Below, one piece after another: positions 1 through 64,000 of a stretch of DNA of 64,000 nt. The stretch is from positions 171,263-235,262 of the forward strand of contig CAZINP010000001.1 of assembly GCA_964540635.1 (NCBI GenBank), written 5' to 3'. The notes beneath the pieces were generated by a model that searched no databases, was not told the origin of the DNA, and saw nothing but the letters and a program-made list of their open reading frames with translations. Positions within the stretch are counted from its first letter, which is position 1. Each line of letters starts with the position of its first letter. The stretch is from an uncultured Gammaproteobacteria bacterium (GTDB lineage: Bacteria; Patescibacteriota; Patescibacteriia; Buchananbacterales; UBA6539). The translations under genes were made by a program, and so were the position numbers.

Positions 1-312
1 TTATTCAAAATGATGACTTCCCAAGCCGCTTCGGTTTTAAGGTTGGGAAAGGTGGGTAAAATTTTACCGGGTTATCGCGCTGATTTGGCTTTTTGGAAGC
101 TGCGCGACAGAGGATTTATGCCTTATAACGAAAAAAAGCCGATCAGTTTGATTGGCAATATGATTACTCATGGCGGGCGTAATGTTAGGGATTTGATGAT
201 TAATGGTGAGTTTGTTATTACCAATCGTTTGCATAATTTAATCAATGAAAGCAAATTGCTTTCTGAGCTGCAAAGAGTGCATATGGATTTGCGTCAAAGA
301 CTTGACGATTAA
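1..312 (+). CDS. Amidohydrolase-family protein, C-terminal fragment (gene begins upstream of window)
   Basis: Open frame runs from base 1 with no stop. The C-terminal sequence resembles metal-dependent amidohydrolase/deaminase ends. The exact family cannot be determined. Confidence 0.45.
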   Translation, partial: LFKMMTSQAASVLRLGKVGKILPGYRADLAFWKLRDRGFMPYNEKKPISLIGNMITHGGRNVRDLMINGEFVITNRLHNLINESKLLSELQRVHMDLRQRLDD

Positions 313-323
313 ATTGATAAAAT

Positions 324-356
324 AAAAAAACCCGCAAAGCTTTGCGGTTTTTTTAT
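324..356. terminator. Bidirectional intrinsic terminator between convergent genes
   Basis: Hairpin CCGCAAAG/CTTTGCGG with an A-run before and a T-run after. Confidence 0.6.
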
Positions 357-374
357 TTTATTTGAAATTGTTTT

Positions 375-1457
375 TTATATAAAGTCGCTGCGGTAATTTG
401 GGGCGGTTTTTATTTTTTGTAGTGAGTGCGGATGACTTTCACGCAAGCCGGCGGCTGAGATGCGCACAAACTCGGCATTTTTGCATAAAGTTTTAATGTC
501 TTTGGCGCCATTGTAACCCAGACCTTGTTTTAAACCGCCAATTAACTGATATATAATTGTTTCAACTGATCCCTTGTATGGCACGTGGCCGACTACGCCC
601 TCGGCAATCATTTCTTCCGGTTTTAATTTATCAGCTTGCATATATCTGTCAGATGAGCCTTTTTGCATCGCATCAACTGAACCCATACCGCGATAAACTT
701 TCATTTTTTGGCCATCAATTTCAATGACTTCACCCGGCGCTTGATCGGTGCCGGCAAATAAGCTGCCAAGCATGACGGCGCTGGCCCCAGCCGCTAAGGC
801 TTTAACCACATCACCCGAAAGCTTGATTCCGCCATCGGCAATAATTGGCGTGTTTGTTTTTTTGGCGGCTTTTACCGCATCCAAAACAGCGGTTAATTGC
901 GGCACGCCGATACCGGCAATAACGCGAGTAGTGCAAATTGACCCAGGTCCAACTCCAACTTTAACCACATCAGCCCCGGCTTTTATTAAATCAAGGGTCG
1001 CTTTGCCCGTGGCTACATTGCCACCGATTATTGTAATTTTTTTGCCGTAAAGTTTTTTTAATTGTGCAATGGTTTCGGCAACTTTATAATAATGTCCGTG
1101 AGCCACATCAATAACCAGGACGTCAACTTCGGCTTCAGCTAAAAATTTGGCGCGGTTAATGGCGTTCTCACCAATTGAAACCGCGGCGGCGCAAAGAAGT
1201 TTTTGGGCTTTTACCTTTTTTACTTCTTCGGCTTGAATTTCGGGAGAAATATTTTTATGGATTACGCCCAGGCCGCCGGCTTTGGCCAAGGTTATGGCCA
1301 TTTCGCTTTCGGTTACGGTGTCCATGGCTGCCGACATCAGTGGGATTTCCAATTTAATATTTTTGCTTAAATATGTTTGAGTTGATACTTGGCTGGGAGA
1401 AACGGTTGATTTTTGCGGCACCAGCAAAACATCGTCAAAAGTTAGGGCTTCTTTCAT
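375..1457 (-). CDS. guaB: Inosine-5'-monophosphate dehydrogenase lacking the CBS (Bateman) subdomain
   Basis: [18 protein letters not shown] signature, catalytic-loop GSICTTR, and the C-terminal flap GMGSVDAM...RYMQ. The roughly 120-aa CBS pair is absent (360 aa total). The gene lies next to guaA. Confidence 0.85.
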
Positions 1458-1516
1458 AATAAAATCTTATTAATAATGGCTTTATTATAATTTAATTTTA
1501 GGATATAATCAATTAT

Positions 1517-3322
1517 ATGAAAAAAGAAAAAATTCCTCAGATTGCGGTGATTGATTTCGGTTCACAGTACACCCACCTTATAACCCGGCGCATTAGGCAG
1601 CTGGGTGTTTTAGCTAAAATTTATTTACCCACCGTTAAGCCGAATGAACTGAAAGGCATTAAGGCTTTGATTTTATCCGGCGGACCGAACAGTGTTTATG
1701 ATGACACGGCGGTTTTGTATGATAAGAAATTACTTTCTTTTCCCGTGCCGATTTTAGGTTTGTGTTATGGTCATCAGCTTTTGGCTCAACACTTTGGCGG
1801 TCAAGTCAAACCGGGCAAAACCAAGGAGTATGGTTTTGCGGAATTTAAAGTTTTAAATAAATGTAGTTTAATTAAAGGTTTGCCGGAGAAATCAAAGATT
1901 TGGATGAGTCATGGTGATAGTGTGGCGATTTTGCCGCCGGGCTTTATGGCTTTGGGTAAAACCGCCGATTGTGCAATGGCGGCCATGGCCGATGTTAAAA
2001 GAAAAATATATGGATTGCAATTTCATCCGGAAGTGGCCCATTCGGAATGCGGTGATAAAATTTTGAAAAATTTTGTTTTTAATATCGCCAAGGCCAAAAA
2101 AGATTGGTCGCTTGATTTATATTTCAAAGAGATAATCGCTGAAACTAAAAAAACAGTCGGCAAAAGAAAAGTTTTTTTGTTGGTTTCCGGTGGCGTTGAC
2201 TCTTCGGTTTGTTTTGCCCTTTTGGAAAAAATTTTTGGCAAAAAAAATGTTTTTGGTTTGCATATTGATTCCGGGGCCATGAGATTAAACGAGTCTAAAA
2301 AGGTTAAAGTTGCTTTGGCTAAAGCGGGGTTTGATAATTTGCATATTGTTGACGCTTCCGAAGAGTTTTTAAAAAATCTTAAAGGTGTTTTTGATCCAGA
2401 AAAAAAGCGCGAAATCATCGGTAAAACTTTTTTGGAGATTAAGGATGCGATAATGAAAGATCTTAAATTAAAAAAATCAGATTGGCTTTTGGGTCAAGGC
2501 ACAATTTATCCGGACACAATTGAAAGCGGCGCCACCAAACACGCGGATAAAATTAAAACTCACCACAATCGCGTTGCGGAAATTCTTAAACTGGCCAAGC
2601 TTGGTGCTTTGGTTGAACCGATCGCCGGTTTATATAAAGATGAGGTCAGACAAGTGGGGAAAAAATTAGGCTTGCCCCCCGGCTTGCTTAATCGTCACCC
2701 GTTTCCCGGGCCGGGATTATTTATTCGTTTGCTTTGTTATGACGGCAAAAAAATAAAAGTTGTTAAGGAAAAAAATATTGCCAAAATTATTGGCGGGAAA
2801 TATCAGGCAAGAGTTTTGCCGTTAAAAAGTGTGGGTGTTCAGGGTGATAATCGGACTTATCGCCATCCGGTTTTATTGACCGGCCCTCAAGATTTTAAAA
2901 AGTTGCATGGTTTATCCGTTAGGTTAACCAATGAAGTTAAAAGTATTAATCGGGCGGTGTATTTGGTTGCACCTCAAAAAATTGATTTGGAAAAAATTAA
3001 ACTTCAAAAAGCGGAGATTACCAAGCCCAGATTGGATTTATTGCGTCAGGCCGACGAAGTGGTTAATCGTCAAATTAACTTGAATAAATTGTATAAAAAG
3101 ATTTGGCAATTTCCGGTGGTTTTAGCGCCACTTGGTTTAAAGGGCGGTCAAGCGATTATTTTGCGGCCGGTGGAGTCAAGGGAAGCCATGACGGTTAATT
3201 TTTATCAAATGCAAAAAAATGTTTTAAATCAATTAGCTAAAGAACTCTTAGCAATTAAGGGTATTGATTTGGTACTTTATGATATTACCAATAAGCCCCC
3301 GGGTACGATTGAGTGGGAATAA
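1517..3322 (+). CDS. guaA: GMP synthase (glutamine-hydrolysing), with a longer-than-usual C-terminal region
   Basis: Class I GATase motifs (GLCYGHQ, HPEV). ATP-PPase P-loop SGGVDSS. C-terminal ...KPPGTIEWE. 601 aa. Confidence 0.9.
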   Translation: MKKEKIPQIAVIDFGSQYTHLITRRIRQLGVLAKIYLPTVKPNELKGIKALILSGGPNSVYDDTAVLYDKKLLSFPVPILGLCYGHQLLAQHFGGQVKPGKTKEYGFAEFKVLNKCSLIKGLPEKSKIWMSHGDSVAILPPGFMALGKTADCAMAAMADVKRKIYGLQFHPEVAHSECGDKILKNFVFNIAKAKKDWSLDLYFKEIIAETKKTVGKRKVFLLVSGGVDSSVCFALLEKIFGKKNVFGLHIDSGAMRLNESKKVKVALAKAGFDNLHIVDASEEFLKNLKGVFDPEKKREIIGKTFLEIKDAIMKDLKLKKSDWLLGQGTIYPDTIESGATKHADKIKTHHNRVAEILKLAKLGALVEPIAGLYKDEVRQVGKKLGLPPGLLNRHPFPGPGLFIRLLCYDGKKIKVVKEKNIAKIIGGKYQARVLPLKSVGVQGDNRTYRHPVLLTGPQDFKKLHGLSVRLTNEVKSINRAVYLVAPQKIDLEKIKLQKAEITKPRLDLLRQADEVVNRQINLNKLYKKIWQFPVVLAPLGLKGGQAIILRPVESREAMTVNFYQMQKNVLNQLAKELLAIKGIDLVLYDITNKPPGTIEWE

Positions 3323-3336
3323 AAATATAAATGAAA

Positions 3337-3366
3337 CGTCAGCTTAAGGGCTGATGTTTTTTAATA
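3337..3366 (+). terminator. Intrinsic terminator after guaA
   Basis: Hairpin ACGTCAGC-ttaagg-GCTGATGT followed by a T-run. Confidence 0.5.
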
Positions 3367-3421
3367 AAAAAAGACCGCGCAGAAAGCACGCGGCCAATCA
3401 ATGAGCGAGGTGGATTCGTGT

Positions 3422-3607
3422 TCAATCACGATTTTCCCCGTCATTTTCTTGTTTTGGTGGGCGATCATCGCCCGGACAGTTTCCGCCGGGACAGTTAATG
3501 CCCTCGGGAATTTTTTCATGGGGCGCAGCTACCAACCCATGGTCGGTGGCAATGCCAGGAACAACTTTGCCGCACATGCGGCAAACTACCATCGGTTGAA
3601 TGGTCAT
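3422..3607 (-). CDS. Small Cys-rich zinc-ribbon-like protein (GC-rich gene)
   Basis: 61 aa with CRMCGK...CPGGNCPG, four Cys in two pairs. On the minus strand a hairpin plus T-run follows at about 3364-3393. Local GC is visibly above the genome background. Confidence 0.4.
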   Translation of the reverse strand: MTIQPMVVCRMCGKVVPGIATDHGLVAAPHEKIPEGINCPGGNCPGDDRPPKQENDGENRD

Positions 3608-3700
3608 ACAAACTCTCCCTTGGTTTTGTAATTCATCCTATTAGAATTACAACAGTTAAATATATTATAAAAACATTAATTTGTCAAGGTTATTGGCGTT

Positions 3701-5617
3701 TTATTTTTTAAAAAATTTATAGATAAAACCAATAGTAGCCGCCACAACGGCCGAAGCGCCGGAAAAAAAATAGCGACCAAATGATTTTTCTGAAATAGCT
3801 TTAGTTTCTTTTGGCTTAATATTTTCTTGGGAATTTTGCGCACCAAGCACTTTTGGTTTAGCCATATCTTTTTTTGTATCATCATTTTGGTTTAGAACAT
3901 TCATTTCTCCAGGTGTCGGCGTTTGGCTGTTTTGCCAAATAAAATTTTCATCCAGCACCTGGCTTTGGCCGGTTTTGCCTTTATTATAAATCACCTGGTC
4001 AATAATTTGATTATTCGGCGCCATTAATTTTATGGTATCACCGTCATTGTTTAAGGCAATTTTAGTTTGTGAGCGAAAAAAGGCCAGATATTGTCCGGGC
4101 TTGATAATTGTGTTTGGCGGAAGAATAAACGGTTTGGTTTTTGCCCCTCCGTCGCTTAGCATGAAATTGCTGAGATCATACGGTTTTGTTTCATTGGAAA
4201 AAATTTCAATGAATTCGTTGGCAGCCTCATCTTCTTTGGGATCAGCCAAAAATTCAGAAATAAAAATATTGGGCAGGTATTCCAAATTTTTTACAACAAA
4301 GCTTTCGGTTGAAGTTGAAGTATTTGGTAAAGGTGAAGTCGAAGTTGCCTTGGCGCCATCTTTAATTTTAACTTTTAAAATTTCCGTACTGCTGGCAAGT
4401 TCATCAATAATAATTTTAAGTTTTACTTCGTAGCTGCCAGGAGTAATATAAATTTGTCTGGCTCGGGAGCCAAAAGCCATTCGACCGTCGCCGAATTCCC
4501 AAACAAATTTCATTTCTCGGTTAAATTTGTCAAAACTGTCGCTGGCGTCAAAGAAAAGCGTTTCAAAAACCTCACCCGCTTCCGGACCGGTTAAATTTAT
4601 AATTGGACGCACAATGCTTTGGCAGATATTTTCTTGGCCGGGAGTCGGGCTTTGCCAGCAAAAATCATCATCGGCATTTTTATCAAGATTTTTTTGCCAA
4701 GAGGCATTGTTCATCTCGCTGTTTTTTAAACTAACTTCGTCAATGATTTTATTTTCGTTTGAATAAAGAGTAATTTTTTCTTTGGTATTGGCAATGGCAA
4801 GATTGGTTTGAGAACGATAAAAAACAACAATGGCCTGTGGCGCCAAACCAACCTCGGCAATTACGTAAGAATATTTATTGGCATTTTTGAGAATAAAATT
4901 TTTTAAGTTTATGGTTTTGTTTGAAATATTTTTAATCTCAATAAATTCATTTTTTTCCGGATTTTCAGTCGGGTTGGGAAAAATTTCATTAATAATTAAA
5001 TCGCCCTTCTTAACATCTTGAATGATAGTGGTAATCAATGGGTTTAAAAAAGAAGAAGTGGTTGTTTCTGAAGATTGGTTTGATGCTTCTTCGCCAGGCT
5101 CCTCATTTGATTCATCTGGGCCAAGTGAATTTTGAGCTTTGGGCGTGCCGCCGACTTGAGCCGATGTTTGCCAAAGGCCGTCAGTTTTTCGCTCCAAGGT
5201 ATTTTTGGTTTCATTGTCACCACCCGGCCAACTCTCAGCAGCTTCAATTTTATCAATAATGTTATTATTTTGATCGTATAAAATTAAGTTTTCGCCGGTG
5301 TTTGATAGGCTGCCGGTATAAATTTGATCGGCCGTTATTGTCGGTAGGGTTTGATCACCGGTTCTTTCCAATAGATAAAAACCGGATGCATTAATTTTAC
5401 CGGTTAAATTAATTTTAGGACTGCCGTCCTCAGCTTCCAGACGCCAGCCGGCTAAATCAACCTCTTCGCCTAACGGATTGTATAATTCCAGCCATTCGGC
5501 GTTGGCTGATTCGGTTGTGCCCATCCAGGCAATTTCGTTTATAGTTACATTCTCAGCTGCCAGGCAAATTTTTGGAAAAAATATTACCAGGGCAAAAAGC
5601 AAAAAGCCTTTTTTCAT
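3701..5617 (-). CDS. Secreted, C-terminally membrane-anchored protein with three lamin-tail (LTD) domains and a PKD-like middle region
   Basis: N-terminal signal peptide. LTD signatures repeat three times (INEIAWMGT...EWLELYNP, LIINEIFPNP...FIEIKN, FISEFLADP...FIEIFS). The C-terminal hydrophobic segment is followed by KFFKK. Confidence 0.7.
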   Translation of the reverse strand: MKKGFLLFALVIFFPKICLAAENVTINEIAWMGTTESANAEWLELYNPLGEEVDLAGWRLEAEDGSPKINLTGKINASGFYLLERTGDQTLPTITADQIYTGSLSNTGENLILYDQNNNIIDKIEAAESWPGGDNETKNTLERKTDGLWQTSAQVGGTPKAQNSLGPDESNEEPGEEASNQSSETTTSSFLNPLITTIIQDVKKGDLIINEIFPNPTENPEKNEFIEIKNISNKTINLKNFILKNANKYSYVIAEVGLAPQAIVVFYRSQTNLAIANTKEKITLYSNENKIIDEVSLKNSEMNNASWQKNLDKNADDDFCWQSPTPGQENICQSIVRPIINLTGPEAGEVFETLFFDASDSFDKFNREMKFVWEFGDGRMAFGSRARQIYITPGSYEVKLKIIIDELASSTEILKVKIKDGAKATSTSPLPNTSTSTESFVVKNLEYLPNIFISEFLADPKEDEAANEFIEIFSNETKPYDLSNFMLSDGGAKTKPFILPPNTIIKPGQYLAFFRSQTKIALNNDGDTIKLMAPNNQIIDQVIYNKGKTGQSQVLDENFIWQNSQTPTPGEMNVLNQNDDTKKDMAKPKVLGAQNSQENIKPKETKAISEKSFGRYFFSGASAVVAATIGFIYKFFKK

Positions 5618-5708
5618 AATTTTTATTAGTAAATTATTTAAAAATAAAAAGCGCCCAAGAGGCGCTATATTGATTTAAATATAAATACGAAAACCCCGAT
5701 CAAACGGG

Positions 5709-5733
5709 GCTTTTCGCGCTATGTTGAGCCTTA
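5709..5733. repeat. Copy 1 of a conserved 24-nt motif GCTTTTCGCGCTATGTTGAGCCTT
   Basis: Near-identical to the copies at 7914-7942 and 8107-8134. It is preceded by hairpin CCCCG-atcaaa-CGGGG. Its 3' end forms TTGAGC-ctta-GCTCAA. Confidence 0.6.
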
Positions 5734-5819
5734 GCTCAATTTAAATTTAGAATTTTTTGATTTTTTTGTCAAGAATTTACGTTGACAATGCCTAAAAAAT
5801 AGGCGATGATTAAAATAAT

Positions 5820-7415
5820 ATGAAACCAAAAGGGCTGGAATTTAATCTTGGGAATATCCCCGAACCAAAGCCGATTTTATCTAATCCTGAAAATAAATTG
5901 GGTTTGGGTGAAGTGGCTTCTGATGCAAGAGAAGTCGGAGAAAGTATGCCGCAAAATGTGCCGGAAGGGCGCATTGTTTTTTTAGGCCCAAAGAAAAAAG
6001 AGGCTGAAGCTTTTAACCAAACTGAAACTGATAATAAGGAGGTTGAGCCTGAGGGAAATTTTTTAACACTGGCACGAGACCAGAAAAAGACCGGGCCAAC
6101 CGGAGTAATTGAGGTTGAAACCGGCCAGCCGTTGGTTGAGGAGAAAAAATTTAATCCGACCGAAACTTACGTTGCTTTGAATTTGGCGGTTGAAGAAACG
6201 ATAAAAAATTCAGAATCTTACCGGAGGATTTTAACAGTCGTCGGTTCTGATAAGCGACAATGGCTGATTGGGGAGTTGTCAAGGATGTCAACAATGGGTT
6301 TGTCTAATGATAAGGATACGGCCAGAAATTTGTTGCGTTTGCTTGGTAAAAGTAAAGGCGAATCCTCTTTGTTGGCTGATTATTCTTTGGACGATTTAAG
6401 GTCGGATTTGAGAGCGATTTTCAAAGAAACCCATTCTCAAATAAATATCAGCAGCTATTCGCAAATTGACCGACTTGACTCAGAAACGGTCAGAGATGTT
6501 ATTAAAAGACTTAATGCTTTGGCAATGGAGTCTTCTCATTTTGCCAGCGGTGATAAAAATAATGCCTTGGCAAGAAGATTGTTAGATTTGGAAATTCAGG
6601 AATTAAGAGCGCTTTATCCGGAGCCGAAAATTAAAAAGGAAGAAAAAACCCCTGAGGCTCTAAAATTAAATCAGGAAAAAGAAGAGGCAAATAAAAGACT
6701 TTTAGAAGAGTTAAAAGCTTTGGCTGAAAAGGCCGGGCAAGAGGGCCTTAACCAATGGTTTTTGGATAAAATTAAAGAATGTTTTTCCGAAAAAAGATAT
6801 AAAGAACTTCTTGCGGCCGGATTGGACGGTGTTAGGGTTGTAGAAGTAACCAGTGCTTCGGTTAATCGGGTTGTCGGCCAAGATGTTACTCGCCCTGTTT
6901 TCTATTTTTCTGATGATGAAAGTTACACTAAATTTTGCAAGTCTTTGTTGGGAGAGGACGATGATTCCTCGGGAGTTTTTTTGCCACCGAAATTATTTTC
7001 AGAGGGCGATTTGGCAAAAACCGGCATGTTAATTACCGGCGGTGGCACAGGTACGGTTATTCACGAAATGATGCATTCGGTTGATCCGAATCTTGGTAAA
7101 AGGAAAGGACCCAATCGAGTCCTAGATGAGCTCTTTGCTTATTACAACGATATTGTTGTGAGAAGCCAAATTGACGAAAAAGGTAATTATCAGCCAACCA
7201 ATGAAATTGATGAAAAGTTATGGGACCAATTGGCAGAAGCATTATCTCATGAGGGTTATATGAAGTCATATAAAATGGATAAAAGTTGGGGTAGGGGTGG
7301 TATGAAATCGTTTTGCAATAATTTGGTTTTGAAAGCCAAGTCTTTAAGGACTAAGTTCGGGGATATCGTGACCTTGCGCAAGATCGCGGAAACGATTTCG
7401 CCGCTTGATCTTTAA
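5820..7415 (+). CDS. Hypothetical protein with HExxH zinc-metallopeptidase-like motif (IHEMMHSVD)
   Basis: 531-aa ORF with an acidic low-complexity N-terminal half and a single HEMMH motif near the C-terminus. No further family assignment is possible by eye. Confidence 0.45.
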   Translation: MKPKGLEFNLGNIPEPKPILSNPENKLGLGEVASDAREVGESMPQNVPEGRIVFLGPKKKEAEAFNQTETDNKEVEPEGNFLTLARDQKKTGPTGVIEVETGQPLVEEKKFNPTETYVALNLAVEETIKNSESYRRILTVVGSDKRQWLIGELSRMSTMGLSNDKDTARNLLRLLGKSKGESSLLADYSLDDLRSDLRAIFKETHSQINISSYSQIDRLDSETVRDVIKRLNALAMESSHFASGDKNNALARRLLDLEIQELRALYPEPKIKKEEKTPEALKLNQEKEEANKRLLEELKALAEKAGQEGLNQWFLDKIKECFSEKRYKELLAAGLDGVRVVEVTSASVNRVVGQDVTRPVFYFSDDESYTKFCKSLLGEDDDSSGVFLPPKLFSEGDLAKTGMLITGGGTGTVIHEMMHSVDPNLGKRKGPNRVLDELFAYYNDIVVRSQIDEKGNYQPTNEIDEKLWDQLAEALSHEGYMKSYKMDKSWGRGGMKSFCNNLVLKAKSLRTKFGDIVTLRKIAETISPLDL

Positions 7416-7478
7416 GACTGTTGAGTTTAACAATTGACTTTTTGTTTTTGTAACATTAATATAAGTAGGTGCCTATTT

Positions 7479-7560
7479 GGGCGAGTGGTGGAATTGGTAT
7501 ACACGCATGCCTTAGGAGCATGTGCCGAAAGGCTTGAGAGTTCGAGTCTCTCCTCGCCCA
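7479..7560 (+). tRNA. tRNA-Leu (anticodon TAG)
   Basis: Acceptor GGGCGAG/CTCGCCC+A. Anticodon stem CATGC/GCATG with loop CTTAGGA. Long variable arm. T-arm GAGAG-TTCGAGT-CTCTC. No encoded CCA. Confidence 0.85.
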
Positions 7561-7568
7561 TTATTTAA

Positions 7569-7596
7569 AGCCGTCAATCGGCTTTTTTTGTTTTTA
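7569..7596 (+). terminator. Intrinsic terminator after tRNA-Leu
   Basis: AGCCG-tcaat-CGGCT followed by a long T-run. Confidence 0.6.
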
Positions 7597-7600
7597 ATAT

Positions 7601-7628
7601 TGACAAGTGTGGGGGAATTGGTAAAATA
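7601..7628 (+). promoter_or_regulatory. Sigma70-like promoter TTGACA-16-TAAAAT reading into an ORF-free region
   Basis: Perfect -35, 16-nt spacer, TAAAAT -10. No CDS lies downstream for about 900 nt. Confidence 0.4.
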
Positions 7629-7634
7629 TATATA

Positions 7635-7890
7635 GGATTTAGGCCGTCTTATCAAATAGCGCCGTCGCATAAAAATAAAAAAAATTGAATTAATCAATTT
7701 TTTCCGAAAGATTTTTTGCGCCGTCGCGCCAGAGAGCCGTCGCCAATTTCTGTGGATAAATTAAAAAATATCAATGTTAAAAATTAAACTGACAAAAATT
7801 TTATTTCAGAAATCGAGTGTTAAGCTCGAGATTGGGGGTTCAGTTTTAAATTTATTTAATCATTTCCGGCAATAGGCCGGATTTTTCTTG
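7635..7890 (+). ncRNA. Candidate small RNA bounded by a promoter and a hairpin+T-run (CCGGC-aatag-GCCGG-attttt)
   Basis: No ORF. Several local hairpins. Repeated GCGCCGTCGC words. Terminator-like hairpin at about 7864-7890. Confidence 0.25.
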
Positions 7891-7913
7891 TCTGCTTTTT
7901 TGCGGAAGCCTTT

Positions 7914-7942
7914 GAGCTTTTCGCGCTATGTTGAGCCTAAGG
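7914..7942. repeat. Copy 2 of the 24-nt motif, inside inverted repeat GAAGCCTT...AAGGCTT
   Basis: GAGCTTTTCGCGCTATGTTGAGCCTAAGG. The flanks are reverse complements of each other. Confidence 0.6.
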
Positions 7943-8106
7943 CTTTCGTGAAAAAGCAGAGATTGAATAAACTGATTGTTATAAAGAAAATAATTTTAGA
8001 TCAAACAAATTTAGCCCGCTTTTTTCACGATCAATGCCTTAAGGTCTTAGACTTTTCCCGGATTGCGCTAAGGTAAAATGATCAATTTCTATTTACATTA
8101 GACCAC

Positions 8107-8134
8107 GAGCTTTTCGCGCTATGTTGAGCCTTGG
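8107..8134. repeat. Copy 3 of the 24-nt motif, inside imperfect inverted repeat TACATTAGACCA...TGGTCAGATTTAATGTA
   Basis: GAGCTTTTCGCGCTATGTTGAGCCTTGG, 193 nt downstream of copy 2. Confidence 0.6.
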
Positions 8135-8451
8135 TCAGATTTAATGTAGACAATTGATGTAAACATTTTTCCTGGTTTCAATTGGAGAAGGTTTAATAGG
8201 GCATTGATCATGGCAAAGGCGGGTGAGAATTTATCCAGATATATTCTATAATGATCGTTTGTAAAATTTATTTACGTTATTATGTGTGTTCTTTGATAAT
8301 TATATAATCGTTAGCGTCACCCTTACGCCAATTCAAATTGGCATGAAATAAAATGATTGAACCGAAAGTGGAAAGGAGGTCCCAGGATCTTTCTTTACGT
8401 CCTTGATCATGGTGATCAGGCTATTGAATGGCGAACATAACGTTTTTTTAC

Positions 8452-8481
8452 AACGTTTCCTTGGGGGAGGAAACGTTTTTT
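8452..8481 (+). terminator. Strong intrinsic terminator ending the ORF-free region
   Basis: Perfect hairpin AACGTTTCC-ttggggg-AGGAAACGTT followed by TTTTT. A TTCACG-16-TATAAT promoter follows at about 8493-8519. Confidence 0.65.
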
Positions 8482-8568
8482 AATGCAGCTTTTCACGGAA
8501 GTTGCCTTGGAGGTATAATATAAGCGTAAGCAGTATTTGTAAATAAATTTAAAATTAAACTAACATTT

Positions 8569-9711
8569 ATGGATAAGCAGCAAAAATATTATTCGGCCTT
8601 CTCTGATATTGTTGAAAAATTTTTTCAGTTTTATCCATTTTTAAGCACACGAGAGGCGAATAATTTTAAAAGGCAGGCCAACGCTTCTTATTGTCAAATT
8701 AAAAAAATATCAAACGATGAAGAATTTTTAGCCTTCGCAAAAGAATTTATTGCCTCCTTGGGTCATAGTCATGCTAAAATTGTCGGCAAAACACTTATTT
8801 ATCGCCCCAAAGACTGCCAAGTCAAATACATAAATTCAAAATTTTATCTTTTTAAATCCGGAAAATTAGTTGGAGAATTAATTACAATTGATTCGCAAGC
8901 CCCAAGGCAAATTTTAAGGTCTAATCAGAAATATATCTCAGCTTCAACGCCGCAATATTTAATGGCTCAAGGGTTGGAACGATTATTTAATTCCGATTGT
9001 CCAAAATCCGTAGTGGTAAAAGTTAGGACTAAAGATGGAGTTAAAGCGATTAAATTATCTCGCCTTGGGGTCAAGCCTAAAAAGTCCAGAGCCGGTATTA
9101 AGTGGCGATTTATTAGCGGTAAAGTTGGTTATTTGAAAATTGGCGCTTGGAGATTTTCTAATTTTGATGATAAAAGGTTAGAAAAAATAATAAATAAATT
9201 CCTAAATAAAAAAATTAATAAAATTATAATTGATGTTCGTGGTAATGGTGGCGGTCGATCAAAGACTGCCGATGGTCTGGCCGGTCATTTTTTAAATAAA
9301 AAAATAAAAATTGGCAAGAGTCTGGATCGTTTTAACCATAAAACGGACTACTTTGTTTTGCCTAAGAGACCATTTGTAAAAGCGTCTGTTATTATTTTGG
9401 TTGATAATTATTGCTTAAGTTCAACCGAACTTTTTGTTGCCGGGCTAAAGGATAATAAGTTGGCTTTTGTAATTGGGCAGACTACCGGTGGTGGAACTGG
9501 TAACCCAAAAAAGTTTGAGATTGCCCTTGCTCGAAAAAGATTAAATCTTTATGTGCCTACTTGGGTTTTTTATCGTAGGAATAGAGAGATGATTGAGGGT
9601 AGAGGCATAAAACCCGATATTGAGATCGACGAAAGTGTCGGTGATTTATCAGTTAATAATGATTTTGTTCTCGAGCGAGCAGTAAGTTTTTTACTGAACA
9701 AAAAGGGGTAG
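8569..9711 (+). CDS. S41-family (C-terminal processing/tail-specific type) peptidase
   Basis: Hallmark IIDVRGNGGG motif. CLSSTELFVAG region around the Ser nucleophile. Confidence 0.7.
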   Translation: MDKQQKYYSAFSDIVEKFFQFYPFLSTREANNFKRQANASYCQIKKISNDEEFLAFAKEFIASLGHSHAKIVGKTLIYRPKDCQVKYINSKFYLFKSGKLVGELITIDSQAPRQILRSNQKYISASTPQYLMAQGLERLFNSDCPKSVVVKVRTKDGVKAIKLSRLGVKPKKSRAGIKWRFISGKVGYLKIGAWRFSNFDDKRLEKIINKFLNKKINKIIIDVRGNGGGRSKTADGLAGHFLNKKIKIGKSLDRFNHKTDYFVLPKRPFVKASVIILVDNYCLSSTELFVAGLKDNKLAFVIGQTTGGGTGNPKKFEIALARKRLNLYVPTWVFYRRNREMIEGRGIKPDIEIDESVGDLSVNNDFVLERAVSFLLNKKG

Positions 9712-9822
9712 GGCGGCTATAATGCAGTATTTGTCAGGTTTTTGACGGAATAGAATTTTGTATTTTAATAAAATTGAAGATTTGTGGTATAATTAAGGGT
9801 GAAATAAACTTAATTTTTTATT

Positions 9823-10500
9823 ATGTCATTAGTAAATCTAGGTTTAATATTTGTTGCAGGTCTTGATTTTGGGGTTGCTTTGCTAATTTATTCATTAAAT
9901 CCCAGGAATAGGAACAACATTTTAATATCTTTAACCATTCTCTCTCTGGCAGCATGGACGTTGGGAATGGGTATGTTTAGAAATGCTTATACGGAAACTG
10001 AAGCATGGATATGGGTCTGGGTACAAAATGGATTTGGTTCTATTATTCCAGTTTTTCTCTTTCTTGTGTCGATTTATTTTCCTTACCAATCAGTTAGGGT
10101 TAAGCCAAAGCATATATTATTAATTGTACTAAGTGTGGTTTGGATGTTGGTGGTCGTTGTGGTGCCAGGATTTTTAGTAAAAAATATCAAAATAGTTGTA
10201 CCAAATAATTATTATGATATGAATCGTTTGGGTATTGCATATTTTAATATCCATTTTTATTTTTACTTAGTTCTTTCATATATATTCTTTTACAAAAAAT
10301 ATGTTAAGAGTAGTGGGATTATCAGAATGCAATTAAATTATTCAATATTGAGTGCCACTACAGTTGGAATTATCGGTTCAGTTTTTGGCGCCTTAATTCC
10401 CTTAATATTTAACACTTTAGGGTATTATTGGATCGGGCCATATTTTGCCGTTCCAGCGATGTTGATATTGATAAGTTTTATTTATAAGGCTAATAAATAA
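9823..10500 (+). CDS. Stand-alone 7TM sensor-module membrane protein, paralog 1
   Basis: Six to seven predicted TM helices. Homologous to the N-terminal membrane domain of the histidine kinase at 13567-15759 and to the next two ORFs. Confidence 0.6.
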   Translation: MSLVNLGLIFVAGLDFGVALLIYSLNPRNRNNILISLTILSLAAWTLGMGMFRNAYTETEAWIWVWVQNGFGSIIPVFLFLVSIYFPYQSVRVKPKHILLIVLSVVWMLVVVVVPGFLVKNIKIVVPNNYYDMNRLGIAYFNIHFYFYLVLSYIFFYKKYVKSSGIIRMQLNYSILSATTVGIIGSVFGALIPLIFNTLGYYWIGPYFAVPAMLILISFIYKANK

Positions 10501-10520
10501 CGTTTTAATATAATTTAATT

Positions 10521-11210
10521 ATGTTAAATTATTTTTTGAGAAACTTGATTATACTCTCAAATTTGCTTACCGTAATATTTTGTTTATCTTTGGGAATCTA
10601 TAGTGTTAGACGAAGGTATGGTGATATTATAATCAGACTTTGGTTTTTTCTTTGCCTCGCCGTGTCGGTTTGGTGCGGAAGTTATATCCTATTGAATTTT
10701 TCTGACGAATCCGGCTTAGCGATGTTTTATATTAGATTGATATATATATCAATATCTTTGATACCTGTTTTATTTTTGCATTTTGTTATTAGGTATCTGC
10801 ATAGATATAGTTTTGATAGAAAGATAATTGGTTTAGGCTATATTATTTCGCTTATTTTTATTTTTTTATTTACGTTTACCAATCTAATTATTTCTGGAAC
10901 AAAGTATACATATGGGTTTGGTAGACATGAGAGTGTAAATAATTTTGCTTATTTGTTTTTTTTAATATATTTTTTTTCTTGTATTGCGTGGGCAATCATC
11001 TTGCTTTATCGTGAGTATAAAAATAGTGTCGGGGTTAAAAAGAGGCAAGTTTATTTTTTAATTTTAGCGTCATTCTTCGGTTTTGTTGGCGGGTCAACTA
11101 ATTTTATGACCAATATGTGGGGTGTCTTTCCGTATGGTCAAATGTTTGTTTGGTTGTATCCAATACTTATAACCTATGGGATATTTATGGATGAAATTAA
11201 ATTTAAATAA
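10521..11210 (+). CDS. Stand-alone 7TM sensor-module membrane protein, paralog 2
   Basis: Highly similar to paralog 3 (LGIYSVRRRYGDIIIRLWFFLCLAVSVWC vs LGIYSIRRRFNDIVIRLWFFLCIAVSVWC). The C-terminus ITYGIFMDEIKFK is identical in both. Confidence 0.65.
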   Translation: MLNYFLRNLIILSNLLTVIFCLSLGIYSVRRRYGDIIIRLWFFLCLAVSVWCGSYILLNFSDESGLAMFYIRLIYISISLIPVLFLHFVIRYLHRYSFDRKIIGLGYIISLIFIFLFTFTNLIISGTKYTYGFGRHESVNNFAYLFFLIYFFSCIAWAIILLYREYKNSVGVKKRQVYFLILASFFGFVGGSTNFMTNMWGVFPYGQMFVWLYPILITYGIFMDEIKFK

Positions 11211-11220
11211 TTTTATATAT

Positions 11221-11916
11221 ATGTCTAAAGAGTTGTTAAGAAATTTAATTTTCGTTTCTAATATTTTAACCGTTATTTTTTCTTTTTCTTTGGGCATCTA
11301 TAGCATAAGAAGAAGATTTAATGATATTGTTATTAGGCTGTGGTTCTTTTTATGTATCGCGGTTTCCGTTTGGTGTGCAAGTTACATTTTTATTATGATT
11401 TCTCCAGGTAAGGGAATTGCCAATCTTTTTTTGAGAGTGGTATATTCTGTTGCATCACTTATCCCTATTTTATATTTTCATTTTATTTCTTCTTTTCTGT
11501 TGAAAAACTACAAAAATAAAAAAACTATTTTTTTAGGTTATTTTTTAGCTTTGACTCTATTGTTTTTATCAATTTTTTCCAATTTGATTGTTATTGGCGC
11601 GAAGTATTTAGATGGATTTGGCTACACTCAGAACACAAATAAAAATGGTTTAGTTTTATTTATTATTTATTTTCTATTTTATATTTTTTTAAGTTTTCGT
11701 TTATTGATATTGGAATATTTTATTTCTATAGGTTATAAAAAAAGACAAATTTTTTTTATTCTAACGGCATCTTTGCTCGGGTTTGTCGGTGGCATGTCAA
11801 ATTTTATTTTTGATCTATTGGGAATTTATCCTTTTGGGCAAATAATAGTTTGGTTTTTTCCAGTTCTAATCACTTATGGAATATTTATGGATGAAATTAA
11901 ATTTAAAAATTATTAA
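11221..11916 (+). CDS. Stand-alone 7TM sensor-module membrane protein, paralog 3
   Basis: Start chosen at MSKELLRNL by homology to paralog 2. The ORF-track start at 11176 overlaps the previous gene. Same 7TM module. Confidence 0.6.
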   Translation: MSKELLRNLIFVSNILTVIFSFSLGIYSIRRRFNDIVIRLWFFLCIAVSVWCASYIFIMISPGKGIANLFLRVVYSVASLIPILYFHFISSFLLKNYKNKKTIFLGYFLALTLLFLSIFSNLIVIGAKYLDGFGYTQNTNKNGLVLFIIYFLFYIFLSFRLLILEYFISIGYKKRQIFFILTASLLGFVGGMSNFIFDLLGIYPFGQIIVWFFPVLITYGIFMDEIKFKNY

Positions 11917-11940
11917 TTTTAATGTAGTTATAATTAATTT

Positions 11941-13560
11941 ATGTCAATTAGCATTGATTCGATAAAAAAAATATTAGATCTAAGAAACGAAGTTTTGTTG
12001 ACCCCAGAGGCTATGGCAAAAAATTTAAAAGCAACGTTTTTGGTTTCAGACAACTTGTCCCCAGAGATTTTGAATTTTAAGAATAAGTTAGAGTTAAGTT
12101 TCACTGAGCTGGGTGTTGATGTTATTCCATACGCTAAATCTTTTGATAGAATGAGATTTAAAAATATAATAAGGAGAACCTTGCTATATTTTAAAATCAT
12201 TTTAAAGATAATAATTTCAATATTTAGAGATTTTAAAAAATTTAATCCTAAAATGCTGCCGGACAATTTTTTTCAGTTTTGTTTTGGAGGAAGTTACAAA
12301 AAAAATATTGCGATTTTTGTTTTTGGAGAGGTTGACAGTGTTTTTTATCCAATAAATCACGTAAATAATTTAAAAGATAACCCGATAATAACAGTTATTG
12401 AAAAAAAAGATGAGGTTAAAGGTGAAAAAAACTTTAATTTTCATATGGATAAGGCATTAAGTCTTTTTTCTAAGCTAATGACCAATATTGCCATCACGGT
12501 AAGTGCAGAGGCCTGGACTATTTATAGTTTTAATTTATCTCATCCAACCTATGGTTTTGATGATAACTTTAAAAATAATATATTAAATTCGTTAATCACT
12601 AAAATTTCAGCCCCAGTTGTGCCACCGAAAATGAAAGAATTTATAATAAAAGATGATAATTTTGAGCCCAATGATGAAAAATATAAATTTTATATTAATG
12701 ATATGGTCGTAGGAAGCAAATTATTAAAAGAAACTAATTTATTCCCCGAAGGTAGATTGGTCAGCGACCTAAACTTTAAAAATTATTTCTATAGATATAT
12801 AGGTGAGGTGCATTTAGATAAAAGGAATGGAATGAGTTATGGTTTTATTGCTCGTCAGTTGCCAGTTTTATTTTCTGAAGTAAAAGAGATTAGTAGTTTA
12901 GACATAAAAAAGTTTGGATTGAATGATTATTATTTTGACGATAATAATTGTTTATTTATTAAAGTGGAAGTTTTTAAAAAAGATTATGTATTGAAAGTTC
13001 CTGAAGTTTGGGTTTTAACAACAAGATCGGGTTGCGATAAAACAAACATCAACCAATCAGAAGATATAATAAAGATAGGCTTGGTGAACGGCAAAATGAT
13101 GATGGAATTGCCAACAAATTTCCAGAGAAAACAAAATTATAGGCCATCATTTGATACTAGGATAATCTTAGCGCATGCAGTAAGTAATGCAATTTTTGGT
13201 TCGATTATTAACAAATTTAATCCCGGGTCTGATTTCGCTGTTAATTTGGGTAAGTCTGGCATGGCAATTGTTCATTGGCATGGTTATATAAATAATAATT
13301 TTTTACCAAAAGGTTTCATTGTATATGGAAAAAATAATCCTTCTGTATCTTGTTCTGCGCTACAAACATCTATTTATGCTATGCAACAAAAAGAGCATTT
13401 AATTGTACCGCTTATAGAAAAAAATGAAGAATATGTGGGTGATTTCCATATTGAACCACAGCATGGCGTAAATGTTGTTTATGATGGTATTGTTAATTTG
13501 GCAAAATTTTTATTATCAGATAAAAACATTTCAGAATTAGGCAATAAGTATTTTAATTAA
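11941..13560 (+). CDS. Hypothetical protein (539 aa), no recognisable motifs
   Basis: Long intact ORF with coding-like composition, sitting between the 7TM paralogs and the kinase. Confidence 0.5.
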   Translation: MSISIDSIKKILDLRNEVLLTPEAMAKNLKATFLVSDNLSPEILNFKNKLELSFTELGVDVIPYAKSFDRMRFKNIIRRTLLYFKIILKIIISIFRDFKKFNPKMLPDNFFQFCFGGSYKKNIAIFVFGEVDSVFYPINHVNNLKDNPIITVIEKKDEVKGEKNFNFHMDKALSLFSKLMTNIAITVSAEAWTIYSFNLSHPTYGFDDNFKNNILNSLITKISAPVVPPKMKEFIIKDDNFEPNDEKYKFYINDMVVGSKLLKETNLFPEGRLVSDLNFKNYFYRYIGEVHLDKRNGMSYGFIARQLPVLFSEVKEISSLDIKKFGLNDYYFDDNNCLFIKVEVFKKDYVLKVPEVWVLTTRSGCDKTNINQSEDIIKIGLVNGKMMMELPTNFQRKQNYRPSFDTRIILAHAVSNAIFGSIINKFNPGSDFAVNLGKSGMAIVHWHGYINNNFLPKGFIVYGKNNPSVSCSALQTSIYAMQQKEHLIVPLIEKNEEYVGDFHIEPQHGVNVVYDGIVNLAKFLLSDKNISELGNKYFN

Positions 13561-13566
13561 AATTAA

Positions 13567-15759
13567 ATGTTTACGGGCTTTAATTATTTTAATATTTGTT
13601 TGTTGTTTGGGGGCATAGTCGCCCTGGCTGCTGGTTTTGTTGTTTTTATTAGGAATAAAAATAATAAGGTTAATCAATCTTGGTTACTTGTTACGATTTC
13701 AACGGCTTTTTGGGGTTTTGGTTATTTCGCAATGATTAGCACGTTCGATAAAACCATATCGTTATATGCAAACTGGTTCTTGCATTTTTCTGCCATTTTA
13801 GTTCCACCATTATTTTTTAGATTTATTTTGAGGTTGACAAATAATATTAAAAATTATAAAAAATCACTTTTTATAATTTATTTGTTTGCCCTGGCTTTTT
13901 TAATTATCAACCCGACTAAACTTTTTGTTGTCGACGTAAAACCTAAATACATATTTCCTTATGTATGTGATGCCGGCCCACTATATATTTTATTTGCGCT
14001 TTATTTTTTCTCAGTTGCCTCGGTTTCTTTATACGTTCTCTTGTTAACTATAAAAAAATCAACCGGCGTGTATTATCAACAATTAAAATTAGTATTTATT
14101 TCTTCATTTTTTGGTTTTGCTGGTGGAGGGAGCGTTTTTCTTTTGACTTTCAATATTCCTTTCCCTCCTTATCCGATAATTTTATTCAGCTTATACCCTG
14201 TTGTTATTAGTTATTCTATCTTGAAGTATAGATTTTTAGATGTTAGATTGGTGATAGCCCGTACAATAATATTTGGTTTATTTGTTGGATTGTTAACTTT
14301 TACTTACTCGGTAATATCTGCTTTTATTGCAAGTTATTTTGAAAATTTAATTGGGTTCAATTCATATATTTTAACCGGTGTTGTTGTATCGTTTTTGGTA
14401 ATAACAGGATATGCTCCTCTTAAAAAAATCCTTGAAAGGTTGACAAGCAAATTCCTTTTTAAAACTACATATAATCCCGACATTGTTCTTTCTGACATCT
14501 CAAACGTCGCCTCTTCAATTGTTGACCTCCGTCAGCTATTAGCTTCAATTTCAAATATTCTTGATTCTGCTTTTCATTGCGAAAAAATTGCAGTGGCAAT
14601 GTTGGATAAAGAAGGAAAATTATATCTGGCTCATCAGCAGGGGTTTGATCCAGACGCTTTGAAAAATTTCACCATGGGCAAGGAGCAGGTTTTGCCGGCA
14701 TACTTCAGTTCAAGTCATGAAGTTCAGGTAATTGATGAATTAAAAACCAGATATGAAGCCGGTGAATATCAGCCCAAAAGCGTTGAGTTGCTTGACTCTT
14801 TGTATGGTATGGACATTGCTTTGGTGGTTCCGCTTTTTGTTAAAGATGAAATGATTGGCGTATTTGTGCTTGGTAATAAAAAATCGGGTGAACCGTACAG
14901 TCATCAAGATTTGAATATTATAAAAATTATTGCCGGTCAATCAGCCATTGCCATTGAGAATGCGAGTTTGTATGATGAATTGAAAGATTACAACGTTAAG
15001 CTTGATCAGGAAGTAAAAAAGAAAACCGCGGAGTTGCGCAAGGCTAATGAAGAATTAAAGCAATTGGATGAGGCTAAGTCTGAGTTTATTTCCATTGCTT
15101 CCCACCAACTGCGCACGCCGTTGACGATTATCAAGGGTTATATTTCTATGATGTTGGAAGGGAATTTTGGCAAAGTGCCGGTTAAGATTAATGATAATTT
15201 GAAAAAGGTTTTTAGTGCCAATGAGCGTTTAATTAATTTGGTGGAAAATCTTTTGGATATTTCGCGCATTGAAAGCGGGCGCCAAGAGTTTAATTTTTCG
15301 CGAGCCAGGCTTGAAGATATGGCGGCGGTTGTTGTTGATAATTTTAAAAATAATGCCAAGGATAAAAAGTTGATTTTGATTTTTCATAAGCCAAGTTCTC
15401 CTACGCCGGAAGTTAAACTTGATGCCGATAAAATCCATGAAGTAATGATGAATTTTGTTGATAACGCAATTAAGTACACCAAAAAAGGAAAAGTTGAAGT
15501 CTCAGTTCAAGCTAACGACGGCCATGTTACTTATTGCGTTAAAGATAATGGCATGGGCATATCTTCGGAAGTCATGCCGGTATTGTTTCAAAAATTTTCT
15601 CGTGGCAAAGGCAGTTTTAGAAGTCATACCGAAGGTTTGGGTCTTGGGCTCTATGTGGCCAAGATGATGATTGATGCGCACAAAGGAAAAATCTGGGCCG
15701 AAAGTGACGGTGAAGGCAAGGGGTCAAGATTTTGTTTTTCCTTGCCGATTGTTAAATAG
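13567..15759 (+). CDS. Sensor histidine kinase: 7TM sensor module + GAF-like region + HisKA + HATPase_c
   Basis: N-terminal 7TM domain homologous to the three upstream ORFs. H-box SHQLRTPL. G-box GLGLGLYVAK. No response regulator adjacent. Confidence 0.85.
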   Translation: MFTGFNYFNICLLFGGIVALAAGFVVFIRNKNNKVNQSWLLVTISTAFWGFGYFAMISTFDKTISLYANWFLHFSAILVPPLFFRFILRLTNNIKNYKKSLFIIYLFALAFLIINPTKLFVVDVKPKYIFPYVCDAGPLYILFALYFFSVASVSLYVLLLTIKKSTGVYYQQLKLVFISSFFGFAGGGSVFLLTFNIPFPPYPIILFSLYPVVISYSILKYRFLDVRLVIARTIIFGLFVGLLTFTYSVISAFIASYFENLIGFNSYILTGVVVSFLVITGYAPLKKILERLTSKFLFKTTYNPDIVLSDISNVASSIVDLRQLLASISNILDSAFHCEKIAVAMLDKEGKLYLAHQQGFDPDALKNFTMGKEQVLPAYFSSSHEVQVIDELKTRYEAGEYQPKSVELLDSLYGMDIALVVPLFVKDEMIGVFVLGNKKSGEPYSHQDLNIIKIIAGQSAIAIENASLYDELKDYNVKLDQEVKKKTAELRKANEELKQLDEAKSEFISIASHQLRTPLTIIKGYISMMLEGNFGKVPVKINDNLKKVFSANERLINLVENLLDISRIESGRQEFNFSRARLEDMAAVVVDNFKNNAKDKKLILIFHKPSSPTPEVKLDADKIHEVMMNFVDNAIKYTKKGKVEVSVQANDGHVTYCVKDNGMGISSEVMPVLFQKFSRGKGSFRSHTEGLGLGLYVAKMMIDAHKGKIWAESDGEGKGSRFCFSLPIVK

Positions 15760-15780
15760 ATTTTCTAACGGTTAATATTT

Positions 15781-16281
15781 ATGAAAATAGCTATTGCTTC
15801 AGATTCGCATGATAATTTGCCTAATATTGAAAAATTTTTAGATTGGGTGAATAAAAATAAAATTGAGATGATTATTCACTGCGGCGATTTAGCGGCACCG
15901 GCAGTAATCAAAAAAGAATTGGCGCCAAATTTTTCGGGACCAATTCATTTTATTAACGGCAATGTGGCTGACAGGGAATTAAATGAAGAAGTGGCAAAAG
16001 ATTTTAACCATGTTTTTTTTCATCGTGATTTGGGCAAGATTGAAGTTGATGGAAAAAAAATCGCTTTTGTCCATTTCCCTTGGGCTGCCAAAGATTTGGC
16101 CGAAGAAGGCAAGTTTGATTTAATTTTTTATGGTCACGACCACAAGCCTTGGGAAGAAATGATAGGTAAAACCAGATTGTTGAATCCGGGAACGTTGGCC
16201 GGCATGTTTAACAAAGCCACTTTTGCGGTGTATGATACAAAAACCGATAAGGCGCAATTAATTTTATTGGAAACGATTTAG
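15781..16281 (+). CDS. Metallophosphoesterase (YfcE/MJ0936-like)
   Basis: DSHDN, GDL and GHDH motifs. 166 aa. Confidence 0.8.
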   Translation: MKIAIASDSHDNLPNIEKFLDWVNKNKIEMIIHCGDLAAPAVIKKELAPNFSGPIHFINGNVADRELNEEVAKDFNHVFFHRDLGKIEVDGKKIAFVHFPWAAKDLAEEGKFDLIFYGHDHKPWEEMIGKTRLLNPGTLAGMFNKATFAVYDTKTDKAQLILLETI

Positions 16282-16313
16282 TTAAATAAAAAATACGGCC
16301 GAAAATTCGGCCG

Positions 16314-16655
16314 TTAGTAAGCCGGCTGCCTTTGGCCGGCTTCTTGCATCAAGGCAATCATTTCGTCCAGGAAAAATCCCTGAGACGGATTTTTTTCTTT
16401 TAACCGTTGAGCCAAATCAAGTGCGGTGCGACCGGCGTAGTCGCGCACATGCACATTGATTTGCCAGACGGCAACCAGATCTTCAACCGCTTCGCAGATG
16501 AATTGCTCCACAGCAAAGTGAAGCAAGGTTTTGCCGGTTTGGGGATCACAAGCGTGAACGAGCTCATTCTGGTTAATGAACAGGCAGTCGCTTTTGATCT
16601 CTTCCCAAACGTCATCCCAAAGCCCATTACGGGCAAACTCAAAGACGATAATCAT
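16314..16655 (-). CDS. Ankyrin-repeat protein (GC-rich gene)
   Basis: GKTLLHFAV and GRTALDLA ankyrin signatures. GC visibly above background. Hairpin ACGGCCG-aaaatt-CGGCCGT overlaps the stop. Confidence 0.65.
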   Translation of the reverse strand: MIIVFEFARNGLWDDVWEEIKSDCLFINQNELVHACDPQTGKTLLHFAVEQFICEAVEDLVAVWQINVHVRDYAGRTALDLAQRLKEKNPSQGFFLDEMIALMQEAGQRQPAY

Positions 16656-16768
16656 AAACGCCTCCTTGTCTTTTATTCGGTTGACAAAATAATATAGTAT
16701 AAAAAATGATTTTTGTCAATAGATTTTTTATTTTTTGATCCATATTGTATAATTAAATTAAATAAAAT

Positions 16769-17530
16769 ATGAAAAAATTTATTATAAATTTAACTAAAAA
16801 AACCGGCTTGGAAGTTTTGAAGCGATTTCATTCCGACAAAACTTTTAAGATTAAAAGTAAGTCACAAATTGTAACTGCGACCGATTATTTGGCTGACAAA
16901 ATTATAGTTACTGCTTTAAAAGAAAAATTTCCCAATTACAAAATTTTAAGCGAAGAATCGGGCGGGGATAAAAAGAAATCAGACTATCTCTGGGTGGTTG
17001 ATCCGATTGACGGCACAACCAATTATTCAATCGGGAGCCCGCTTTTTGCCGTCCAGCTGGCTTTGTTTTACAAAGATCAACCGGTGATTTCTTGCGCTTA
17101 TGCGCCGGCGCTTGATGAATTATATTTTGCCGAGAAAGGCAAAGGGTTTTTTTTGAATAATAAAAAAATGCGGGTTTCTAGTACCGCTGATTTGGAAAAA
17201 TCATTTTTTCTTTTCTGCCATGGTTCAAAGCCAAAAGATATTAAACGTGCAATGAAAATTTACAGTCAAGCTAAATTAAAAACTTTAGACTCGCGCCAAT
17301 TGGGCACCGCGGCTTTGGAAACAGGTTTTGTGGCTTGTGGCCGCACTGATTGCATTGTTATTCCCGGGGCCAATGTTTGGGATATTGGTCCGGGTGTTTT
17401 ATTTATTCGGCAAGCCGGTGGCAAAGTTACGGATTTTTCCGGCAAGGAATGGAATTTAAATTCTTATGATTTGGCTGCTTCTAACGGCAAAATCCATCCC
17501 CAATTATTAAAGTTATTAAAAAATAAATAA
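16769..17530 (+). CDS. Inositol monophosphatase family protein
   Basis: WVVDPIDGTTNY motif. Confidence 0.85.
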   Translation: MKKFIINLTKKTGLEVLKRFHSDKTFKIKSKSQIVTATDYLADKIIVTALKEKFPNYKILSEESGGDKKKSDYLWVVDPIDGTTNYSIGSPLFAVQLALFYKDQPVISCAYAPALDELYFAEKGKGFFLNNKKMRVSSTADLEKSFFLFCHGSKPKDIKRAMKIYSQAKLKTLDSRQLGTAALETGFVACGRTDCIVIPGANVWDIGPGVLFIRQAGGKVTDFSGKEWNLNSYDLAASNGKIHPQLLKLLKNK

Positions 17531-17572
17531 AAAAGGGCTCCGAAGCGCGGGGCGCTCCGAAGCCTGAATCGT
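17531..17572 (-). terminator. Strong minus-strand intrinsic terminator: 13-bp stem GGCTTCGGAGCGC/GCGCTTCGGAGCC followed by CTTTTTTATTTATTT
   Basis: Derived by reverse-complementing the plus strand. The stem has two G-U pairs and a CCC loop. Confidence 0.6.
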
Positions 17573-17940
17573 CGGGGGTGAGATAATGAGCGGTGGGGAA
17601 GAAATTCCCCTACGTGTGGCCGGATGGCCACTTGCGACCGAACAGTCGGCGCAAAGTGTTCATTCCTGGATCCTCCTTACCCTGGGGGGGTGCGCCGTGT
17701 CGTCAGGCGGCCGCTTCGCCGTTCTTCTTCGAGGTGTTGCTGCCGAGGTTCGCGCCGTGCCGGGGATTCTTCGCTTTGCGGCGGGCGTGCTTCGTGGTGC
17801 CAAGGTTCGCGTTGCGGCTGTGCATATTGGGGGTCTCCTTGCGTTTTGGCTTTGCCAATCCTTGTTAGCTGCAGCACTACCTGGCTGCCACCATTATCTG
17901 AATGGTGTTGCCTTCAAGCAACGTCCGTAAAGCGGAAATT
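17573..17940 (-). ncRNA. GC-rich roughly 400-nt element with no coherent ORF; candidate structured ncRNA of unknown family
   Basis: Overlapping short ORFs in several frames on both strands. Low-complexity translations. Internal roughly 60-nt imperfect tandem duplication (CGCGAACCTYGGCA...CACGG). Ends at the terminator above. Contains AAGGAGG-N8-ATG leading into a 17-codon ORF. Confidence 0.3.
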
Positions 17941-18003
17941 AGCAAACCATAAAAAGATACTATCACACCAATTTAAATAAATCAAGATGTTCCCAATAAT
18001 TAT

Positions 18004-18225
18004 ATGGATCTGCATATTCGCGTAATCCCCAATTCAAAACATCAGGAAATCATTGAAGAAAATGATAATTTTTTAAAAATAAAAATTAAAGCCCCGGCCA
18101 AAGAGGGCAAGGCTAATAAAGAGTTGATTGAGGTTTTGGCCAAAAAGTGCAAAGTAGCTAAATCGCAGGTTGAAATTATCAAAGGCTTAAGCGGAAAAGA
18201 TAAAGTTGTGCGAATTTATGGCTAA
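18004..18225 (+). CDS. DUF167 (YggU) family protein
   Basis: IKIKAPAKEGKANKELIEVLAKKCKVAKSQVEIIKGLSGKDKVVRI matches the DUF167 pattern. Confidence 0.7.
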   Translation: MDLHIRVIPNSKHQEIIEENDNFLKIKIKAPAKEGKANKELIEVLAKKCKVAKSQVEIIKGLSGKDKVVRIYG

Positions 18226-18262
18226 AATTAGAGAAGAATTTTTTTAAAGATTAATTTTTTTA

Positions 18263-18291
18263 TTGACAAAAAGTGAATAATTTGGTATAAA
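18263..18291 (+). promoter_or_regulatory. Sigma70-like promoter TTGACA-17-TATAAA
   Basis: Upstream of 18344-18922. Confidence 0.45.
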
Positions 18292-18343
18292 TAATAGTCA
18301 GGATTGTTTGTGTTGTTATGTTTCGTAAAGAAAGGAAGACGTT

Positions 18344-18922
18344 ATGCCCAAGGTGTTTGTTCTTTTTGTCTTATGTATTGCCAACATCTCCTGTGCGCAG
18401 GAGGTGGGTGTTGCCCCAGATGAGTTCTTGAAGGCTTGCCGCCAAGGGTTCCGTGCCGATTACGGTTCTGACTCGGCTGCCGCGGAGTTGGGTTGGGGAA
18501 CGTGCGAAGTTCTTTATAGTGATCGCGAGGTTGTAAACTCGCTAAGCTATGAGGAATGGGAGGCACTTCCTCGGCAAGCACCTGAAAAGGTTGCCGCCGA
18601 TTTGCCCAACACCCCTGTGGCCAGAACTGTCACGGCCAGCTGGTATGCGTGGACTGACGGCAAAGTCTTGAACGTGGTCTACAACTGCGTTTGGGGTAAT
18701 GCCGAAAAGGAATTGGTCCATGGCTGCGCCACCGGCAACGAAGAGGCTGATCGCTGGGGGGCATCCTCCAACCGCCATTTCTATGGCAAAGGCGATCGAT
18801 TTTGGTACCAGGCCAACCGGCCTTGTGTGACCAAGATCTGGCTGGGTGCTCCCGGCCAAAACGCCAAAGAGACGCTCCGGCTTCGGCTGGAGCAACTCAA
18901 AAAGCTTCGGGTGATCAAATAA
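18344..18922 (+). CDS. Secreted Cys-rich protein of unknown function (GC-rich gene)
   Basis: Signal peptide MPKVFVLFVLCIANISCA. At least eight Cys. GC visibly above background. Opposite-strand ORFs here are GC artefacts. Confidence 0.55.
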   Translation: MPKVFVLFVLCIANISCAQEVGVAPDEFLKACRQGFRADYGSDSAAAELGWGTCEVLYSDREVVNSLSYEEWEALPRQAPEKVAADLPNTPVARTVTASWYAWTDGKVLNVVYNCVWGNAEKELVHGCATGNEEADRWGASSNRHFYGKGDRFWYQANRPCVTKIWLGAPGQNAKETLRLRLEQLKKLRVIK

Positions 18923-19006
18923 CCCCGAAGTCCCCGCGCAAAAAACACGCCCCTGTCTTCTCTGAAGGCAGGGGCTTAAACGTTGATCAAATTTTTAATT
19001 AGAATT

Positions 19007-22000
19007 TTACATTTGAGGATCAGGCGGTGGCGGTGGTGTCGGCGGATTGGTATTTGGATTGCAGGCATTCCAATCATTATTTCTATAGGTGCAAGGTTCG
19101 TCTGCGTTGTCTCGGTCCCTTGTGTCGACATGAACCAAACCACATCCCTCTTCAACATCTTCGGCAACTTCTTGTTCCGAATCGGTACATTCACGAATTA
19201 TATTCATTTTAGTGCCGGTGCGGCAACTCTCTATTCGATTTATTAAAGTTTCAACAGCAGGGACGTTGCAGGTTGTTGAATTATCAGAACCGGTTGAACA
19301 GCATTTCATATCTAAAGCTATTCCCGGGCCATGGTTTGGCCCATCATTGGCCCTATATGAAGTGCCAATAGTGCAACCGGGTGGCAAGATATCACAACCA
19401 TTGCTATTATCGCCATCGATGCAATCAAAGATTTCTCTAACATTTTCTAAAAATTCTTTGGTCCCGGTAATTGATGAAACATTGGGGTAGGTGGGTAAAC
19501 CGTTAACTCCCATAGTATACATTTCACTCCCATCATCTTTTAAGGTTATATCTGGATTAAAACACTTTTTGCATGCTTCAATATTATTTGGTCCACCGGC
19601 CGCACCAACAACCTCACAAAGACATTTATCGTTTGCGCGGCAAGCCTGATCTTGACCTAAGTCAGGGCAAGACCCTTCTTTGGCTACCAGCACTCTAACG
19701 TTGGTACCAATATATGGGTTATCATCGGCCGGACCGTAAATTCTTTCGGCGCAATTATCCGGGTTCTCGCCGCAAATTACCAAATCTTCACCTTTAAGTT
19801 CTCCGGGTTTTGTTGTGCCGTATTTATCTTTTTTGGCATTACACGTCAGGGTACCCCAAAAAGGAATTGTTTGCACTTTTTTACCCGAGAGCAGCTTGTT
19901 TTTTTTCAGCCTGTCTATTGGCCTATCTCCCGCACCGCCACCGGCGGCGATTTTAAAATCCGATTGAATTAAGCTTTCGTTGGCAAAACAATTTGGAACG
20001 AGCCCGCAAACCTCATCAACCCTTTGATCATAAAGAGTGTCGTAATTTATTGCGTCCTTGGGGATGGATAAAGCGATGTAATTAAAACACTTTGCGATAC
20101 CTTTTTCGCTTAGCAGTTCAGAACAATATTTTAGACTATTGGAATTACTGAAAGCTCTATCGGAACGTCGTTGAATTTCCATTAAATCAATTAAAGAAAG
20201 AGATTTGTTATAAATTAAAACCTCATCAATTGCGCCTTTAAAGTAAACTTGATTACGCCCGGCATCGCCTTTGCTGAATTCTTGCAATCCCGCCAACGAA
20301 GCAGCCTCTGAACCATCGCCAATAAAACCAAAACGGGTCAGGCTGCTGCCAAGCGGTTTATTGTGATGAACGTTTGCTATAGTTGTATCTTCTTTTCCGT
20401 CAATATAAAGTGATTTTTGACCCAGCGCGTAATTGTAAACACCGCAAACGAAATGCCATTGGTTATCATTTAGGTTATTTGTCTTGCTGTACAAATCATT
20501 AACGGAATTATCTTGAGCCGAGTGAGTTGAAAAACCAAGTTTACCGCTTGGGGTAACAAAAAGATTGTAGTATTCAGATCGGTCAAAATCAATTAGCGCC
20601 CAGTTATCAAAATCACCGCCGGTATTTTCGTTAGTCTTAAATCTGGCGCAAACCGTTAGTTCGTTGATTGAACTAATGCTGCCGCAATATTGCATGTTTA
20701 AAGCCAGGTAGTCGTTGTTGCCGTCAAAAACAATTGCTTTGTCGCCCAAACCGTTTGTAAAAACAGGGTTGGTCATGGCTTGTATCGGGTTGCTGGCCCC
20801 ATCCAAGCCGAAGAAATAAGTTTTGATATTATTACCACTTGTATCAAGAATGGAATTATTAAAATTGAAAGCGGCGATTAACCCTTGTGAGTTTTTGGCC
20901 GGCAATGGATTGCAATTGCTCAGGTATTGGCCGATTAAAAATGAGTTGTTCCAGAGCTTGAGGTTTTTGATAAAGCCTCCTTTTAACCCTTGTTGCCAAA
21001 CGCCGGACATACCGATAATCGGCCGCCCAAAATTTTTGGCAATGCCGTCTTTTTTTTCCGGCGTGTTAGTGCTGTATTCGTTGTTGTCAATCAGAATCGA
21101 CATTTCTTGAGTATTTTTATTAAAACTGCCGCTGATTTTTACCCATTGATTAAGCGGCACCTGGCTTTGATCGGCCGTAAAGATAAAGCGGGTGTTGCCG
21201 GTGTTGGCGTAAACTCTAACTTTACCGTTAGGCATTATGGCCAAAGCATTGGCGCTGCTTAAAGTGACATAGTCGGTATAGATTGTATAAGGCGAGTTCA
21301 CGTCAATGGGGTAAGAAGTCAAATAAACTTCGGCTTCAATGGTAAAAGCATCGGTTAAATTCAGTTTTTGCAGTTCGGTATGATTGTTGATCCTCAAGCG
21401 GCCGTATTCGCCGGTTGATTTATTATCAAAATACAAAAATTTTTCAGTTGAGGTTGTGGGGTGGGCGTTTTTTTGTCCGTTTTCATATATATTTTTAATT
21501 TCTTCATCGCTTAATTTTCGATCGAAAAAAGCGACTTCATCAATTTGGCCTTCAAAAGATCGGTTCTCGGTTGGGTTGGCCTGATTGCCGATTCTAAATC
21601 GGGGCGTGAGGCCGCCCGGGGAGCTGTATTCGCCCAAGCCTATCAATTGGCCGTTTAAATAACCGTAAACGATTTTTTTGCCGTCTTTCTCTTCCCAGGA
21701 CATAACCAAGTGATACCATTGGTTAAGCTCGGCTCCTTGTTTTAGGGTAATAGTTGTGCCGTATTGTTTTAGTGTGTCATCGCCTTTAACCACTCGAAAA
21801 CGGCCGGATGTTAACCATTGAATATAATATCTGTCAGAACCGGAACCAACACCCTGGATAATGTAACCGGCGTTATTATTCGCAGTTGGATAAGCCCAGG
21901 CGCTGATAGTGCCGGATTTAGGGTTGATTTTTGTATCAACTTTGCTGATATCTAGATATTGTCCAAAAGAACCAAAGCTGCAGCCTTGGCCGATAAAACC

Positions 22001-22417
22001 CGGATTATCAAGACAATTAATGCCGCCTTGCGCCACGGCCGAGAAATTATTGCCCGAGTCGTCATTTAAATTATTGTTCAGTTTCCAGTACCCAATCAGT
22101 CCCGTTAAAGTGGCCGGATAATCATTAGCGGTTTGATTTATGCTTTCCCAAAAAACTTTATTCCCATCCATGGTGGCACTTAAATTTTTGATTGAGCCGG
22201 TACTCAAAACGGTTGTTCCGGCGCCTTCGTTTAAAGAAAAACTTATCAATGGCGAGTTAAGAAAATCAGTTGATATCCTGCTTTGTCTAAAAAGAAATAT
22301 TGAATATAGAGACGAGACAATCAAAAAAGAAGTTAAAACTGTTGTTCCAAGAAAAATAAAAATCACCAGACTTGTATTGGTGATCGACCTGGTTAAAACT
22401 CCAGTAATTTTTTTCAT
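19007..22417 (-). CDS. Giant (1136-aa) surface protein with multiple LamG (concanavalin-A-like jelly-roll) domains and a Cys-rich, proline-tailed C-terminus
   Basis: N-terminal signal anchor. Repeated LamG patterns (GYWKLNNNLNDDSGNN...WYHLVMSW...YLNGQL; AAFNFNNSILDTSGNN...WHFVCGVYN...LYIDGK). C-terminal 300 aa with many Cys, ending PPTPPPPPDPQM. Confidence 0.75.
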   Translation of the reverse strand: MKKITGVLTRSITNTSLVIFIFLGTTVLTSFLIVSSLYSIFLFRQSRISTDFLNSPLISFSLNEGAGTTVLSTGSIKNLSATMDGNKVFWESINQTANDYPATLTGLIGYWKLNNNLNDDSGNNFSAVAQGGINCLDNPGFIGQGCSFGSFGQYLDISKVDTKINPKSGTISAWAYPTANNNAGYIIQGVGSGSDRYYIQWLTSGRFRVVKGDDTLKQYGTTITLKQGAELNQWYHLVMSWEEKDGKKIVYGYLNGQLIGLGEYSSPGGLTPRFRIGNQANPTENRSFEGQIDEVAFFDRKLSDEEIKNIYENGQKNAHPTTSTEKFLYFDNKSTGEYGRLRINNHTELQKLNLTDAFTIEAEVYLTSYPIDVNSPYTIYTDYVTLSSANALAIMPNGKVRVYANTGNTRFIFTADQSQVPLNQWVKISGSFNKNTQEMSILIDNNEYSTNTPEKKDGIAKNFGRPIIGMSGVWQQGLKGGFIKNLKLWNNSFLIGQYLSNCNPLPAKNSQGLIAAFNFNNSILDTSGNNIKTYFFGLDGASNPIQAMTNPVFTNGLGDKAIVFDGNNDYLALNMQYCGSISSINELTVCARFKTNENTGGDFDNWALIDFDRSEYYNLFVTPSGKLGFSTHSAQDNSVNDLYSKTNNLNDNQWHFVCGVYNYALGQKSLYIDGKEDTTIANVHHNKPLGSSLTRFGFIGDGSEAASLAGLQEFSKGDAGRNQVYFKGAIDEVLIYNKSLSLIDLMEIQRRSDRAFSNSNSLKYCSELLSEKGIAKCFNYIALSIPKDAINYDTLYDQRVDEVCGLVPNCFANESLIQSDFKIAAGGGAGDRPIDRLKKNKLLSGKKVQTIPFWGTLTCNAKKDKYGTTKPGELKGEDLVICGENPDNCAERIYGPADDNPYIGTNVRVLVAKEGSCPDLGQDQACRANDKCLCEVVGAAGGPNNIEACKKCFNPDITLKDDGSEMYTMGVNGLPTYPNVSSITGTKEFLENVREIFDCIDGDNSNGCDILPPGCTIGTSYRANDGPNHGPGIALDMKCCSTGSDNSTTCNVPAVETLINRIESCRTGTKMNIIRECTDSEQEVAEDVEEGCGLVHVDTRDRDNADEPCTYRNNDWNACNPNTNPPTPPPPPDPQM

Positions 22418-22625
22418 AGTTTTTTGATTATTTTTAAACTGAGGGACAATAAAATTATAACATAAAATTGAATGTTTTCAAAAAATATTTTTAAAAAATA
22501 TTTCCAGCCTTTCTTGACAACAGTGGCTTAATAGGGATATTATAATTAAATATTCAAAACAAAAGGGAGCAAAAACAAAAAAACGCTTATCTAAGCGGTT
22601 TTTTAATTGGATTATAGTAGGTGTC

Positions 22626-22654
22626 TTGACAAATTTTGATTATTGTGCTAGGAT
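22626..22654 (+). promoter_or_regulatory. Sigma70-like promoter TTGACA-17-(TGc)TAGGAT
   Basis: Perfect -35, 17-nt spacer, weak -10 with an upstream TG. Confidence 0.35.
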
Positions 22655-22659
22655 ATCAA

Positions 22660-22987
22660 GTTATTTGCAAATTGAAAAATAATACAGTTTAAATCTGCTC
22701 AAAGGTCTGCAGACAGCCCAAACAGGGTCATCTACCCTCCCCAGTGCTTCTTGTGCCAGGTAGGAGGGCTTTAGTGCCTACAGAATTTTGGGTAGCAAGA
22801 AAAACAATTTGTACCTTTCAACAAACCTCCTTTTGCTTGCTATCCAGTTTCTGCAGGCACGACAAGCACGGAGATCATTTTCTGGTAAATCTGGCTCAGG
22901 CTCGATTTTCCCAAAAAATTATCTTCTTGTCTGCAGACCTTTAAGTAGATCAAAGATCATCCCCTCAAAGGGGGTGTTTTTTGTTAT
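22660..22987 (+). ncRNA. Candidate plus-strand sRNA or MITE-like element with 15-bp perfect terminal inverted repeats AAAGGTCTGCAGACA (22701-22715) / TGTCTGCAGACCTTT (22928-22942)
   Basis: No ORF support. Internal stems (CCCTCC/GGAGGG; GGGTAGCAAG/CTTGCTATCC). Ends in terminator CCCC-tcaaa-GGGGG plus T-run at 22962-22987, which overlaps the 3' end of the convergent VanW-like gene. Confidence 0.3.
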
Positions 22988-24867
22988 TCAACTTTCGGTG
23001 CGGCGTTTTCGGTTCCGGCGGCTGTGCTCGAATCGGTGCTGGTTGCCAAAGCCGCACCAACCAACCAGACTTCCGGCCAAGGCACATAATGGCTGGTGAA
23101 TTCTTTGGTCTTTATTTCACCGTTTGGATAGGTAACCGTGTATTTAAAATAAGTATCCGCACCGGCATGGGCTGATTCGACTTTTTTCTTTTCGCCCGGT
23201 TTTAAATCGGCACTTTCAATGTATCGGGGAGCGCCGGCGCCTTTGACGTTGTAAATTCTCGGCGGATCGGGAGTGATTTCAATTTGGCGGCCGTCTTTGG
23301 TGCCGTAAAAATCAAAGATTAAATTATCACCTTCAATTCTGGCGGTTACCAAAATATGTTTGCCGGTATCGTTTAAAAATCTAAAATCAGGTTGTGGATC
23401 GTAAATAGTTGCATCCATACCGGCCGGTTCGTAATAGGTTACGCGGTAGCTGTGGTTGCGGCGCTGGGTAATGGGCAGACCGGATCGCAAGGCGGCGCGA
23501 AAAACTGTGGTGCCGATTTGGCACAAGCCGCCGCCGTATTCGGGAATGGTGCGATTACCCTTGATGACCAGTTCTTGTCTGAAACCATGTTGGCCGTCAA
23601 TCGGACCAAGCGCTTTAATGGTAGAGAATTCTTCGTCAGGCGCCACCAAAATGCCGTTTAAAATTTTGGCGCCATTGGCAATATTGATTCGGCGGTTGGT
23701 GGGCGACCCTTTAAAGTTAGATTGCCCCCGGCCGATCAATTCGGTAATGCCCAAATCATTGGTGCTGCCGATTGAAGTGGCCGATTGCGTCAATTCAACT
23801 TCCAAGTCAATCGGAGAATTGTTTTTATCGATTACTCTTTGATTGATTTTGGCGTAGGTAATTTCCAGATTAAGTTTTTTGCCGTCAATACTTTGCTGGA
23901 ATTCCGCCACCTTGCCGTCTTTGATTTCAAATCGGGCGTCTTTTGGTTCAATGTCAATTTCTTTGGCAATGGTTTTTAAGTATTCAACGGTTTTTTCTTG
24001 ATTTAGCCCGACCACGATCTTATCTTCAAAGTATTGAAATTCAATAAAGTTTTTAAATTGTTCTTTGCTGATGGTCCATTCTTTTTTTTCATAATTCAAT
24101 TTAATCGGCGCTAAATCGATTATCGCTTTGATTTCATCGGCCGCCGCTTGGGCCTGATCTTTACTAATGGTCGGTTCAGAAGGAATTACTTCCAAATTTA
24201 TCGGGGAAAAATCGAACTTTAAAGATTTTTCTTTAAATTCGGCAATCGCTTTTTGATAATCAAAAGATTCGCCGGCTTTTTCTTTGGTTATTTTTATTTC
24301 CGCGCCGTCAAATTCAATGCCGGCATTGGTGGTCGGATTTTCCAAGTTTTTAAATTCCGTTTTTAAAATTTCCAAAAGGACGTCCTCGGAAAAAATTGCG
24401 TCGATTTCAAATTTTGGTTTGGTGATAAAAATTTTTATTTGTGCCCAGAAATTTTCCAATTTATTGCCGCTTCGGCCTAAGAGGAAAGCTTGGTCAATAT
24501 TTTTGTCCCAATCAAAACTTACAATGGTTTGGGCCAACTCACTTTCACTTTGGCTTAAAAGCAGAGGTTTAATATTGATCTTTTTATCTTTGGCGTGAAA
24601 GTCGATGCCGTTGGCGTCAAATTGAGCTTGAATTTCCTCAAAATGCTTCTTAACCTCAGCTTTGGTTTTACCGCCTAAGGCATAAGAATCAAGGCTGATG
24701 CCGGGATAAAATTTTTCGGCAAAAGCCATTTCCAACCCAAAAGCCAAAAAAGTCGCGCTTAAAATCAACAGGGAAGCAAGGGCTAATAAAAAAAGAGCGG
24801 CCAAACCAAACCACTTTTTTTTCTTGGGAGCACTTGAATTGTTATTTGAATTGTTAATGGGTAACAT
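22984..24867 (-). CDS. VanW/YoaR-family protein with N-terminal membrane anchor
   Basis: YGGGLCQIGTTVFRAA VanW signature. N-terminal TM segment. Confidence 0.75.
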   Translation of the reverse strand: MLPINNSNNNSSAPKKKKWFGLAALFLLALASLLILSATFLAFGLEMAFAEKFYPGISLDSYALGGKTKAEVKKHFEEIQAQFDANGIDFHAKDKKINIKPLLLSQSESELAQTIVSFDWDKNIDQAFLLGRSGNKLENFWAQIKIFITKPKFEIDAIFSEDVLLEILKTEFKNLENPTTNAGIEFDGAEIKITKEKAGESFDYQKAIAEFKEKSLKFDFSPINLEVIPSEPTISKDQAQAAADEIKAIIDLAPIKLNYEKKEWTISKEQFKNFIEFQYFEDKIVVGLNQEKTVEYLKTIAKEIDIEPKDARFEIKDGKVAEFQQSIDGKKLNLEITYAKINQRVIDKNNSPIDLEVELTQSATSIGSTNDLGITELIGRGQSNFKGSPTNRRINIANGAKILNGILVAPDEEFSTIKALGPIDGQHGFRQELVIKGNRTIPEYGGGLCQIGTTVFRAALRSGLPITQRRNHSYRVTYYEPAGMDATIYDPQPDFRFLNDTGKHILVTARIEGDNLIFDFYGTKDGRQIEITPDPPRIYNVKGAGAPRYIESADLKPGEKKKVESAHAGADTYFKYTVTYPNGEIKTKEFTSHYVPWPEVWLVGAALATSTDSSTAAGTENAAPKVE

Positions 24868-24871
24868 TTTT

Positions 24872-25117
24872 TTATTTTAGTATTTCGTTGAGAATGCTTT
24901 TTGCCAATTTTTCTTTTTCGTTTTCCGCGGCCGCCTCATCAATTAATTTTAGCCTAATTTTTTGACCGGCTTGGCAGCCAGTGGGCAGTTCGGTGATTGG
25001 CCAATTAATTTTTTGGCCATCATCAAGGATAATGGTGGCAGACCGGCCGGAAAAGCTCTCAATTGTTCCGGCCAGGGAATTGGCGTTGATTATTTTTTCA
25101 ATCTCTGGTTCATTCAT
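24872..25117 (-). CDS. Small hypothetical protein, likely co-transcribed with the VanW-like gene
   Basis: 81-aa ORF immediately upstream on the same strand, 4-nt gap. Confidence 0.45.
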   Translation of the reverse strand: MNEPEIEKIINANSLAGTIESFSGRSATIILDDGQKINWPITELPTGCQAGQKIRLKLIDEAAAENEKEKLAKSILNEILK

Positions 25118-25240
25118 ATTTATATTTACTTAATTTTAGAGGATTTTTTTTAAAAAAGCAATAGAGTTTTGATGTTTTTGGGGTTGTTTTTTAAAACATT
25201 ATTTTTACTTTGTTAGGCAATGCCAAGGCTGGGCGAGTAT

Positions 25241-25269
25241 TGACAAAATCCTTTTTGTATGATATAATA
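25241..25269 (+). promoter_or_regulatory. Canonical sigma70 promoter TTGACA-17-TATAAT
   Basis: Perfect -35 and -10, 40 nt upstream of the 25310 start. Confidence 0.6.
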
Positions 25270-25309
25270 AAAAAACATTAATTTTATTGATAATTTTTCT
25301 AAAAAATAT

Positions 25310-26956
25310 ATGAAAAAACAAGTAAATTTAGCCAAAAAATTATTGAATCTAGTGGTCGTTTTTGCTGTTTTTTGTGCAATTTTAGCCCCTTTTTCAACCG
25401 CTAAAGCCGCTACTCCGCTGGTGATCTACAATATTGTCGCCACCTCAACCAGCAATACCGTGACCATTAGCTGGGAAACCGACAGGGCTTCTTACGGCCG
25501 GGTTAATTACGGTACTGCCACCAATAATTATGGTTGGACGGTTCAAACCAGTCAAACCCAGAAGTATGCTTCTCAGACCATTACCATTGTTGGCCTTAAT
25601 CCGAATACCCAATATTATTTTAGAATTAATGCCAAGGATGAAAACTCCGAAGTTACTTCCTTGGAGAGAAGCTTTACCACTTTGATGCCCAATCAGACTT
25701 CAAGCGGCACCAACACCAGCGTGGTTTTAACCAATCCGACCGTTCAGGTTGGTAGCTCATCTTACTGTGCGGTTAATTTGAAAAATGATTATGGCTTCTC
25801 CGGTTATTACTACAATTTGCCCAGTACCCATCCTGATGTGGAAAAAGGCGTTGCTTCTTGGTCAAAGGTTGCCAGACAAAACGACTGGTATGACCAAAAA
25901 TATTTTGCCTTTAATCGTATTGATAAGGATTTAAATTTTGGTTCAAACTTTTTTCCGGTCAGCACCAATTTGCCCGGCGATCCGCAACACTTTGCCGTAA
26001 ACTGGCGCGGAATCATTGAAGTTTCTCAGACCGATAACTATACCTACAAAATTACTTCCGATGATGACTCCTGGGTATTTATTGATGATTCTTTAGTCTC
26101 AAACCTTAACGGTGTTCATATGGCCAAGACTGACAACAAGACGGTTCAGTTAACTGCCGGTTATCATAAAATTGAAATTTATTATGCTGACAGAATGAAA
26201 TACGGCGCGGTTATGTCTTTTACGGCTGATTCTCGCTTGAAGTTTCATCCCTTGCCGATGGATTGCAGTGTCCAAGACGTTATTGATTACAATAATTTGG
26301 TCAACAACGGCAGCGGCTATGCTTACTCCGGCAATAATAATCAGTACACTACCACTTATACTGGTACAACCGGCCAAGTTTTAGGCGCCAGTAATATTGA
26401 AGACTACGGCGTTTACCTTAATGGCTGGGACGGAAAATACAGTCAGTTTAAAGCCATTTATCGCACCAAGGAAAATCCCGATATTTGGGCGATAACCATG
26501 ACCAATCAAAGACTTTATATCACTTCTCCGGCTTCTTTTAACAAATATGGTTTAAATTGGAATAAAATTCAAACCGTTTCTCAGGCAACTTTAAATCGTT
26601 ATCCTGTTGCCAATTTGGTAAAGACTCCGGATCAAGCCACGGTTTACTATTTATTCCAAAAGGCGGAAAAGAAATGGTTAAAGTTGCCCTTCCCGACCGG
26701 CACCGTATTTGTTAGCTACGCCAATAATTATTGGGGCAATGTAGTCAGAGTAAATGATTTGGATATGAATTCTTATGCCACGGCCAGTTTAATCAAGGTC
26801 AAAGGCAAGAGCACTATCTATGAGCTTTCCGGCAATACCAAACGCCCGTTTGCTTCGGCCAGCGCTTTTCTTAAAGCCAATTATAATTGGGCCGATGTCT
26901 GCGAAGTCAATCAAATTCACGCCGACAGCTACATTACCGGTTCCAGCATTCGTTAA
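25310..26956 (+). CDS. Secreted protein with fibronectin type III-like domain and PA14 domain
   Basis: Signal peptide. TVTISWETDRASYGRVNYGT (FN3/purple-acid-phosphatase-N-like). PA14 pattern FAVNWRGII...TSDDDSWVFIDD...LTAGYHKIEIYYAD. Confidence 0.7.
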   Translation: MKKQVNLAKKLLNLVVVFAVFCAILAPFSTAKAATPLVIYNIVATSTSNTVTISWETDRASYGRVNYGTATNNYGWTVQTSQTQKYASQTITIVGLNPNTQYYFRINAKDENSEVTSLERSFTTLMPNQTSSGTNTSVVLTNPTVQVGSSSYCAVNLKNDYGFSGYYYNLPSTHPDVEKGVASWSKVARQNDWYDQKYFAFNRIDKDLNFGSNFFPVSTNLPGDPQHFAVNWRGIIEVSQTDNYTYKITSDDDSWVFIDDSLVSNLNGVHMAKTDNKTVQLTAGYHKIEIYYADRMKYGAVMSFTADSRLKFHPLPMDCSVQDVIDYNNLVNNGSGYAYSGNNNQYTTTYTGTTGQVLGASNIEDYGVYLNGWDGKYSQFKAIYRTKENPDIWAITMTNQRLYITSPASFNKYGLNWNKIQTVSQATLNRYPVANLVKTPDQATVYYLFQKAEKKWLKLPFPTGTVFVSYANNYWGNVVRVNDLDMNSYATASLIKVKGKSTIYELSGNTKRPFASASAFLKANYNWADVCEVNQIHADSYITGSSIR

Positions 26957-26976
26957 TCAACTTCAAATAAAAAAAT

Positions 26977-27002
26977 ATCCCGCTAAAGGCGGGATATTTT
27001 TT
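26977..27002. terminator. Bidirectional intrinsic terminator
   Basis: ATCCCGC-taaag-GCGGGAT flanked by an A-run and a T-run. Confidence 0.6.
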
Positions 27003-27006
27003 ATGG

Positions 27007-27957
27007 TTAATTTTCCAAACTTAGTGCCGGTTGATCATCTTTGTGTCCTTGGTACCAGTCATCAACTGCTTGATTAATTTTCTGAAAATGTTCTTGCCAT
27101 TCTTCAATTCTTTCCGGTTTTATTTCACCCCAAAAGCGATCTTTTACGGGCTGGCCGGGATTTTGCCGATATTCAAGGATTATCTTTTTATAGTGGTGGT
27201 GAGTAATAGCTTCGGTGGCTGCCATTGAGAATTCTTCCGGGCTCATATATTCAGCCAAAACCGCGGCCACTTGGGTTTTGGCTCTTTCTTGGCGCTGGGT
27301 TTTTAAGGGACTGTGCGATAGCGCTTCGCCTAAACGATAGGGCAGGTATTGATTATCCAGGTCAATCATTTGATTTTTTAAGCTATAAAGTTCGTCGCTC
27401 AAAGTTCTTTTTTCGTGCGGTTTTTTTGATTTTTTTAAAGCCTCTTCTTTTTGGCTGATTCTTTGTTGCAGTTCAACGATTTGTTTTTTTAAAGCTTCAG
27501 CCTTAAGCCGTTCTTTCTCAAATTCATCTTGGTGAAAATATTGATATTCATTTTCCGGCCGAAAGCGGTTGGACCAAATTGAATCAATTAATTTTCTATA
27601 ATAGTCGACGGCATAGTCGGTATCTCTGCCCGGCAGAAGTCGATTTTCGTCTTCCGGTTTTACGCCTGTTCTGATATCAAAAAGAAGGTGTTGCATTAAT
27701 CTGATTCGGCCGTCTTCATCGGTCATTTCTTTTGCTGCCTGCGCTTCTTCTTCTTTTGGTAAATCGGGTACGGCCATCTGCAGCCCCGTTTTTTCAAAAC
27801 TTTTATCAATTACTCTTTGGCGCATTTCTTTTGGCAAAAGATCAAAACCGGATCGCGTTTCTTCCAGTTGAGATAATTTTTTACGCAGAAGCTGGCGGTT
27901 TTGCTCGGCTGATCTTTCGGATTGTTCGGAATATGGGTTTGGTCTTTCGGCAGACAT
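27007..27957 (-). CDS. Hypothetical charged/coiled-coil-rich protein
   Basis: 316 aa, rich in E/K/R/Q heptad-like stretches, no motif recognised. Confidence 0.45.
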   Translation of the reverse strand: MSAERPNPYSEQSERSAEQNRQLLRKKLSQLEETRSGFDLLPKEMRQRVIDKSFEKTGLQMAVPDLPKEEEAQAAKEMTDEDGRIRLMQHLLFDIRTGVKPEDENRLLPGRDTDYAVDYYRKLIDSIWSNRFRPENEYQYFHQDEFEKERLKAEALKKQIVELQQRISQKEEALKKSKKPHEKRTLSDELYSLKNQMIDLDNQYLPYRLGEALSHSPLKTQRQERAKTQVAAVLAEYMSPEEFSMAATEAITHHHYKKIILEYRQNPGQPVKDRFWGEIKPERIEEWQEHFQKINQAVDDWYQGHKDDQPALSLEN

Positions 27958-27969
27958 AATTATGAAAAA

Positions 27970-28392
27970 TTATTTTTTTAATTTAGCGGCTTTTAAAAAA
28001 AGTAACCCGGAGATAAACCATAAAATAACAAAGAAAAGGTTAAAGGCCAGCACCATAAAAAAGCCGATATTTACCGGCGGATGCCAAATGGCCGCGGCAA
28101 TAAAGGGCGCTGATATTTGCGCCAAAGCGGCGATAAACAAACAATCAGCCATTATTTTTGATTTTAAGCGAGAAAAAACCGCACTTAAATAAACAAAGAT
28201 TATAATGCCGAAAAACATCAGATTGGCCGGGTGGTTTTCATTGCCGATAATGCCGACGGCTAAATTTACCCAAGCCATTAAAAGTGAATTTAAAACAAAA
28301 ACGCCGATGGCGATTTTGGGTAAGTGATTATTTATTATCATTTTGATGAAATATTTTATTAAGACAAAACTTAATTTCATTATATCAAACAT
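27970..28392 (-). CDS. Small polytopic membrane protein (about 4 TM)
   Basis: 140 aa, four hydrophobic segments. Confidence 0.5.
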   Translation of the reverse strand: MFDIMKLSFVLIKYFIKMIINNHLPKIAIGVFVLNSLLMAWVNLAVGIIGNENHPANLMFFGIIIFVYLSAVFSRLKSKIMADCLFIAALAQISAPFIAAAIWHPPVNIGFFMVLAFNLFFVILWFISGLLFLKAAKLKK

Positions 28393-28397
28393 GGGTA

Positions 28398-28438
28398 CAA
28401 ATAAAAAACCCTCGGTAAAACCGATAGTTTTTTATTTA
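28398..28438. repeat. Direct repeat A (41 nt): AAATAAAAAACCCTCGGTAAAACCGATAGTTTTTTATTTAG, terminator-like hairpin
   Basis: Matches 31510-31550 with one mismatch (T/G). It sits between divergently oriented genes, where a terminator is not expected. Confidence 0.7.
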
Positions 28439-28515
28439 GAGTTTGTCGTAAAAAATGGGAAACCAAAAAATCCAAATAAGTATTTATAAATTTTAAAATT
28501 TTTTGGTCATTTAAA

Positions 28516-29448
28516 ATGAATGAATATTTTAAAATATATTTAACTGTGATAAAATATAAGAATATGAAAATAAAAAATCAGCTCCCAATAACCATTTTTA
28601 TCGCCGTAATATTATTCAGTTTTATATTATTAGCCAATCCGGCCCAAGCCGCCGTGTTATATGACAAAGGCACTCTTTTAAAGGGCGAGTTTGCCGAAGT
28701 TTTTTTGGTATCCCAGGATAATATATTGCATTGGATACCAAACGAAGAAACCTTCAATGCGCTTGGTTATTCGTGGTCATCAATAATTGTTGTAAAAAAT
28801 GAAGTGCTTTGGCAATATAGTTTTGGTGAAGCGCTGGGTTCGGTTGATGTGAATTTGGATCCGGAAAAATCAGCTGAATCCGGTTTTGAAACGCCTGCAG
28901 AAATTGAAATAAAAGTAAAAGAATATTTTATTGATATTCCAATAATGATTGATATTGCCAAGTGCGAATCGGGATTTCGTCAGTTTAACGATAATGGCAC
29001 CGTCCTAAAAGGCAGTGGGCTATATGTCGGGGTTTATCAAATTGATGAAAAAATCCACAAGGACTACGCCAAGGAGTTGGGTATGGATATTTTTTCAGTT
29101 GAAGGCAATTTAGCTTATGCTAGACATCTTTACAATAACCTTGGCCCACAACCTTGGCCGGCTTGCTCCAAAAAATCCGTTGCGTCTAATACGCTAATCA
29201 CAAGTGATCTTGCTTTTGGGGACACAAGCGATGAAGTGAAAGTGCTTCAGCAGTTACTTAATCAAAAGGGATTTATTATTAGCGAATCGGGTCCCGGTTC
29301 TTTGGGCAATGAAACTCAATACTTTGGCGCCTTAACCCGCCTGGCTGTCCAAAAATTTCAATGCAGTAAAAATATTGTTTGCCAAGGCGACGAAGCAACT
29401 ACCGGCTATGGTTTGGTTGGTTCAAAAACCCGAGCCGCCCTGCAGTAA
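28516..29448 (+). CDS. Secreted peptidoglycan hydrolase-like protein: Rpf/transglycosylase-like domain + C-terminal PG_binding_1 domain
   Basis: IAKCESGFRQF (transglycosylase-like CESG motif). C-terminal GDTSDEVKVLQQLLNQKGF...TRLAVQKFQ (peptidoglycan-binding). Probable true start at MKIKNQLPITIF (28564) with a signal peptide. Confidence 0.6.
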   Translation: MNEYFKIYLTVIKYKNMKIKNQLPITIFIAVILFSFILLANPAQAAVLYDKGTLLKGEFAEVFLVSQDNILHWIPNEETFNALGYSWSSIIVVKNEVLWQYSFGEALGSVDVNLDPEKSAESGFETPAEIEIKVKEYFIDIPIMIDIAKCESGFRQFNDNGTVLKGSGLYVGVYQIDEKIHKDYAKELGMDIFSVEGNLAYARHLYNNLGPQPWPACSKKSVASNTLITSDLAFGDTSDEVKVLQQLLNQKGFIISESGPGSLGNETQYFGALTRLAVQKFQCSKNIVCQGDEATTGYGLVGSKTRAALQ

Positions 29449-29488
29449 AATAAGAATTTATCTTAAATATACTAATAAATAAAAAATC

Positions 29489-29510
29489 CTCAGCTTGCTG
29501 AGAATTTTTT
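29489..29510. terminator. Bidirectional terminator shared by convergent genes
   Basis: CTCAGC-tt-GCTGAG flanked by an A-run and a T-run. The downstream TTTTTTATTTAGAG string is shared with repeat A. Confidence 0.5.
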
Positions 29511-29572
29511 ATTTAGAGCTTGCCCTAATGAGTGGCAAACTCAGATGTATAATAACAAATAATCCAAATAAA

Positions 29573-30922
29573 TCAAGTGTTTTTACGCTTATCTAATTTT
29601 CTTTGGATCTGTCTTTTTATATATTTTATCATTCTGTATCGAGAAATTTTATTTTTAGTTTGATTAGAAATTTGCGATATCTGTTTTAAGTAACTGATCA
29701 TATTATTATGTCCCAAGTCAGTAAATTTTGAATAGATTTTTCTTCTCGATACATAAGTTGATTTATCCACTGCCCTAAATACCTTTGACGAAATCATCTT
29801 ATTGAGCCTTCTTTTATACCTTGCCCAAGAAGATGGCCTTATATCTATTCTTTCACCATCAAAAATTAAACCAAGGTATTGCATATTAGATTTATTTAAA
29901 TTTATGTCATAGCAAACTAATTTTCCAGAGCTAAATCTAAACATTTTCTTATCTGTCTTTGATTGCTGCACTTCCAGATGTTGATTCTTTATTTGATTTT
30001 CTATTATTAAATTAACTTCATTTATTTTTTCAGCTTGCAAAGCTTCTACACTCGGTATTGCAATTAAAATATCATCACTGTATCTCCTGTATATACCTTG
30101 ATGAGATGCAGCATAATTCTTTAAACAAATATCAAAGTCTAACATGTAAAAATTTGAAATAACCGAGCTAATAGGTGATCCCTGAGGAATTCCTTTTCTT
30201 TTGTTGCTTTTAATTACTCCTTGATCTCTAACTTTATTCCTAAATTCGTTTGGATTACATAACCTTCCTTTGCTATTCTTGAATAATTTTTTTATTTGAT
30301 CATACTCAACATAAGAATATTTAGTAATGGATCGATATATTTTATAGTGATCGGGGGGCAATATATCTTCAGGATTATAAAGTAATTTTTTCCATTGATT
30401 TTTAATTAAGTTATGGTCTAAACTGTCAAAAAATTTTTCAATATCATAACAAATCACGATACAAGGCGAAATTGTTTTTATTAACTGAAAAACTTCGTTG
30501 GCAAAATCTATGTTTGATTTATTTAACTTACGATAAGCAATAATACTATCGTCTATCTTTAATTTATTAGCAAGAATTTCATATCTATAATTTAAATAAA
30601 AATTATACCAAGAATAAATTAATGAATCTTTATGTGATGCGTAATTAATAAGTCTTTCTTTTTTATCAATAATTCGTTGGTCAGTTGATTGTTTCCTTCT
30701 CCTTGTCTGCCTAACTGACCTAATAAATGGATAAAAAGAATGCCTGGCCACTTGACCAGGTTCAAAGATAAATTTTGTGTTTTCATTGTTTAATTCTTTT
30801 GCTCGAAAATCAAAATGTATGTACTTCCTTTTCAATCGTTCATATCCTCCGGTATGTATCTTCTTATTTTCTTGTTTAATCCATTCTTCTCTCAATTTTA
30901 AAATATTTAAACTCATAAACAT
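29573..30922 (-). CDS. Stand-alone reverse transcriptase (retron / defence-associated UG-type-like), not a group II intron RT
   Basis: RT motifs ERLINYASHKDSLIY (RT1), ICYDIEKFFDSLDH (RT2), GIPQGSPISSVISNFYM (RT4), YRRYSDDILIAI (RT5 YxDD), YLGLIFDG (RT7). Basic C-terminal roughly 100-aa tail. No maturase/endonuclease domain. No domain V-like sequence downstream. Confidence 0.8.
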   Translation of the reverse strand: MFMSLNILKLREEWIKQENKKIHTGGYERLKRKYIHFDFRAKELNNENTKFIFEPGQVARHSFYPFIRSVRQTRRRKQSTDQRIIDKKERLINYASHKDSLIYSWYNFYLNYRYEILANKLKIDDSIIAYRKLNKSNIDFANEVFQLIKTISPCIVICYDIEKFFDSLDHNLIKNQWKKLLYNPEDILPPDHYKIYRSITKYSYVEYDQIKKLFKNSKGRLCNPNEFRNKVRDQGVIKSNKRKGIPQGSPISSVISNFYMLDFDICLKNYAASHQGIYRRYSDDILIAIPSVEALQAEKINEVNLIIENQIKNQHLEVQQSKTDKKMFRFSSGKLVCYDINLNKSNMQYLGLIFDGERIDIRPSSWARYKRRLNKMISSKVFRAVDKSTYVSRRKIYSKFTDLGHNNMISYLKQISQISNQTKNKISRYRMIKYIKRQIQRKLDKRKNT

Positions 30923-31325
30923 CCCACACCCTTAACATTTTTGGCTCTGGCACCTTAATAACAATGTTAAGGGATCAAAAATTTTGCGTCTCCATAAGAG
31001 ATCGTCCAGATAAAATCGGAATAAATAAACAATGTTATTATGTTAATGTGTCTTATTCTTCTTGATTCATTATTGGCAGCTGTTTGCAGCGCCAATCTCC
31101 GTTTCAGGTTCAAAGCCTTGTTATCTGTCTCCTTAGAGGAAATAACGTTGACTTTAATTCTTAACATAATATCTTATGGACAATTCCATAAGCACCACAA
31201 GGGCAGTAATACTAAAGTATTACTAGCAAAGCATACCATAATTAAATTGCTAAGTCAAGCTAAAATTTCTAACATTATAACTTAAGTGGACATTTACAAA
31301 ATTTAGCAAAAAGATTGATGCTAAT

Positions 31326-31350
31326 TTTTTTATTTAGCCCCACGGGGAAT
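31326..31350. repeat. Partial direct copy (25 nt) of the tRNA-Glu 3' end plus its downstream flank: TTTTTTATTTAGCCCCACGGGGAAT
   Basis: Identical to 31540-31564, which covers the genuine tRNA-Glu 3' end. Both are in the same orientation. Confidence 0.7.
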
Positions 31351-31509
31351 TCCGCCTCGTCCTCGCTTCCGCTCGGACTTCGTTGCCCTGGGCAGCGCCA
31401 AAGCCTGCGCCAGCTCGGCTTTGTCGACGCTTGGCTTCATTCCTCGTCCCGCTGTGGCGGGACTCGGAACTTGCCTCGCTTCTGCCCGTTCGATTCCCCA
31501 CAGCCGAGA
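31351..31509 (-). ncRNA. GC-rich structured noncoding segment between the two tRNA-Glu 3'-end copies; candidate RT-associated ncRNA
   Basis: No ORF support. Hairpins include GTCCCGC-caca-GCGGGAC and CTGTGG...CCACAG. Carries a GTTCGATTCCCC 12-mer identical to the tRNA-Glu T-loop region, but in inverted orientation. Lies upstream of the RT on the same strand. Confidence 0.35.
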
Positions 31510-31550
31510 TAAATAAAAAACCCTCGGTAAAACCGAGAGTTTTTTATTTA
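31510..31550. repeat. Direct repeat B (41 nt), terminator hairpin directly 3' of tRNA-Glu
   Basis: AAATAAAAAACCCTCGGTAAAACCGAGAGTTTTTTATTTAG. Perfect CTCGGT/ACCGAG stem flanked by A- and T-runs. Confidence 0.7.
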
Positions 31551-31620
31551 GCCCCACGGGGAATCGAACCCCGATTACCACATTGAAAGCGTGGTGTCCT
31601 AGCCGTTAGACGATAGGGCC
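31549..31620 (-). tRNA. tRNA-Glu (anticodon TTC)
   Basis: Minus-strand reading GGCCCTATCGTCTAACGGCTAGGACACCACGCTTTCAATGTGGTAATCGGGGTTCGATTCCCCGTGGGGCTA. D-arm like canonical tRNA-Glu. Anticodon loop CTTTCAA. Acceptor has two G-U pairs. Confidence 0.75.
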
Positions 31621-31747
31621 ATGAAAATAATAATAGGTAGCAAAAGTTTTTTACTACAGAAAAAATATTACCTTATTTTTGCCGTTTTGTCAATATCAAT
31701 CAAAAGACGAATTTCTTTAAAACCCCGGCCTTTGTTATAATTAAACC

Positions 31748-32788
31748 ATGAAAAAGAAATTTATTACATTATTACTTTTGTTGATCCTAAGCGGTTGTTC
31801 GCTGGGGCAAAAACCAAAAGTCAATCAACCGGATTTAACCAAAGAATCGGAGTGTTCCCAGTCAGCTGACTGTGAGCTGCCGGCTGAATTTGCCGTTCAA
31901 TCCAACTGCCCGTATCAGGCTTTTTGTGAAAACAAACAGTGCGTGGTTGCTTGTTTAATTCCTAAGAGCCTGGATGATTATTCTGAAAAATTATCTTGCC
32001 AGAAATCTTTGGACTGTTCTTGTGATAGCTGGGACCAAGAAAAGAAATTTCGCTGCGCCTGTTTAGACGGCAGCTGTGCCTCGGTGGTCAAGGATGGCAA
32101 TCAAGCCGTGATAGATCAAATTGAAATTCCCATTTTGATTTATCATCACATTGATTCTGATTTGCCGCCGGCCAATTCCGGCAGTTATACTTTTTATGTT
32201 TTGCCGACTGAGTTTGAAAAGCAAATGGCGTATCTTAAAGACAACGGTTTTCAAAGCGTTTCTATGTTTGAGTTGGCCCAGGCCTTTGCGGATAAATTTG
32301 TTTTGCCCCCAAAGCCGGTGATAATTACTTTTGACGACGGTTTGCCAAGTCAGTATCAAAACGCTTTGCCGGTTTTGGAAAAGTATAATTTGAGTGCGAC
32401 TTTTTATATTTTTGCCAACCCGATTGGCAAGAGCAAAAATTATTTGGATTGGGATCAGGTCAGGGAGCTTGAGGCAAAAGGCATGGAAATCGGTTCGCAT
32501 GGTTGGTATCATCAATATTTCAGTCGGCAAAATTTAGCGGACTTAAAACGAGAGATTTTTAGCAGTAAGGAAAAAATTGAAACAGAGTTGGGTAAAGAGA
32601 TTTATACTATTTCTTATCCGTTCGGCGACAAGGACGCCACGTCAACACAAATGATAAAATCAGCGGGCTATACTTCGGCGCGCGATATTGTAAACGGCAA
32701 AATCCAAACCAAAGATGATTTGTATAAGCTTAGGGGATATTTTATCACTAATGATTTTGCAAGATTTATTTCAATTCTAAATAATTAA
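31748..32788 (+). CDS. Lipoprotein with polysaccharide deacetylase (NodB/CE4) domain
   Basis: Lipobox LILSGCS. Cys-rich N-terminal region. ITFDDG, YH and GSHGWYH deacetylase motifs. Confidence 0.75.
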   Translation: MKKKFITLLLLLILSGCSLGQKPKVNQPDLTKESECSQSADCELPAEFAVQSNCPYQAFCENKQCVVACLIPKSLDDYSEKLSCQKSLDCSCDSWDQEKKFRCACLDGSCASVVKDGNQAVIDQIEIPILIYHHIDSDLPPANSGSYTFYVLPTEFEKQMAYLKDNGFQSVSMFELAQAFADKFVLPPKPVIITFDDGLPSQYQNALPVLEKYNLSATFYIFANPIGKSKNYLDWDQVRELEAKGMEIGSHGWYHQYFSRQNLADLKREIFSSKEKIETELGKEIYTISYPFGDKDATSTQMIKSAGYTSARDIVNGKIQTKDDLYKLRGYFITNDFARFISILNN

Positions 32789-32828
32789 AAAGATCAGAAA
32801 ACTTCTGATCCAAAACGGCCATTGGCCG

Positions 32829-33056
32829 TTATTTTTTTACGACTACCGCAAGCCTTTTTGTCCTTTCGGAAAAGGAAACAAGGGAAAGCTTTGGCATAAA
32901 ACTTTTTGGCACCGGTTTTCCGGTGAGTTGGTTGTAGGCATCGGCCGCGTAATAAATCAGGCGCTGCGGCACGCTTTTAATTGAGACTTCGCCCAAGTCT
33001 TTAATGCAAACGGTGATTTGGTCACCGATTACAACATCATTTAGTCTGTCTGCCAT
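32829..33056 (-). CDS. Small hypothetical protein (possibly FeoA/SH3-like fold)
   Basis: 75-aa ORF with its own promoter. Weak resemblance to FeoA-like SH3 domains only. Confidence 0.35.
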   Translation of the reverse strand: MADRLNDVVIGDQITVCIKDLGEVSIKSVPQRLIYYAADAYNQLTGKPVPKSFMPKLSLVSFSERTKRLAVVVKK

Positions 33057-33103
33057 CGTCGTAATTTCTCCTCTTGGTTTTGGGTTAAGCCCGGCAACCC
33101 TAG

Positions 33104-33132
33104 ATATTATGATATAATCGTTTTTTTGTCAA
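33104..33132 (-). promoter_or_regulatory. Minus-strand promoter TTGACA-17-TAATAT for the small gene
   Basis: Derived by reverse complement. A GGAG-rich RBS follows. Confidence 0.45.
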
Positions 33133-33170
33133 TATAAAAAATTCGCGCCCTTGGCGCGAATTTTATTATT

Positions 33171-33896
33171 CTATCTGATTATTACTTCAGCAAAATACGG
33201 TTCGGTGATTTTTTTGGCTTGCGCGATTTGATCCGGAGTGGGAGGTGAAATTTTTTCCAATTCATATTCTTTGCCAAGCTCTTTGAATTTATACACCCCG
33301 AAAGTGTGATAGGGCAGAATTTCCATCCTTTTAACATTTCCGTAATCTTTAAAGTGCTGACCAAGTTTTTCCAGAAATTCCGGTTGGTCGGTATAGCCCG
33401 GCACTAAAACATACCTAAGCCAAATCGGCTTATTTATATCTTTAAGATACTGGGCAAAGGCGAGGGGGGCGTCGTTTTTTTGACCGGTAATTTTTTCGTG
33501 CCAAATCGGATCAATATGTTTGATGTCCAGTAAAATCAAATCAACAAATTCAAGCAATTCTTTTACGGCCGGAGTAAGGATTGAACCGTTTGTATCCAGA
33601 GCAATGTTAAATCCTCTTTCTTTTATTTTTTGGCAGATGATTTTTAAATCTTCTGCTTGCATCAAAGGTTCTCCGCCGGAAAAAGTTACGCCGCCTTCAT
33701 TTTTGTAATAAGGTTTTGAGTTTTCAATGAGACGAAGCAATTCTTCGTCAGGGGTTTCTTTGCCACCTTCAAGATTTTGCGTATCAACATTATGGCAGTA
33801 AAGGCAACGATAATTGCAACCCTGTAGAAAAACGACAAATCTGATTCCCGGCCCTTCGTGGGTTCCCAAAGATTCAATTGAATGGATTTTTAACAT
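33171..33896 (-). CDS. pflA: Pyruvate formate-lyase activating enzyme (glycyl-radical activase, radical SAM)
   Basis: GCNYRCLYCHN CxxxCxxC cluster. Adjacent to pflB. Confidence 0.9.
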   Translation of the reverse strand: MLKIHSIESLGTHEGPGIRFVVFLQGCNYRCLYCHNVDTQNLEGGKETPDEELLRLIENSKPYYKNEGGVTFSGGEPLMQAEDLKIICQKIKERGFNIALDTNGSILTPAVKELLEFVDLILLDIKHIDPIWHEKITGQKNDAPLAFAQYLKDINKPIWLRYVLVPGYTDQPEFLEKLGQHFKDYGNVKRMEILPYHTFGVYKFKELGKEYELEKISPPTPDQIAQAKKITEPYFAEVIIR

Positions 33897-33916
33897 GAGA
33901 CTTTTAGTGTTGGGAT

Positions 33917-36145
33917 TTAGATTTTTTCAAAGAAAGTTCTGGCTAAAACTTCTTTTTGCTGTTCGGGGGTAAGCTTGATGAAGTTAACGGCATAACCGGA
34001 AACGCGAATGGTCAGCTGCGGATAATTTTGCGGATTTTTCATGGCATCAAGCAAAGTCTCTTTGTTTAAGACATTAACATTTAAGTGATGTGCGCCTTTG
34101 CCAAAATATCCATCCAGGATTGAAACCAAATTTCCGACTTTCTCTTCTTCGGTCGCGCCCAAGGCCGGACCGACAATGGAAAAAGTGTTTGAGATGCCGT
34201 CTTTGGCGTATTCATATTCAAGTTTGGCCACAGAATTAAGAGAGGAAATCGCGCCGGAAGTGTCGCGGCCGTGCATTGGGTTGGCGCCGGGCGCAAACGG
34301 TTCACCAGCCTTTCGGCCGTCCGGAGTAGCGCCGGTTTTTTTGCCGTAAACCACATTGGAAGTAATGGTCAAAACCGACAAAGTTGGCGCTGCGTCCCTG
34401 TAAATTTTGTGCTTATTCAATTCTGTATTGAAAGCCATAACAATTTCTTTGGCAATTGAGTCAACGCGATCATCATCGTTGCCGTATTTGGGATAATCGC
34501 CTTCAATTTTATAATCAACGGCAATGCCTCTCTCGTCTCTTATGGGAGTTACCTTGGCGTATTTGATTGCCGAGAGTGAATCGGTAACAACTGACAAGCC
34601 GGCAATACCAAAAGCCATCACTCTTTCAACGTCGGTGTCTAACAGCGACATCTGCGCTCTTTCGTAATAATATTTGTCGTGCATATAATGGATGACGTTC
34701 ATGGCATTAACATAATTTTGAGCCACATATTCCATTGCTTTTTTGTAGCTTGATAAAACTTTTTCATAATCAAGCGCGCCGTCCATTTTTTCAATTCCGT
34801 CAACGATTTTGGTATCAGACATTTCATCAAATCCGCCGTTAATGGCGATTAAAAGAGTTTTGGCCAAATTGCATCTGGCGCCAAAGAATTGCATTTGTTT
34901 TCCGGTCTTGAGCAAAGAGACGCAGCAGGAAATGCCGTAATCATCCGAGCAAAAAACTTTGCGCATCAAATCGTCGTTTTCATATTGAATTGATGAAGTT
35001 TCAATGCTGGTTTTGGTGCAAAATTCTTTAAACGGCTTTGGCAATTTGTCCGACCATAAAACCGTAAGGTTTGGTTCGGGTGAGGGGCCGAGATTTTTTA
35101 AAGTATGCAAAAAGCGATAAGTGGTTTTGCAAACTTTATGCTCGCCGTTTTCCCACATGCCTCCCACTGATTCGGTTAACCAAGTCGGGTCGCCGGCAAA
35201 AAGCTGATTGTATTCATTCATGCGCAAATGTCTGACCAAACGCAATTTAATTACAAATTGATCAATGATTTCTTGGGCTTGTTCTTCGGTTAATGCACCA
35301 GACTCCAAATCTCTTTCAAAATAAACATCAAAGAAATTGCTGACATTGCCTAACGACATGGCTGCACCATCGTGTTCTTTGAGCGCGGCCAAGTAACCAA
35401 AATAAGTCCACTGCACCGCTTCTTTGGCGTTTTGGGCGGGCTGAGAAATGTCAAAACCATAGCTGGCCGCCATTTCCTTAATCATTTTCAAGGCTTTAAT
35501 TTGCTCGCTGATTTCTTCTCTGAGCTGAATCAAATCATTAGTCATGGCGCCGACAAAGCGGGTTTTATCTTCTTCTTTTGATTTAATTAATTTATCAATG
35601 CCGTAAAGCGCCACGCGGCGATAGTCGCCGATAATGCGGCCGCGTGCGTAGGCATCGGGCAAACCGGTAATAACGCCGGTTGATCTTAATTTCCTTATTT
35701 GTTCATCGTAAGCATCAAATACGCCGTCGTTGTGGGTTTTTCGGTATTGCGTGCAAATTTTTACAACTTCATCGTCAACTTTGTAGCCGTTTTCTTCGCA
35801 GGCTTTTTCAACCACGCGAATACCGCCAAACGGCTTAATGCCTCTTTTGAGCGGTTTGTCAGTTTGAAGTCCAAAAATTACTTCCAAATCTTTTTTAATA
35901 TAACCGGCTTTGTGGCTGGTAATGGTGGAAATATTTTTGGTATCAATATCAAGCACGCCGCCATTTTTGATTTCCTTGGCCATTAGCTTGGTACATTCAG
36001 TCCAAAGTTTTTTGGTCCTGGGTGTTGCGGGAACCAAAAAATCAGGCTGATTGTCGTATTTGGTTCGATTATTAAAGACAAAGTCTCTTACATCTATTTC
36101 TTTTTGCCACTTACCGGCATTGAATTCTTTCTGATTTGAAGTCAT
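33917..36145 (-). CDS. pflB: Formate C-acetyltransferase (pyruvate formate-lyase)
   Basis: 742 aa. C-terminal glycyl-radical motif RVSGYAVNF. Conserved PFL core throughout. Confidence 0.9.
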
Positions 36146-36296
36146 ATTTTTTAAAATTATTATTAACTAGTAAATTATTATAACCCTTTTTCTTGAATAA
36201 ATCAAGTTTGTTATTTTTTATGATAAATCGTGTTCGGGTTAGTCAGTTGAGTTTAAATTTGGTAAAATTAAAGAATAAAACATATTTAGCATTTTT

Positions 36297-37661
36297 ATGA
36301 AAATTTCTTTCCATGGCGCGGCCCAGGAAGTAACCGGTTCGTGCACTTTACTTGAAACCGAAAAGAGCAAATTTGTCGTTGATTGCGGCGTGTTTCAAGG
36401 CAAAGAGTTTTTTGATACCAGAAATTTGGATAAGTTTAAATTTGACGCCTCGGCCGTTGATTTTGTTTTATTAACTCATGCTCACTTGGATCATTGCGGA
36501 CGCATACCCAAACTTTTTAAGGAGGGCTTTTCGGGAAAAGTTTATTGCACTCCGCCGACGCGTGATTTTGCCGAAATTATGCTTTTGGATTCGGCCAGGG
36601 TGATTGCCGAAGAGGCTTACGCCATGGGCAAGGAACCGCTTTATTCCGAAGAAGATGTTCATCAGATCATAGCTAATTTTGAAGCGATTGATTATGATAA
36701 AAAGTTTAATCCAACCTCAGAGATAAGCGTAACTTTTCGCGACGCCGGTCATATTTTGGGTTCGGCCATGATTGAGGTTGAATTGAAAGAAAACAAAAAA
36801 AATAAAAAGTTATTGTTTACCGGCGATATGGGCAATCCGCCCGCGCCCATTGTGCGCGACCCTCAAACCGAGACTGGCGCTGACTTTGTTTTTATTGAAT
36901 CTACTTATGGCGGTATTGTCCACGAACCCGGGGAGGAAAGAATTGAAAAATTAAAAAAGGCGGTTTTGGATTCAGTTGGCCGCGGCGGCGTTTTGATGAT
37001 CCCGGCCTTTTCTTTGGAAAGAACGCAAGAGGTTTTGTACGAATTGAATTTTTTGGTTGAAAACGGCAAATTACCTTTGGTCCCAATTTTTTTGGATAGC
37101 CCTTTGGCAATCAGAGCCATTGAGGTTTATCAAAAACACAGCAAGTATTTTGATGCCGAAGCAAAAAGATTGATGGGTCAAGGCGATAATTTGTTTCGTT
37201 TCCAAGGCCTGACTTACACGCCCAGCAGCTTAGAGTCAAAAAGAATAAATGAAATCAAACCGCCGAAAGTGATTATTGCCGGCAGCGGCATGTGCAATGG
37301 CGGCCGGATGCCGCATCACTTAAAACGCTATTTGGACAGCGCCAATAACACTCTTTTGATAATTTCTTATCAGGCTGCCGGTTCATTGGGCCGTGAAATT
37401 TTAGATGGTGTTGATAGTGTGATAATTGATGACAAGAGAATTAAAGTTAAAGCCAGAGTAATTGCGATTGGCGCTTATTCATCGCACGCGGACAAACCAA
37501 AGCTTTTGGCCTGGGCCAAAGAAATTACTTCGCCCAGACCGCAAAAGTTTTTTGTTGTTCATGGTGAAAAAGAAAATAACAAAGCCCTAGCCCTGGCTTT
37601 GGAAAAAGAAACAAAAGCATCTGTTGAAATTGCTTCGTATAAAAAAATCTACGAAATATAA
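36297..37661 (+). CDS. Beta-CASP family metallo-beta-lactamase-fold ribonuclease
   Basis: LLTHAHLDHCGRIP (HxHxDH). Beta-CASP-like C-terminal region. 454 aa. Confidence 0.75.
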   Translation: MKISFHGAAQEVTGSCTLLETEKSKFVVDCGVFQGKEFFDTRNLDKFKFDASAVDFVLLTHAHLDHCGRIPKLFKEGFSGKVYCTPPTRDFAEIMLLDSARVIAEEAYAMGKEPLYSEEDVHQIIANFEAIDYDKKFNPTSEISVTFRDAGHILGSAMIEVELKENKKNKKLLFTGDMGNPPAPIVRDPQTETGADFVFIESTYGGIVHEPGEERIEKLKKAVLDSVGRGGVLMIPAFSLERTQEVLYELNFLVENGKLPLVPIFLDSPLAIRAIEVYQKHSKYFDAEAKRLMGQGDNLFRFQGLTYTPSSLESKRINEIKPPKVIIAGSGMCNGGRMPHHLKRYLDSANNTLLIISYQAAGSLGREILDGVDSVIIDDKRIKVKARVIAIGAYSSHADKPKLLAWAKEITSPRPQKFFVVHGEKENNKALALALEKETKASVEIASYKKIYEI

Positions 37662-37682
37662 TCTTAATATCTTAATAAAAAA

Positions 37683-37708
37683 ATCCCGCCACTCGGCGGG
37701 ATTTTTTA
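37683..37708. terminator. Bidirectional terminator ATCCCGCC-actc-GGCGGGAT + T-run
   Basis: Near-identical in sequence to the terminator at 38513-38538. Confidence 0.6.
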
Positions 37709-37715
37709 TATAAAA

Positions 37716-38432
37716 TTATTTGCTTTTCAGCCAAGCTTCAAAATCGCGGCTTGGTTTTGCCCCCCAGCGCTTATTAAACCATTCTTCGACCAATTCGCTT
37801 TCATTCATTCTCAAGACAGGTTTTTCAAAGGCTCTTAAGCGATATATCAGATGGTCTTGTTTTTCTTCGCCTTCTGTGTTTTGGGCCAATATCGCTCTTT
37901 CTACCCTTTCTTCACCCAAAAGCGGTCCATATTTTTCAATTATTTTTTTCTCTTCTTCGCGTCCGTTTTCAAGCCAATTTTTTAAAGGTGTTTTTGGCAC
38001 TTCGCCCGTTCTTAAAACCCATTCATATTTTTCCCATAAGCTTCTGACCTCACTGGCACAAGCAATTTCTAATGATCTTTGATATTCAGCATATTTTTCC
38101 GGACTTGTTTGAACATCAGAGATGGCCGCCGCTTTGGCCAAATTTGTTTTTGGATCGTCCCACGAGTCATTTTCTTTAAAGCCGCTGTTTGGTTGTCTTA
38201 TCCCTTCATTGAATTTGCCGGTAAATTCATTTAACTTCTCAACATCAATTTCCCCTTTTTCATTGTGATAAAAGTCGGGCGGATATTGAGTATAGATTTC
38301 TTCGTAGATTTTAAGAATTGTTTGTTTTTGTTCAGCTGGTACGTTTTCGATCTCTCGGCGTAAATCCCGCTTGCCTTCCGTTTCGATTTCCATAGATGGT
38401 TCTTTGGGCCCCCCAAAAAATCTATCTCCCAT
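37716..38432 (-). CDS. Hypothetical acidic protein
   Basis: 238-aa ORF, E/K-rich, no motifs recognised. Confidence 0.45.
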   Translation of the reverse strand: MGDRFFGGPKEPSMEIETEGKRDLRREIENVPAEQKQTILKIYEEIYTQYPPDFYHNEKGEIDVEKLNEFTGKFNEGIRQPNSGFKENDSWDDPKTNLAKAAAISDVQTSPEKYAEYQRSLEIACASEVRSLWEKYEWVLRTGEVPKTPLKNWLENGREEEKKIIEKYGPLLGEERVERAILAQNTEGEEKQDHLIYRLRAFEKPVLRMNESELVEEWFNKRWGAKPSRDFEAWLKSK

Positions 38433-38512
38433 ATTTTTTTAAGTTATTATTAAAGGGTTTAATCCTTTAGCTATTATATTACAAATTGGCTTGTTTTTAA
38501 AGATTTAAAAAA

Positions 38513-38538
38513 ATCCCGCCGGGTGGCGGGATTTTTTA
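38513..38538. terminator. Bidirectional terminator ATCCCGCC-gggt-GGCGGGAT + T-run (after HU gene)
   Basis: Hairpin plus flanking A/T runs. Confidence 0.6.
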
Positions 38539-38551
38539 TTGAAAAGTTTGA

Positions 38552-38836
38552 TTACAAGATTGAATCCTTGGCGGCTTTAGCGACGCGGAATTTAACCACG
38601 GTTTTAGCCGGGATTTTAATCTGTTCACCGGTAGCCGGATTGCGGCCCATTCTGGCGGCGCGAGCTTTCTTGATTAATTTGCCCAAACCAGGAACAGTGA
38701 ATTCACCGTTCTTTTTGGTTTCATCGTAGGCCATTTCCACCATTGCTTCTAATAAGCCGGTGACATCTTTTTTGCTTAAACCGCTCTTATCAGCTAAGCC
38801 GCTGATAATCTGCGATTTGGTCAAACCTTTTGCCAT
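38552..38836 (-). CDS. hup: DNA-binding protein HU
   Basis: MAKGLTKSQIISGLADKSGLSKKDV...GFGKF-like arm...GRNPATGEQIKIPAKTVVKFR. Confidence 0.9.
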   Translation of the reverse strand: MAKGLTKSQIISGLADKSGLSKKDVTGLLEAMVEMAYDETKKNGEFTVPGLGKLIKKARAARMGRNPATGEQIKIPAKTVVKFRVAKAAKDSIL

Positions 38837-39081
38837 AAGTTCAAATTATTAATAATTATTAGCAATTACTTATAAATAATACCAAATTTGGAAACGATTA
38901 ACAATAGAAAATAGGGGAAAACCCTTATATTTATTGGTTTAATTAAAGGTTAAATAAAATATTATTAAATAATTTGGCTAAAATTAGTTAAAATTTACAA
39001 TTTACGCTGGGTTGTCAAATGATGTCAAAATGTTATAATTTAATGAGAAAAATTAACATTTTTTTGAATTAAAATTAAAAT

Positions 39082-39618
39082 ATGTCTATTGCATCTGAGT
39101 TTTCAAATAGAGAAATTAGACCCGTAAGAGACGGGAAAGATCCAATGGGAAATGGCGACCACGATGGAATTGAAACGGTTTTTGTTGGTGAGCCGGGGCT
39201 GGATCAGCACTTGGCGGCTGAGGGTAAGTCTGGTCATAATCAATATGAAGTTGATAGAATCAGTCCCAATGATATGAATAAAGAAAATCCTTTGGGCGCT
39301 TTGGCTTCAGGGGGGTCATTCAATCGTCAAGAGGAAATTAAAACCATGCGCGAGATAGTTACTAGGCTTTCGGCTGAGGGTGGGGCAGACCAGATAATGG
39401 AAGTAAAGAATATTTCTGATTTGGATATTGAGGGTGAAAAGTTTACCATTACCGAATCAAATCAAGATGAGGTTAAAAAGATTTTGGTTGATCGTGGTTA
39501 TGAAATTGTTGATTTGGTTCACGATAACCCAGGTTTGGGGTTCAGGGCAAAAAAAGTTTTGATTGAAGACGGCAGCTCTGATTTGGATTTGGTTTTTTTG
39601 ATTAGCAAAGAAAAATAA
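39082..39618 (+). CDS. Hypothetical protein
   Basis: 178-aa ORF, no motifs recognised. Confidence 0.4.
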   Translation: MSIASEFSNREIRPVRDGKDPMGNGDHDGIETVFVGEPGLDQHLAAEGKSGHNQYEVDRISPNDMNKENPLGALASGGSFNRQEEIKTMREIVTRLSAEGGADQIMEVKNISDLDIEGEKFTITESNQDEVKKILVDRGYEIVDLVHDNPGLGFRAKKVLIEDGSSDLDLVFLISKEK

Positions 39619-39624
39619 TTTTTT

Positions 39625-40623
39625 ATGATAATTTTAGGTATAGAAAGCAGCTGCGACGAAACAGCCGCGGCAGTTTTGAAAACAAACGGCCGCCGTTTTG
39701 ATTTACTTTCAAATGTGGTTTCTTCGCAAATTGATATCCATAAAAAATACGGCGGCGTTGTGCCGGAAGTGGCGGCCAGAAATCATATTATAAACATTAT
39801 TCCGGTAATTGATCAGGCGCTAGCCGTGGCCGATGTTAATTTTAAAAAGATTGATCGAGTCGCAGTAACCGCCGGTCCGGGATTGATCACTTCTTTAATG
39901 GTTGGCCTTGAAACGGCCAAGTCTTTGGCTTTTGCTTGGCAAAAACCGATTGTGCCAATTAATCATATGAAAGCGCATTTATATGCCAATTGGCTGGAAA
40001 ATAAAAAGATTGATTATCCGGCTATTTGTTTGATTGTTTCCGGCGGCCATACGGAATTGATTTATCTTAAGAGTGCTATAAATTTCAAAAAAATTGGTCA
40101 GACAGTAGATGATGCGGCCGGTGAAGCCTTTGATAAGGTGGCTCAGCTTTTAAATATCGGTTACCCGGGTGGTCCGGCCGTTTCCAAATTAGCCCAAAGA
40201 GGTAAGGTTGATTCTTTTAAATTGGCTCGTCCGATGATTGATTCCGGTGATTACAATTTCAGTTTTTCCGGTCTTAAAACTTCGGTTTTGTATGCGACTC
40301 AAAAAATTAAAAATCGGGACAAAAAATTCAAAGCTGATATGTGCGCTTCTTTTGAAAAAGCGGCCGTTGATGTTCTGACCAAAAAAACAATTAAAGCCGC
40401 TGTTGATTTTAAGGCCAAAACAATTATGTTATCCGGTGGCGTTTCAGCCAATCGTTTGTTGCGCCAAACCATGGCCGAAGAGGCAAAAAAAATTAATTTA
40501 AATTTTTCTATGCCGAGATTTGATTTTTGCACTGACAATGCGGCCATGGTCGCGGTTGCCGGTTATTTTGAAAAGCCGGTTTTATGGCATAAATTGAAAG
40601 TCAATCCCAATTTATCAATATGA
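39625..40623 (+). CDS. tsaD: tRNA N6-adenosine threonylcarbamoyltransferase
   Basis: ILGIESSCDETAAAV N-terminus. Kae1/Gcp fold motifs (HMKAHLYA, SGGVSANRLL). Confidence 0.9.
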   Translation: MIILGIESSCDETAAAVLKTNGRRFDLLSNVVSSQIDIHKKYGGVVPEVAARNHIINIIPVIDQALAVADVNFKKIDRVAVTAGPGLITSLMVGLETAKSLAFAWQKPIVPINHMKAHLYANWLENKKIDYPAICLIVSGGHTELIYLKSAINFKKIGQTVDDAAGEAFDKVAQLLNIGYPGGPAVSKLAQRGKVDSFKLARPMIDSGDYNFSFSGLKTSVLYATQKIKNRDKKFKADMCASFEKAAVDVLTKKTIKAAVDFKAKTIMLSGGVSANRLLRQTMAEEAKKINLNFSMPRFDFCTDNAAMVAVAGYFEKPVLWHKLKVNPNLSI

Positions 40624-41060
40624 TAAATCAAAAGCAATTCATAACCAAAACCGAAGAAGAGACTTTTTTGTTGGGAAAAAGGTTGGCTCAAAAATTAAAA
40701 GGCGGGGAAGTTTTGGCTTTAACCGGTAATTTGGGAGCGGGTAAAACCGTTTTTACGAAAGGTTTGGCCGCCGGACTGGGAGTTAAAGAAATTATCACTT
40801 CGCCGACCTTTGTCATAATGAAGGTTTATAATATCGTTAGTTCAACTAAAAAAATTAAGAATTTTGTTCATATTGATTGTTATCGTGTTGGCCAGCCGGA
40901 TGCGATTGAGGCGATTGGCGCTGCAGAATATTTTAATCGTTCTGATTCAATTGTTTTGATTGAGTGGGCTGAAAAAATTAAAAAAATCTTGCCAAAAAAT
41001 TCAATTAAACTTAATATCTTAATTACCAAGAATAATCAAAGAAAAATTAATATCAAATAA
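40620..41060 (+). CDS. tsaE: tRNA threonylcarbamoyladenosine biosynthesis ATPase TsaE
   Basis: LTGNLGAGKTVFTKGLAAGLGV...TSPTFVIMKVY. Overlaps tsaD by 4 nt. Confidence 0.85.
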   Translation: MINQKQFITKTEEETFLLGKRLAQKLKGGEVLALTGNLGAGKTVFTKGLAAGLGVKEIITSPTFVIMKVYNIVSSTKKIKNFVHIDCYRVGQPDAIEAIGAAEYFNRSDSIVLIEWAEKIKKILPKNSIKLNILITKNNQRKINIK

Positions 41061-41063
41061 TTT

Positions 41064-42368
41064 ATGTCTAGATTTGGCGCTAATGCCCACAGAAGCCACG
41101 ATGAATTTCAATCCAGTCCCGATTTTAGAAGAAATAAATTTGAAGTTGTCGGGGAGAGCGAATTAACAAAAGAAGAAGAAGAGGTTTACGCGGCTGCTTT
41201 GTTAGCTGATGCGCAACGGCCGAAAATTCAGGAGTTTATTGACTTTGAAGATGAACCGGGATTTTATACTGAACAAAGAGTGGCTACCGATCAGGCAAAG
41301 CTTGATAGATTTAATAGGGCCAGAGAGGAAAGCCCCAAAACAAAGCGCGGCTTGATTTTGGAATATATTATCAATCGGCATTGTGAGGCTTCAAACTGGC
41401 TGGGTGAGAATTGCTTGGTTTGTGATACGACATTATATGATGATGAAAAAAATAAAACCGATTTGGTCTTGGAGTTTATTAAAAAAAGAAAGAATGGGGA
41501 CTTGGTGTTATATCGTTTAGCCGTTGATGTGACCAGCACGCAAAACGACCGTAATTATATGTCTAAACACGATCGCATAGTTGAAGGTTTGGATAACGGC
41601 GTCATGGCCAGATTAAAATACTTTACTTCTGAGGCTAAAAGGAAAAAAGTTGGTTTTATTAAAAACGTACCCAAGGCGGTTTTGGCCTTGGGACCGAAAA
41701 GTATTCAACGTCTAGCGCGTGATTTTAAATATTCTCAAGATTTGTATAAAGCGGCTCGTGAAGACAATGATCCAGTCAGGGCAAAGAGGCTGAGGTCTCA
41801 AGCGATGGCGGTAATGGAAAAGAATCCGGTTCAGCTGGCTTTATTGGAACAAATTCATCGGCAGATGCAAGATCAGATGATATATGTTTTAGGTAATATT
41901 TTGAGAGAGCTGGATCGAGATTTTAAGAATTTTTCCACAGGAAACGAAGAAGAGTCAAGGTTTGTTTTAAGCGAACTTGCCGATGTTTACAGTCGTTTGC
42001 AGGGAGATTGGGCAATAAATGTTTCGGAAATGCAAGATTACGCCGATAGGGTGATAGATACTTTTTATAGAAGTAAAAATTTATTAAATCGTCTCAAGGG
42101 AAAAGGTGGTGATGATGGGGCTGAGACTTATTCCAATTCGCTTATTGCTCAGCACACAGCCACTCTTGATCGATTGCGACCAATTTTAAATATCAGCCGC
42201 GAACTTTTGGATGATAAAAGAGAATTATTAGGCCAAAGAGTGGTTGATGAAACTTATTCTCGTATGGGTAATAATGTTGTTATTGAAAACTCCGTTAATT
42301 GTTTGGGTAGCCTTTCTTTGCCCAAGAGGTTGGGCGATAAATTGCCCAAGCCAATGGCCGAAATTTAA
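41064..42368 (+). CDS. Hypothetical protein (434 aa)
   Basis: Intact ORF in an apparent operon with tsaDE, no motifs recognised. Confidence 0.45.
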   Translation: MSRFGANAHRSHDEFQSSPDFRRNKFEVVGESELTKEEEEVYAAALLADAQRPKIQEFIDFEDEPGFYTEQRVATDQAKLDRFNRAREESPKTKRGLILEYIINRHCEASNWLGENCLVCDTTLYDDEKNKTDLVLEFIKKRKNGDLVLYRLAVDVTSTQNDRNYMSKHDRIVEGLDNGVMARLKYFTSEAKRKKVGFIKNVPKAVLALGPKSIQRLARDFKYSQDLYKAAREDNDPVRAKRLRSQAMAVMEKNPVQLALLEQIHRQMQDQMIYVLGNILRELDRDFKNFSTGNEEESRFVLSELADVYSRLQGDWAINVSEMQDYADRVIDTFYRSKNLLNRLKGKGGDDGAETYSNSLIAQHTATLDRLRPILNISRELLDDKRELLGQRVVDETYSRMGNNVVIENSVNCLGSLSLPKRLGDKLPKPMAEI

Positions 42369-42425
42369 AATTTTGAGTAAAAAAAAGCAACCAGAGGTTG
42401 CTGTCTGCGCCAAATAAGGGGCAGG

Positions 42426-42833
42426 TTAGATTTTTGGCTTGTGCACGTGCCGGAGCACGGCTTCAACCCAAGCCTGTGAAAACGGCGGCGGCAGCCAGGC
42501 GGCAAAATGCTGGTGCACCACTTCCAGGTTGCCAAGCAAATCCGGCTCAACGTCGCTGACTACCACTGTTGGCGTCTCAATGTTGTGTCGATTCCGCAGG
42601 CTTTTAAGGAAGTTAACTCCCTGACCTTTTTTTTGTCCGTCTGTGAGATCAGAGGACATGAATATAATGTCGATGGGCGAATCACCTTCCATTGCCCTGG
42701 TAATTTCTCCCCGAATCGCATAGCAATCAGGTTCGGTAGAAACAAACATCTTGTACCCCAAAGTTTCCAGGGCACTTTTTATCTTTTCCACTTGATGTGG
42801 AAGGAGTGCGAGAAGAATCTTTTTCTTTTCCAT
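42426..42833 (-). CDS. Single-domain receiver (CheY-like) protein with degenerate acidic pocket
   Basis: Receiver-like pattern (IDIIFMSSDLTDGQ...FLKSLR), but the N-terminal DD pocket is replaced (ILLALLPHQ). The 3' end is GC-richer. Confidence 0.45.
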   Translation of the reverse strand: MEKKKILLALLPHQVEKIKSALETLGYKMFVSTEPDCYAIRGEITRAMEGDSPIDIIFMSSDLTDGQKKGQGVNFLKSLRNRHNIETPTVVVSDVEPDLLGNLEVVHQHFAAWLPPPFSQAWVEAVLRHVHKPKI

Positions 42834-42926
42834 GTTGTTGGCGTTTCTCCAAGTTGCAAGCCAAGTTTAAGGAACACAAGTAAAAATATTACACGAAAAT
42901 AATAATTTTGTCAAGAATAAAAAACC

Positions 42927-42960
42927 CCTCGTCTGGCGAGGGGTTTGTGGTTTGTGTTTT
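42927..42960. terminator. Bidirectional terminator CCCCTCG-tctgg-CGAGGGG
   Basis: T-runs on both strands. Confidence 0.6.
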
Positions 42961-44699
42961 TATATTTCCGGTGCGGAAACGTCTTTGGCCACCCTGAAGA
43001 CTTCATCAACAGAAGTGATGCCGTCTACGGCCTTAAGTAAGCCGTCTTGGATCATGGTAATCATGCCGTTTTTAATAGCCACGGCGCGCATATCGTACTC
43101 TGAAACTTGGCCGGATAAAATCATGGCTTCAACTTCTTTGTTCATTCCCATGATTTCATAAATTCCAATGCGGCCCTTGTAGCCTAGACCCTGGCATTGT
43201 TCGCAACCGGCACCTTTATAGAATTTTAGTTTGTTTAATTCTTCGGCTGAAACGCTTGAGCCGGAAGTTTCCGGAATTTCGGATAAGATTTTCATTACCC
43301 TGGATAAAGTTTTATTGTCTAATTCAATTTCTTGTTTGCAGTGCTCGCAAATTTTTCTAACCAAACGTTGGCCGATCATGGCATTAAGGGCCGGGGCCAA
43401 TAAATAGGGTTTGACTTGCATGGATAAGAACCTAGGAATAGTGCCGGCCGCGTCATTGGTGTGGATTGTGGAAATTACCAAATGGCCGGTTAAGGCGGCA
43501 TTAATGGCAATTTCGGCCGTTTCCAAGTCGCGAATTTCACCAACCATAATTACATCGGGGTCTTGGCGTAAAATTGAGCGTAGGCCGGAGGCAAAGGTGT
43601 AATCTTTGCTGGCATCGATTTGACTTTGATTAATGCCCGCCATTTTATATTCAATCGGGTCTTCAACCGTAATAATTTTTGTTTCCGTGTCATTAAGTTT
43701 GTTTAAAATTGCATAAAGAGTGGTGGTTTTACCCGAACCGGTTGGACCGGTAGTAACAATCATGCCGTTTGGTTTCTGAATTTGGTTTTTAAGAACTTCA
43801 AAAGCTTTACCCCTGATGCCTAACGATTCAAAGGAAATGCCAACAACCGAAGACATTAACAAACGCATAACTACGCTTTCCCCATAAGCGGTTGGCAGAC
43901 AAGAAACTCTGACGTCAATTTTTTCTTTTTCCAAAAAAATGGTAAAGCGCCCATCTTGAGGTCGGTCGGCTATATTGATTTTTAGTCTTGATATTAATTT
44001 AATGCGCGAGATGACTTGCGGCCAAACCTTTGGTTTTAACTCCGCCGCTTCTTGTAAAATACCGTCAATACGAAATCTGATTTTAATGCCTTTTTCTTCG
44101 GCTTCAATGTGAATATCAGAAGATCTGGCTTTGACGGCGGCGGCAATTATCAGCGTTAACATATCAGTCGTATTGACTTCGCCCAATTTTTTATTAAGAT
44201 CTCTGAAGGTATTTATTTCTTTGCCGTATTTTAAAATATCTTCCTCGGTAATTTCAACGCCGCCGATAAATTTTTTGATTTTGGGTAAATTTTTGTATAA
44301 GGCAAAGGCGAATTTGAAACTGTTTAAAGAAATCAAGTAAATTTTGGCATTAACGTGGTACTCTTTTTCCAACTCGGCGACAAAATCCAGTAAAGCCTGA
44401 TTTTGAGGGTTGGTAGTGGCAATATGAACATCATGGCTGCCCATAAAAAAACAAATCGCGTGCAATTCGCCCGATTTTTTTTCCGGAATTATCCCTAAAA
44501 CTTCTGAATTGATTGGAAATCCTTTTAGGTCAATATAATCAAAACCAAGATCCGAGGCTTTTTCTCTGGCCTCGCGTTCTTTTTCTTTAACCTCAATTGT
44601 GCCCATTTTTTTATCAAAAACCTCGGCAACTTTATTTTCCGAAATTTTTGGGACGCGACTTGAGAGAATTTTTTTAATTGTGTCGTCGTTTTGCGGCAT
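42960..44699 (-). CDS. pilB: Type IV pilus assembly / type II secretion ATPase (GspE/PilB family)
   Basis: N-terminal GSPII_E_N-like region. Walker A GPTGSGKTTTLYA. C-terminal Zn-binding CxxC pairs. Confidence 0.9.
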   Translation of the reverse strand: MPQNDDTIKKILSSRVPKISENKVAEVFDKKMGTIEVKEKEREAREKASDLGFDYIDLKGFPINSEVLGIIPEKKSGELHAICFFMGSHDVHIATTNPQNQALLDFVAELEKEYHVNAKIYLISLNSFKFAFALYKNLPKIKKFIGGVEITEEDILKYGKEINTFRDLNKKLGEVNTTDMLTLIIAAAVKARSSDIHIEAEEKGIKIRFRIDGILQEAAELKPKVWPQVISRIKLISRLKINIADRPQDGRFTIFLEKEKIDVRVSCLPTAYGESVVMRLLMSSVVGISFESLGIRGKAFEVLKNQIQKPNGMIVTTGPTGSGKTTTLYAILNKLNDTETKIITVEDPIEYKMAGINQSQIDASKDYTFASGLRSILRQDPDVIMVGEIRDLETAEIAINAALTGHLVISTIHTNDAAGTIPRFLSMQVKPYLLAPALNAMIGQRLVRKICEHCKQEIELDNKTLSRVMKILSEIPETSGSSVSAEELNKLKFYKGAGCEQCQGLGYKGRIGIYEIMGMNKEVEAMILSGQVSEYDMRAVAIKNGMITMIQDGLLKAVDGITSVDEVFRVAKDVSAPEI

Positions 44700-44782
44700 A
44701 GATATACTAATTATAACGTTTTTTGGTTTTTAAGCCAAATAAAATCAGCCCCGATGAAACCGGGGCTGATTTGTGAAAAATA

Positions 44783-45724
44783 TTATTTTTTGAACAGGTT
44801 GGTTAAACGACTGTCAAGGACTGTTTTTTTGCCGGTGATCAATTCAAAAATAATTGCCCAGGTTGACCATTGGAATATGGTTAGAACGGTTTGAATTAAA
44901 ATGAAAAATACAATACTTAAACCAAAGGCAATAAATATCACAAATTTTGACCAGAAGAATTTAGACAAAACTTGGTAAAGTAAGTTTGAGATCAAAAATG
45001 ATAAAAAGCCGTTGGCAGTAAGAGTGATGAGAAAAAGAATAACCGTGATTTCGATAAGAATTAACCAATTTTTCTTTATTAATGATACGGCGTTTATAAT
45101 TGATTCTTTAAGTTTCCAGCCCTTTAGGACTATGCCGCAAACTCCAAGTCGGGCTAAGAAAGAAGAGGCGACCATTAAAAAGATGAAAAGATCAAAAATT
45201 ATTATAAATCCAATTTTTCCAATTATATCAACAAGGGCGGCAAAACCGATAAAGACGACCAGAAAGACAACAATAGTTTTTAGGATTAAGTTAATAACTA
45301 AAATTGGCCAGAAGTTATTTATGCCTAGGCTAAAGGCTTGGGCAAAGGAAAATTCTTTATTTTTACTGGCGGCAATTGCATTACCGATAATCGCGGATTG
45401 AGAAACTATGGTTAACCAGATTATTAACATGGCGACGGCAAAAAAGAGCAGGAAAAGAAAAGCAAAAACAAAGATATATATTGGATGTAGAAAAATTGTT
45501 CGGGTCAGACCTTGAATACCGGCCGGGGTAAATAAATCGGAAGCGCCGATTCCCTGAAAAATGGCTAAAAATACGCCTTGACCACCAAAGCCATAGCTGC
45601 CGGAGAATAATTCCAGCTCATTGCCCGCGCCCAATAAGGCCAAGAAGAAACCAAAAAACCAAAACAGTGGTTTTTCCCAAGCGATTTTTAATGCTTGCAG
45701 AATAATTTGGCGATAAGTGTACAT
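44783..45724 (-). CDS. Hypothetical polytopic membrane protein
   Basis: 313 aa with multiple hydrophobic helices. A minus-strand terminator hairpin follows at 44744-44770. Confidence 0.45.
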   Translation of the reverse strand: MYTYRQIILQALKIAWEKPLFWFFGFFLALLGAGNELELFSGSYGFGGQGVFLAIFQGIGASDLFTPAGIQGLTRTIFLHPIYIFVFAFLFLLFFAVAMLIIWLTIVSQSAIIGNAIAASKNKEFSFAQAFSLGINNFWPILVINLILKTIVVFLVVFIGFAALVDIIGKIGFIIIFDLFIFLMVASSFLARLGVCGIVLKGWKLKESIINAVSLIKKNWLILIEITVILFLITLTANGFLSFLISNLLYQVLSKFFWSKFVIFIAFGLSIVFFILIQTVLTIFQWSTWAIIFELITGKKTVLDSRLTNLFKK

Positions 45725-45759
45725 AGATTTAAATTATTTTTTTATTTTAATTACAAACT

Positions 45760-47619
45760 TTATTTTTTTGAATCATCGGCAGCCTCTTTGGCTTTTGGTT
45801 TTGGTTCAAAAATTTGATTAAATTCATCCCGTTCAAGCGTTTCTTTTTCCATTAATTGGTTGACAATTTCTTCCAATTTTTCTTTTTTCTTTTTAATTAT
45901 CTCCGAGGCGGTTTTTTGGGCTTGTTCAATAAAGCGGCTGATTTCTTGATCAATCATTTCCGCCACTTTTTCGCTGTAGTCTCTTTGCTCGGTGATTTCT
46001 CGGCCCAAAAATATCATATCTTCTCTCTTGCCAAAGGTTCTTGGGCCCATGTTTTCGGACATGCCAAATTCCATAATCATTCGGCGGGCCAATTTTGTGG
46101 CTTCTTTCAAATCATTTGAAGCTCCGGTGGAAAGTTCGTTAAACGTTTCTTTTTCCGTAACATATCCGGCCAAAAGAACAGCCAACTCCGCCACAAATTC
46201 CGATTTGGTTTGAAATGATTTATCTTTGGTTGGCATTTTTAAGGTATAGCCGGCGGCTCGGCCGCGAGAAACAATTGAGACTTTCTGAACCGGGTCAGAA
46301 TCGGGCATTTCGTGAGCGACTAAAGCATGACCGGCTTCGTGGTAAGCGGTTTTCTTTTTTTCATCAGCTGAAAGCAAGTGGCTTTTTCTTTCCGGACCCA
46401 TGATGACTTTTTCAATGCTTTCTAAAATTTCAACCATTTCAATTTTGGTTTTATTGCGTCTGGCTGCCAGAATGGCCGCCTCGTTTAGGAGATTGTTTAA
46501 ATCCGCGCCGGTAAAACCCGGAGTTCTTTCGGCGATTTGGCGCAGATTAACTTCGGTTGCAAGCGGTTTTTTTCTGGCGTGAACTTTTAGGATTTCCTCG
46601 CGATCATCAATATTGGGCATGTCTAAAACAACTCGTCTGTCAAAGCGTCCCGGGCGCAAGAGAGCCATATCCAAAATGTCGGGGCGGTTGGTGGCGGCAA
46701 TTACAATAACGTTGGTGGTTACATCAAATCCGTCCATCTCAACCAAAATTTGATTTAAGGTTTGTTCGCGTTCGTCGTTGCTGCCACCCATGCCTGCGCC
46801 GCGTTGTCTGCCAACAGCATCCAATTCGTCAATGAAAACAATGCAGGGCGCGTTCTTTTTAGCCTTGGTAAATAAGTCTCTGACGCGGCTGGCACCAACG
46901 CCGACAAACATTTCCACAAATTCCGAACCGGAGATGGAAAAAAACGGCACATTTGCTTCACCGGCTACGGCTCTGGCCAGGAGGGTTTTACCGGTGCCCG
47001 GAGGGCCAAACAGTAAAACGCCTTTGGGGATTCTGGCACCCAAATTTAAGAATTTTTTTGGATTTTTTAAAAATTCAACAATTTCAGTTAATTCTTCTTT
47101 GGCCTCTTTGGCGCCGGCAACGTCTTTAAAGATCACACGATTTTTTTGATCGCGTGGCGCGACTTCTCTGGCTCGGCTTTGGCCAAACATCATGGCCTTG
47201 GAATTGGCTCCTTGAACTTGGCGCATCATAAAATAGATAAAAGCACCGATTAAGAGCAGAGGAATAAGAAAGGGTAAAAGTGTGCCCAGCCAAAATTCCC
47301 AGCCGTCATTTTGTTCAACCTCGATTTTAACGCTTTTAACTTTTTCCGGGTCAGCTTTGTAATTGTTGAGTAATTGACTTAATGATTCAGACGCTTCTTT
47401 TTGTGTCTCAATCAAAGAATCGTCGCTTAAAGTTGCAACAATGCTATTGTCAATAACTTTGATGCTCTTGACTTGGCTTTGATTGATTTTTTCAACCAAC
47501 GTGGTGATGTCGGTTTTTGTTTTTGATTTTTCCGGATTAATGTAAACCGAAAAAAGGCTTGCTAGGGCCAGAAAAACCAAAAAAATGATGAGGAAATTTT
47601 TTGTAAGATTTTTTGCCAT
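45760..47619 (-). CDS. ftsH: ATP-dependent zinc metalloprotease FtsH
   Basis: [18 protein letters not shown] Walker A. SRH region. HEAGHALVA zinc motif. Confidence 0.95.
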
Positions 47620-47698
47620 AATTTTTTTAAAACTAAAACAGGTAACTTGCTATAGTATACCTGTTTTAGCGATATTTTTCAAGTCTGATTTTTTGATT

Positions 47699-48865
47699 CT
47701 ATTCTTGAGTTTTCTCTTCAGCTTCTTTCGGTTTTTTATCTTCTTTAAGCTTCAAGCTTAAGCCCAAACGATGATTGTTCGGTTCAATGGAAAGAACTCT
47801 GAAATCTTTGACATCGCCGGCTTTGGCAATTTCGTTAACATCGCTAATCGGCTTGTCTGATAACTCAGAAATATGAGCCAAACCATGAATGTCCGGATCA
47901 AGTTCAACAAATAAACCAAAAGGATTAACTTTCAAAATTTTACCCTTGACGATTTGATTGACCTGATATTTTTCGTAAACGTTTTTCCAGGGATCATCTT
48001 TTAGCTTTTTCATCGATAAGAAAATTTTTGAATTTTCAATATTGATGATTTCAGCTTTGATGGTATCGCCAACCTGAACATAGTCTGATGGATTATCAAT
48101 TCTCTGCCAGGCCAGTTCGGAAATGTGAACTAAGCCCTCAAGCTTTTCTTCGCCGAATTCGACGAATACGCCAAAGTCGGTTACGGCTGTAACTTTGCCT
48201 TCAACGGTGTCGCCGACTTTGAAGCTGGCAATAACATCCTTTTGCTTTTCTTCCCAGCTGGCTTTTTCGGAAACAATTAACTTGTCTTCGCTTTCATTAA
48301 CGTCAATAATTTTAACGTCAAAATCTTGGCCAATATAACTTTTGAGGCGATCAAGGATTTTACCTTTGTCGCCACCCGGAACGCGTGGATAGTGCTCCGG
48401 CATTAATTGGGAGACGGGCAAAAATCCGGGAACTCGGCCGACTTTAATCATCAAACCGCCGCGATTGGCGTCAGTAATAGTGGCTTTAACGATTTGGCCG
48501 CTGTCGCGCAGCTCAGCCAAATTGTCCCAGGCTTTCTGGTGGCCGGCGGAACGAAATGAAAGTTCAATTTCGCCGTTTTCATTTTCAAGTTCAATGACAG
48601 TGGCTTCAACCTCGTCACCGACCTTAAGATCGTCGTAGTCGTTTGATTCATCTAAGAATTCACGACCGCGAACAATACCGGTAGTTAGCCCTTCAATTTC
48701 CAGTCTGATTTCAGATCGGGAAATATCAAGGATTTTACCTTTAACAATATCGCCAACTTTAGGGATTTTAATAAAATCGCCTTCAGTTAAAAGCTTCTTT
48801 AATTGCTGGCCGGCGTCAGTCATCGCCGCGGCTGCAGTTTTTTCTGTTTCTTTCTTTTTAGGCAT
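47699..48865 (-). CDS. rpsA: 30S ribosomal protein S1 (four S1 domains)
   Basis: Repeated S1-domain pattern (GDIVKGKI..., GRVPGFLPVS..., GDTVEGKVTAVTDFGVFVEF..., GKILKVNPFGLFVEL). Confidence 0.85.
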   Translation of the reverse strand: MPKKKETEKTAAAAMTDAGQQLKKLLTEGDFIKIPKVGDIVKGKILDISRSEIRLEIEGLTTGIVRGREFLDESNDYDDLKVGDEVEATVIELENENGEIELSFRSAGHQKAWDNLAELRDSGQIVKATITDANRGGLMIKVGRVPGFLPVSQLMPEHYPRVPGGDKGKILDRLKSYIGQDFDVKIIDVNESEDKLIVSEKASWEEKQKDVIASFKVGDTVEGKVTAVTDFGVFVEFGEEKLEGLVHISELAWQRIDNPSDYVQVGDTIKAEIINIENSKIFLSMKKLKDDPWKNVYEKYQVNQIVKGKILKVNPFGLFVELDPDIHGLAHISELSDKPISDVNEIAKAGDVKDFRVLSIEPNNHRLGLSLKLKEDKKPKEAEEKTQE

Positions 48866-49013
48866 AAAAAATAGACCTTAGCCCTTCCGGCTTGGCCGCA
48901 AGAGCTCCCTCTTTTCATTAAAGAGAGATGTTAATTAAGTTTAATTAAACTACCATATTTTCAAAAATAAATCAAGACCTGCCATTTTTTAACGATTGTG
49001 TTAAAATATAATT

Positions 49014-49535
49014 ATGGACAAGCCATCGCTACCACCTAAAATTAGACTTGATAATTTGCGCAAAGCCATTGCCGGTTCGCGCGGCTTTGTTTCAAGTCGT
49101 CAATATGATGCTTTGAAAAAAGCGGGTTTTGGTGATTTACAATACGCAGCTTCCGGTAAAATTATCGGTAAGGATAGGGCCGAAAGTGCGATTAAAGCCC
49201 TAAAAAAGGCCAATGAGCTCGGCGCTCGTCTTGGCTCTACCGTTTGGCAAAGGGCAGCCAATTTGGAAAGAGATGATTTAATGAAAAAAGAAGCGATAAG
49301 AAGAACCAATATTCAATCGGCTTTGGCCATGGACGTTGATGAACAAATGGCATATGAAGCAATGAATAAAAATATTTATACCAAAAAGTCGTTCAGTTCC
49401 ATAAACGAAAAGATGCAATTTGAGAAGCAGGTTAGAGAAAAAAAGATTTCAGAATTTGAGAAAAAAAGATCTGATTTATTAAACGCCGGCGTTCCGAATA
49501 AATCTACAAAAATGCCCGATTTATTGGTTAAATAA
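49014..49535 (+). CDS. Hypothetical protein
   Basis: 173-aa ORF. Confidence 0.4.
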   Translation: MDKPSLPPKIRLDNLRKAIAGSRGFVSSRQYDALKKAGFGDLQYAASGKIIGKDRAESAIKALKKANELGARLGSTVWQRAANLERDDLMKKEAIRRTNIQSALAMDVDEQMAYEAMNKNIYTKKSFSSINEKMQFEKQVREKKISEFEKKRSDLLNAGVPNKSTKMPDLLVK

Positions 49536-49708
49536 AATGGCTTAAATAAGCCAAATTATTCTTTAATATTTTTTGATTTTACCCTTGCTTGAATTAAGCT
49601 TTTTTGCTAAAATATAAGTGGTTAAAGCCGCTTCTTTTTAGTTTATAATAAAAAGCCGATGAATGATTATTCGTTAATTTTTTATTATAAATTATTTATT
49701 TTAAAACC

Positions 49709-50362
49709 ATGAATATTTATTGGTACGGTCAATCATTTTTTAAGATTGAAGGCGAAAAAAGTACTTTGGTGACAGACCCATTTGATGGCAACTTTGGTTT
49801 AAAAGTGCCCCGCTTAAGCGCTGATGTGGTTACGGTTAGCCACGACCACCCGGATCACAGTAATGTTGAAGCGATAAAGGGCATTGGCGAAAATCAGCCG
49901 TTTGTCATTACCGGCCCTGGTGAATATGAAATTAAAGGGATTCTAATCCAAGGTGTGGCCGCCTATCACGATGACAAGGAAGGCGCTAATTTGGGCAGTA
50001 ATACAATTTATCGTATTGAAGTTGATGGCATAACCATTGGTCATTTGGGTGATTTGGGTCACGCTTTGGCTAATGGGCAGGTGGAAAAAATGGAGGGAGT
50101 TGATATTTTAATGATTCCGGTTGGCGGCGGTTCTACCATTGATGCCAAGAAAGCAACTGAAATTATAAGTCAGCTTGAACCTCGTATTGTAATTCCGATG
50201 CATTATGAAATACCCGGCCTGAAAACCAAAACCAAACTTTCTGATTTATCATTATTTTGCAAAGAGATTGGTGTTTGCCCCAAAGAAAAAGTTAATAAAT
50301 ACAAAATTACCAAAAAGGATTTGCCTCAAGACAACCTTCAAGTCGTTGTCATGGAGCCATAA
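49709..50362 (+). CDS. Metallo-beta-lactamase-fold hydrolase (UPF0173-like)
   Basis: VTVSHDHPDHSN metal-binding motif. Confidence 0.7.
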   Translation: MNIYWYGQSFFKIEGEKSTLVTDPFDGNFGLKVPRLSADVVTVSHDHPDHSNVEAIKGIGENQPFVITGPGEYEIKGILIQGVAAYHDDKEGANLGSNTIYRIEVDGITIGHLGDLGHALANGQVEKMEGVDILMIPVGGGSTIDAKKATEIISQLEPRIVIPMHYEIPGLKTKTKLSDLSLFCKEIGVCPKEKVNKYKITKKDLPQDNLQVVVMEP

Positions 50363-50374
50363 TTTTAGAATATT

Positions 50375-51010
50375 ATGTCAGACCAAGAGTCAAAACCGGG
50401 TAGAAAAAAAAGTTTTGACGTTGATCAGATTCCGGTTGAAACCAGAAAAATTATTTATGTTGTGTCTTTGGTTTTGATAATGGTTGTCATCTTTGCCGTT
50501 TGGTTGCCATTTGCCATTAAAAGCATTAACGACAGTTCGGCTCAGGGCAACGGCGAGCTTTCCGGAGTAGGGACTGATTTGGAAAATTTTTTAAATGAGT
50601 TGAAAAGTAAAACGGAAAATATTGGCAGCAATTTAAATGACCTTCAGAATAATTTAAAACAGGATAAGCAAGAGCAGGTAAAAGACGGGGTGGTAGAAGT
50701 TTTGAGCAATCAATTGACTGCCGATTGGGCTGAATACACCGACTTATCAAATCGTTTTACCATAAAATATCCTAACGATTTTTTATTAAGCACTTCCAGT
50801 GATTTGGTTTTTGAGTTAAGCCAAAAGGGCACAACAACGCCGGTTTTGGAAATAAAAAAATTTGTTTCTTACGGCAGTTTAACCAATATGATAAACATCA
50901 AAAAAATTGTTCAGCGACCGGATCATATACTAGCCTTCTTTGATTATAGCAACAGTACCACGACAAATTTAATCATAAATTCATTTAAATCAATTGATAA
51001 TAATTTATAA
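50375..51010 (+). CDS. Hypothetical membrane-anchored protein
   Basis: N-terminal TM helix after a basic segment, no motifs. Confidence 0.4.
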
Positions 51011-51012
51011 AT

Positions 51013-53544
51013 ATGGCTAAGCGCATCAAAAAAATTCTACCTAAGAAAAAGCAAGATCAAGATAAAGACCAAGCTAATCCTCAGCAAGGTTCTTTGCTGG
51101 CGCGCGAGGGCGTGGGCAGTTTAATTGACAGGCCGATTGTCGAAGAAATGCAGGAGTCTTATTTGGATTATGCCATGTCAGTAATTGTCAGCCGCGCCTT
51201 GCCGGATGTAAGAGATGGCATGAAGCCGGTTCACAGAAGAATTTTGTTTGCCATGTGGAGTATCGGTTTGAAGCCGGGCGCCAAATTTCGTAAATCCGCC
51301 ACAGTCGTCGGCGAAGTGTTGGGTAAATATCATCCTCATGGCGATCAGGCGGTTTATGATTCCATGGTCAGAATGGCCCAGGAATTTTCCATGCGCTACC
51401 CTTTAATCAAGGGTCAAGGTAATTTTGGCTCAATGGATGGCGATGGTGCTGCGGCTATGCGTTATACTGAGGCTAAACTTGGTAACATTTCCGAGGAACT
51501 ATTGTTTGATATAGAAAAAAACACGGTAAAGTTTATTCCTAACTACGACGGTTCTCACAAAGAGCCGACAGTTTTGCCGGCAAAATTGCCCAACCTTTTG
51601 ATTAACGGAACCATGGGTATTGCCGTTGGTATGGCTACCAGCATTGCTCCTCACAATCTTACGGAAGTGATTGACGGTACGGTTCACTTGATTGAAAATC
51701 CCGATGCAACGGTTGAAGATTTGACTAAGTTTGTTAAGGGTCCAGACTTTCCCACCGGCGGTATTATTTATAATGGCGAAGATATTAAACAAACTTACGC
51801 AACCGGCAAGGGTGGCGTTGTTTTAAGAGCAAAAGCCGAAATTGTTGAGGGCAAAGGGGAGACCTATAAAATTATCGTGACCGAAATTCCTTATCAGGTT
51901 AACAAGGCCACCTTGGTTGAGCGCATCGCGGAATTAGTCAGAGATAAAAAAATAGAAGGCATAAAAGATTTGCGCGATGAATCCAGCAAAGAAGGCGTCA
52001 GAGTCGTAATTGAATTAAAGAAAGACGCTTATCCCAAAAAGATCTTAAACAGTTTGTATAAGATGACTGATTTGCAGACGACTTTTCACTCAAATATGTT
52101 AGCTTTGGTTGACGGCATCCAGCCGCGCGTTTTGACCTTAAAGATGATTTTGGAAGAATACATTAAGCATCGTCAAGCCGTGGTTAGAGCCAGAATTGAA
52201 TACGATTTGACCAAAGCCAAAGACAGAGCTCATATTTTGCAGGGCTTGAAATTGGCACTGGCAAAGATTGATGAAATTATTAAGACCATCAAGCAATCAA
52301 AAGATAAAGATATCGCCAAGGTTAATTTGATTAAAAAATTCAAGCTTTCCGAGAGGCAAGCGGTGGCTATTTTGGAAATGCGTTTGCAGCAGCTGGCCAA
52401 TTTGGAAAGAATTAAAATTGAACAAGAGTTAAAAGAGAAGCTCGATTTAATTAAAGAGTTGGAATCAATTTTGAAATCAGCAGCCAAGATTTTAAATATC
52501 ATTAAAAAAGAACTTTTGGAAATCAAAGAGAAATATGGCGACGAGCGCCGCACCCAAATTGTTGCCTCGGGCGTCAAAGATTTTACCGCTGAAGATTTAA
52601 TTCCGGACGAAGAAACAATCGTCACGGTAACCAAGGACGGCTACATTAAACGTTTGCCGCCGGACACCTTTAAAACCCAAAGCCGTGGCGGCAAAGGCGT
52701 TTCCGGTTTGACAACCAAAGAAGAAGACATTGTTGAACATTTCTTTACGACCACGACGCATTCTGATATTTTATTTTTTACAACCAAGGGTCGGGTGTTC
52801 CAGCTTAAAGCCTACGACGTGCCCAAGGGTTCGCGCACGGCTAAGGGGCAGGCCATTGTTAACTTTTTGCAGCTAGCGCCGGATGAAAAAATTTCTGCCG
52901 CTTTACCGTTGTCAGAACTTGGTGATTATAAATTTTTAGTGATGGTTACAAACAATGGCAACATCAAGAAAGTAAACATTACGGATTTTGACAATATCAG
53001 ACGTTCCGGTTTGATTGCCATTAAGCTGAAAAAAACCGATGAGTTAAGGTGGGTTAAACCTTCAACCGGCAAAGATGATATCGTAATTGTCTCGGCCTTG
53101 GGTCAAGCTATTCGCTTTAGAGAATCGCAGGTCAGGCCGATGGGTCGCGGTGCATCTGGTGTTAGGGGTATTCGCTTAAAGAATCACGACGAAGTTGTTT
53201 CTTTGGATATCGTGGCGCCAGCCTTGGCTAGCGTCGGTCATTTATTGACGTTAATGGCCAATGGTTTTGGCAAGCGCACCGCTTTGAGTGCTTATAAAAC
53301 TCAAGGCCGCGGCGGTTCCGGCATAAAGACGGCCAAGATTACGCCAAAAACTGGCAATATTGTGGCGGCCACAGTGGTAAATTCAAAAGCCTTGGAAGAA
53401 GATATGATTATAATTTCAGCCAGCGGTCAGGTGATTCGCTTGCCTCTGAAATCCGTCAACATTGCCGGCCGACAAACCCAGGGCGTAAGGCTGATGAAAT
53501 TCAAGGCTGAAAGCGATAAGGTCGTATCCGCCACTTTCGTTTAA
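51013..53544 (+). CDS. gyrA: DNA gyrase subunit A
   Basis: Active-site region [11 protein letters not shown]. Conserved N-terminal breakage-reunion domain. C-terminal beta-pinwheel repeats. Confidence 0.95.
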
Positions 53545-53610
53545 AATTGCAAAATCGAAATATTTCAAGTAAAATTAAATAAGAATTTAAGAATAAAATA
53601 GAATAAATTT

Positions 53611-53808
53611 ATGCCAGTACCTCCAAAAAGAAGAAGCCAGTCAAAAGGCAAAAGAAACCGCTCACATGTCGCATTAAAGTCAGCTAATTTGGTAAAATGT
53701 CCAAAATGCGGCAAAAAGAAAATGCCACATCGTGTTTGCGCCAACTGTGGCACTTTCAAAGGCAGAGAAGTTGTTAAATTGAAAACTAAGAAAAAAACGA
53801 AGAAATAA
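53611..53808 (+). CDS. rpmF: 50S ribosomal protein L32
   Basis: CPKCGKKKMPHRVCANCGTFKG zinc-ribbon pattern typical of Gram-positive-type L32. Confidence 0.85.
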   Translation: MPVPPKRRSQSKGKRNRSHVALKSANLVKCPKCGKKKMPHRVCANCGTFKGREVVKLKTKKKTKK

Positions 53809-53885
53809 TCGATTAGCCAGCCGGCTGGCAGAGTGACATTGATTTGTTGTCTGTTAGCTTGCTGGCTTAAAAAATATCTAAAACT

Positions 53886-54341
53886 ATGTCTAATCGCCAT
53901 TTAGCCAGAACCATTGCCCTACAAACTCTTTATCAGTGGGATTTTAATAACAAGCATATTGACCAGGATTTACCCGATTGCATCAAAAGAAATATTAAAG
54001 AATTTGCTCCGCAGTTTGATGATAAGGGATTTATCGATAATTTGGTTCAAGGTGTTATTGATAAGCAAAATGAAATTGATGGGTTGATTACCCGTTATGC
54101 GCCGGAGTGGCCGATTGAGCAAATCACCATGGTTGATAGAAATGTTTTGCGAATTGGAATTTATGAAATGAAATATGACAATGATATTCCGGAAAAAGTT
54201 GCGATTAACGAAGCAATTGAATTAGCCAAAACTTTTGGTGGTGAAAGTTCGGGCAAATTTGTAAACGGGGTTTTAGGCACAATATATAAAGAGATGGTTG
54301 GCACGCAAGATTCCAAAGATAAATCAAAAGAAACTAATTAA
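53886..54341 (+). CDS. nusB: Transcription antitermination factor NusB
   Basis: [15 protein letters not shown]-terminal signature. Confidence 0.8.
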
Positions 54342-54422
54342 ATTAATTAATTATCCTGGCAGGCGCTAGGAAATCGGCATATTAATATTTAATATCTCGA
54401 TTTCTCTTCGCCTCACTAAATT

Positions 54423-55115
54423 ATGAAAGATTTTTCCAAACTTGAAAAAACCATTAAGGTAAAATTTAAAAATGATCAATTGTTAAAGCAAGCCTTTGTC
54501 CATCGTTCATATTTGAATGAAAACCCAAGTTTTGAACTTGATCACAATGAAAGGCTTGAATTTTTGGGTGATGCGGTTTTAGAGCTTATCGTGACTGATT
54601 ATCTCTACAATAATTACCCCAATCCAGAGGGAGAACTGACAAACTGGCGCGCCAGTTTGGTTAACTCGCAAATGCTTTCCAGTATTGCCAAAAAAATCAA
54701 CCTTGAAGATTATCTTTATTTAAGCAAAGGTGAATCAAAAGATAAAAACTCCAAGGCGCGCGGTTACATTTTGGCCAACGCCTTTGAAGCCTTGATTGGC
54801 GGTATATACCTTGATCAGGGATACGAGTCAGCTAAAAGTTTTATCCATGAATTTTTATTGCCGGAATTACCTCACATCTTATCCGAGCATTTATATATTG
54901 ATCCAAAAAGCAAATTTCAGGAACTTGCTCAAGAGAAAATGGGCATTACCCCAAACTATAAAGTTTTAAGCGAAAGCGGGCCGGATCATGCCAAGGAATT
55001 TGAAATTGGGGTTTATTTGGAAGACGAATTAATTGCTTCCGGTAAGGGTACCAGCAAGCAGGAAGCGCAAATTAATGCCGCGGCTGAAGGCTTAAAGGTT
55101 AAAAATTGGATTTAA
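54423..55115 (+). CDS. rnc: Ribonuclease III
   Basis: ERLEFLGDAVLEL RNase III signature. C-terminal dsRBD. Confidence 0.95.
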   Translation: MKDFSKLEKTIKVKFKNDQLLKQAFVHRSYLNENPSFELDHNERLEFLGDAVLELIVTDYLYNNYPNPEGELTNWRASLVNSQMLSSIAKKINLEDYLYLSKGESKDKNSKARGYILANAFEALIGGIYLDQGYESAKSFIHEFLLPELPHILSEHLYIDPKSKFQELAQEKMGITPNYKVLSESGPDHAKEFEIGVYLEDELIASGKGTSKQEAQINAAAEGLKVKNWI

Positions 55116-55203
55116 ATTTTTGACAATCGTGGTATAAATTTGAGTTTAATGTGCCGTGACGTGAAATTAATAGGAGGAATAAAAATTAAAAATATAGTTT
55201 ACT

Positions 55204-56247
55204 ATGACAATCGACGAATTATTTAAAACAGCAGTGCAACAAAAAGCTTCCGATCTGCATATTATTGTCGGCATGTCTCCAACTTTGAGAATTGACGGCG
55301 AGTTATCGCCAATAAAGGGAACGCCAAAGCTGACAAACAAGTCGGCTCAAGATCTGCTTTCTCCATTAATGACTCAAAAGCAGAAGGATATTTTTATGGT
55401 TCAGAAAGAACTTGACCTTTCCTATGAAATAAAAACCGGCGAACGTTTTCGCGTCAATCTGCATTGGGAAAAGGAAAATATCGGCATGGTTGCCAGGGTT
55501 ATCTCTTCTGAAATTCCAACCATGGAAGATATTCTTATGCCCAAGGTAGCCTATGACTTGTTAAAACTTAATCAAGGCTTGGTTTTAGTTACCGGCCCAA
55601 CCGGCTGCGGTAAATCCACAACTTTAGCGGCGATGGTTGATTATGTTAATAAAAATCGTTCGGCCAATGTTATTACCCTTGAAGATCCGATTGAATTTAT
55701 TTTTAAGCCGATTAAGAGTATTATCAAACAACGCCAGCTTCACACGGATATGATTTCTTTTTCCTCGGCCTTAGTTCATGTTTTGCGCCAAGATCCGAAT
55801 GTGATTATGGTCGGTGAGATGAGAAATTTGGAAACAATTGCGGCCACCATCACTTTGGCTGAAACTGGCCACTTGGTTCTTGGGACGCTACATACTCACA
55901 ATGCCGCTCAAACCATTGATCGTATCATTGATATTTTTCCTGCCCACCAACAACAACAGATTCGTTTGCAGCTTTCAATGACGCTAAAGGCGGTAATTTC
56001 TCAGCAATTAATCCCACAAAAGGAAGGCAAGGGGAGAATTGCTGCCAGAGAAATTTTGTTAAATAATCCGGCTGTTTCTAATTTGATTCGTGAAAATAAG
56101 ATTGCTCAAATCAGGACCGTAATTCAAACCAGCGCCGATGAAGGAATGATTAGCATGGATCAAGACTTAATCAATCTTTACAATAAGGGCGCGGTGAGTA
56201 AGGAGTCGGCTCAGGGCCATATGTTAAACCCAGAATTTTTACGATAG
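55204..56247 (+). CDS. pilT: Twitching motility ATPase PilT
   Basis: GPTGCGKSTTLAAM Walker A. 347 aa, typical PilT length. GTLHT motif. Confidence 0.9.
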   Translation: MTIDELFKTAVQQKASDLHIIVGMSPTLRIDGELSPIKGTPKLTNKSAQDLLSPLMTQKQKDIFMVQKELDLSYEIKTGERFRVNLHWEKENIGMVARVISSEIPTMEDILMPKVAYDLLKLNQGLVLVTGPTGCGKSTTLAAMVDYVNKNRSANVITLEDPIEFIFKPIKSIIKQRQLHTDMISFSSALVHVLRQDPNVIMVGEMRNLETIAATITLAETGHLVLGTLHTHNAAQTIDRIIDIFPAHQQQQIRLQLSMTLKAVISQQLIPQKEGKGRIAAREILLNNPAVSNLIRENKIAQIRTVIQTSADEGMISMDQDLINLYNKGAVSKESAQGHMLNPEFLR

Positions 56248-56272
56248 ATTGGCATATTCCCGAATTATATTT

Positions 56273-56345
56273 GCACCCGTAGCTCAATGGATAGAGCACT
56301 TGGCTTCGGACCAAGGGGTTGTGGGTTCGAGTCCTACCGGGTGCG
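56273..56345 (+). tRNA. tRNA-Arg (anticodon TCG)
   Basis: Acceptor GCACCCG/CGGGTGC+G. Anticodon stem CTTGG/CCAAG with loop CTTCGGA. T-arm GTGGG-TTCGAGT-CCTAC. Confidence 0.85.
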
Positions 56346-56391
56346 GTTATAATTCGGGAACACCAATAAAGCTATAATTAACATAAAAAAT

Positions 56392-56796
56392 ATGTCTTTA
56401 CCTTGGAAAAAGGAATATGAACTCGGCATCGAAATAATTGATACGCAGCACAAAGAATTTGTTCAAGCTTTGAATAATTTATATCTGGCTATTGGAGAAG
56501 GGAATGTCAAAGAAAAAATATATGAAATTCTTAGCGAAATTCAGCAGTATGTTGATTTGCATTTTCAAACCGAAGAAAATTATTTTGACGAATTTGAATA
56601 TGAGGGAGCGGCTGAGCATAAGATGAAACATCAGGAGTTTAGAGATAAATTTGCTGAAATAAAAGAGAAGTATAAGAATGATGAACTCGCAATGACTTTT
56701 GAATTAACCGATTTTATGGAAGACTGGCTTTTGGATCACTTGGTGGCTATGGATAAAAAATATGTTACCTGTTTTAAAGAACACGGACTGAAATAA
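56392..56796 (+). CDS. Hemerythrin-like (bacteriohemerythrin) protein
   Basis: IDTQHKEF, HFQTEENYF, HKMKHQEF, DWLLDHL iron-ligand pattern. Confidence 0.8.
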   Translation: MSLPWKKEYELGIEIIDTQHKEFVQALNNLYLAIGEGNVKEKIYEILSEIQQYVDLHFQTEENYFDEFEYEGAAEHKMKHQEFRDKFAEIKEKYKNDELAMTFELTDFMEDWLLDHLVAMDKKYVTCFKEHGLK

Positions 56797-56808
56797 GAAA
56801 ATAAAAAA

Positions 56809-56837
56809 ACATCCCGATCAATCGGGATGTTTTTTTA
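56809..56837. terminator. Bidirectional terminator CATCCCGAT-ca-ATCGGGATG + T-run
   Basis: Between convergent genes. Confidence 0.6.
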
Positions 56838-56838
56838 T

Positions 56839-57183
56839 TTATTCGGTAATTTCTGGTTCACTTGGGGCTTGGGCTGCTTCTTCGGTTTTTTCAACTTTTG
56901 CTCCCTTGCCCTTCAAAGCTTCTTTTAAATTTTTTCCGGCCTTGAACTTTGGCACTTTGACCGGAGGAATATCGATTTTTTCAGAGGGATTTCTGGGGTT
57001 AACGCCAATTCTGCCTTTTCTGGTTCTGGCTGAAAATGCGCCGAAACCGGTTAGAGTAACTTCGTCGCCGCCATTAATTTTTTCAGTGATAGTGTCAAGC
57101 ATAACATCAATTATATCTTCAACTTCCTTTTTGGTAACATTGGTCTTTTGACTTATTGCTTCAATGAGTTCAGCTTTGTTCAT
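56839..57183 (-). CDS. HU/IHF-family DNA-binding protein with lysine/alanine-rich C-terminal extension
   Basis: MNKAELIEAISQKTNVTKKEVEDIIDVMLDTITEK...GFGAFSARTRKGRIGVNPRNPSEKIDIP. Confidence 0.85.
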   Translation of the reverse strand: MNKAELIEAISQKTNVTKKEVEDIIDVMLDTITEKINGGDEVTLTGFGAFSARTRKGRIGVNPRNPSEKIDIPPVKVPKFKAGKNLKEALKGKGAKVEKTEEAAQAPSEPEITE

Positions 57184-57238
57184 ATTTTTTCTCCTTTCAG
57201 CGCCAAATTGCGCTTATTACTTAGGCAATTTTATTTTA

Positions 57239-58054
57239 CTAAATTAAGACAAATTTGTCCACCCTCTGTATTTCTTTGGCCAATTTAGTATTCGGGTCAA
57301 AATCTATTAGAATGGCATTTACTTGAGCATAACCGTTTTCCGGTATTTCAATTATATTGCCGGTTTGATTTAGGAAGTTCTTAATGATTTGGTCTTTTGA
57401 AACGCCAATAACCGAATCTCTTGCACCCACCATGCCAACATCAGAAACAAAAGCGGTTCCTTGAGTTAAAATTTTGGCATCAGCAGTCGGAACGTGAGTG
57501 TGTGTGCCCAAAACTGCCGTCACCCGACCATCGGCATACCAGCCAAGAGCGGTTTTTTCGGAAGTGGCTTCGGCGTGGAAATCAACAATGATGCCGGCAA
57601 TTTTATTCAGGTCAACTTTTTTTAAAATTTCATCAAGCTTTCTGAACGGATCATCAAATTGTTCACGAATGAAAACGCGGCCCATTAAATTGATTAAGAG
57701 AATATTTCTGGATCCGACAGAAAAGATGCGGTATTCACTTCCGGGCACGCTAGCCGGATAATTGGCCGGACGAATTATTTTACTGTTTGGTGAGTTTAGA
57801 ATTTCTTCCGCTTCCGGCTTGCCGAAGGCATGATTGCCTGACGTAAAAAAATCAATGCCGGCAGCCGATAGTTCATCAAGAATTTTTTGAGTAAATCCAA
57901 TGCCATGAGCTGAGTTTTCCGCATTGGCCACAATAAAATCCGGCTGATATTCAGCTTTTAATTCCGGCAATATTTTTGCAATGGCTTGTCGGCCAATTCG
58001 TCCGACAATGTCGCCAAAAAACAGAAACTTCATATTTTTAGCGGGCGTATTCAA
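57239..58054 (-). CDS. YmdB-like (TIGR00282) metallophosphoesterase
   Basis: MKFLFFGDIVGRIGRQAI...ANAENSAHGIG. Overlaps the rny 3' end as in the rny-ymdB operon. Confidence 0.85.
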   Translation of the reverse strand: MNTPAKNMKFLFFGDIVGRIGRQAIAKILPELKAEYQPDFIVANAENSAHGIGFTQKILDELSAAGIDFFTSGNHAFGKPEAEEILNSPNSKIIRPANYPASVPGSEYRIFSVGSRNILLINLMGRVFIREQFDDPFRKLDEILKKVDLNKIAGIIVDFHAEATSEKTALGWYADGRVTAVLGTHTHVPTADAKILTQGTAFVSDVGMVGARDSVIGVSKDQIIKNFLNQTGNIIEIPENGYAQVNAILIDFDPNTKLAKEIQRVDKFVLI

Positions 58055-59564
58055 CGATTCTTTTCTCTCTGATTAGAGTTACTTTTATTTCACCCGGATA
58101 TTTTAATTCTTCCTCAATTTTTTTTGCAATTTCTTTGGCCAATTTAATGGAGGCCAAATCATCAAGTTCTTCGGGCATTACAAAGACGCGGATTTCGCGG
58201 CCGGCTTGAATGGCGTAAGCTTTTTCCACGCCGCTAAAGGTTGTGGCCACCTTTTCCAATTCTTCCAAGCGTTGGAGATATTGTTCATAGGTGTCTTTTC
58301 TGGCTCCTGGTCTGGCACCGGAAATGGCGTCAGCCACCTTAACGATGATTGCTTCCAAAGTTTTTGGACTATCATCGTGATGAGATCTGGCGATGTAAGC
58401 GATCTCTTCGGGCAAGCCGAATTTCTTTAAAATGTCATAGCCAATCTCGGGGTGAGTGCCTTGAACCTCGTGGTCAACGGCCTTACCGATATCGTGCAAT
58501 AAACCGCCTTTTTTGGCGATGGTTACATCAGCACCAAGCTCTTCGGCCAATAGCGCAGAGATGTGAGCAATTTCAATTGAGTGCTGCAAGATATTTTGAC
58601 CATAACTGGTGCGGTATTTTAAACGACCGACAATTTGAACCAGCTTTGGGTCAAGTCCGGTAATGCCTAATTCGTAGGTTGTATTTTCACCCGCGTTTTT
58701 AATTTCAAGGGCGATTTCTTTTTTCGCATTTTCAATCGCTTCTTCAATTTTTACCGGATGAATTCTGCCGTCGGTAATCAATTTTTCCAAAGCCTTTTTC
58801 GCCACCTGGCGTCTGATGGGTGAAAAGCCGGAAACGGTAATGGCCTGAGGCGTATCATCAACGATAATTTCTACGCCGGTTAAGCGCTCAATTGTTCTGA
58901 TATTTCTGCCTTCACGACCGATTATTCTGCCCTTCATTTCATCAGAGGGCAAATCAATAACTGAGGTTGTTGTCTCGGTAGCGTGGGAAACCGCGCAGCG
59001 CTGAATAGCCAAAGAAAGCATTTCTTTGGCTTTTTTATCCAGGTCTTCTGCGGCCACCTGATTTAATTTTTTGTATCTAACAACCAAGTCATCTTTAATT
59101 TCTCGTTCGGTGTTATCAAGCAAAACTTTTTTAGCCTCGTCTTTTGAGAGGCCGGCAATTTTTTCCAGTTTTGCCATTTGCTCTTCTTTGATTTTGGAAA
59201 TTTCAGTTTTAACCTTATCAATTCTTTCCGCTTTATCGAGCAAGTCTTGTTTTTTATTTTCCAATTCAAGCAATTTTTGATCAAAAAGCGCTTCGCGTCC
59301 TTCCAGTCTTTTTTGAGAGCGGTTTAATTCTTGCTGTCTTTGGCGTTCTTCAACCTTGGCTTCCTCAATAATTTTAAGAGCTTTGTCATTGGCGGCCAAT
59401 AAAATTTCTTTTTGTTTGGCCTTGGCGTCGTTGATCAAGTTTTCAACCTTGGCTTCAATGGAATCTCTTTTCTTGATGGCATACAGTTTTCGCAACTGGT
59501 AGCCGCCGATGCTGCCGACCACGGCGGTCAAAATTACAGCACCGATCCAAATAAATGTATACAT
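58038..59564 (-). CDS. rny: Ribonuclease Y
   Basis: N-terminal TM helix, coiled coil, KH domain, and HD domain (LLHDIGKAVDHE). Confidence 0.95.
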   Translation of the reverse strand: MYTFIWIGAVILTAVVGSIGGYQLRKLYAIKKRDSIEAKVENLINDAKAKQKEILLAANDKALKIIEEAKVEERQRQQELNRSQKRLEGREALFDQKLLELENKKQDLLDKAERIDKVKTEISKIKEEQMAKLEKIAGLSKDEAKKVLLDNTEREIKDDLVVRYKKLNQVAAEDLDKKAKEMLSLAIQRCAVSHATETTTSVIDLPSDEMKGRIIGREGRNIRTIERLTGVEIIVDDTPQAITVSGFSPIRRQVAKKALEKLITDGRIHPVKIEEAIENAKKEIALEIKNAGENTTYELGITGLDPKLVQIVGRLKYRTSYGQNILQHSIEIAHISALLAEELGADVTIAKKGGLLHDIGKAVDHEVQGTHPEIGYDILKKFGLPEEIAYIARSHHDDSPKTLEAIIVKVADAISGARPGARKDTYEQYLQRLEELEKVATTFSGVEKAYAIQAGREIRVFVMPEELDDLASIKLAKEIAKKIEEELKYPGEIKVTLIREKRIVEYAR

Positions 59565-59951
59565 AAAAATCTATCTCTATGAAGATAGAAAATTAGTTTT
59601 TAATTGGAGCGGCTTATGTGTAAATTGCACTTAAGCCTTGAAGATATGAAATCAGGCTCAGTAAAATTACTGAGTGAATGAGTGCAAGCTAATTTTTCCG
59701 CAAGGGAAAAGGGAGTTATTTTTCACGTTTTTGGGAAAGTAATGGGGGAAATATAGCTTTTTTCCGACTGATCTGGAATCTCTTGCTCCAAACTGCTAAT
59801 TTTCTATATCCAATTTAGTTAATTACTTATTTACGATATTAGCACAAAAATGCGATTTTGGCAAGGGTTAAAATTAAGCAGAAAATTGAGTTTTTTTAAA
59901 TAAAAAAAGGGAGAGCAGAGCTTCCCTTTGGGTGTTTTTTGGCCAGCTGCT

Positions 59952-60230
59952 TTAAACCGTCGTGTTGAGCGGTCCGGTTAGAGCAAGGCCGGCGACCTCG
60001 GTTTTATGCCGGCAAGCCGGGCATTTGTGGTTTTCATTTATGAACCACAAATAGATGATTTGACCGCAAGAGCGGCAGGTGCCCTCACCTTCAAAGAGCT
60101 CAAAGACAAGGTCGTTTTTCGTCAGCGCCCTGCGGCAAGCCGGGCAGGAATGCCACAGGTTAACGTACCATTGGTAGATGATTTGGCCGCAGTGCGGGCA
60201 AAATGCCTCGCCGCGATTCAAGGTGGTCAT
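59952..60230 (-). CDS. Tandem double zinc-ribbon protein (GC-rich gene)
   Basis: Two repeats of CxxCGQIIY(Q/L)W(Y/F)...CPACR. GC visibly above background. Terminator AAGGGA...TCCCTT follows at about 59905-59940. Confidence 0.5.
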   Translation of the reverse strand: MTTLNRGEAFCPHCGQIIYQWYVNLWHSCPACRRALTKNDLVFELFEGEGTCRSCGQIIYLWFINENHKCPACRHKTEVAGLALTGPLNTTV

Positions 60231-60526
60231 GGCTTATCCTCCATGGTTATTGCCAAAAAACGTTTTATGCAAAGATCTAAAAAAGCCAACCTTTTTGGGG
60301 AAGAGATTGGCTTTTTTAGACCAAAAAAACTCTTGGGCAAGAGTCTTTTTCATCTTTGTTATCTTCCCCTTATTTGTTTGCGTAAAGCAAACGGGCTGAA
60401 TTTAGCACCAATCCCATGGGGACGGTTGCCGGCTGCCATTGGGTCAGTTCCCTTAGCAAGCAGCACTCTTGATAACCTCTTTGTTGTTAATGTATAAAAA
60501 TATTTTAGAGCAAAGACAATGATTTG

Positions 60527-61042
60527 TCAAATTGCTTCGTTTATTGTTATCCAGTAGTGGCAGGTGTCAGCTTTTGTATCTTCAAGCTTTCCGCCGCAGC
60601 TTTCAATTACCTTTTGGGAGGCAATATTTTTTTTATCGCAAGTTAATAATGCTTGATTGACACCAATTTTAAGCAATTCATTCAGAGTTAAGTTTAATAT
60701 CTTTTTGCCGTAACCCAAATTTCGTTTATCTTTTCTTATCCCATAGCCAATGTGCCCGCCCCTGGCTTTTAGACTCTCGGTAAGGGCATGACGCATTTTG
60801 GAATAGCCAATAACTTCGTTGTCCTCAAAAAGCCAAAATACGGTTTGGGCGACTTTCCCGGGCTCTGGCTTTGTTGCGCCTTCATATAACTTTTGTATAT
60901 AATCGGCAAAATCTTCCATGGTCATGCCAAAACCGTTATTGATAAAGCCGTTTTCGTTTTTATCAATTCCTTGCATCATATCCCAGATTCGCTTGTCGTT
61001 TTTATCTGAGAGTGAAATTTTTTTTAGATAGCATGGAGACAT
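60527..61042 (-). CDS. GNAT-family N-acetyltransferase
   Basis: Acetyl-CoA binding pattern RGGHIGYGIRKDKRNLGYGKKIL. Confidence 0.75.
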   Translation of the reverse strand: MSPCYLKKISLSDKNDKRIWDMMQGIDKNENGFINNGFGMTMEDFADYIQKLYEGATKPEPGKVAQTVFWLFEDNEVIGYSKMRHALTESLKARGGHIGYGIRKDKRNLGYGKKILNLTLNELLKIGVNQALLTCDKKNIASQKVIESCGGKLEDTKADTCHYWITINEAI

Positions 61043-61044
61043 TT

Positions 61045-61407
61045 TTATTTGAGATAAATAATTTTTTTAGGTGTTAGCAAAATTGTGCCTTTGGCCGGCA
61101 GGTTGGAATTTTCTTTCATTTTTTTAACGTAATCTTGCCATTTGCCCTGACTATAATATTTCGCTTGGCCGATAATTTTTATTCCAAACCAGTTTTTATC
61201 CCAAACAGCTAAACAAACGCGTGGATTATTTAAAATATTTTTTCTGGTTTGAGCCATGTAATTATCGGTAATGATAATTTTTTCGTCAGAAGCGATTTTT
61301 AGAAAGGCCACGACGCTAATATTGGGTCGGTTTTTTGAATCGGTTGTGGCAAGAGCGGCCGGGTTATTTAGTATAAGTTTTTTTATTTTTGAATCAAGTT
61401 TCTGCAT
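61045..61407 (-). CDS. Pyridoxamine 5'-phosphate oxidase-like FMN-binding split-barrel protein
   Basis: 120 aa. PNPOx-like pattern (PAALATTD...PNISVVAF...ITDNYMAQTRKNI). Confidence 0.55.
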   Translation of the reverse strand: MQKLDSKIKKLILNNPAALATTDSKNRPNISVVAFLKIASDEKIIITDNYMAQTRKNILNNPRVCLAVWDKNWFGIKIIGQAKYYSQGKWQDYVKKMKENSNLPAKGTILLTPKKIIYLK

Positions 61408-63078
61408 TTATTTTAGAATCATTTTATCTTGCTCCAGTTTGAGTTGAGCCATGGTTTTAGGGGTCCATTTTTCCCGGCTTAAAACTTTTGAAATCCAATG
61501 GCCACCCAAAAAATGGGGCATCATAACAAAGTTAGCACCGTGATCATATAATGTTTTTGCATCATTTTTATGATAAGCATTGGCGATGATTAATATTTTT
61601 TTATTCGTTGACCTGACAAATTCAATCAAATTTATTTGATCATCCACGGTGGGGATGGTCATGATAACAATTCTGCTTTGGGCCAGCGAAAGCTCTTGGA
61701 GGAATTCAATATCAGCAATGTCGCCAAAATAAAAAGGAATTTTTTCTTTTCGCAGTTTGTCAGCGGCGGTTGGGTCAAAATCAATTACGGCATAACTTTT
61801 TTTAAGTTTGGCCAAAGCCTCGCCAACTTTAATGCCGATGCGGTGATAGCCGACAATCCACGCGTCAAATTTTTTGTTTGTTTTTTCAACTTGTTGATAT
61901 TTGTCTGAGCCGAATAATCTGAATAGGGGTAAAAGAAATCGATAAATTTTTTCGTTGTAATAAATTAAATAGGAAGAAATAAAAATGGTGCTGATGGCCA
62001 CGGCTGTAAAAATTGGGATTTCTTGGCCGCTTAGGTGTCCTGATTGTCGGCCGGCAAAAAGTAAAACAAAACCGAATTCGCTGACTTGTGCAGCCGTTAA
62101 GCCGGCCAGAAAGCTGTTGCGTCTGGTAAATTTAAGAAGTCTGAACAAAATGTAAAGAATAAGCGGATTGCCAATTAGAATAAAAATCGACAATATTATG
62201 CCGGGAATTAAAACGCTTTCCAGGGAGCTAAAACTCATTTCGCTGCCCAAAACAATAAAAAATAAAATTAAAAAGAAATCCCTAAGAGGTTTGATGCGGC
62301 TGCCGATTTGTAATTGATAGGGTGAGGAGCTAAGAGCAATGCCGGAAATAATTGCACCAATCTCCAATGAAAATCCGAGCCAAAAAAGCAAGCTGGCAAT
62401 CCCAAAGCACCAGGTTAAAGTAAAAAGAAATAATAACTCGCTGGTTTGGGCAATTTTATCTAAAATTTTTGGCAGCAGGTATTTGCTGATTAAAAATAGG
62501 ATAAAAGCAGCCGCTAAGATTTTTAGCAATAATAAAGCGGCAATCTCCCAACTGCCACCGGTATCATTTTTAAATATTCCCAGGGCAACAACCAAAATAA
62601 CAGCGATTACGTCTTGGACCAGCATCAAACCAATGGTGTAGCGGCCATAAACCGTATCAGTATCTTTTTTGTCAGAAAGCAATTTCATGATAACAATGGT
62701 GCTGGAAAAAGTCATGGCCAGGGCCAGATAGCCGGCAACAATCAGCGGCATTTTTAGGGCAAGTAAAATTATTATCCCAAAAACAGAAGTAAAAATTACC
62801 TGGCCCAAGCCGGTAATTAATGAAACGCGGCCGATTGATTTTAGCTGTTTAAAGTTTAAATTTAGACCGATGATAAATAAAAGTAGAATTACGCCAAATT
62901 GAGCAAAAGCTTCGTAGAGTTTATGATCGCCGTGCAAAAGATTTAAAATAAATGGCCCGCAGACAATACCGGCAAAAATATAAGCAATGATTAATGGCTG
63001 CTTAATCAGCCTGATGATAAAAGTAATGCCAACGGCAATTGTCAGAAGTAAACTGATTTGTATAAAAATGCTGTCCAT
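61408..63078 (-). CDS. Cation:proton antiporter (CPA2/Kef-type) fused to RCK/TrkA-N domain
   Basis: About 12 TM helices followed by a Rossmann-like KTN domain (IVGYHRIGIKVGEAL). Confidence 0.75.
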   Translation of the reverse strand: MDSIFIQISLLLTIAVGITFIIRLIKQPLIIAYIFAGIVCGPFILNLLHGDHKLYEAFAQFGVILLLFIIGLNLNFKQLKSIGRVSLITGLGQVIFTSVFGIIILLALKMPLIVAGYLALAMTFSSTIVIMKLLSDKKDTDTVYGRYTIGLMLVQDVIAVILVVALGIFKNDTGGSWEIAALLLLKILAAAFILFLISKYLLPKILDKIAQTSELLFLFTLTWCFGIASLLFWLGFSLEIGAIISGIALSSSPYQLQIGSRIKPLRDFFLILFFIVLGSEMSFSSLESVLIPGIILSIFILIGNPLILYILFRLLKFTRRNSFLAGLTAAQVSEFGFVLLFAGRQSGHLSGQEIPIFTAVAISTIFISSYLIYYNEKIYRFLLPLFRLFGSDKYQQVEKTNKKFDAWIVGYHRIGIKVGEALAKLKKSYAVIDFDPTAADKLRKEKIPFYFGDIADIEFLQELSLAQSRIVIMTIPTVDDQINLIEFVRSTNKKILIIANAYHKNDAKTLYDHGANFVMMPHFLGGHWISKVLSREKWTPKTMAQLKLEQDKMILK

Positions 63079-63081
63079 ATA

Positions 63082-63300
63082 TTACAGTTTTTCAATTTCT
63101 TTTAGATCTTTGTCGGGAAAGTATAAAATTGCCAGACCAATGATTGTTCCAAAAAATCCCGACCAAAAATGATTGCCGTTTAAATAAAAGAAGTCAACAG
63201 CGTCTAATACATACCAAATTCCACGCCAAACTAAAACAAAGCCAACAACCGTTGAAAGATTTTTGGCCAGGTAATTTAAAGTTAAAATTTTTTTGCGCAT
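63082..63300 (-). CDS. Small membrane protein
   Basis: 72 aa, two hydrophobic helices, immediately downstream of the antiporter. Confidence 0.4.
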   Translation of the reverse strand: MRKKILTLNYLAKNLSTVVGFVLVWRGIWYVLDAVDFFYLNGNHFWSGFFGTIIGLAILYFPDKDLKEIEKL

Positions 63301-63398
63301 ATTTTTATTTTTATATTATTAATTTTAACAAAAAAAATTAAAAAAAGCCATTTTTAATAAAAAAACACCGCCGTTTGATCAGGCGGTGTTTCAAAATA

Positions 63399-63980
63399 TT
63401 ATTTATTGGTGAGAATTTTATCAATGATACCGTATTTTTTTGCTTCTTCGGCCGACATAAAGTGGTCCCTATCGGTATCTTTGTCGATTTTGGATAAATT
63501 TTGGTTTGTATGTTTGGCCAAAATTTGATCCAACCGACTTTTGATTTTCAGAATATGCTCGGCCCTGATTTTAATATCGGTTGCTTGGCCCTCGGCACCA
63601 CCCATAACCTGATGAATCATCACTTCGGCGTTGGGTAGAGCAATGCGCTTGCCTTTTGTGCCAGCGGCCAGCAAAACGGCGGCCATGGAGGCGGCGGTGC
63701 CGACGCACAAAGTGGTGATGTCGGGCTTTACGTATTGCATCGTATCATAAATTGCCAAACCGGCCGTGACAGAGCCGCCGGGAGAATTGATGTAGAGCTT
63801 AATATCTTTTTTGCTGTCTTCACTTTCTAAAAATAAAAGCTGGGCAATAACAGTATTGGCCACCGAATCATCAATGGCTGAACCCAAAAAAATTATTCTT
63901 TCTTTGAGTAGGCGAGAATAAATGTCATAGGCTCTTTCGCCATAAGTTGATTTTTCAATTACAGTTGGGATTAAATGCAT
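63399..63980 (-). CDS. clpP: ATP-dependent Clp protease proteolytic subunit
   Basis: YINSPGGSV...[18 protein letters not shown]...MIHQVMGG catalytic-triad context. Minus-strand terminator at about 63365-63389. Confidence 0.95.
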
Positions 63981-64000
63981 ATTGGTAATTTTTAGTAAAT

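What the first reader, a model, noticed from the sequence alone, without database searches (positions are those of the whole stretch)
9823..15759. Three tandem stand-alone 7TM sensor-module genes homologous to the N-terminal domain of a downstream orphan histidine kinase
ORFs 9823-10500, 10521-11210 and 11221-11916 each encode only a 7TM module of about 225-245 aa. The HK at 13567-15759 carries the same module fused to GAF-like, HisKA and HATPase domains. Paralogs 2 and 3 are near-identical in blocks and share an identical C-terminus (ITYGIFMDEIKFK), indicating recent tandem duplication. Stand-alone copies of a kinase input domain could act as decoys or co-sensors, modulating the kinase by hetero-oligomerisation. 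No response regulator is adjacent. A degenerate receiver-like protein lies at 42426-42833. An uncharacterised 539-aa protein sits between the paralogs and the kinase.
Basis: seen in the sequence. Interest (0 to 1): 0.55.

Follow-up and report, generated by a model that had tools for sequence, protein, structure and literature searches.

The report
Stand-alone 7TM receptors beside orphan kinase
Three small membrane proteins that each copy only the seven-helix sensor part of a neighbouring histidine kinase form, together with an unknown enzyme and that kinase, a gene cassette that recurs across the tiny-genome Patescibacteria and may be a self-contained chemical sensing (possibly signal-making) unit.

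Summary
The core observation holds. ORFs 9823-10500, 10521-11210 and 11221-11916 are complete stand-alone HisKA_7TM (PF16927) proteins. The gene at 13567-15759 is a HisKA_7TM-GAF-HisKA-HATPase kinase. No receiver domain is found in the 64 kb window.

Three details fail:
- Copies 2 and 3 are 52% identical, an old duplication rather than a recent one.
- The stand-alone genes are not copies of the local kinase's sensor. They belong to two conserved stand-alone subfamilies (T1-type, T2-type).
- The 'receiver-like' ORF at 42426 has no support.

The main result is context. The same layout recurs in Patescibacteria: 1-4 stand-alone 7TM genes, then a variable enzyme slot, then a 7TM-GAF kinase. About 11 of 12 evaluable arrays show it. 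Elsewhere the slot holds LuxI/FeeM-type N-acyl synthases, a BioF/Kbl/CqsA-family enzyme, PlsC+HAD or methyltransferases. Here it holds the 539-aa protein. That protein belongs to an unannotated family whose gene abuts a 7TM kinase gene in 72 of 84 loci (median gap 2 bp).

Best reading, inferred and not shown: the stand-alone modules are accessory co-receptor subunits of the kinase. The complex would sense a hydrophobic small molecule made or modified by the slot enzyme, as in CqsA-CqsS or LuxM-LuxN. I rate this a new variant of a known kind, of moderate-to-high interest.

The parts
9765..9793 (+). Promoter-like site (TTAATA-17-TATAAT with TG extension) 30 bp upstream of T1
   Evidence: Consensus scan; sequence read. 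A pattern match only, not shown to be functional.
9823..10500 (+). T1: stand-alone HisKA_7TM protein, 225 aa, of the 'T1-type' subfamily (motifs WxWVQNGSG, YFNxHFYFY, GPYWIGPYF)
   Evidence: Pfam PF16927 at 30.0 bits, GA 28.6. It has 224-227 aa homologues P0250-P0262, some named by NCBI 'histidine kinase N-terminal 7TM domain-containing protein'. It scores 347 bits on the T1-type HMM, which was built with T1 itself among its 14 seed sequences.
10521..11210 (+). T2: stand-alone HisKA_7TM protein, 229 aa, of the 'T2-type' subfamily (motifs IPxLFFHF, GFVGG, ITYGIF)
   Evidence: Pfam at 66.9 bits. AF2 model with pLDDT 93 shows 7 TM helices plus a beta-hairpin in the TM4-TM5 loop. It lies in an all-stand-alone clade.
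11221..11916 (+). T3: stand-alone HisKA_7TM protein, 231 aa, T2-type, an old tandem paralogue of T2
   Evidence: Pfam at 37.2 bits. It is 52% identical to T2. T2 and T3 are each other's closest relatives. The start at 11221 fits homologue N-termini.
11941..13560 (+). X539: conserved uncharacterised 539-aa protein, a putative metal-dependent enzyme, in the variable 'enzyme slot' of the cassette
   Evidence: No Pfam, NCBIfam or PDB sequence match. There are 262 relatives among GTDB species genomes. Invariant or near-invariant residues include H412, H445, H447, C471, H503, E505, H508, D375, D405, K367 and S363. AF2 pLDDT is 92. Fold similarity to class II aldolases is weak. A 7TM kinase gene follows within -59..+23 bp in 72 of 84 loci.
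13567..15759 (+). Orphan sensor histidine kinase, 730 aa: HisKA_7TM (12-226), two further hydrophobic helices (about 231-285), GAF (320-465), HisKA (503-571), HATPase_c (619-728)
   Evidence: Pfam domains. H-box SHQLRTPL, N-box DNAIKYT, and G-boxes DNGMGI and GLGLGL were read from the translation. Its 7TM module clusters with those of kinases that follow X539 genes.
15781..16281 (+). Metallophosphoesterase (YfcE-like, 166 aa), last gene of the putative operon
   Evidence: Pfam Metallophos_2 at 94.8 bits. It starts 21 bp after the kinase gene. The same gene follows the kinase in the syntenic locus L163.
16295..16314 (.). GC-rich hairpin with flanking T/A runs, a terminator-like site closing the operon
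   Evidence: Terminator scan, (8 pairs, 6 G-C). A pattern match only.

Best explanation
9823-16281 is one operon of a cassette type that recurs in Patescibacteria. The layout is an array of stand-alone HisKA_7TM receptor modules (here one T1-type and two T2-type), then a variable enzyme slot (here X539), then a 9-TM HisKA_7TM-GAF histidine kinase. Here a metallophosphoesterase follows.

The stand-alone proteins are intact. They have a receptor-like seven-helix bundle and belong to two old dedicated subfamilies. They most likely act as accessory co-receptor subunits that associate in the membrane with the kinase's own 7TM module. In that role they would set what the kinase senses, or its threshold.

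The sensed molecule is most likely a hydrophobic, membrane-partitioning small molecule that the slot enzyme makes or modifies. This is the logic of synthase plus polytopic receptor kinase pairs such as CqsA-CqsS and LuxM-LuxN. X539 may also contact the kinase directly.

Shown: domain identities, subfamily structure, conserved gene order, tight X539-kinase coupling, and the enzyme families in related slots.

Inferred: physical association of the 7TM proteins, the nature of the ligand, any signal-synthase role for X539, and the output pathway (the regulator is encoded elsewhere).
For: - Domains and intactness.
- Operon signs: intergenic gaps of 20, 10, 24, 6 and 21 bp, a promoter-like site and a terminator-like hairpin.
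- Recurrent cassette: the window; L163 with full synteny; L161/L162; L164; L083, L085 and L099; L166-L169; L001, L004, L012, L058 and L138.
- Most arrays contain both T1-type and T2-type genes, in most cases T1 first.
- Arrays accompany only the long GAF kinases among X539-linked kinases: 4 of 6 versus 0 of 40, p = 9e-5.
- Kinases with 2-3 fused HisKA_7TM modules are common among relatives, about 35 of 156.
- The T2 model has pLDDT 93. Its best PDB matches are GPCR bundles at E 4e-4 and TM 0.53-0.64.
- G171 is invariant and Q176 nearly invariant in the TM5-TM6 loop across all three module types. I place that loop on the cytoplasmic side by the positive-inside rule.
- Slot enzymes elsewhere: Autoind_synth at 45 bits (GA 24) and FeeM at 40 bits (GA 27) in L168; FeeM in L166; a BioF/Kbl/SPT/CqsA-family enzyme plus ICMT/PEMT in L161; PlsC + HAD in L083 and L099; an acyl-ACP-reductase-like protein in L167; methyltransferases.
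- X539-kinase coupling: 72 of 84 loci, median gap 2 bp, 18 overlaps.
- Precedent: CAI-1 binds in the CqsS transmembrane domain, and the synthase CqsA binds and inhibits the kinase (PMC13174287).
Against: - No interaction was tested.
- The fused multi-7TM kinases are not fusions of T1/T2-type modules. All their modules score best as the generic kinase type, so the fusion argument is only generic.
- X539 belongs to no known signal-synthase family. Its only structural lead (class II aldolase fold: E 9e-4, TM 0.45) is not backed by sequence (hhalign versus AraD, probability 0.4%).
- X539 also pairs with short kinases that lack arrays and GAF. It also occurs without any kinase in Ignavibacteriota, Bacteroidota and Thermoplasmata, where an SDR gene precedes it. 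It may therefore be a metabolic enzyme rather than a signalling one.
- Some slot genes look like housekeeping genes, for example a true NadE in L167.
- At least one T2-type gene (L082) has no kinase within 8 kb downstream.
- No regulator or output is known.
Confidence: 0.45

Rival explanations
1. The stand-alone 7TM proteins work independently of the kinase, as separate receptors, transport or flipping devices, or membrane scaffolds for the slot enzymes. They handle the same lipid-like substrate. The kinase merely monitors that substrate or the membrane state, for example during scavenging and remodelling of host lipids by these lipid-auxotrophic bacteria.
For: - Slot and neighbouring enzymes are rich in acyl and lipid chemistry: PlsC acyltransferase upstream of X539 in 42 loci; PlsC + HAD, ICMT/PEMT and an acyl-ACP-reductase-like protein.
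- A solitary T2-type gene exists without a nearby kinase (L082).
- T1-type proteins have very strongly conserved polar motifs (QNGSG, YFNxH), which would suit a site of their own.
- The three module types differ in the residues conserved within each type.
Against: - The module family is otherwise known only as a kinase input domain (Pfam PF16927; PMC5847659).
- Arrays track the long kinase type specifically across cassettes whose enzymes differ completely. That pattern fits a partnership with the kinase better than one with any single enzyme.
- No transporter or enzyme fold match was found. The best matches are receptor bundles.
Confidence: 0.25
2. The stand-alone modules are pure decoys. They bind and sequester the ligand, or form dead-end dimers with the kinase's sensor, damping signalling.
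For: - They have the same fold family as the kinase sensor and lack any output domain.
- They are co-transcribed upstream of the kinase.
- Several copies per kinase would give a stoichiometric excess.
Against: - Decoys would be expected to resemble the local sensor. Instead, T1 and T2/T3 are old, separately conserved subfamilies at only about 14-25% identity to the kinase module.
- Most arrays contain both a T1-type and a T2-type gene, which suggests defined, non-redundant subunits.
Confidence: 0.1
3. The adjacency is incidental or reflects only shared regulation. The 7TM genes, X539 and the kinase have unrelated functions and are linked merely by operon packing in a small genome.
For: - Patescibacterial genomes are compact with long co-directional gene runs. 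Flanking genes differ between loci.
- Some slot genes are housekeeping, such as NadE.
Against: - The array-slot-kinase order is kept while everything around it changes, across relatives sharing under 50% identity.
- Only X539 and the kinase are conserved around each other in 80 loci.
- The statistical association with kinase type is strong.
Confidence: 0.08
4. The three ORFs are remnants of a disrupted multi-7TM kinase gene, that is, pseudogene fragments.
For: Kinases with 2-3 fused HisKA_7TM modules exist.
Against: - Each ORF has its own ATG and stop and covers the whole domain model.
- Intergenic gaps are 10-24 bp with no kinase-domain remnants.
- Same-length orthologues (218-232 aa) occur in many metagenomes, and NCBI names some T1-type homologues.
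- About 28 divergent cluster representatives form an all-stand-alone clade.
- The modules of fused kinases are of a different type.
Confidence: 0.01

Closest known systems
HisKA_7TM (Pfam PF16927), the N-terminal seven-helix sensor region of histidine kinases
   Same: T1, T2, T3 and the kinase N-terminus all match the model over its full length above the gathering score. The T2 model shows seven helices; I infer N-out/C-in topology from the positive-inside rule.
   Different: The family is defined and discussed as a kinase input domain (PMC5847659). Here three copies have no kinase or any other output domain, and they form two dedicated stand-alone subfamilies. Only two papers in the library mention the domain, and neither passage shown discusses stand-alone forms.
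Auxiliary membrane proteins of histidine kinases ('three-component' systems: LiaF-LiaS, YycH/YycI-WalK, SaeP/SaeQ-SaeS, UhpC-UhpB, BceB-BceS; from general knowledge)
   Same: Small membrane proteins are encoded in the kinase's operon and are proposed to tune the kinase through membrane-level contacts.
   Different: Those accessory proteins are unrelated in sequence to their kinase's sensor. Here they are paralogues of the sensor module itself and come in arrays of 1-4 genes, mostly mixing two types, with an enzyme slot between them and the kinase. No interaction has been shown here.
Autoinducer synthase plus polytopic receptor kinase pairs (CqsA-CqsS, LqsA-LqsS, LuxM-LuxN)
   Same: - A biosynthetic enzyme gene sits next to a multi-TM kinase with no adjacent regulator.
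- Hydrophobic ligands are sensed inside the TM domain, and the synthase CqsA binds the kinase directly (PMC13174287; PMC3285556).
- Related cassettes carry a LuxI/FeeM-type enzyme (L168, L166) or a BioF/Kbl/CqsA-family enzyme (L161) in the slot.
   Different: - The window's slot enzyme X539 belongs to no known synthase family.
- The L161 enzyme scores below the CqsA equivalog cut-off (190 versus 428 bits).
- The kinase is not a hybrid kinase with a receiver.
- The TM sensor belongs to a different family.
- The known pairs, as far as I know, have no arrays of stand-alone sensor paralogues.
LIC10906 family membrane proteins (NCBIfam NF047679), a named family of membrane proteins that T2 and T3 weakly match
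   Same: T2 and T3 give weak partial matches to this model, the only NCBIfam hits they have.
   Different: T2 and T3 score 21 and 27 bits against a cut-off of 200. They are not members.
Class II aldolase / adducin-head fold (RhuA, FucA, AraD, YgbL), as a lead for X539 only
   Same: The best Foldseek PDB hits of the X539 model are RhuA (E 9e-4, probability 1.0), YgbL and a Thermoplasma class II aldolase domain. X539 has an invariant HxH pair and further invariant His, Glu, Asp and Ser-Gly-x-x-Lys residues. From memory, these resemble the zinc and phosphate sites of that family.
   Different: There is no Pfam or PDB sequence match. hhalign against E. coli AraD gives probability 0.4%. TM-score is only about 0.45. 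X539 is twice the size, with an extra N-terminal alpha/beta domain.

Membership tests
HisKA_7TM (PF16927) | Full-length match to the Pfam model above the gathering score (28.6 bits) | tested here: met
   T1 30.0, T2 66.9, T3 37.2 and the kinase 60.3 bits, each covering about positions 3-215 of 224. T1 is only just above threshold, but its own subfamily is consistently annotated PF16927.
HisKA_7TM (PF16927) | Seven transmembrane helices | tested here: met
   The AF2 model of T2 (pLDDT 93, pTM 0.90) has seven TM helices plus a beta-hairpin between TM4 and TM5. T1 and T3 were not modelled and are inferred from the alignment.
HisKA_7TM (PF16927) | Located at the N-terminus of a histidine kinase | tested here: not met
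   T1-T3 end 7-13 residues after TM7 and carry no HisKA or HATPase domain. The feature is met only by the 730-aa kinase. T1-T3 are therefore domain-family members with a stand-alone architecture.
LIC10906 family membrane protein (NF047679) | Score at or above the curated cut-off of 200 bits | tested here: not met
   T2 21.4 bits, T3 26.9 bits, T1 no hit.
Classical two-component sensor kinase (HisKA/HATPase_c) | HisKA and HATPase_c domains with H, N and G boxes | tested here: met
   Pfam HisKA 59.9 bits and HATPase_c 93.2 bits. The SHQLRTPL, DNAIKYT, DNGMGI and GLGLGL motifs were read in the translation.
Classical two-component sensor kinase (HisKA/HATPase_c) | Cognate response regulator encoded next to the kinase | tested here: not met
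   No receiver domain is found in the 64 kb window. Only 2 of 64 related X539-kinase pairs have one within 3 kb.
Autoinducer synthase / receptor kinase pair (CqsA-CqsS, LuxM-LuxN type) | An adjacent gene belongs to a known autoinducer-synthase family | tested here: not met
   In the window, X539 has no family match. In related cassettes the slot holds Autoind_synth/FeeM proteins (L168 at 45.3 bits versus GA 24; L166 FeeM at 29 versus 27) or a BioF/Kbl-family enzyme (L161; CqsA model at 190 bits, below the 428 cut-off).
Autoinducer synthase / receptor kinase pair (CqsA-CqsS, LuxM-LuxN type) | The kinase senses the synthase's product through its transmembrane domain | not testable with these tools
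   This needs ligand identification and kinase assays. The only data here are a polytopic sensor (7+2 TM) and tight gene coupling.
Class II aldolase/adducin superfamily (for X539) | Sequence-profile match to Aldolase_II, or to a solved family member | tested here: not met
   No Pfam hit for any of 25 family members. No PDB sequence hit. hhalign of the family profile against E. coli AraD gives probability 0.4%.
Class II aldolase/adducin superfamily (for X539) | The same fold, with the metal-binding His triad in equivalent positions | tested here: inconclusive
Known anti-phage defence systems (PADLOC) | Match of any operon protein to a defence-system model | tested here: not met
   The only hit is a generic HATPase match of the kinase at 35 bits. 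There is nothing for T1-T3, X539 or the phosphoesterase.

The most novel reading that the evidence does not exclude
Patescibacteria carry a diversifying family of self-contained chemical-communication cassettes. A swappable biosynthetic enzyme makes a lipid-like signal. A multi-subunit, GPCR-like receptor, built from T1-type and T2-type stand-alone 7TM proteins plus the 7TM-GAF kinase, detects it. X539 would then be a new class of signal synthase or signal-modifying enzyme that docks on its kinase, as CqsA does on CqsS. The system could serve symbiont-symbiont or symbiont-host recognition in organisms otherwise nearly devoid of two-component signalling.
Probability: 0.22. Interest if true: 0.85.

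Novelty: new variant of a known kind. Interest (0 to 1): 0.6.

Why it matters
Candidate Phyla Radiation bacteria have the lowest histidine-kinase content of the groups compared in one subsurface survey (PMC10805038), and how they sense hosts or each other is largely unknown. A kinase cassette that stays conserved across many of their lineages is therefore likely to be important to their lifestyle.

The layout has three parts: sensor-module paralogues as separate genes, a swappable enzyme slot, and an orphan kinase.

- It offers a natural system for asking how polytopic sensor domains combine and what they bind.
- It puts a testable hypothesis on an abundant unannotated protein family (X539, 262 relatives among species genomes).
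- The LuxI/FeeM-like and CqsA-family enzymes in sister cassettes point to possible small-molecule signalling in bacteria for which my literature searches found no such system described.

Tried and rejected
- **Fragments of a broken kinase.** Rejected: the ORFs are complete, same-length orthologues are widespread, and there are no kinase remnants.
- **Recent duplication or gene conversion of T2/T3.** Rejected: 63% DNA identity with saturated synonymous sites. Only the last 27 nt are identical. In a 28% GC gene encoding a family-wide motif, that is weak evidence.
- **Stand-alone genes as copies of the local kinase sensor.** Rejected by the tree and the type-specific HMMs.
- **Direct fusion ('Rosetta stone') between T1/T2 types and kinases.** Not found: the modules of 2x and 3x 7TM kinases are all of the generic kinase type.
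- **Receiver-like ORF at 42426-42833.** No support.
- **Defence system.** No PADLOC support.
- **X539 as a class II aldolase by sequence.** Not supported.
- **Literature.** Searches for LIC10906 and for Patescibacteria with quorum sensing gave nothing relevant.
- **GC-rich patch 17540-17930.** The Rfam scan found nothing.

Full report
**1. What is in the sequence.**

Between 9823 and 16281 six genes lie on the + strand, separated by gaps of 20, 10, 24, 6 and 21 bp.
- T1 is 9823-10500 (225 aa).
- T2 is 10521-11210 (229 aa).
- T3 is 11221-11916 (231 aa).
- X539 is 11941-13560, a 539-aa protein.
- The kinase is 13567-15759 (730 aa).
- A 166-aa metallophosphoesterase is 15781-16281.

A promoter-like site with an extended -10 lies at 9765-9793. 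A GC-rich hairpin at 16295-16314 closes the run. Both are pattern matches only.

Pfam assigns T1, T2 and T3 a single full-length HisKA_7TM (PF16927) domain each. The scores are 30.0, 66.9 and 37.2 bits against a gathering score of 28.6. The kinase is HisKA_7TM + GAF + HisKA + HATPase_c, and its H, N and G boxes are intact in the translation.

T2 and T3 are 52% identical. T2 aligns to the kinase N-terminus at 25% identity with E 8e-14. T1 is not significantly similar to the kinase by BLASTP, so its homology is visible only with profiles.

A receiver-domain profile finds nothing in the whole window at E<=1, and there is no second kinase. The best hits of the proteins are all from Patescibacteria of the Parcubacteria type.

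**2. The stand-alone genes are real genes of old, dedicated families.**

A profile of T2/T3-type proteins was searched against 1.84 billion cluster representatives and gave 5376 hits at E<=0.001. The best 150 hits plus 6 close homologues break down roughly as follows:
- 36 are complete stand-alone proteins of 260 aa or less.
- 46 are single-module kinases.
- About 35 carry two or three tandem HisKA_7TM modules, mostly fused to (GAF-)HisKA-HATPase. P0100 and P0125, for example, are 3x7TM-GAF-kinase proteins.

In a neighbour-joining tree of 207 modules, T2 and T3 fall in a clade of about 28 members that are all stand-alone. T1 groups with stand-alone genes from other loci. The kinase's module groups with the modules of other kinases that follow X539 genes.

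A second search recovered T1's own family, P0250-P0262. These proteins are 224-227 aa long and share strongly conserved motifs (WxWVQNGSG, YFNxHFYFY, GPYWIGPYF). NCBI names some of them 'histidine kinase N-terminal 7TM domain-containing protein'.

T2 and T3 are each other's closest relatives. Their DNA is only 63% identical, and third-codon positions at conserved residues are close to random. The duplication is therefore lineage-specific but old. The identical C-terminus is a subfamily-wide motif. The 'broken kinase' alternative is excluded.

**3. Fold of the module.**

The AlphaFold2 model of T2 has pLDDT 93 and pTM 0.90. It shows seven TM helices and a beta-hairpin in the TM4-TM5 loop. By the positive-inside rule, which I read from the sequence, the N-terminus is outside and the C-terminus inside.

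Its best PDB matches are class A and class C GPCR bundles, at E about 4e-4 and TM-score 0.53-0.64. I read this as a generic receptor-like seven-helix arrangement, not as evidence of homology.

One glycine is invariant and one glutamine nearly invariant in the TM5-TM6 loop across T1-type, T2-type and kinase modules. I place that loop on the cytoplasmic side.

**4. The context is the main finding.**

X539 has no Pfam, NCBIfam or PDB sequence match, yet it has 262 relatives among GTDB species genomes.

In 72 of 84 loci that contain it, a HisKA_7TM gene starts within -59 to +23 bp of its stop. The median gap is 2 bp and there are 18 overlaps. No other window gene is conserved around the pair.

The exceptions are mostly non-Patescibacteria (Thermoplasmata, Ignavibacteriota, Bacteroidota). 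In the Ignavibacteriota and Bacteroidota loci examined, an SDR gene precedes X539 and no kinase follows. A PlsC-type acyltransferase lies upstream of X539 in 42 loci.

**5. Arrays of stand-alone 7TM genes recur upstream of 7TM-GAF kinases, with different genes in between.**

| Locus | Stand-alone array | Slot genes | Downstream |
|---|---|---|---|
| L163 | T1-like, T1, T2 | X539 | kinase 730 aa, Metallophos, Inositol_P, DUF167 (full synteny with the window) |
| L161/L162 | T1-type x3, T2 | BioF/Kbl-family PLP enzyme, unknown protein, ICMT/PEMT methyltransferase | kinase 758 aa |
| L164 | four 7TM genes | acyl-ACP-reductase-like / Shikimate_DH-fold protein, NAD synthase | kinase 748 aa |
| L167 | four 7TM genes | acyl-ACP-reductase-like / Shikimate_DH-fold protein, NAD synthase | 7TM protein cut by the contig end |
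| L083, L099 | T1, T2 | PlsC acyltransferase, HAD hydrolase | kinase |
| L166, L168 | 2-3 7TM genes | SAM methyltransferase, LuxI/FeeM-type N-acyl synthase | kinase |
| L169 | one 7TM gene | B12-radical-SAM enzyme, aldehyde dehydrogenase, NAD-epimerase | kinase |
| L085 | three 7TM genes | methyltransferase-like protein | 7TM protein cut by the contig end |
| L001/L138, L004, L012, L058 | 1-3 7TM genes | X539 | kinase |

- In L168 the N-acyl synthase scores 45.3 bits on Autoind_synth (GA 24) and 40.4 bits on FeeM (GA 27).
- In L166 it scores 29 bits on FeeM (GA 27).
- By my count, about 11 of 12 arrays with enough flanking sequence have such a kinase one to four genes downstream. L082 is the exception.
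- Type-specific HMMs show that most arrays contain both a T1-type and a T2-type gene, in most cases T1 first.
- Among X539-linked kinases with at least 3 kb of upstream sequence, arrays accompany 4 of 6 long (GAF-containing) kinases and 0 of 40 short ones. Fisher p = 9e-5.
- Receiver genes are almost never nearby, in 2 of 64 pairs.

**6. Interpretation.**

Three things are shown:
- The three ORFs are intact stand-alone members of two conserved subfamilies of a kinase sensor module.
- They form, with a variable enzyme slot and a 7TM-GAF kinase, a cassette conserved across divergent Patescibacteria.
- X539 is the kinase's most constant partner.

What follows is inferred. The stand-alone modules most likely serve as accessory co-receptor subunits that associate with the kinase's own 7TM module. 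Three observations support this. They track the kinase rather than any particular enzyme. They come as defined types rather than as copies of the local sensor. Kinases with several fused modules show that multi-module sensors work.

The fusion argument is only generic, however. The fused modules are not of T1 or T2 type.

The slot enzymes are biased toward acyl and lipid-derived small-molecule chemistry. They include LuxI/FeeM-type enzymes and a BioF/Kbl-family enzyme; the CqsA autoinducer synthase belongs to that family. This suggests that the cassette senses a hydrophobic product of its own slot enzyme.

The closest known logic is that of CqsA-CqsS, LqsA-LqsS and LuxM-LuxN. In the CqsA-CqsS system the ligand binds inside the TM domain, the regulator is encoded elsewhere, and the synthase CqsA was recently shown to bind and inhibit the kinase (PMC13174287). 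The near-universal 2-bp spacing between X539 and its kinase would fit such a direct partnership.

A serious rival is that the 7TM proteins and enzymes handle scavenged lipids, and the kinase only monitors that process.

**7. X539 itself.**

The AF2 model is confident, with pLDDT 92 and pTM 0.92. The family has an invariant or near-invariant set of His, Cys, Asp, Glu, Ser and Lys residues: S363, G364, K367, D375, S403, D405, H412, H445, H447, C471, H503, E505 and H508. That pattern points to a metal-dependent enzyme.

The best PDB fold matches are class II aldolases: RhuA at E 9e-4, probability 1.0, TM about 0.45, with YgbL and a Thermoplasma domain weaker. The SGxxK, SxD, HxH and distal His pattern resembles that family's phosphate and zinc sites, but that comparison is from my memory.

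Sequence-profile tests fail, and deeper fold libraries were unavailable. The assignment stays a lead, not a result.

**8. Novelty.**

The domain family is known, and NCBI already names some stand-alone members. Only two papers in the searched library mention HisKA_7TM, and neither passage shown discusses stand-alone forms, arrays or this cassette. My searches on Patescibacteria or CPR with quorum sensing or histidine kinases did not surface this cassette.

Candidate Phyla Radiation bacteria are reported to have the lowest kinase frequencies (PMC10805038), which makes a widely conserved kinase cassette notable. I class the finding as a new variant of a known kind, namely kinases with accessory membrane partners or synthase-receptor pairs. 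The mechanism is unproven.

Noticed in passing
window 11941-13560; loci L001-L080, L137, L138, L163: The 539-aa protein belongs to a large unannotated family with 262 relatives among GTDB species genomes and no Pfam match. The fold is predicted with confidence, and the family has an invariant His/Cys/Asp/Glu set. In Patescibacteria its gene is almost always fused in gene order to a HisKA_7TM kinase. In the Ignavibacteriota and Bacteroidota loci examined it follows an SDR gene instead. It also occurs in Thermoplasmata archaea.
   Followed up: partly
window 10200-14600: GC content drops to 0.26-0.31 across T1's 3' part, T2, T3, X539 and the membrane part of the kinase, against about 0.38-0.42 in the flanks. 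Membrane-protein codon bias explains part of this, but X539 is soluble. The dip may mark the cassette as laterally acquired.
   Followed up: no
window 11181-11207 and 11881-11907: The last 27 nt of T2 and T3 (ATATTTATGGATGAAATTAAATTTAAA) are identical, although the genes are otherwise 63% identical. This could be a short conversion tract, a nucleotide-level signal before the next start codon, or simply AT-biased codons for a conserved motif.
   Followed up: partly
proteins P0100, P0104, P0108, P0113, P0114, P0117, P0125 and about 28 others: Histidine kinases with two or three tandem HisKA_7TM modules in one polypeptide, spaced about 270 aa apart, are common among relatives. I found no description of this architecture in the papers searched.
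   Followed up: partly
L168 3160-3894; L166 2685-3449; L161 8338-9561: Patescibacterial cassettes carry a LuxI/FeeM-type N-acyl synthase (Autoind_synth at 45 bits) or a BioF/Kbl/SPT/CqsA-family PLP enzyme directly upstream of a 7TM-GAF kinase. These are candidate quorum-sensing-like synthase-receptor pairs in CPR bacteria.
   Followed up: partly
window 17540-17930: A GC-rich patch (about 0.54 against about 0.40) sits between the inositol monophosphatase gene and the DUF167 gene. It holds several overlapping implausible ORFs on both strands and has no Rfam match even at E<=1. It may be an unrecognised structured RNA or a foreign insert.
   Followed up: partly
window 18344-18922: A 192-aa ORF in a second GC-rich stretch (0.55 at 18600-19000) has no Pfam match.
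   Followed up: no
window 60356-60478 (- strand): A SAM riboswitch (RF00162) scores exactly at threshold, 44.5 against 44.4 bits. It overlaps a + strand ORF (60006-60497), which is therefore probably spurious.
   Followed up: no
window 3701-5617 (-) and 19007-22417 (-): Two large proteins carry repeated domains: one has lamin-tail and PKD domains, the other (1136 aa) has three Laminin_G_3 domains. From general knowledge, such domains are typical of Patescibacteria cell-surface proteins.
   Followed up: no
An overlapping + strand ORF (42507-42902) exists, so the coding strand itself is uncertain.
   Followed up: partly

Follow-up and report, generated by a model that had tools for sequence, protein, structure and literature searches.

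A candidate moron-like small transcription unit at the IMPase-DUF167 junction in one genus of Patescibacteria

Introduction

Phage morons were reportedly described by Juhala et al. in 2000 as independent promoter-gene-terminator units that separate two genes found next to each other in related genomes. The element considered here is like a moron in that its two flanking genes adjoin or overlap in its relatives and in that it has a composition unlike that of its flanks and is one of several units side by side. It also has a conserved terminator and, judging from a conserved extended -10, probably a promoter of its own. It differs from a moron in lying on a bacterial chromosome among housekeeping neighbours rather than in a phage, with no phage or PHROG match, and in carrying two micro-ORFs with hairpins in place of an ordinary gene. 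Neither mobility machinery nor a target duplication was identified.

Leader-peptide transcription attenuators, of the trpL and ermCL type, offer a further comparison. As in these, a short ORF with a ribosome-binding site lies over hairpins of the element and is followed by an intrinsic terminator, and the length and a few codons of the ORF are conserved but its peptide is not. Unlike an attenuator, the element lacks a gene downstream, a conserved alternative pairing and a run of regulatory codons, and the arrangement is found at its 3' rather than its 5' end.

Dual-function small RNAs, which both encode a peptide and act as RNA, include SgrS/SgrT, RNAIII/delta-haemolysin and SR1/SR1P (reviewed in PMC12310071). 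The element resembles them in its predicted transcript of a few hundred nt with a promoter and terminator of its own, in its ORFs of fewer than 50 codons, in its conserved structure and in the conserved single-stranded stretch that adjoins its terminator. However, it has no sequence or Rfam relationship to them and has two ORFs rather than one. Lastly, the GC-IGR/DIMPL approach takes GC-rich intergenic regions of AT-rich genomes as ncRNA candidates (PMC6429828, PMC8723152). The locus fits that description, as a long GC-rich intergenic region of an AT-rich genome with covarying structure in part of it, but its GC excess is mostly at third codon positions in an unstructured segment, and no motif family extends beyond one genus.

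The window, by which we mean the whole 64-kb stretch of DNA that was analysed, had earlier been read from its letters without database searches. That sequence-only reading singled out a GC-rich island at 17531-17940 as a candidate structured ncRNA.

Results

The island was indeed GC-rich in AT-rich surroundings, at 59.8% GC compared with 38.7% for the whole window, and the core of the element had 64.6% GC compared with 35-37.5% in the flanking genes. The identities proposed for these flanks, an IMPase-family gene and a DUF167 gene, were confirmed by Pfam (Table 1), and the intergenic region carrying the element is 473 nt long. The true extent of the unit is wider than the island, from about 17985 (the putative promoter) to 17526 (T-run).

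Table 1. Coordinates of features of the element and its flanks in the window
Feature	Position	Strand	Description
Inositol monophosphatase (IMPase) family gene (Inositol_P)	16769-17530	+	Pfam PF00459, E 1.4e-55; left flank of insertion site
Intrinsic terminator	17529..17564	-	Stem 17564..17536; T6 run 17534..17529
C/U-rich linker	17565..17594	-	ACCGCUCAUUAUCUCACCCCCGACGAUUCA; conserved core CGCUCwUUAUyUyA; unpaired in predicted folds
Hairpin hp2	17595..17610	-	GGGGAA-UUUC-UUCCCC; first base is last base of ORF2 stop codon
ORF2, 17 aa	17610..17663	-	MNTLRRLFGRKWPSGHT; predicted peptide, basic, hydrophilic; 8 nt after AAGGAGG
Hairpin hp1	17616..17631	-	GUGGCC-AUCC-GGCCAC; same bases as codons for (K)WPSGH
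Hairpin hp0	17633..17653	-	8 bp, single-nucleotide bulge, 4-nt loop; in ORF2 codons 4-11
Hypervariable patch	17639..17700		27 differences in 62 nt between strains otherwise differing by about 1%
Inter-ORF spacer	17664..17702	-	C-run and ribosome-binding site 2, AAGGAGG 17678..17672
ORF1, 40 aa	17703..17825	-	MHSRNANLGTTKHARRKAKNPRHGANLGSNTSKKNGEAAA; predicted peptide
5' untranslated region (putative)	17826..17950	-	About 125 nt in window, about 98 nt in L014
Ribosome-binding site 1	17835..17840	-	AAGGAG, then ACCCCCAAT, then ATG
Second promoter-like site	17893..17921	-	TTGCTT-17-GATAAT; window species only
Promoter P1 (putative)	17957..17985	-	-35 TTGATT 17985..17980; 17-nt spacer; -10 TAGTAT 17962..17957
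DUF167 (YggU) gene	18004-18225	+	Pfam PF02594, E 2.3e-24; right flank of insertion site

Numerous overlapping ORFs (47-118 aa) were present in five frames and on both strands of the island, because T makes up only 4% of the minus strand of the core and this scarcity makes stop codons rare on both strands. The conclusion once drawn from these ORFs, that the island is incoherent and hence non-coding, did not survive, as one frame has a GC3 excess and two frames keep a ribosome-binding site, ATG and stop. The abundance of CGAAG words was real, with 6 CGAAG/CTTCG words compared with about 0.9 expected by composition; two lie in the terminator arms, and the other four arise where ORF1 has the codon pair NCG-AAG or GAA-GCG. 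In place of the imperfect tandem duplication of about 60 nt that had been reported, we found only a 17-nt direct repeat, 88% identical, with its copies 57 nt apart. Self-identity at offset 57 was 24/57, codon-shuffled controls were as good (P=0.65), and Tandem Repeats Finder returned no tandem repeat in the island. No second copy of the element was found in the window or in related loci, by blastn-short or with a covariance model.

Comparison with related loci indicated that the element is an insertion, because in L005, L008/L009, L010, L017, and L018 the IMPase gene either overlaps the DUF167 gene or is separated from it by 2-100 nt. The element was present at this junction in the window species and in a sister species, whose IMPase is 81% identical at the amino acid level and only about 60% identical at third codon positions. 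Homologous islands at the same position, as the sequence-only reading had envisaged, were therefore found in the sister species and not in those relatives with overlapping or close genes. We read these comparisons as pointing to insertion of the unit in the ancestor of one Patescibacteria genus. The neighbouring genes have housekeeping roles (histidine kinase, Metallophos, IMPase, and DUF167, with trigger factor and VanW in relatives). All conservation described below refers to four distinct element sequences from two species, namely the window, L001/L002, L007, and L014/L015; L028 was included for the promoter and the 5' untranslated region.

The putative promoter P1 has a TG in its spacer (17965..17964) and a start predicted near 17950. 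Its extended -10, TGATAnnAT, was kept in three lineages (the window, L014/L015, and L028) and its -35 in the window and L014. P1 has 8/12 consensus matches and was absent from the consensus-scan list. The second promoter-like site is a less likely start because its region is deleted or divergent in L014. Within the predicted 5' untranslated region the first ~40 nt were conserved (AUGGyUwGCyAAUUUCC...UUwACGGAC, in alignments that included L028).

The start block of ORF1, GGAG(G)ACCCCC(A/C)(A)UAUG, was kept in L014 and L007, where the homologues (41 and 47 aa, respectively) have the same start context and stop position. The ORF lengths were 123, 126, and 144 nt, with an in-frame indel of 18 nt. 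GC3 was 0.90, 0.77, and 0.73 in the three lineages compared with 0.35 in host genes; GC at codon positions 1 and 2 was 0.55 or less, and the excess at position 3 was significant (Fisher p 3e-4 to 2e-3). The RNA of this segment is U-poor and unstructured, with a fold z of +2.5 in the window, where each of 200 shuffles folded equally well or better, and a z of +0.2 for the sister species. The predicted peptide is hydrophilic and basic, with a net charge of +8 in the window and just +2 in L007. It includes the stretch MHSRNANLGTTK...; further predicted-peptide stretches are ...FGR and K-WPSGHT. AlphaFold2 gave no secondary structure for ORF1 (pTM 0.15).

What is kept in ORF1 appears to be its composition and boundaries, and not its sequence. 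The window and sister peptides were scarcely alignable, and frame-by-frame protein conservation was uninformative for choosing the coding frame. Between L007 and L014 the changes were spread evenly over codon positions, at about 10 non-synonymous to 3 synonymous (read by eye), and identity in aligned columns was 87%, equal to that of IMPase third positions. The purifying-selection test of ORF1 found no synonymous excess, and its frame scored no better than other frames. In addition, three frames (two minus, one plus) are open across the segment in all three lineages through T-depletion alone, so open frames are weak evidence of coding. A conserved coding frame had been held to speak against the ncRNA proposal; frames and GC3 phase were conserved, with no dN/dS-type signal.

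Neither a word-index search nor a full HMMER scan of 1.84 billion protein representatives identified a homologue of ORF1, and scans of GTDB genomes, IMG/VR, and JGI metagenomes, with confirmation by tblastn, yielded none. Searches of phages and plasmids (blastn, tblastn) found no homologue, and the six-frame ORFs and the sister-species ORF1 had no match among Pfam, NCBIfam, PHROGs, and PDB sequences.

ORF2 follows an AAGGAGG-N8-ATG start exactly as had been described, and it has 17 codons in 4/4 variants (MSTMGRSFCRKWPSGHT in L001/L002, MTKAGRMRVIGWPAGHT in L007, and MTKTRRMCVIGWPAGHT in L014/L015). The N-terminal 11 codons are variable, the first 33 nt being about 50% diverged, and the C-terminus is WP(S/A)GHT. 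The AGGAGG of ribosome-binding site 2 was found in 4/4 variants, at 7, 8 or 10 nt from the ATG. The stop (TAG or TAA) was kept despite a 2-nt insertion; one stop codon has replaced the other, and ACG has changed to the synonymous ACT. For both ORFs the start signal, frame and stop were conserved across species, and the blocks of ribosome-binding site plus ATG were the best-conserved parts of the 5' two-thirds. Ribosome-binding sites of this kind preceded 0/43 long host ORFs. The HU gene of the host has one, which suggests that the host can use them. The 16S anti-SD motif is reportedly absent in about half of Parcubacteria (PMC9297842).

A metagenome search with the DNA pattern of the ORF2 end recovered L007 and just two chance loci. 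L011 was rejected as a homologue, as nearly all of its 29 bits (covariance model) came from the retrieving pattern and its ATG is out of frame. The architecture pattern GGAGG...ATG-N33-TGGCC-N4-GGCCA gave 9 matches in viral contigs, which were dismissed as chance matches in longer or interrupted ORFs. A type I toxin was also rejected, since both peptides are hydrophilic and basic and not of the hydrophobic membrane type, as was a RiPP precursor, since the neighbours have no Pfam domains of a modifying enzyme or transporter.

The hypervariable patch spans the inter-ORF spacer and ORF2 codons 1-9. Its two 1-nt indels lie outside both minus-strand ORFs and break the frame of an ORF on the plus strand. 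Overall identity to the window is about 99% and 96% for L001/L002, and these strains are identical over the part of the element that lies outside the patch. Within the species, that part of the element had 3 differences, compared with about 10.7 predicted from the rate in IMPase (Poisson P = 0.006). The patch was rejected as a variable region of a diversity-generating retroelement, as its changes affect all four bases and include indels, and it has no second copy in the window. An invertible segment was likewise rejected.

Based on predicted folds, we read the last ~140 nt as probably forming hp0, hp1, hp2, the single-stranded linker, and the terminator. From the ORF2 ATG to the T-run the fold z was -6.3, -4.1, -3.9, and -4.2 in the four sequence variants, whereas that of the whole element was unremarkable, between -1.1 and -2.1 (-1.9, -1.1, and -2.1). 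In hp0, which starts 11 nt past the ORF2 ATG, 31/32 cells were paired and 6/8 pairs had changed on both sides; 0/3000 column shuffles reached 31, and slid controls were 35-49% paired. The G-U pairs of hp0 favour the minus-strand RNA. The hp1 stem, UGGCC/GGCCA, was predicted in every single-sequence fold and is invariant in all variants, so it has no covariation to judge. In the sister species hp2 is AGGGUAA-AGUU-UUACCCU, with a G-C to U-A compensatory change and a longer stem. No sites complementary to the linker were found elsewhere in the 64-kb window.

The minus-strand terminator had been described correctly. Its stem of 13 bp (9 G-C) closes a 3-nt CCC loop, it adjoins the IMPase stop codon (17528-17530), and it is kept in L007 and L014 with wobble and compensatory changes. 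Compensatory substitutions, proposed earlier as a check on the structure, were thus found in hp0, hp2, and the terminator; covariation was confined to this 3' third, on a basis of four distinct sequences from two species. Together, fold z and covariation bore out the sequence-only reading of a structured ncRNA for the 3' third, and the z of the ORF1 segment spoke against it there. Its failure to recognise RNase P RNA, tmRNA or SRP RNA was also borne out. No Rfam 15 family, with 6S, OLE, ROOL, HEARO and riboswitches among those covered, matched the element even at E<=10 (region at E<=10, window at gathering thresholds), the only hit being a chance match to XIST_A_REPEAT (E 4.4) outside the element.

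Discussion

We give about an even chance to the element being an orphan moron-like small transcription unit, in the form of a bicistronic mRNA for micro-proteins whose 3' domain is structured and which may have a dual function. The comparisons established the insertion, both start regions, the ORF lengths and stops, the GC3 periodicity of ORF1 and the covariation of the hairpin. We infer from these its transcription and translation and the roles of the peptides and RNA. The extended -10 promoter would yield a minus-strand RNA of about 420 nt, on which one strong ribosome-binding site would drive ORF1, giving a hydrophilic, mostly basic peptide of 40-47 aa with no predicted fold. A second strong site would drive ORF2, giving a basic peptide of 17 aa with an invariant WPxGHT end. 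The structured tail would most likely stabilise the 3' end and tune ORF2 translation, and it may add a second, regulatory role to the RNA.

The mRNA reading gains from the spacing between ribosome-binding site and AUG, which varies from 7 to 10 nt while both motifs are invariant, a pattern that looks typical of real start sites. It is weakened by the position of hp0, which so near the ATG would hinder initiation, and by the covariation of hp0, which shows selection on the RNA and not on the peptide. At the WPxGH codons, which are also the invariant hp1 stem, the peptide and RNA readings cannot be separated. A serious if doubtful contender is a non-coding regulatory RNA whose working part is the 3' module of hp0, hp1, hp2, linker and terminator. 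Such an RNA might work in trans, by way of its linker or its variable hairpin, or else in cis, as antisense to IMPase-to-DUF167 read-through; overlap with a read-through transcript is plausible because no plus-strand terminator follows IMPase. Bacillus STAB-SD is a precedent for a GGAGG-type stabiliser or 30S-binding element, and the GGAGG/AUG blocks could, with similar doubt, be elements of that type and not true gene starts. In every variant the fold of the 3' domain is far more stable than those of shuffled sequences, hp0 covaries strongly, hp2 and the terminator have compensatory changes, the linker core is conserved, and a hairpin that is hypervariable yet structured resembles a specificity determinant; the peptide sequences are not conserved and host genes lack such ribosome-binding sites. 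On the other hand, there was no Rfam match and no linker target in the 64-kb window, the invariance of both motifs at varying spacing counts against this RNA, and it does not explain why the GC-richest segment, the 123 nt of ORF1, is unstructured and has codon-phase GC periodicity in three lineages.

The other readings are less probable still. Slow decay of a piece of GC-rich DNA that was acquired horizontally and has no function, which we consider quite unlikely, would account for the atypical composition, the lack of homologues, the near-neutral pattern of ORF1 between L007 and L014 and the location, as the IMPase-DUF167 locus is a hot spot for foreign cassettes. However, the element occupies the same site in two species as divergent at IMPase third positions as these, its GC3 has not shifted towards the host value, pairing in hp0, hp2, and the terminator has been kept by compensatory changes, the start regions, the 17-codon length and the -10 are conserved, and within-species divergence outside the patch is below that of IMPase. 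A leader-peptide switch, in which ORF2 translation across hp0/hp1 to hp2 would set the terminator and gate antisense read-through into IMPase, is very unlikely. It has in its favour a strong ribosome-binding site, a 17-codon ORF over hairpins with a terminator about 45 nt past its stop, and the conserved length and C-terminal codons of ORF2 beside a variable N-terminus, but no gene of the same orientation lies downstream and the T-run adjoins the convergent IMPase stop codon. No conserved antiterminator pairing was seen by inspection, a CGCUC-GAGCG pairing of linker and terminator being found in the window species only; there is no regulatory codon run, and ORF1 would go unexplained. The plus-strand ORF of 110-130 aa, which runs in the direction of IMPase and DUF167, is hardly credible as the real gene, even though gene callers annotated it in the NCBI record (114 aa), L002 (130 aa), and L014/L015 (110 aa) and its frame is open in the window, L007, and L014. 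The two single-base indels shift about 80 C-terminal residues in L001/L002, no start is conserved (the window ATG is AAG in L014), GC peaks at codon position 1 and not 3, and the composition is typical of an antisense shadow. Used as a search handle, this ORF gave strain-level matches and no homologue beyond them, and the putative promoter, both ribosome-binding sites and the terminator run in the opposite direction.

No known RNA or protein family includes the element, which is a curiosity and not a breakthrough. Its importance is modest: it shows that GC-rich islands between the genes of an AT-rich genome of the candidate phyla radiation are not always structured RNAs, most of the GC here being at third codon positions of a tiny unannotated ORF and the covarying structure being limited to the 3' tail, and gene callers miss the unit or annotate a spurious antisense ORF of 110-130 aa. 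The locus is also an example of the uptake by such reduced genomes of small promoter-ORF-terminator units that look foreign and lie among housekeeping genes, and it shows in compact form a hairpin whose pairing compensatory changes have preserved although strains that are 99% identical have swapped alleles. Should the peptides or the RNA turn out to be functional, they would join the small number of Patescibacteria small genes that have been characterised. It is unlikely, in our view, that the element represents a new class of translated regulatory RNA in Patescibacteria, in which a strongly initiated mini-ORF would be fused to a hairpin that is swapped entirely between strains with its pairing kept, the hairpin being a specificity determinant (towards a partner RNA, host or phage) with divergent alleles under balancing selection, as one of a set of imported GC-rich units with strong ribosome-binding sites in a host that barely uses such sites.

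Several inserted units lie side by side at the locus, namely an ankyrin cassette, the element, and a 192-aa gene. The ankyrin cassette is GC-rich and of the same build, with a consensus promoter, AAGGAGG, an ORF (113 aa), and a terminator. At the same junction L016 has a cassette with AGGAGG, a 122-aa ORF, and a terminator; it was rejected as a homologue of the element, the likeness being limited to the shared flank. The ORFs of both cassettes look like ordinary protein genes.

Position and Origin of the Element

The GC-rich element lies between an inositol-monophosphatase-family (IMPase) gene and a DUF167 gene, with its features read from the minus strand (see the table below). The G+C content of 17531-17940 was 59.8% versus 38.7% for the window, which bore out the island described in the sequence-only reading. 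Its overlapping frames on both strands (47-118 aa, five frames), 13-bp-stem minus-strand terminator and AAGGAGG-N8-ATG with a 17-codon ORF were also all found. CGAAG/CTTCG words were enriched (6 versus about 0.9 expected); both NCG-AAG codon pairs and the arms of the terminator contribute to the count. The imperfect tandem duplication of roughly 60 nt was not recovered: TRF returned nothing and there was a single 17-nt repeat at 57-nt spacing, with the offset-57 identity in the element (24/57) equalled by codon shuffles (P = 0.65). Rfam gave no matches even at E<=10, in keeping with the earlier failure to place the element in an RNA family. A GC-rich metagenome contig (L011, 390-450) had AAGGAG-N4-ATG, a short hairpin and the element's TGGCCAcCCGGCCACACcTAG; its ATG was out of frame with WPxGHT, and it was judged a chance match, inflated by the retrieval method.

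Features of the element and its neighbors
Feature	Position	Strand	Remarks
IMPase gene	16769-17530	+	one flank of the island
DUF167 gene	18004-18225	+	other flank of the island
Promoter-like site	17985..17957	-	TTGATT-17-TAGTAT, TG upstream; read from sequence
Leader	between promoter-like site and ORF1 start	-	about 125 nt
ORF1	17825..17703	-	40 codons; AAGGAG-N9-ATG
Inter-ORF spacer	between ORF1 and ORF2	-	39 nt; contains AAGGAGG
ORF2	17663..17610	-	17 codons
Hairpin hp0	17653..17633	-
Hairpin hp1	17631..17616	-
Hairpin hp2	17610..17595	-
Linker	between hp2 and terminator	-	30 nt, C/U-rich
Terminator	stem 17564..17536	-	13 pairs, T6 tail
Ankyrin cassette	16290-16719	-	second insertion of like build; promoter TTGACA-17-TATATT, AAGGAGG-N5-ATG
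Ankyrin-cassette ORF	16655..16314	-	113 aa, GC 49%; terminator CGGCCGAATTTTCGGCCG and T-run
Third GC-rich unit	18263-18922	+	55% GC; TTGACA-17-TATAAA, AAGGAAG, 192-aa ORF

The IMPase homologues assigned the organism to Patescibacteria, with Candidatus Buchananbacteria the nearest named relatives (about 65%). Exact-protein look-ups of the flanking genes retrieved two further assemblies of the window species, L001 and L002 (overall identity about 99% and 96%). In a sister species (IMPase 81% identical in amino acids, 79% in nucleotides) the corresponding site was occupied by a true homologue, represented by L007 (5' end cut), the identical and complete L014 and L015, and L028 (promoter end only). 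In L028, short GCGAGATAAGC-like direct repeats were seen between DUF167 and the element promoter (150-230). In more distant relatives the IMPase and DUF167 genes overlap (L005) or are separated by 2 nt (L008/L009), 17 nt (L018) or about 100 AT-rich nt (L010, L017), and the element is therefore an insertion. At the same junction L016, whose IMPase is 66% identical, has an unrelated minus-strand cassette (3263-3767; GC 45.5% versus 33.7% for its contig) with AGGAGGACGGAAATG, an AGGAGG site, a 122-aa ORF encoding two hydrophobic (membrane) helices, and its own terminator. The start region of that cassette resembles the ORF2 start of L014 (AGGAGGA..CGGAAATG).

Based on its predicted promoter, its terminator, its foreign composition and its site between genes that are neighbors elsewhere, the element is best described as an orphan, probably independently transcribed "moron"-type cassette.

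Conservation and Coding Signals

Between the window species and its sister, whose IMPase genes are 79.5% identical, identity was about 57% in ORF1, about 50% in the first 11 codons of ORF2, 86-90% in its last 7 codons and 75% in the terminator. The two start regions, GGAG(G)ACCCCC..AUG and AGGAGG-N7-10-AUG, stood out by their conservation, and the extended -10 TGATAnnAT was retained in the window, L014 and L028. ORF1 had a homologous start and stop at lengths of 40, 47 and 41 codons, L007 and L014 differing by an 18-nt indel that keeps the frame, and ORF2 had 17 codons in all four variants (MNTLRRLFGRKWPSGHT, MSTMGRSFCRKWPSGHT, MTKAGRMRVIGWPAGHT, MTKTRRMCVIGWPAGHT).

Read in the ORF1 frame, codons had a third-position GC of 0.90, 0.77 and 0.73 against no more than 0.55 at positions 1 and 2 (Fisher p = 3e-4, 2.5e-4 and 2e-3); the third-position value in host genes was about 0.35. 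The ORF1 segment contained only 4-9% T, and as a result several frames are open on both strands.

None of the 43 window ORFs of at least 150 aa had AGGAG, GGAGG or GAGGA upstream, their leaders being A/T-rich. The 16S anti-SD motif has been reported missing in about half of Parcubacteria (PMC9297842), and no 16S rRNA lies inside the window. Canonical ribosome-binding sites were the exception in the window, seen at an HU-like gene (57196 on the minus strand; AAGGAG-N7-ATG) and in the GC-rich cassettes, including the ankyrin cassette; their presence suggests that the host may be able to use AGGAG-type ribosome-binding sites.

RNA Structure and the Hypervariable Patch

Between the ORF2 start codon and the T-run, all variants had a common predicted four-hairpin fold, with z = -6.3, -4.1, -3.9 and -4.2 with the terminator and -4.1, -3.1, -1.6 and -2.6 without it. 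With the ATG and hp1 as anchors, the sequences aligned without gaps; 31 of 32 hp0 pair cells were paired and 6 of 8 pairs were altered on both sides. These counts represent few events, as the comparison covered no more than four distinct sequences, drawn from two species. Column shuffles of hp0 never reached 31 (0/3000; maximum 30, once), slid controls paired 35-49%, and its G-U pairs were compatible with minus-strand RNA only. There was also a G-C to U-A exchange in hp2, and several wobble or compensatory changes in the terminator. Being invariant, hp1 was uninformative either way, and its overlap with the WPxGH codons makes peptide and hairpin constraint inseparable. The linker core, CGCUCwUUAUyUyA, was conserved and unpaired in the predicted folds, with no complementary site within the 64-kb window.

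Hairpin hp0 lies inside a hypervariable patch. Outside this patch of 62 nt (17639-17700), the element in L001 and L002 differed from that of the window only by a 2-nt terminator-loop indel and one substitution, at 17991. The patch itself, spanning the inter-ORF spacer and ORF2 codons 1-9, had 27 differences and two single-base indels. Based on the indels, the changes at all four bases, the lack of a template copy within the window and the presence of both alleles in independent assemblies, this swap is best explained as short-tract recombination with a diverged allele.

Interpretation of the Element

We consider the chances about even that the element is a bicistronic micro-protein mRNA, in which ORF1 and ORF2 would be translated from one minus-strand RNA and the structured 3' domain would stabilize that RNA, tune ORF2 translation and possibly add a further function in regulation. 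The strongest competing reading, which we regard as rather unlikely, is a purely regulatory RNA whose ribosome-binding sites would act as 30S-binding or stabilizer elements. The structured ncRNA of the sequence-only reading held for the 3' domain, but not for the whole element, which was not unusually stable (z between -1.1 and -2.1), or for the ORF1 segment, which folded worse than its shuffles (z = +2.5 in the window; 200/200 at least as stable). Against simple coding, ORF1 peptides from the window species and its sister were barely alignable and other frames scored equally well; substitutions between L007 and L014 fell evenly on the three codon positions (by our reading, about 10 were non-synonymous and 3 synonymous), the AlphaFold2 model of ORF1 had no secondary structure (pTM 0.15), and the libraries searched returned no homologue. 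The lack of AGGAG-type sites upstream of the 43 long host ORFs points the same way.

An attenuator-like switch is less likely, as is a dead remnant. Across the patch alleles the ribosome-binding site, ATG and 17-codon frame were all intact. The plus-strand ORF annotated by gene callers is also a less likely candidate for the real gene. It was rejected as an antisense shadow, having no conserved start, a GC peak at codon position 1 and a frame shifted between near-identical strains by the patch indels.

Neighboring Cassettes and Other Observations

The element is one of three adjacent cassettes, between the ankyrin cassette and the 192-aa gene (18344-18922). The 113-aa ORF had weak ankyrin-repeat matches, including Legionella/Coxiella-type T4SS Ank effector models (E about 4e-4, far under model cut-offs). 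In L016 and L017 Metallophos directly adjoins IMPase, leaving the ankyrin-cassette slot empty. In three relatives that slot, between Metallophos and IMPase, is taken by a gene of the Y1_Tnp family of IS200/REP-associated tyrosine transposases (L008 2926-3504, L010 2854-3504, L018 2070-2504), which marks the stretch as a hot spot where DNA of mobile or foreign origin inserts. The 192-aa ORF had a signal-peptide-like N-terminus and no match in Pfam, NCBIfam, PHROG or plasmid sequences.

Elsewhere, a SAM riboswitch (60478..60356, minus strand) scored 44.5 bits, just over the gathering score. Downstream of it (59950-60478, minus strand) were GGAGGA-N6-ATG and a 92-aa Cys-rich zinc-ribbon-like ORF (GC 54%), an unusual gene to find behind an S-box. 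A LamG-domain gene of 1136 aa (22417..19007, minus strand) contained a segment, 20600-21700, that diverged by about 20% between the window and L002 against a background of about 1%, which suggests recombination or diversification within a giant protein of surface type.

What the first reader, a model, noticed from the sequence alone, without database searches (positions are those of the whole stretch)
28398..31564. Roughly 3.2-kb direct-repeat-bounded island at tRNA-Glu carrying a stand-alone reverse transcriptase, a lysin-like gene and a structured noncoding segment
A 41-nt sequence (AAATAAAAAACCCTCGGTAAAACCGA[T/G]AGTTTTTTATTTAG) occurs at 28398-28438 and again at 31510-31550, immediately 3' of tRNA-Glu. 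The two copies are in the same orientation and differ at one position. A 25-nt copy of the genuine tRNA-Glu 3' end plus flank (TTTTTTATTTAGCCCCACGGGGAAT, 31540-31564) is duplicated at 31326-31350. The string TTTTTTATTTAGAG also recurs at 29504. Between the 41-nt repeats lie three things: (1) an Rpf/transglycosylase-like plus PG-binding secreted protein, which is phage-lysin-like; (2) a 449-aa reverse transcriptase; (3) a GC-rich structured noncoding block. Copy A sits between divergently transcribed genes, where a terminator has no obvious role. That is what a target-site or att duplication would leave behind. Nested partial tRNA-end copies suggest repeated integration or recombination at this tRNA.
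Basis: seen in the sequence. Interest (0 to 1): 0.8.

Follow-up and report, generated by a model that had tools for sequence, protein, structure and literature searches.

The report
DRT2 antiphage cassette beside tRNA-Glu
The "stand-alone reverse transcriptase" is a DRT2 antiphage system with its own non-coding RNA, sitting in a rearrangement-prone spot next to a tRNA-Glu gene of a candidate-phyla-radiation bacterium; the repeats are real, but they are duplicated terminator and tRNA-end modules, not the ends of one 3.2-kb island.

Summary
The 449-aa ORF is a DRT2 (UG2) antiviral reverse transcriptase. In silico, a 135-nt template closes into a stop-free reading frame and rebuilds a TTGACT-17-TATTAT promoter across the repeat junction. 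This matches the published "neo" mechanism, but GUU repeats replace the ACA repeats.

Only about 29.5-31.3 kb is compositionally foreign (27-30% GC against about 39%). The lysin-like gene has host-like GC and is common in CPR chromosomes. In one relative it sits convergent with a tRNA-Glu and no RT lies between them.

The 41-nt unit is a bidirectional terminator of this genome's usual style. The two copies share a hairpin core, so they are true duplicates.

The GC-rich block is not part of DRT2. In a ~70%-identical relative it recurs, with a 22-nt tRNA-Glu 3'-end repeat, at the far end of a different cargo (an Abi_C protein).

Verdict: a known defence system in a tRNA-Glu-linked variable hotspot. 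The proposed island boundaries and cargo are wrong.

The parts
28399..28439 (.).
   Evidence: In sister strain L001 it matches T_C at only 37/41, and homology with the window breaks exactly at its outer edge.
28440..28480 (-). H': a decayed copy of the hairpin module H that follows the RT gene.
   Evidence: D2/D3: 74-78% identity to 29458-29540; alignment.
28516..29448 (+). Secreted lysin-like protein with a PG_binding_1 domain and a weak transglycosylase-like domain. It is a resident CPR gene, not island cargo.
   Evidence: (PF06737 at 19.4 bits, below the cutoff of 27).
29476..29516 (.). Terminator module T_B, shared by the lysin gene (+) and the RT gene (-). It marks the left edge of the tract that is identical between strains.
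   Evidence: (I5); 90% identical to L018.
29517..29546 (-). Hairpin H (GAGTTTGCC...GGCAAGCTC) in the RT 3' UTR. Together with T_B it forms the conserved H-T module.
   Evidence: Sub-threshold Rfam TD-2 hits in the window (31.9 bits) and in L018 (39.2 bits; gathering score 48.7).
29573..30916 (-). DRT2 (UG2) antiviral reverse transcriptase, 447 aa, with an intact YSDD catalytic motif.
   Evidence: PADLOC Drt2 E = 1.9e-124; NCBIfam Drt2 390.9 bits against a cutoff of 390; solved DRT2 structure 9c0i E = 1.1e-70; invariant columns.
30923..31226 (-). DRT2 non-coding RNA: SL1, a 5' hairpin, the template hairpin, the template and the 3' scaffold hairpin.
   Evidence: Homologous to the region upstream of the RT in L002. 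Folding z = -4.0. The 5' hairpin covaries across 5 loci.
31230..31258 (-). Promoter-like site TTGACT-17-TATGCT (with TG) upstream of the ncRNA and RT.
   Evidence: L002 has TTGACT...TATAAT at the equivalent place.
31032..31166 (+). Predicted neo repeat unit (135 nt, 45 codons), read antisense to the ncRNA. It is bounded by AACA repeats at 31028-31031 and 31163-31166.
   Evidence: Inferred, not measured.
31326..31350 (-). Copy B: a 25-nt exact copy of the tRNA-Glu T-loop-to-3'-end sequence plus 8 nt of flank (att-like).
   Evidence: D4. The equivalent 22-nt repeat occurs in L018.
31351..31509 (-). GC-rich structured block fused to copy B. Its ends are conserved and its middle is variable. It is not part of DRT2.
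   Evidence: No Rfam or Pfam match.
31511..31551 (.).
31548..31621 (-). tRNA-Glu(UUC), with a promoter-like TTGACA-17-TAATAT at 31693-31665.
   Evidence: Its sequence is 100% identical in L018.

Best explanation
The locus is a type 2 defence-associated reverse transcriptase (DRT2) system lodged in a tRNA-Glu-linked variable hotspot of a Patescibacteria (CPR) genome.

Shown: the RT belongs to DRT2, and it is preceded on the same strand by a promoter and a ~300-nt structured RNA that is homologous to the RNA upstream of the nearest RT relative for which DNA was available.

Inferred by analogy with KpnDRT2: the RT binds this RNA and reverse-transcribes a template held by a long-range 'template hairpin' (31172-31161 pairing with 31046-31036). 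It then jumps between short GUU-containing direct repeats and makes head-to-tail cDNA repeats of about 135 nt. After phage-triggered second-strand synthesis, each junction would create an extended -10 promoter (TTGACT-17-TGnTATTAT). It would also create an endless reading frame for a hydrophobic 45-aa repeat that arrests growth.

Genomic setting: only the low-GC cassette at about 29.5-31.3 kb is foreign. It lies between the terminator of the resident lysin-like gene (T_B) and an att-like module, namely the GC block plus a 25-nt tRNA-Glu 3'-end copy, which is followed by the tRNA's own terminator (T_C). The 41-nt 'direct repeats' are two copies of a terminator module.

The modules (a = tRNA end, T = terminator, H = hairpin, GC block) recur in a relative in circularly permuted order around a different abortive-infection gene. 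The present order therefore most likely arose in one of two ways. One is a tRNA-Glu-targeting element recombining through its terminator. The other is tandem integrations followed by deletions between terminator copies. This last step is inference.

The confidence given is for the whole statement: about 0.95 for DRT2 identity, about 0.7 for the neo-type mechanism, and about 0.5 for the account of the genomic mosaic.
For: DRT2 identity.

ncRNA: the promoter, SL1, the 5' hairpin, the arms GATATTATGTTAA/TAACATAATAACAT and the scaffold hairpin CCCTTAA...ACCAGAG...TTAAGGGTGTG are shared with L002 and show compensatory changes. Folding z-scores are -4.0 and -3.7.

Neo features: in three loci (window, L002, L044) a short direct repeat, a unit divisible by 3 (135/120/141 nt), a circular stop-free frame and a -35/-10 pair brought to exactly 17 bp all coincide. 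The -10 lies inside the template hairpin, as reported for KpnDRT2 (PMC12039810). The neo strand is antisense to the ncRNA, as published.

Extent of foreign DNA: GC content. Between strains there are 0 differences in 1973 nt (29497-31469), against 2.4% in the lysin gene and 3.9% in the deacetylase gene.

Lysin is resident.

Module conservation and alternative cargo: L018 has tRNA-Glu, then an Abi_C gene, then H-T, then a short GC block, then a 22-nt tRNA-end repeat. H-T is 90% identical where coding DNA is about 70% identical.

Terminator nature of the 41-mer.
Against: No experimental data support cDNA synthesis. The ACA motifs that define the KpnDRT2 template are absent. The junction is chosen from several in-silico candidates. 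A circular open frame occurs in about 20% (window and L002 units) and about 7% (L044 unit) of shuffled units, so the ORF alone is weak evidence. MFE folding does not recover the long-range template hairpin. NCBIfam passes by only 0.9 bit. Other long identical tracts exist between the two strains, so the identical tract could be ordinary mosaic recombination. No integrase was found and no strictly empty site was recovered. L015's tRNA-Glu is the CUC isoacceptor. The origin of copy A, with its H' remnant upstream of the lysin gene, is not explained by a single event.
Confidence: 0.7

Rival explanations
1. One reading: one ~3.1-kb island (lysin, RT and GC block) integrated at tRNA-Glu, and the 41-nt repeats are its att sites or target-site duplication.
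For: The 41-nt pair is 40/41 identical, is unique in the window and brackets all three features. Copy A has no terminator role between divergent genes. Homology between the window and the sister strain breaks exactly at the outer edge of copy A.
Against: GC content and inter-strain divergence split the interval in two: the lysin part is host-like and the RT part is foreign. Lysin homologues are chromosomal across CPR, and one is adjacent to tRNA-Glu with no RT. L001's copy A matches copy C at only 37/41 although both strains carry the island, which points to gene conversion or module turnover rather than one integration scar. A third related module, T_B plus H, lies inside the interval. The A/T frame is generic in this genome. 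No integrase is present.
Confidence: 0.12
2. Canonical tRNA-targeted integrations in tandem. Elements of the form [terminator-cargo-H-T-GC] integrate at the 25-nt tRNA-end site 'a'. The window would hold a newer element collapsed to T_C-GC and an older one (X-DRT2-H-T_B) that lost its distal GC-a. Both losses would come from deletion between repeated terminators.
For: L018 shows exactly tRNA-a|terminator-Abi_C-...-H-T-GC|a. The repeat boundary falls in the T-loop, a classic integrase crossover site (established knowledge of tRNA-targeting tyrosine integrases). GC-a-X is contiguous in both genomes, and a terminator-like hairpin follows the distal 'a' in both.
Against: It needs about four events. 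No integrase is seen in the window, L001 or L018. DRT2 lies outside the 25-nt repeat pair.
Confidence: 0.3
3. No mobile element is involved. The repeats would be products of local duplication, gene conversion and homologous recombination among similar terminators, and the GC block would be a decayed tRNA-like gene. DRT2 would have arrived by ordinary homologous recombination of flanking DNA.
For: Divergence between the strains is mosaic, with several identical tracts. Synteny breaks at many points among relatives. 22 other DRT2 loci have no nearby tRNA.
Against: GC-a and H-T are 90-100% identical between species whose genes are about 70% identical. Different defence cargo occupies the same modular frame. 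The RT cassette has a strongly deviant GC content.
Confidence: 0.2
4. The RT is a retron or group II intron remnant, and the GC block is its msr/msd or an intron RNA domain.
For: There is a structured GC-rich RNA-like block near an RT.
Against: NCBIfam group II intron RT scores 55.9 against a cutoff of 300, and retron RT scores 54 against 235. Rfam finds no intron or retron RNA. The GC block lies upstream of the RT promoter and occurs in L018 without any RT.
Confidence: 0.02

Closest known systems
KpnDRT2 (Klebsiella pneumoniae DRT2/UG2; Tang et al. 2024, doi 10.1101/2024.05.08.593200; Wilkinson et al. 2024, PMC12039810; PDB 9c0i)
   Same: A single RT gene with no effector domain. A ~300-nt ncRNA lies upstream on the same strand under a shared promoter. 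There is a template hairpin whose 3' arm carries the -10 element, and a -35 element near the other end of the template. The two are brought to 17 bp on concatenation. The repeat unit is divisible by 3, with one stop-free, hydrophobic frame antisense to the ncRNA.
   Different: About 36-39% protein identity to Proteobacterial DRT2. The template is flanked by (U)GUU direct repeats instead of ACA-1/ACA-2. The predicted unit is 135 nt, not 120 nt. The template hairpin is longer (11 bp). The host is an AT-rich CPR bacterium. Nothing has been tested experimentally.
tRNA-gene-linked genomic or defence islands, and integrase-less att-flanked remnants such as the CIMEs of streptococcal ICEs
   Same: There are partial direct copies of the tRNA 3' end starting in the T-loop. 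The tRNA is reconstituted with its own terminator. The cargo has atypical composition. A relative carries a different defence gene at the same tRNA.
   Different: No integrase is present. The 25-nt repeats bracket only 189 nt. The RT cassette lies outside that pair. A conserved GC-rich palindromic block is fused to the distal tRNA-end copy. Terminator modules serve as additional recombination joints.
Bidirectional intrinsic (Rho-independent) terminators
   Same: The 41-nt unit has an A-tract, a GC-rich hairpin and a T-tract. T_B and T_C sit at the 3' ends of convergent or tandem transcription units.
   Different: Copy A sits between divergent gene starts. It shares its exact hairpin with T_C, so it is a displaced duplicate and not a working terminator.

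Membership tests
DRT2 (UG2) defence system | The RT sequence falls in the DRT2/UG2 family. | tested here: met
   PADLOC Drt2 E = 1.9e-124. NCBIfam equivalog NF041746 scores 390.9 bits against a cutoff of 390, a marginal pass. PDB DRT2 chains match at E about 1e-70 over the full length.
DRT2 (UG2) defence system | Intact polymerase active site (YxDD) and family-invariant residues. | tested here: met
   YRRYSDD is present, and all 46 invariant columns of an 18-member alignment are kept.
DRT2 (UG2) defence system | Minimal architecture: an RT-only protein with no fused or adjacent effector. | tested here: met
   Only RVT_1 is found in Pfam. The neighbours are the lysin-like gene on the opposite strand and RNA modules.
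DRT2 (UG2) defence system | A conserved, structured ncRNA of about 280 nt upstream on the same strand. | tested here: met
   31226->30923 aligns with the region upstream of the L002 RT, including promoter, hairpins and scaffold. z = -4.0. Covariation could be scored in one hairpin only. No Rfam model exists for this RNA.
DRT2 (UG2) defence system | Template bounded by the conserved ACA-1/ACA-2 motifs. | tested here: not met
   No ACA lies at the 5' template boundary. Instead, direct repeats UGUU (window), GUUA (L002) and UUAAUGUUU (L044) flank the template. This is a variant of the jump signal.
DRT2 (UG2) defence system | Concatenation reconstitutes a -35/-10 promoter at 17-bp spacing. | tested here: met
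   TTGACT-17-TATTAT with TGn (window), TTTACA-17-TATTAT (L002) and TTGACA-17-TAATAT (L044). This is in silico only.
DRT2 (UG2) defence system | Repeat unit divisible by 3 with one stop-free frame antisense to the ncRNA. | tested here: inconclusive
   The 135-nt unit has one circular open frame. However, 7-21% of shuffled units also have one, and the junction is inferred.
DRT2 (UG2) defence system | Rolling-circle reverse transcription, phage-triggered second strand, toxic Neo protein. | not testable with these tools
   Requires cDNA sequencing and phage assays.
tRNA-integrated genomic island | Direct repeats of the tRNA 3' end flank the island. | tested here: inconclusive
   The 25-nt repeat exists but brackets only T_C plus the GC block (189 nt). 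The RT lies beyond it. In L018 a 22-nt repeat brackets a 1.9-kb Abi_C cargo.
tRNA-integrated genomic island | An integrase or recombinase gene at the island end. | tested here: not met
   No recombinase domain occurs in the interval or within about 10 kb in L001. Small ORFs give no Pfam hit.
tRNA-integrated genomic island | Atypical base composition. | tested here: met
   27-30% GC for 29550-31050 against about 39% for the window. The lysin part is host-like.
tRNA-integrated genomic island | Empty or differently occupied site in relatives. | tested here: inconclusive
   L018 has the same tRNA and modules with different cargo. L015/L016 have lysin->terminator<-tRNA-Glu(CUC) with no RT. No strictly orthologous empty site was found.
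Intrinsic terminator (the 41-nt unit) | A GC-rich stem-loop followed by a T-run, located at the 3' end of a gene. | tested here: met
   The scan finds the hairpin at all three modules. T_C follows tRNA-Glu, and T_B follows both the lysin and RT genes. Copy A fails the positional criterion.
Retron / group II intron | RT of that clade with its cognate RNA. | tested here: not met
   Scores fall far below the curated cutoffs. No Rfam RNA match.

The most novel reading that the evidence does not exclude
The module H-T-GC block-tRNA-Glu 3' end would be the conserved end or attachment region of an undescribed family of very small, integrase-less cassettes in Patescibacteria. These cassettes would swap single-gene abortive-infection systems (DRT2 here, an Abi_C protein in L018) at tRNA-Glu, using terminator hairpins as well as the tRNA T-loop as recombination joints. 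The DRT2 they carry would represent a clade that uses GUU rather than ACA jump signals to build a 45-aa hydrophobic Neo repeat.
Probability: 0.2. Interest if true: 0.6.

Novelty: new member of a known kind. Interest (0 to 1): 0.4.

Why it matters
It shows that the gene-building DRT2 mechanism, so far studied experimentally only in Proteobacterial systems (e.g. K. pneumoniae) expressed in E. coli, is encoded with all its cis-elements in ultra-small CPR bacteria. The template-jump motif and the repeat length differ. This gives a natural variant for testing which RNA features programme the jump. The locus also documents a tRNA-Glu hotspot where different abortive-infection genes sit in the same modular frame without a visible integrase. 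That bears on how defence genes move in organisms with tiny genomes. For annotation, it is a warning that repeated terminator hairpins can mimic att sites.

Tried and rejected
(1) Exact-protein look-ups of the 449-aa RT ORF and the deacetylase found nothing. The RT was found only as the 447-aa form.

(2) The genome-contig scan with the deacetylase returned only distant Firmicutes and Chloroflexi relatives at 35% identity or less, so it gave no synteny information.

(3) GC block as part of the DRT2 ncRNA: rejected. L002 has a homologous ncRNA but a coding gene where the GC block would be. L018 has the block with no RT.

(4) GC block as a known RNA: no Rfam hit at E <= 1 and ARAGORN finds nothing. 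As a protein or integrase remnant: no Pfam hit in any of its ORFs. As a dispersed repeat family: its motifs occur only at tRNA-Glu fragments. In viral contigs: three pattern scans found nothing.

(5) Lysin as phage cargo: rejected. No PDB sequence match. The transglycosylase-like domain is only sub-threshold.

(6) tRNA association as a property of DRT2: rejected. 22 other DRT2 loci have no nearby tRNA.

(7) MAFFT/RNAalifold on five divergent ncRNAs aligned poorly and recovered one helix. MFE folds miss the long-range template hairpin.

(8) Circular-ORF shuffle test: not significant on its own.

(9) Relatives of the 316-aa neighbour: only two exist. The 80%-identical one (L048) has different genes upstream, so no empty site was found on that side.

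Full report
OBSERVATION

The repeats are real. The repeat finder gives a 41-nt direct pair at 28399-28439 and 31511-31551, identical at 40/41 positions. It also gives an exact 25-nt pair at 31326-31350 and 31540-31564. A 31-nt core allowing up to 3 mismatches occurs only at these two places in 64 kb, with none expected from shuffles.

tRNA-Glu(UUC) is at 31548-31621 on the minus strand. The 25-mer therefore holds the last 17 nt of the tRNA, starting in the T-loop, plus 8 nt of flank. Copy C of the 41-mer begins at the tRNA's last 4 nt. Copy A lies between the starts of divergent ORFs.

The GC-rich block at 31351-31509 folds much better than shuffles on both strands (z = -5.1 and -5.6). The minus strand is somewhat more stable.

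WHAT THE 41-MER IS

Each copy is a hairpin flanked by an A-tract and a T-tract, which is the form of a bidirectional intrinsic terminator (I6/I12, 20). The frame AAATAAAAAA-hairpin-TTTTTTATTT occurs five times in the window, at 320, 28399, 29477, 31511 and 56799, with different hairpins. It also occurs in a Buchananbacteria locus. The recurring 'core' TTTTTTATTTAG is therefore just this lineage's terminator T-tract.

Only copies A and C share the hairpin core, so they are true duplicates. A third module, T_B at 29476-29516, sits between the lysin and RT genes. T_B is followed by a hairpin, H. A decayed H (H') follows copy A, so the lysin gene is flanked by ~100-nt direct repeats of about 75% identity (D2/D3).

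THE RT IS DRT2, WITH ITS ncRNA

The ORF matches PADLOC Drt2 at E = 1.9e-124. It matches the NCBIfam Drt2 equivalog at 390.9 bits against a cutoff of 390. It matches solved DRT2 structures such as 9c0i at E about 1e-70 over its full length. Retron and group II intron models score far below their cutoffs. Among 1135 homologues, several from Patescibacteria are already named 'antiviral reverse transcriptase Drt2'. The YSDD motif and all family-invariant residues are intact.

A promoter-like TTGACT-17-TATGCT lies upstream on the same strand at 31258-31230. It is followed by about 300 nt (31226->30923) that align with the region upstream of the nearest RT relative for which DNA was available (L002, 46% aa identity). 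The shared features are as follows:
- SL1 and a 5' hairpin with compensatory changes (CTTATGGA/TCCATAAG against CCCGTGGA/TCTACGGG).
- The conserved arms GATATTATGTTAA ... TAACATAATAACAT.
- A 3' scaffold hairpin (CCCTTAACATT...ACCAGAG...AATGTTAAGGGTGTG).

The RNA is structured, with z = -4.0. The 5' hairpin covaries across five loci.

MECHANISM (INFERRED)

Published work shows that DRT2 copies a ~120-nt template of its ncRNA by rolling-circle reverse transcription. The concatemer reconstitutes a promoter with 17-bp spacing and an endless ORF antisense to the ncRNA. The -10 element lies in a 'template hairpin'.

Here the cDNA sense is the window's + strand. The unit 31032-31166 (135 nt, 45 codons) is bounded by a 4-nt direct repeat (AACA; UGUU in the RNA). 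It joins TTGACT (31148-31153) to TGnTATTAT (31033-31041) at exactly 17 bp. It is stop-free in one circular frame: VIMLMCLILLDSLLAAVCSANLRFRFKALLSVSLEEITLTLILNN.

The same rule works in L002 (120 nt, repeat GUUA, TTTACA-17-TATTAT). It also works in L044 (141 nt, 9-nt repeat, TTGACA-17-TAATAT).

Caveats:
- Other junction candidates exist.
- 7-21% of shuffled units have a circular open frame.
- The ACA motifs of the Klebsiella clade are absent.
- Nothing has been measured.

EXTENT OF THE FOREIGN DNA

GC content is 27-30% from about 29550 to 31050, against about 39% for the window. The lysin gene is host-like at 37-43%.

A sister-strain contig (L001, Logan SRR8925758) carries the whole arrangement. 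Against it there are 0 differences in the RT, ncRNA, copy B, T_C and the tRNA. There is 1 difference in the GC block. The lysin gene shows 22/933 differences and the deacetylase gene 41/1041. The identical run of 1973 nt begins at 29497, inside T_B. Other long identical runs exist elsewhere in the alignment, so this is suggestive rather than decisive.

THE LYSIN-LIKE GENE IS RESIDENT

It has 77 homologues in CPR genomes (Buchananbacteria, Kaiserbacteria and others) in ordinary chromosomal neighbourhoods. In L015 and L016 (63% identity) the gene is followed by a terminator and a convergent tRNA-Glu(CUC). There is no RT between them and no tRNA-end repeat. Its PG_binding_1 domain is significant. 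The transglycosylase-like domain is only sub-threshold.

THE GC BLOCK BELONGS TO THE tRNA-END COPY, NOT TO DRT2

A metagenome contig with the identical tRNA-Glu was recovered (L018). Its genes are about 70% identical at the nucleotide level and syntenic with window 15.8-27.0 kb. It shows, in order: tRNA-Glu; a terminator; a 274-aa Abi_C protein; a 91-aa ORF; H-T (90% identical to the window's H-T_B); a short GC block; a 22-nt exact copy of the tRNA 3' end; and another terminator.

The ends of the GC block are identical in both genomes (GGGGAATCGAAC ... GGGCAGAAGCGAGGACGAGGCGGAATTCCCCGTGGGGCTA). The middle differs. The window has about 105 extra nt between two GAAGCGAGG repeats, and L018 has an extra 20-nt hairpin. 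L018 also has a tRNA-Glu 5' half interrupted by GC-rich hairpins just upstream of the intact tRNA.

The block has no Rfam, Pfam or viral-contig match and is not a dispersed repeat. L018 has no RT, and 22 other DRT2 loci have no tRNA nearby. The tRNA link is therefore a property of the site, not of DRT2.

HISTORY (INFERENCE)

In tRNA orientation the window reads:
tRNA-a-T_C-GC-a-X-[DRT2]-H-T_B-(lysin)-H'-T_A.

L018 reads:
tRNA-a-term-[Abi_C]-H-T-GC-a-X.

Both are windows onto the same periodic pattern, ...T-GC-a-X-cargo-H-T.... This pattern is expected in two cases. In the first, a circular element (a-X-cargo-H-T-GC) recombined with the chromosome through its terminator instead of through 'a'. 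In the second, tandem integrations at 'a' were followed by deletions between terminator copies. I cannot separate these two cases.

Copy A, with H', looks like a further relic of such a module. Its outer edge is a strain-specific breakpoint: 501 nt carrying a 140-aa membrane-protein gene in the window against 109 nt in L001. In the window it is closer to T_C than in L001 (40/41 against 37/41), which suggests gene conversion. No integrase or integrase remnant is present.

VERDICT

It is wrong on the boundaries, the cargo and the nature of the parts. The system is a new, CPR-borne member of the known DRT2 family with a variant jump motif. It sits in a modular tRNA-Glu hotspot whose GC-rich att-linked block remains unexplained.

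Noticed in passing
window 17528-17970: A second GC-rich (~60%) intergenic block lies between the genes at 16769-17530 and 18004-18225. It is absent from the syntenic relative L018. On the minus strand it carries a short ORF (starting MHSRNANLGTTKHARRKAKNP...) preceded by AAGGAG. No Rfam or Pfam match.
   Followed up: partly
L018 6653-6797: A pseudo-tRNA-Glu 5' half (positions 1-32 plus 8 nt of upstream flank) lies directly upstream of the intact tRNA-Glu. It is interrupted by two GC-rich palindromic insertions of 74 and 38 nt and is truncated at the anticodon loop.
   Followed up: partly
window 27898-28398 vs L001 12519-12627: A strain-specific indel abuts copy A. The window has a 140-aa hydrophobic protein gene, which has a 41%-identical homologue in Buchananbacteria locus L017. 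The sister strain has 109 unrelated nt at the same place.
   Followed up: partly
window 29475-29573 (-) and L018 8679-8774 (+): The two-hairpin H-T module gives sub-threshold matches to Rfam TD-2 RNA (31.9 and 39.2 bits; gathering score 48.7). It is 90% conserved between species whose genes are about 70% identical.
   Followed up: partly
window 31361-31482 (minus strand): Inside the GC block, about 105 nt absent from L018 are flanked by 9-nt direct repeats (GAAGCGAGG). This could be a small insertion with a target-site duplication, or a slippage duplication.
   Followed up: no
window 60356-60478 (-): A SAM riboswitch (RF00162) scores just at its gathering threshold (44.5 against 44.4 bits).
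   Followed up: no
window 33171-36145 (-): Pyruvate formate-lyase and its activating enzyme lie next to the hotspot. The 1378-nt stretch 34833-36210 is identical between the two strains, which is part of a mosaic divergence pattern.
   Followed up: no
L046 56-2356 and 4626-6002; L002 4546-6523: Other DRT2 relatives sit in defence or mobile contexts. L046 lies between a Piwi (pAgo-like) gene and a DUF6602 gene. L002 lies next to PIN_12/sigma70_r4, Fic and HTH_17 genes.
   Followed up: no
L018 8440-8498: A long, near-perfect hairpin (spurious mir-137 hit, 40 bits) lies in the non-coding stretch between the 91-aa ORF and the H-T module.
   Followed up: no
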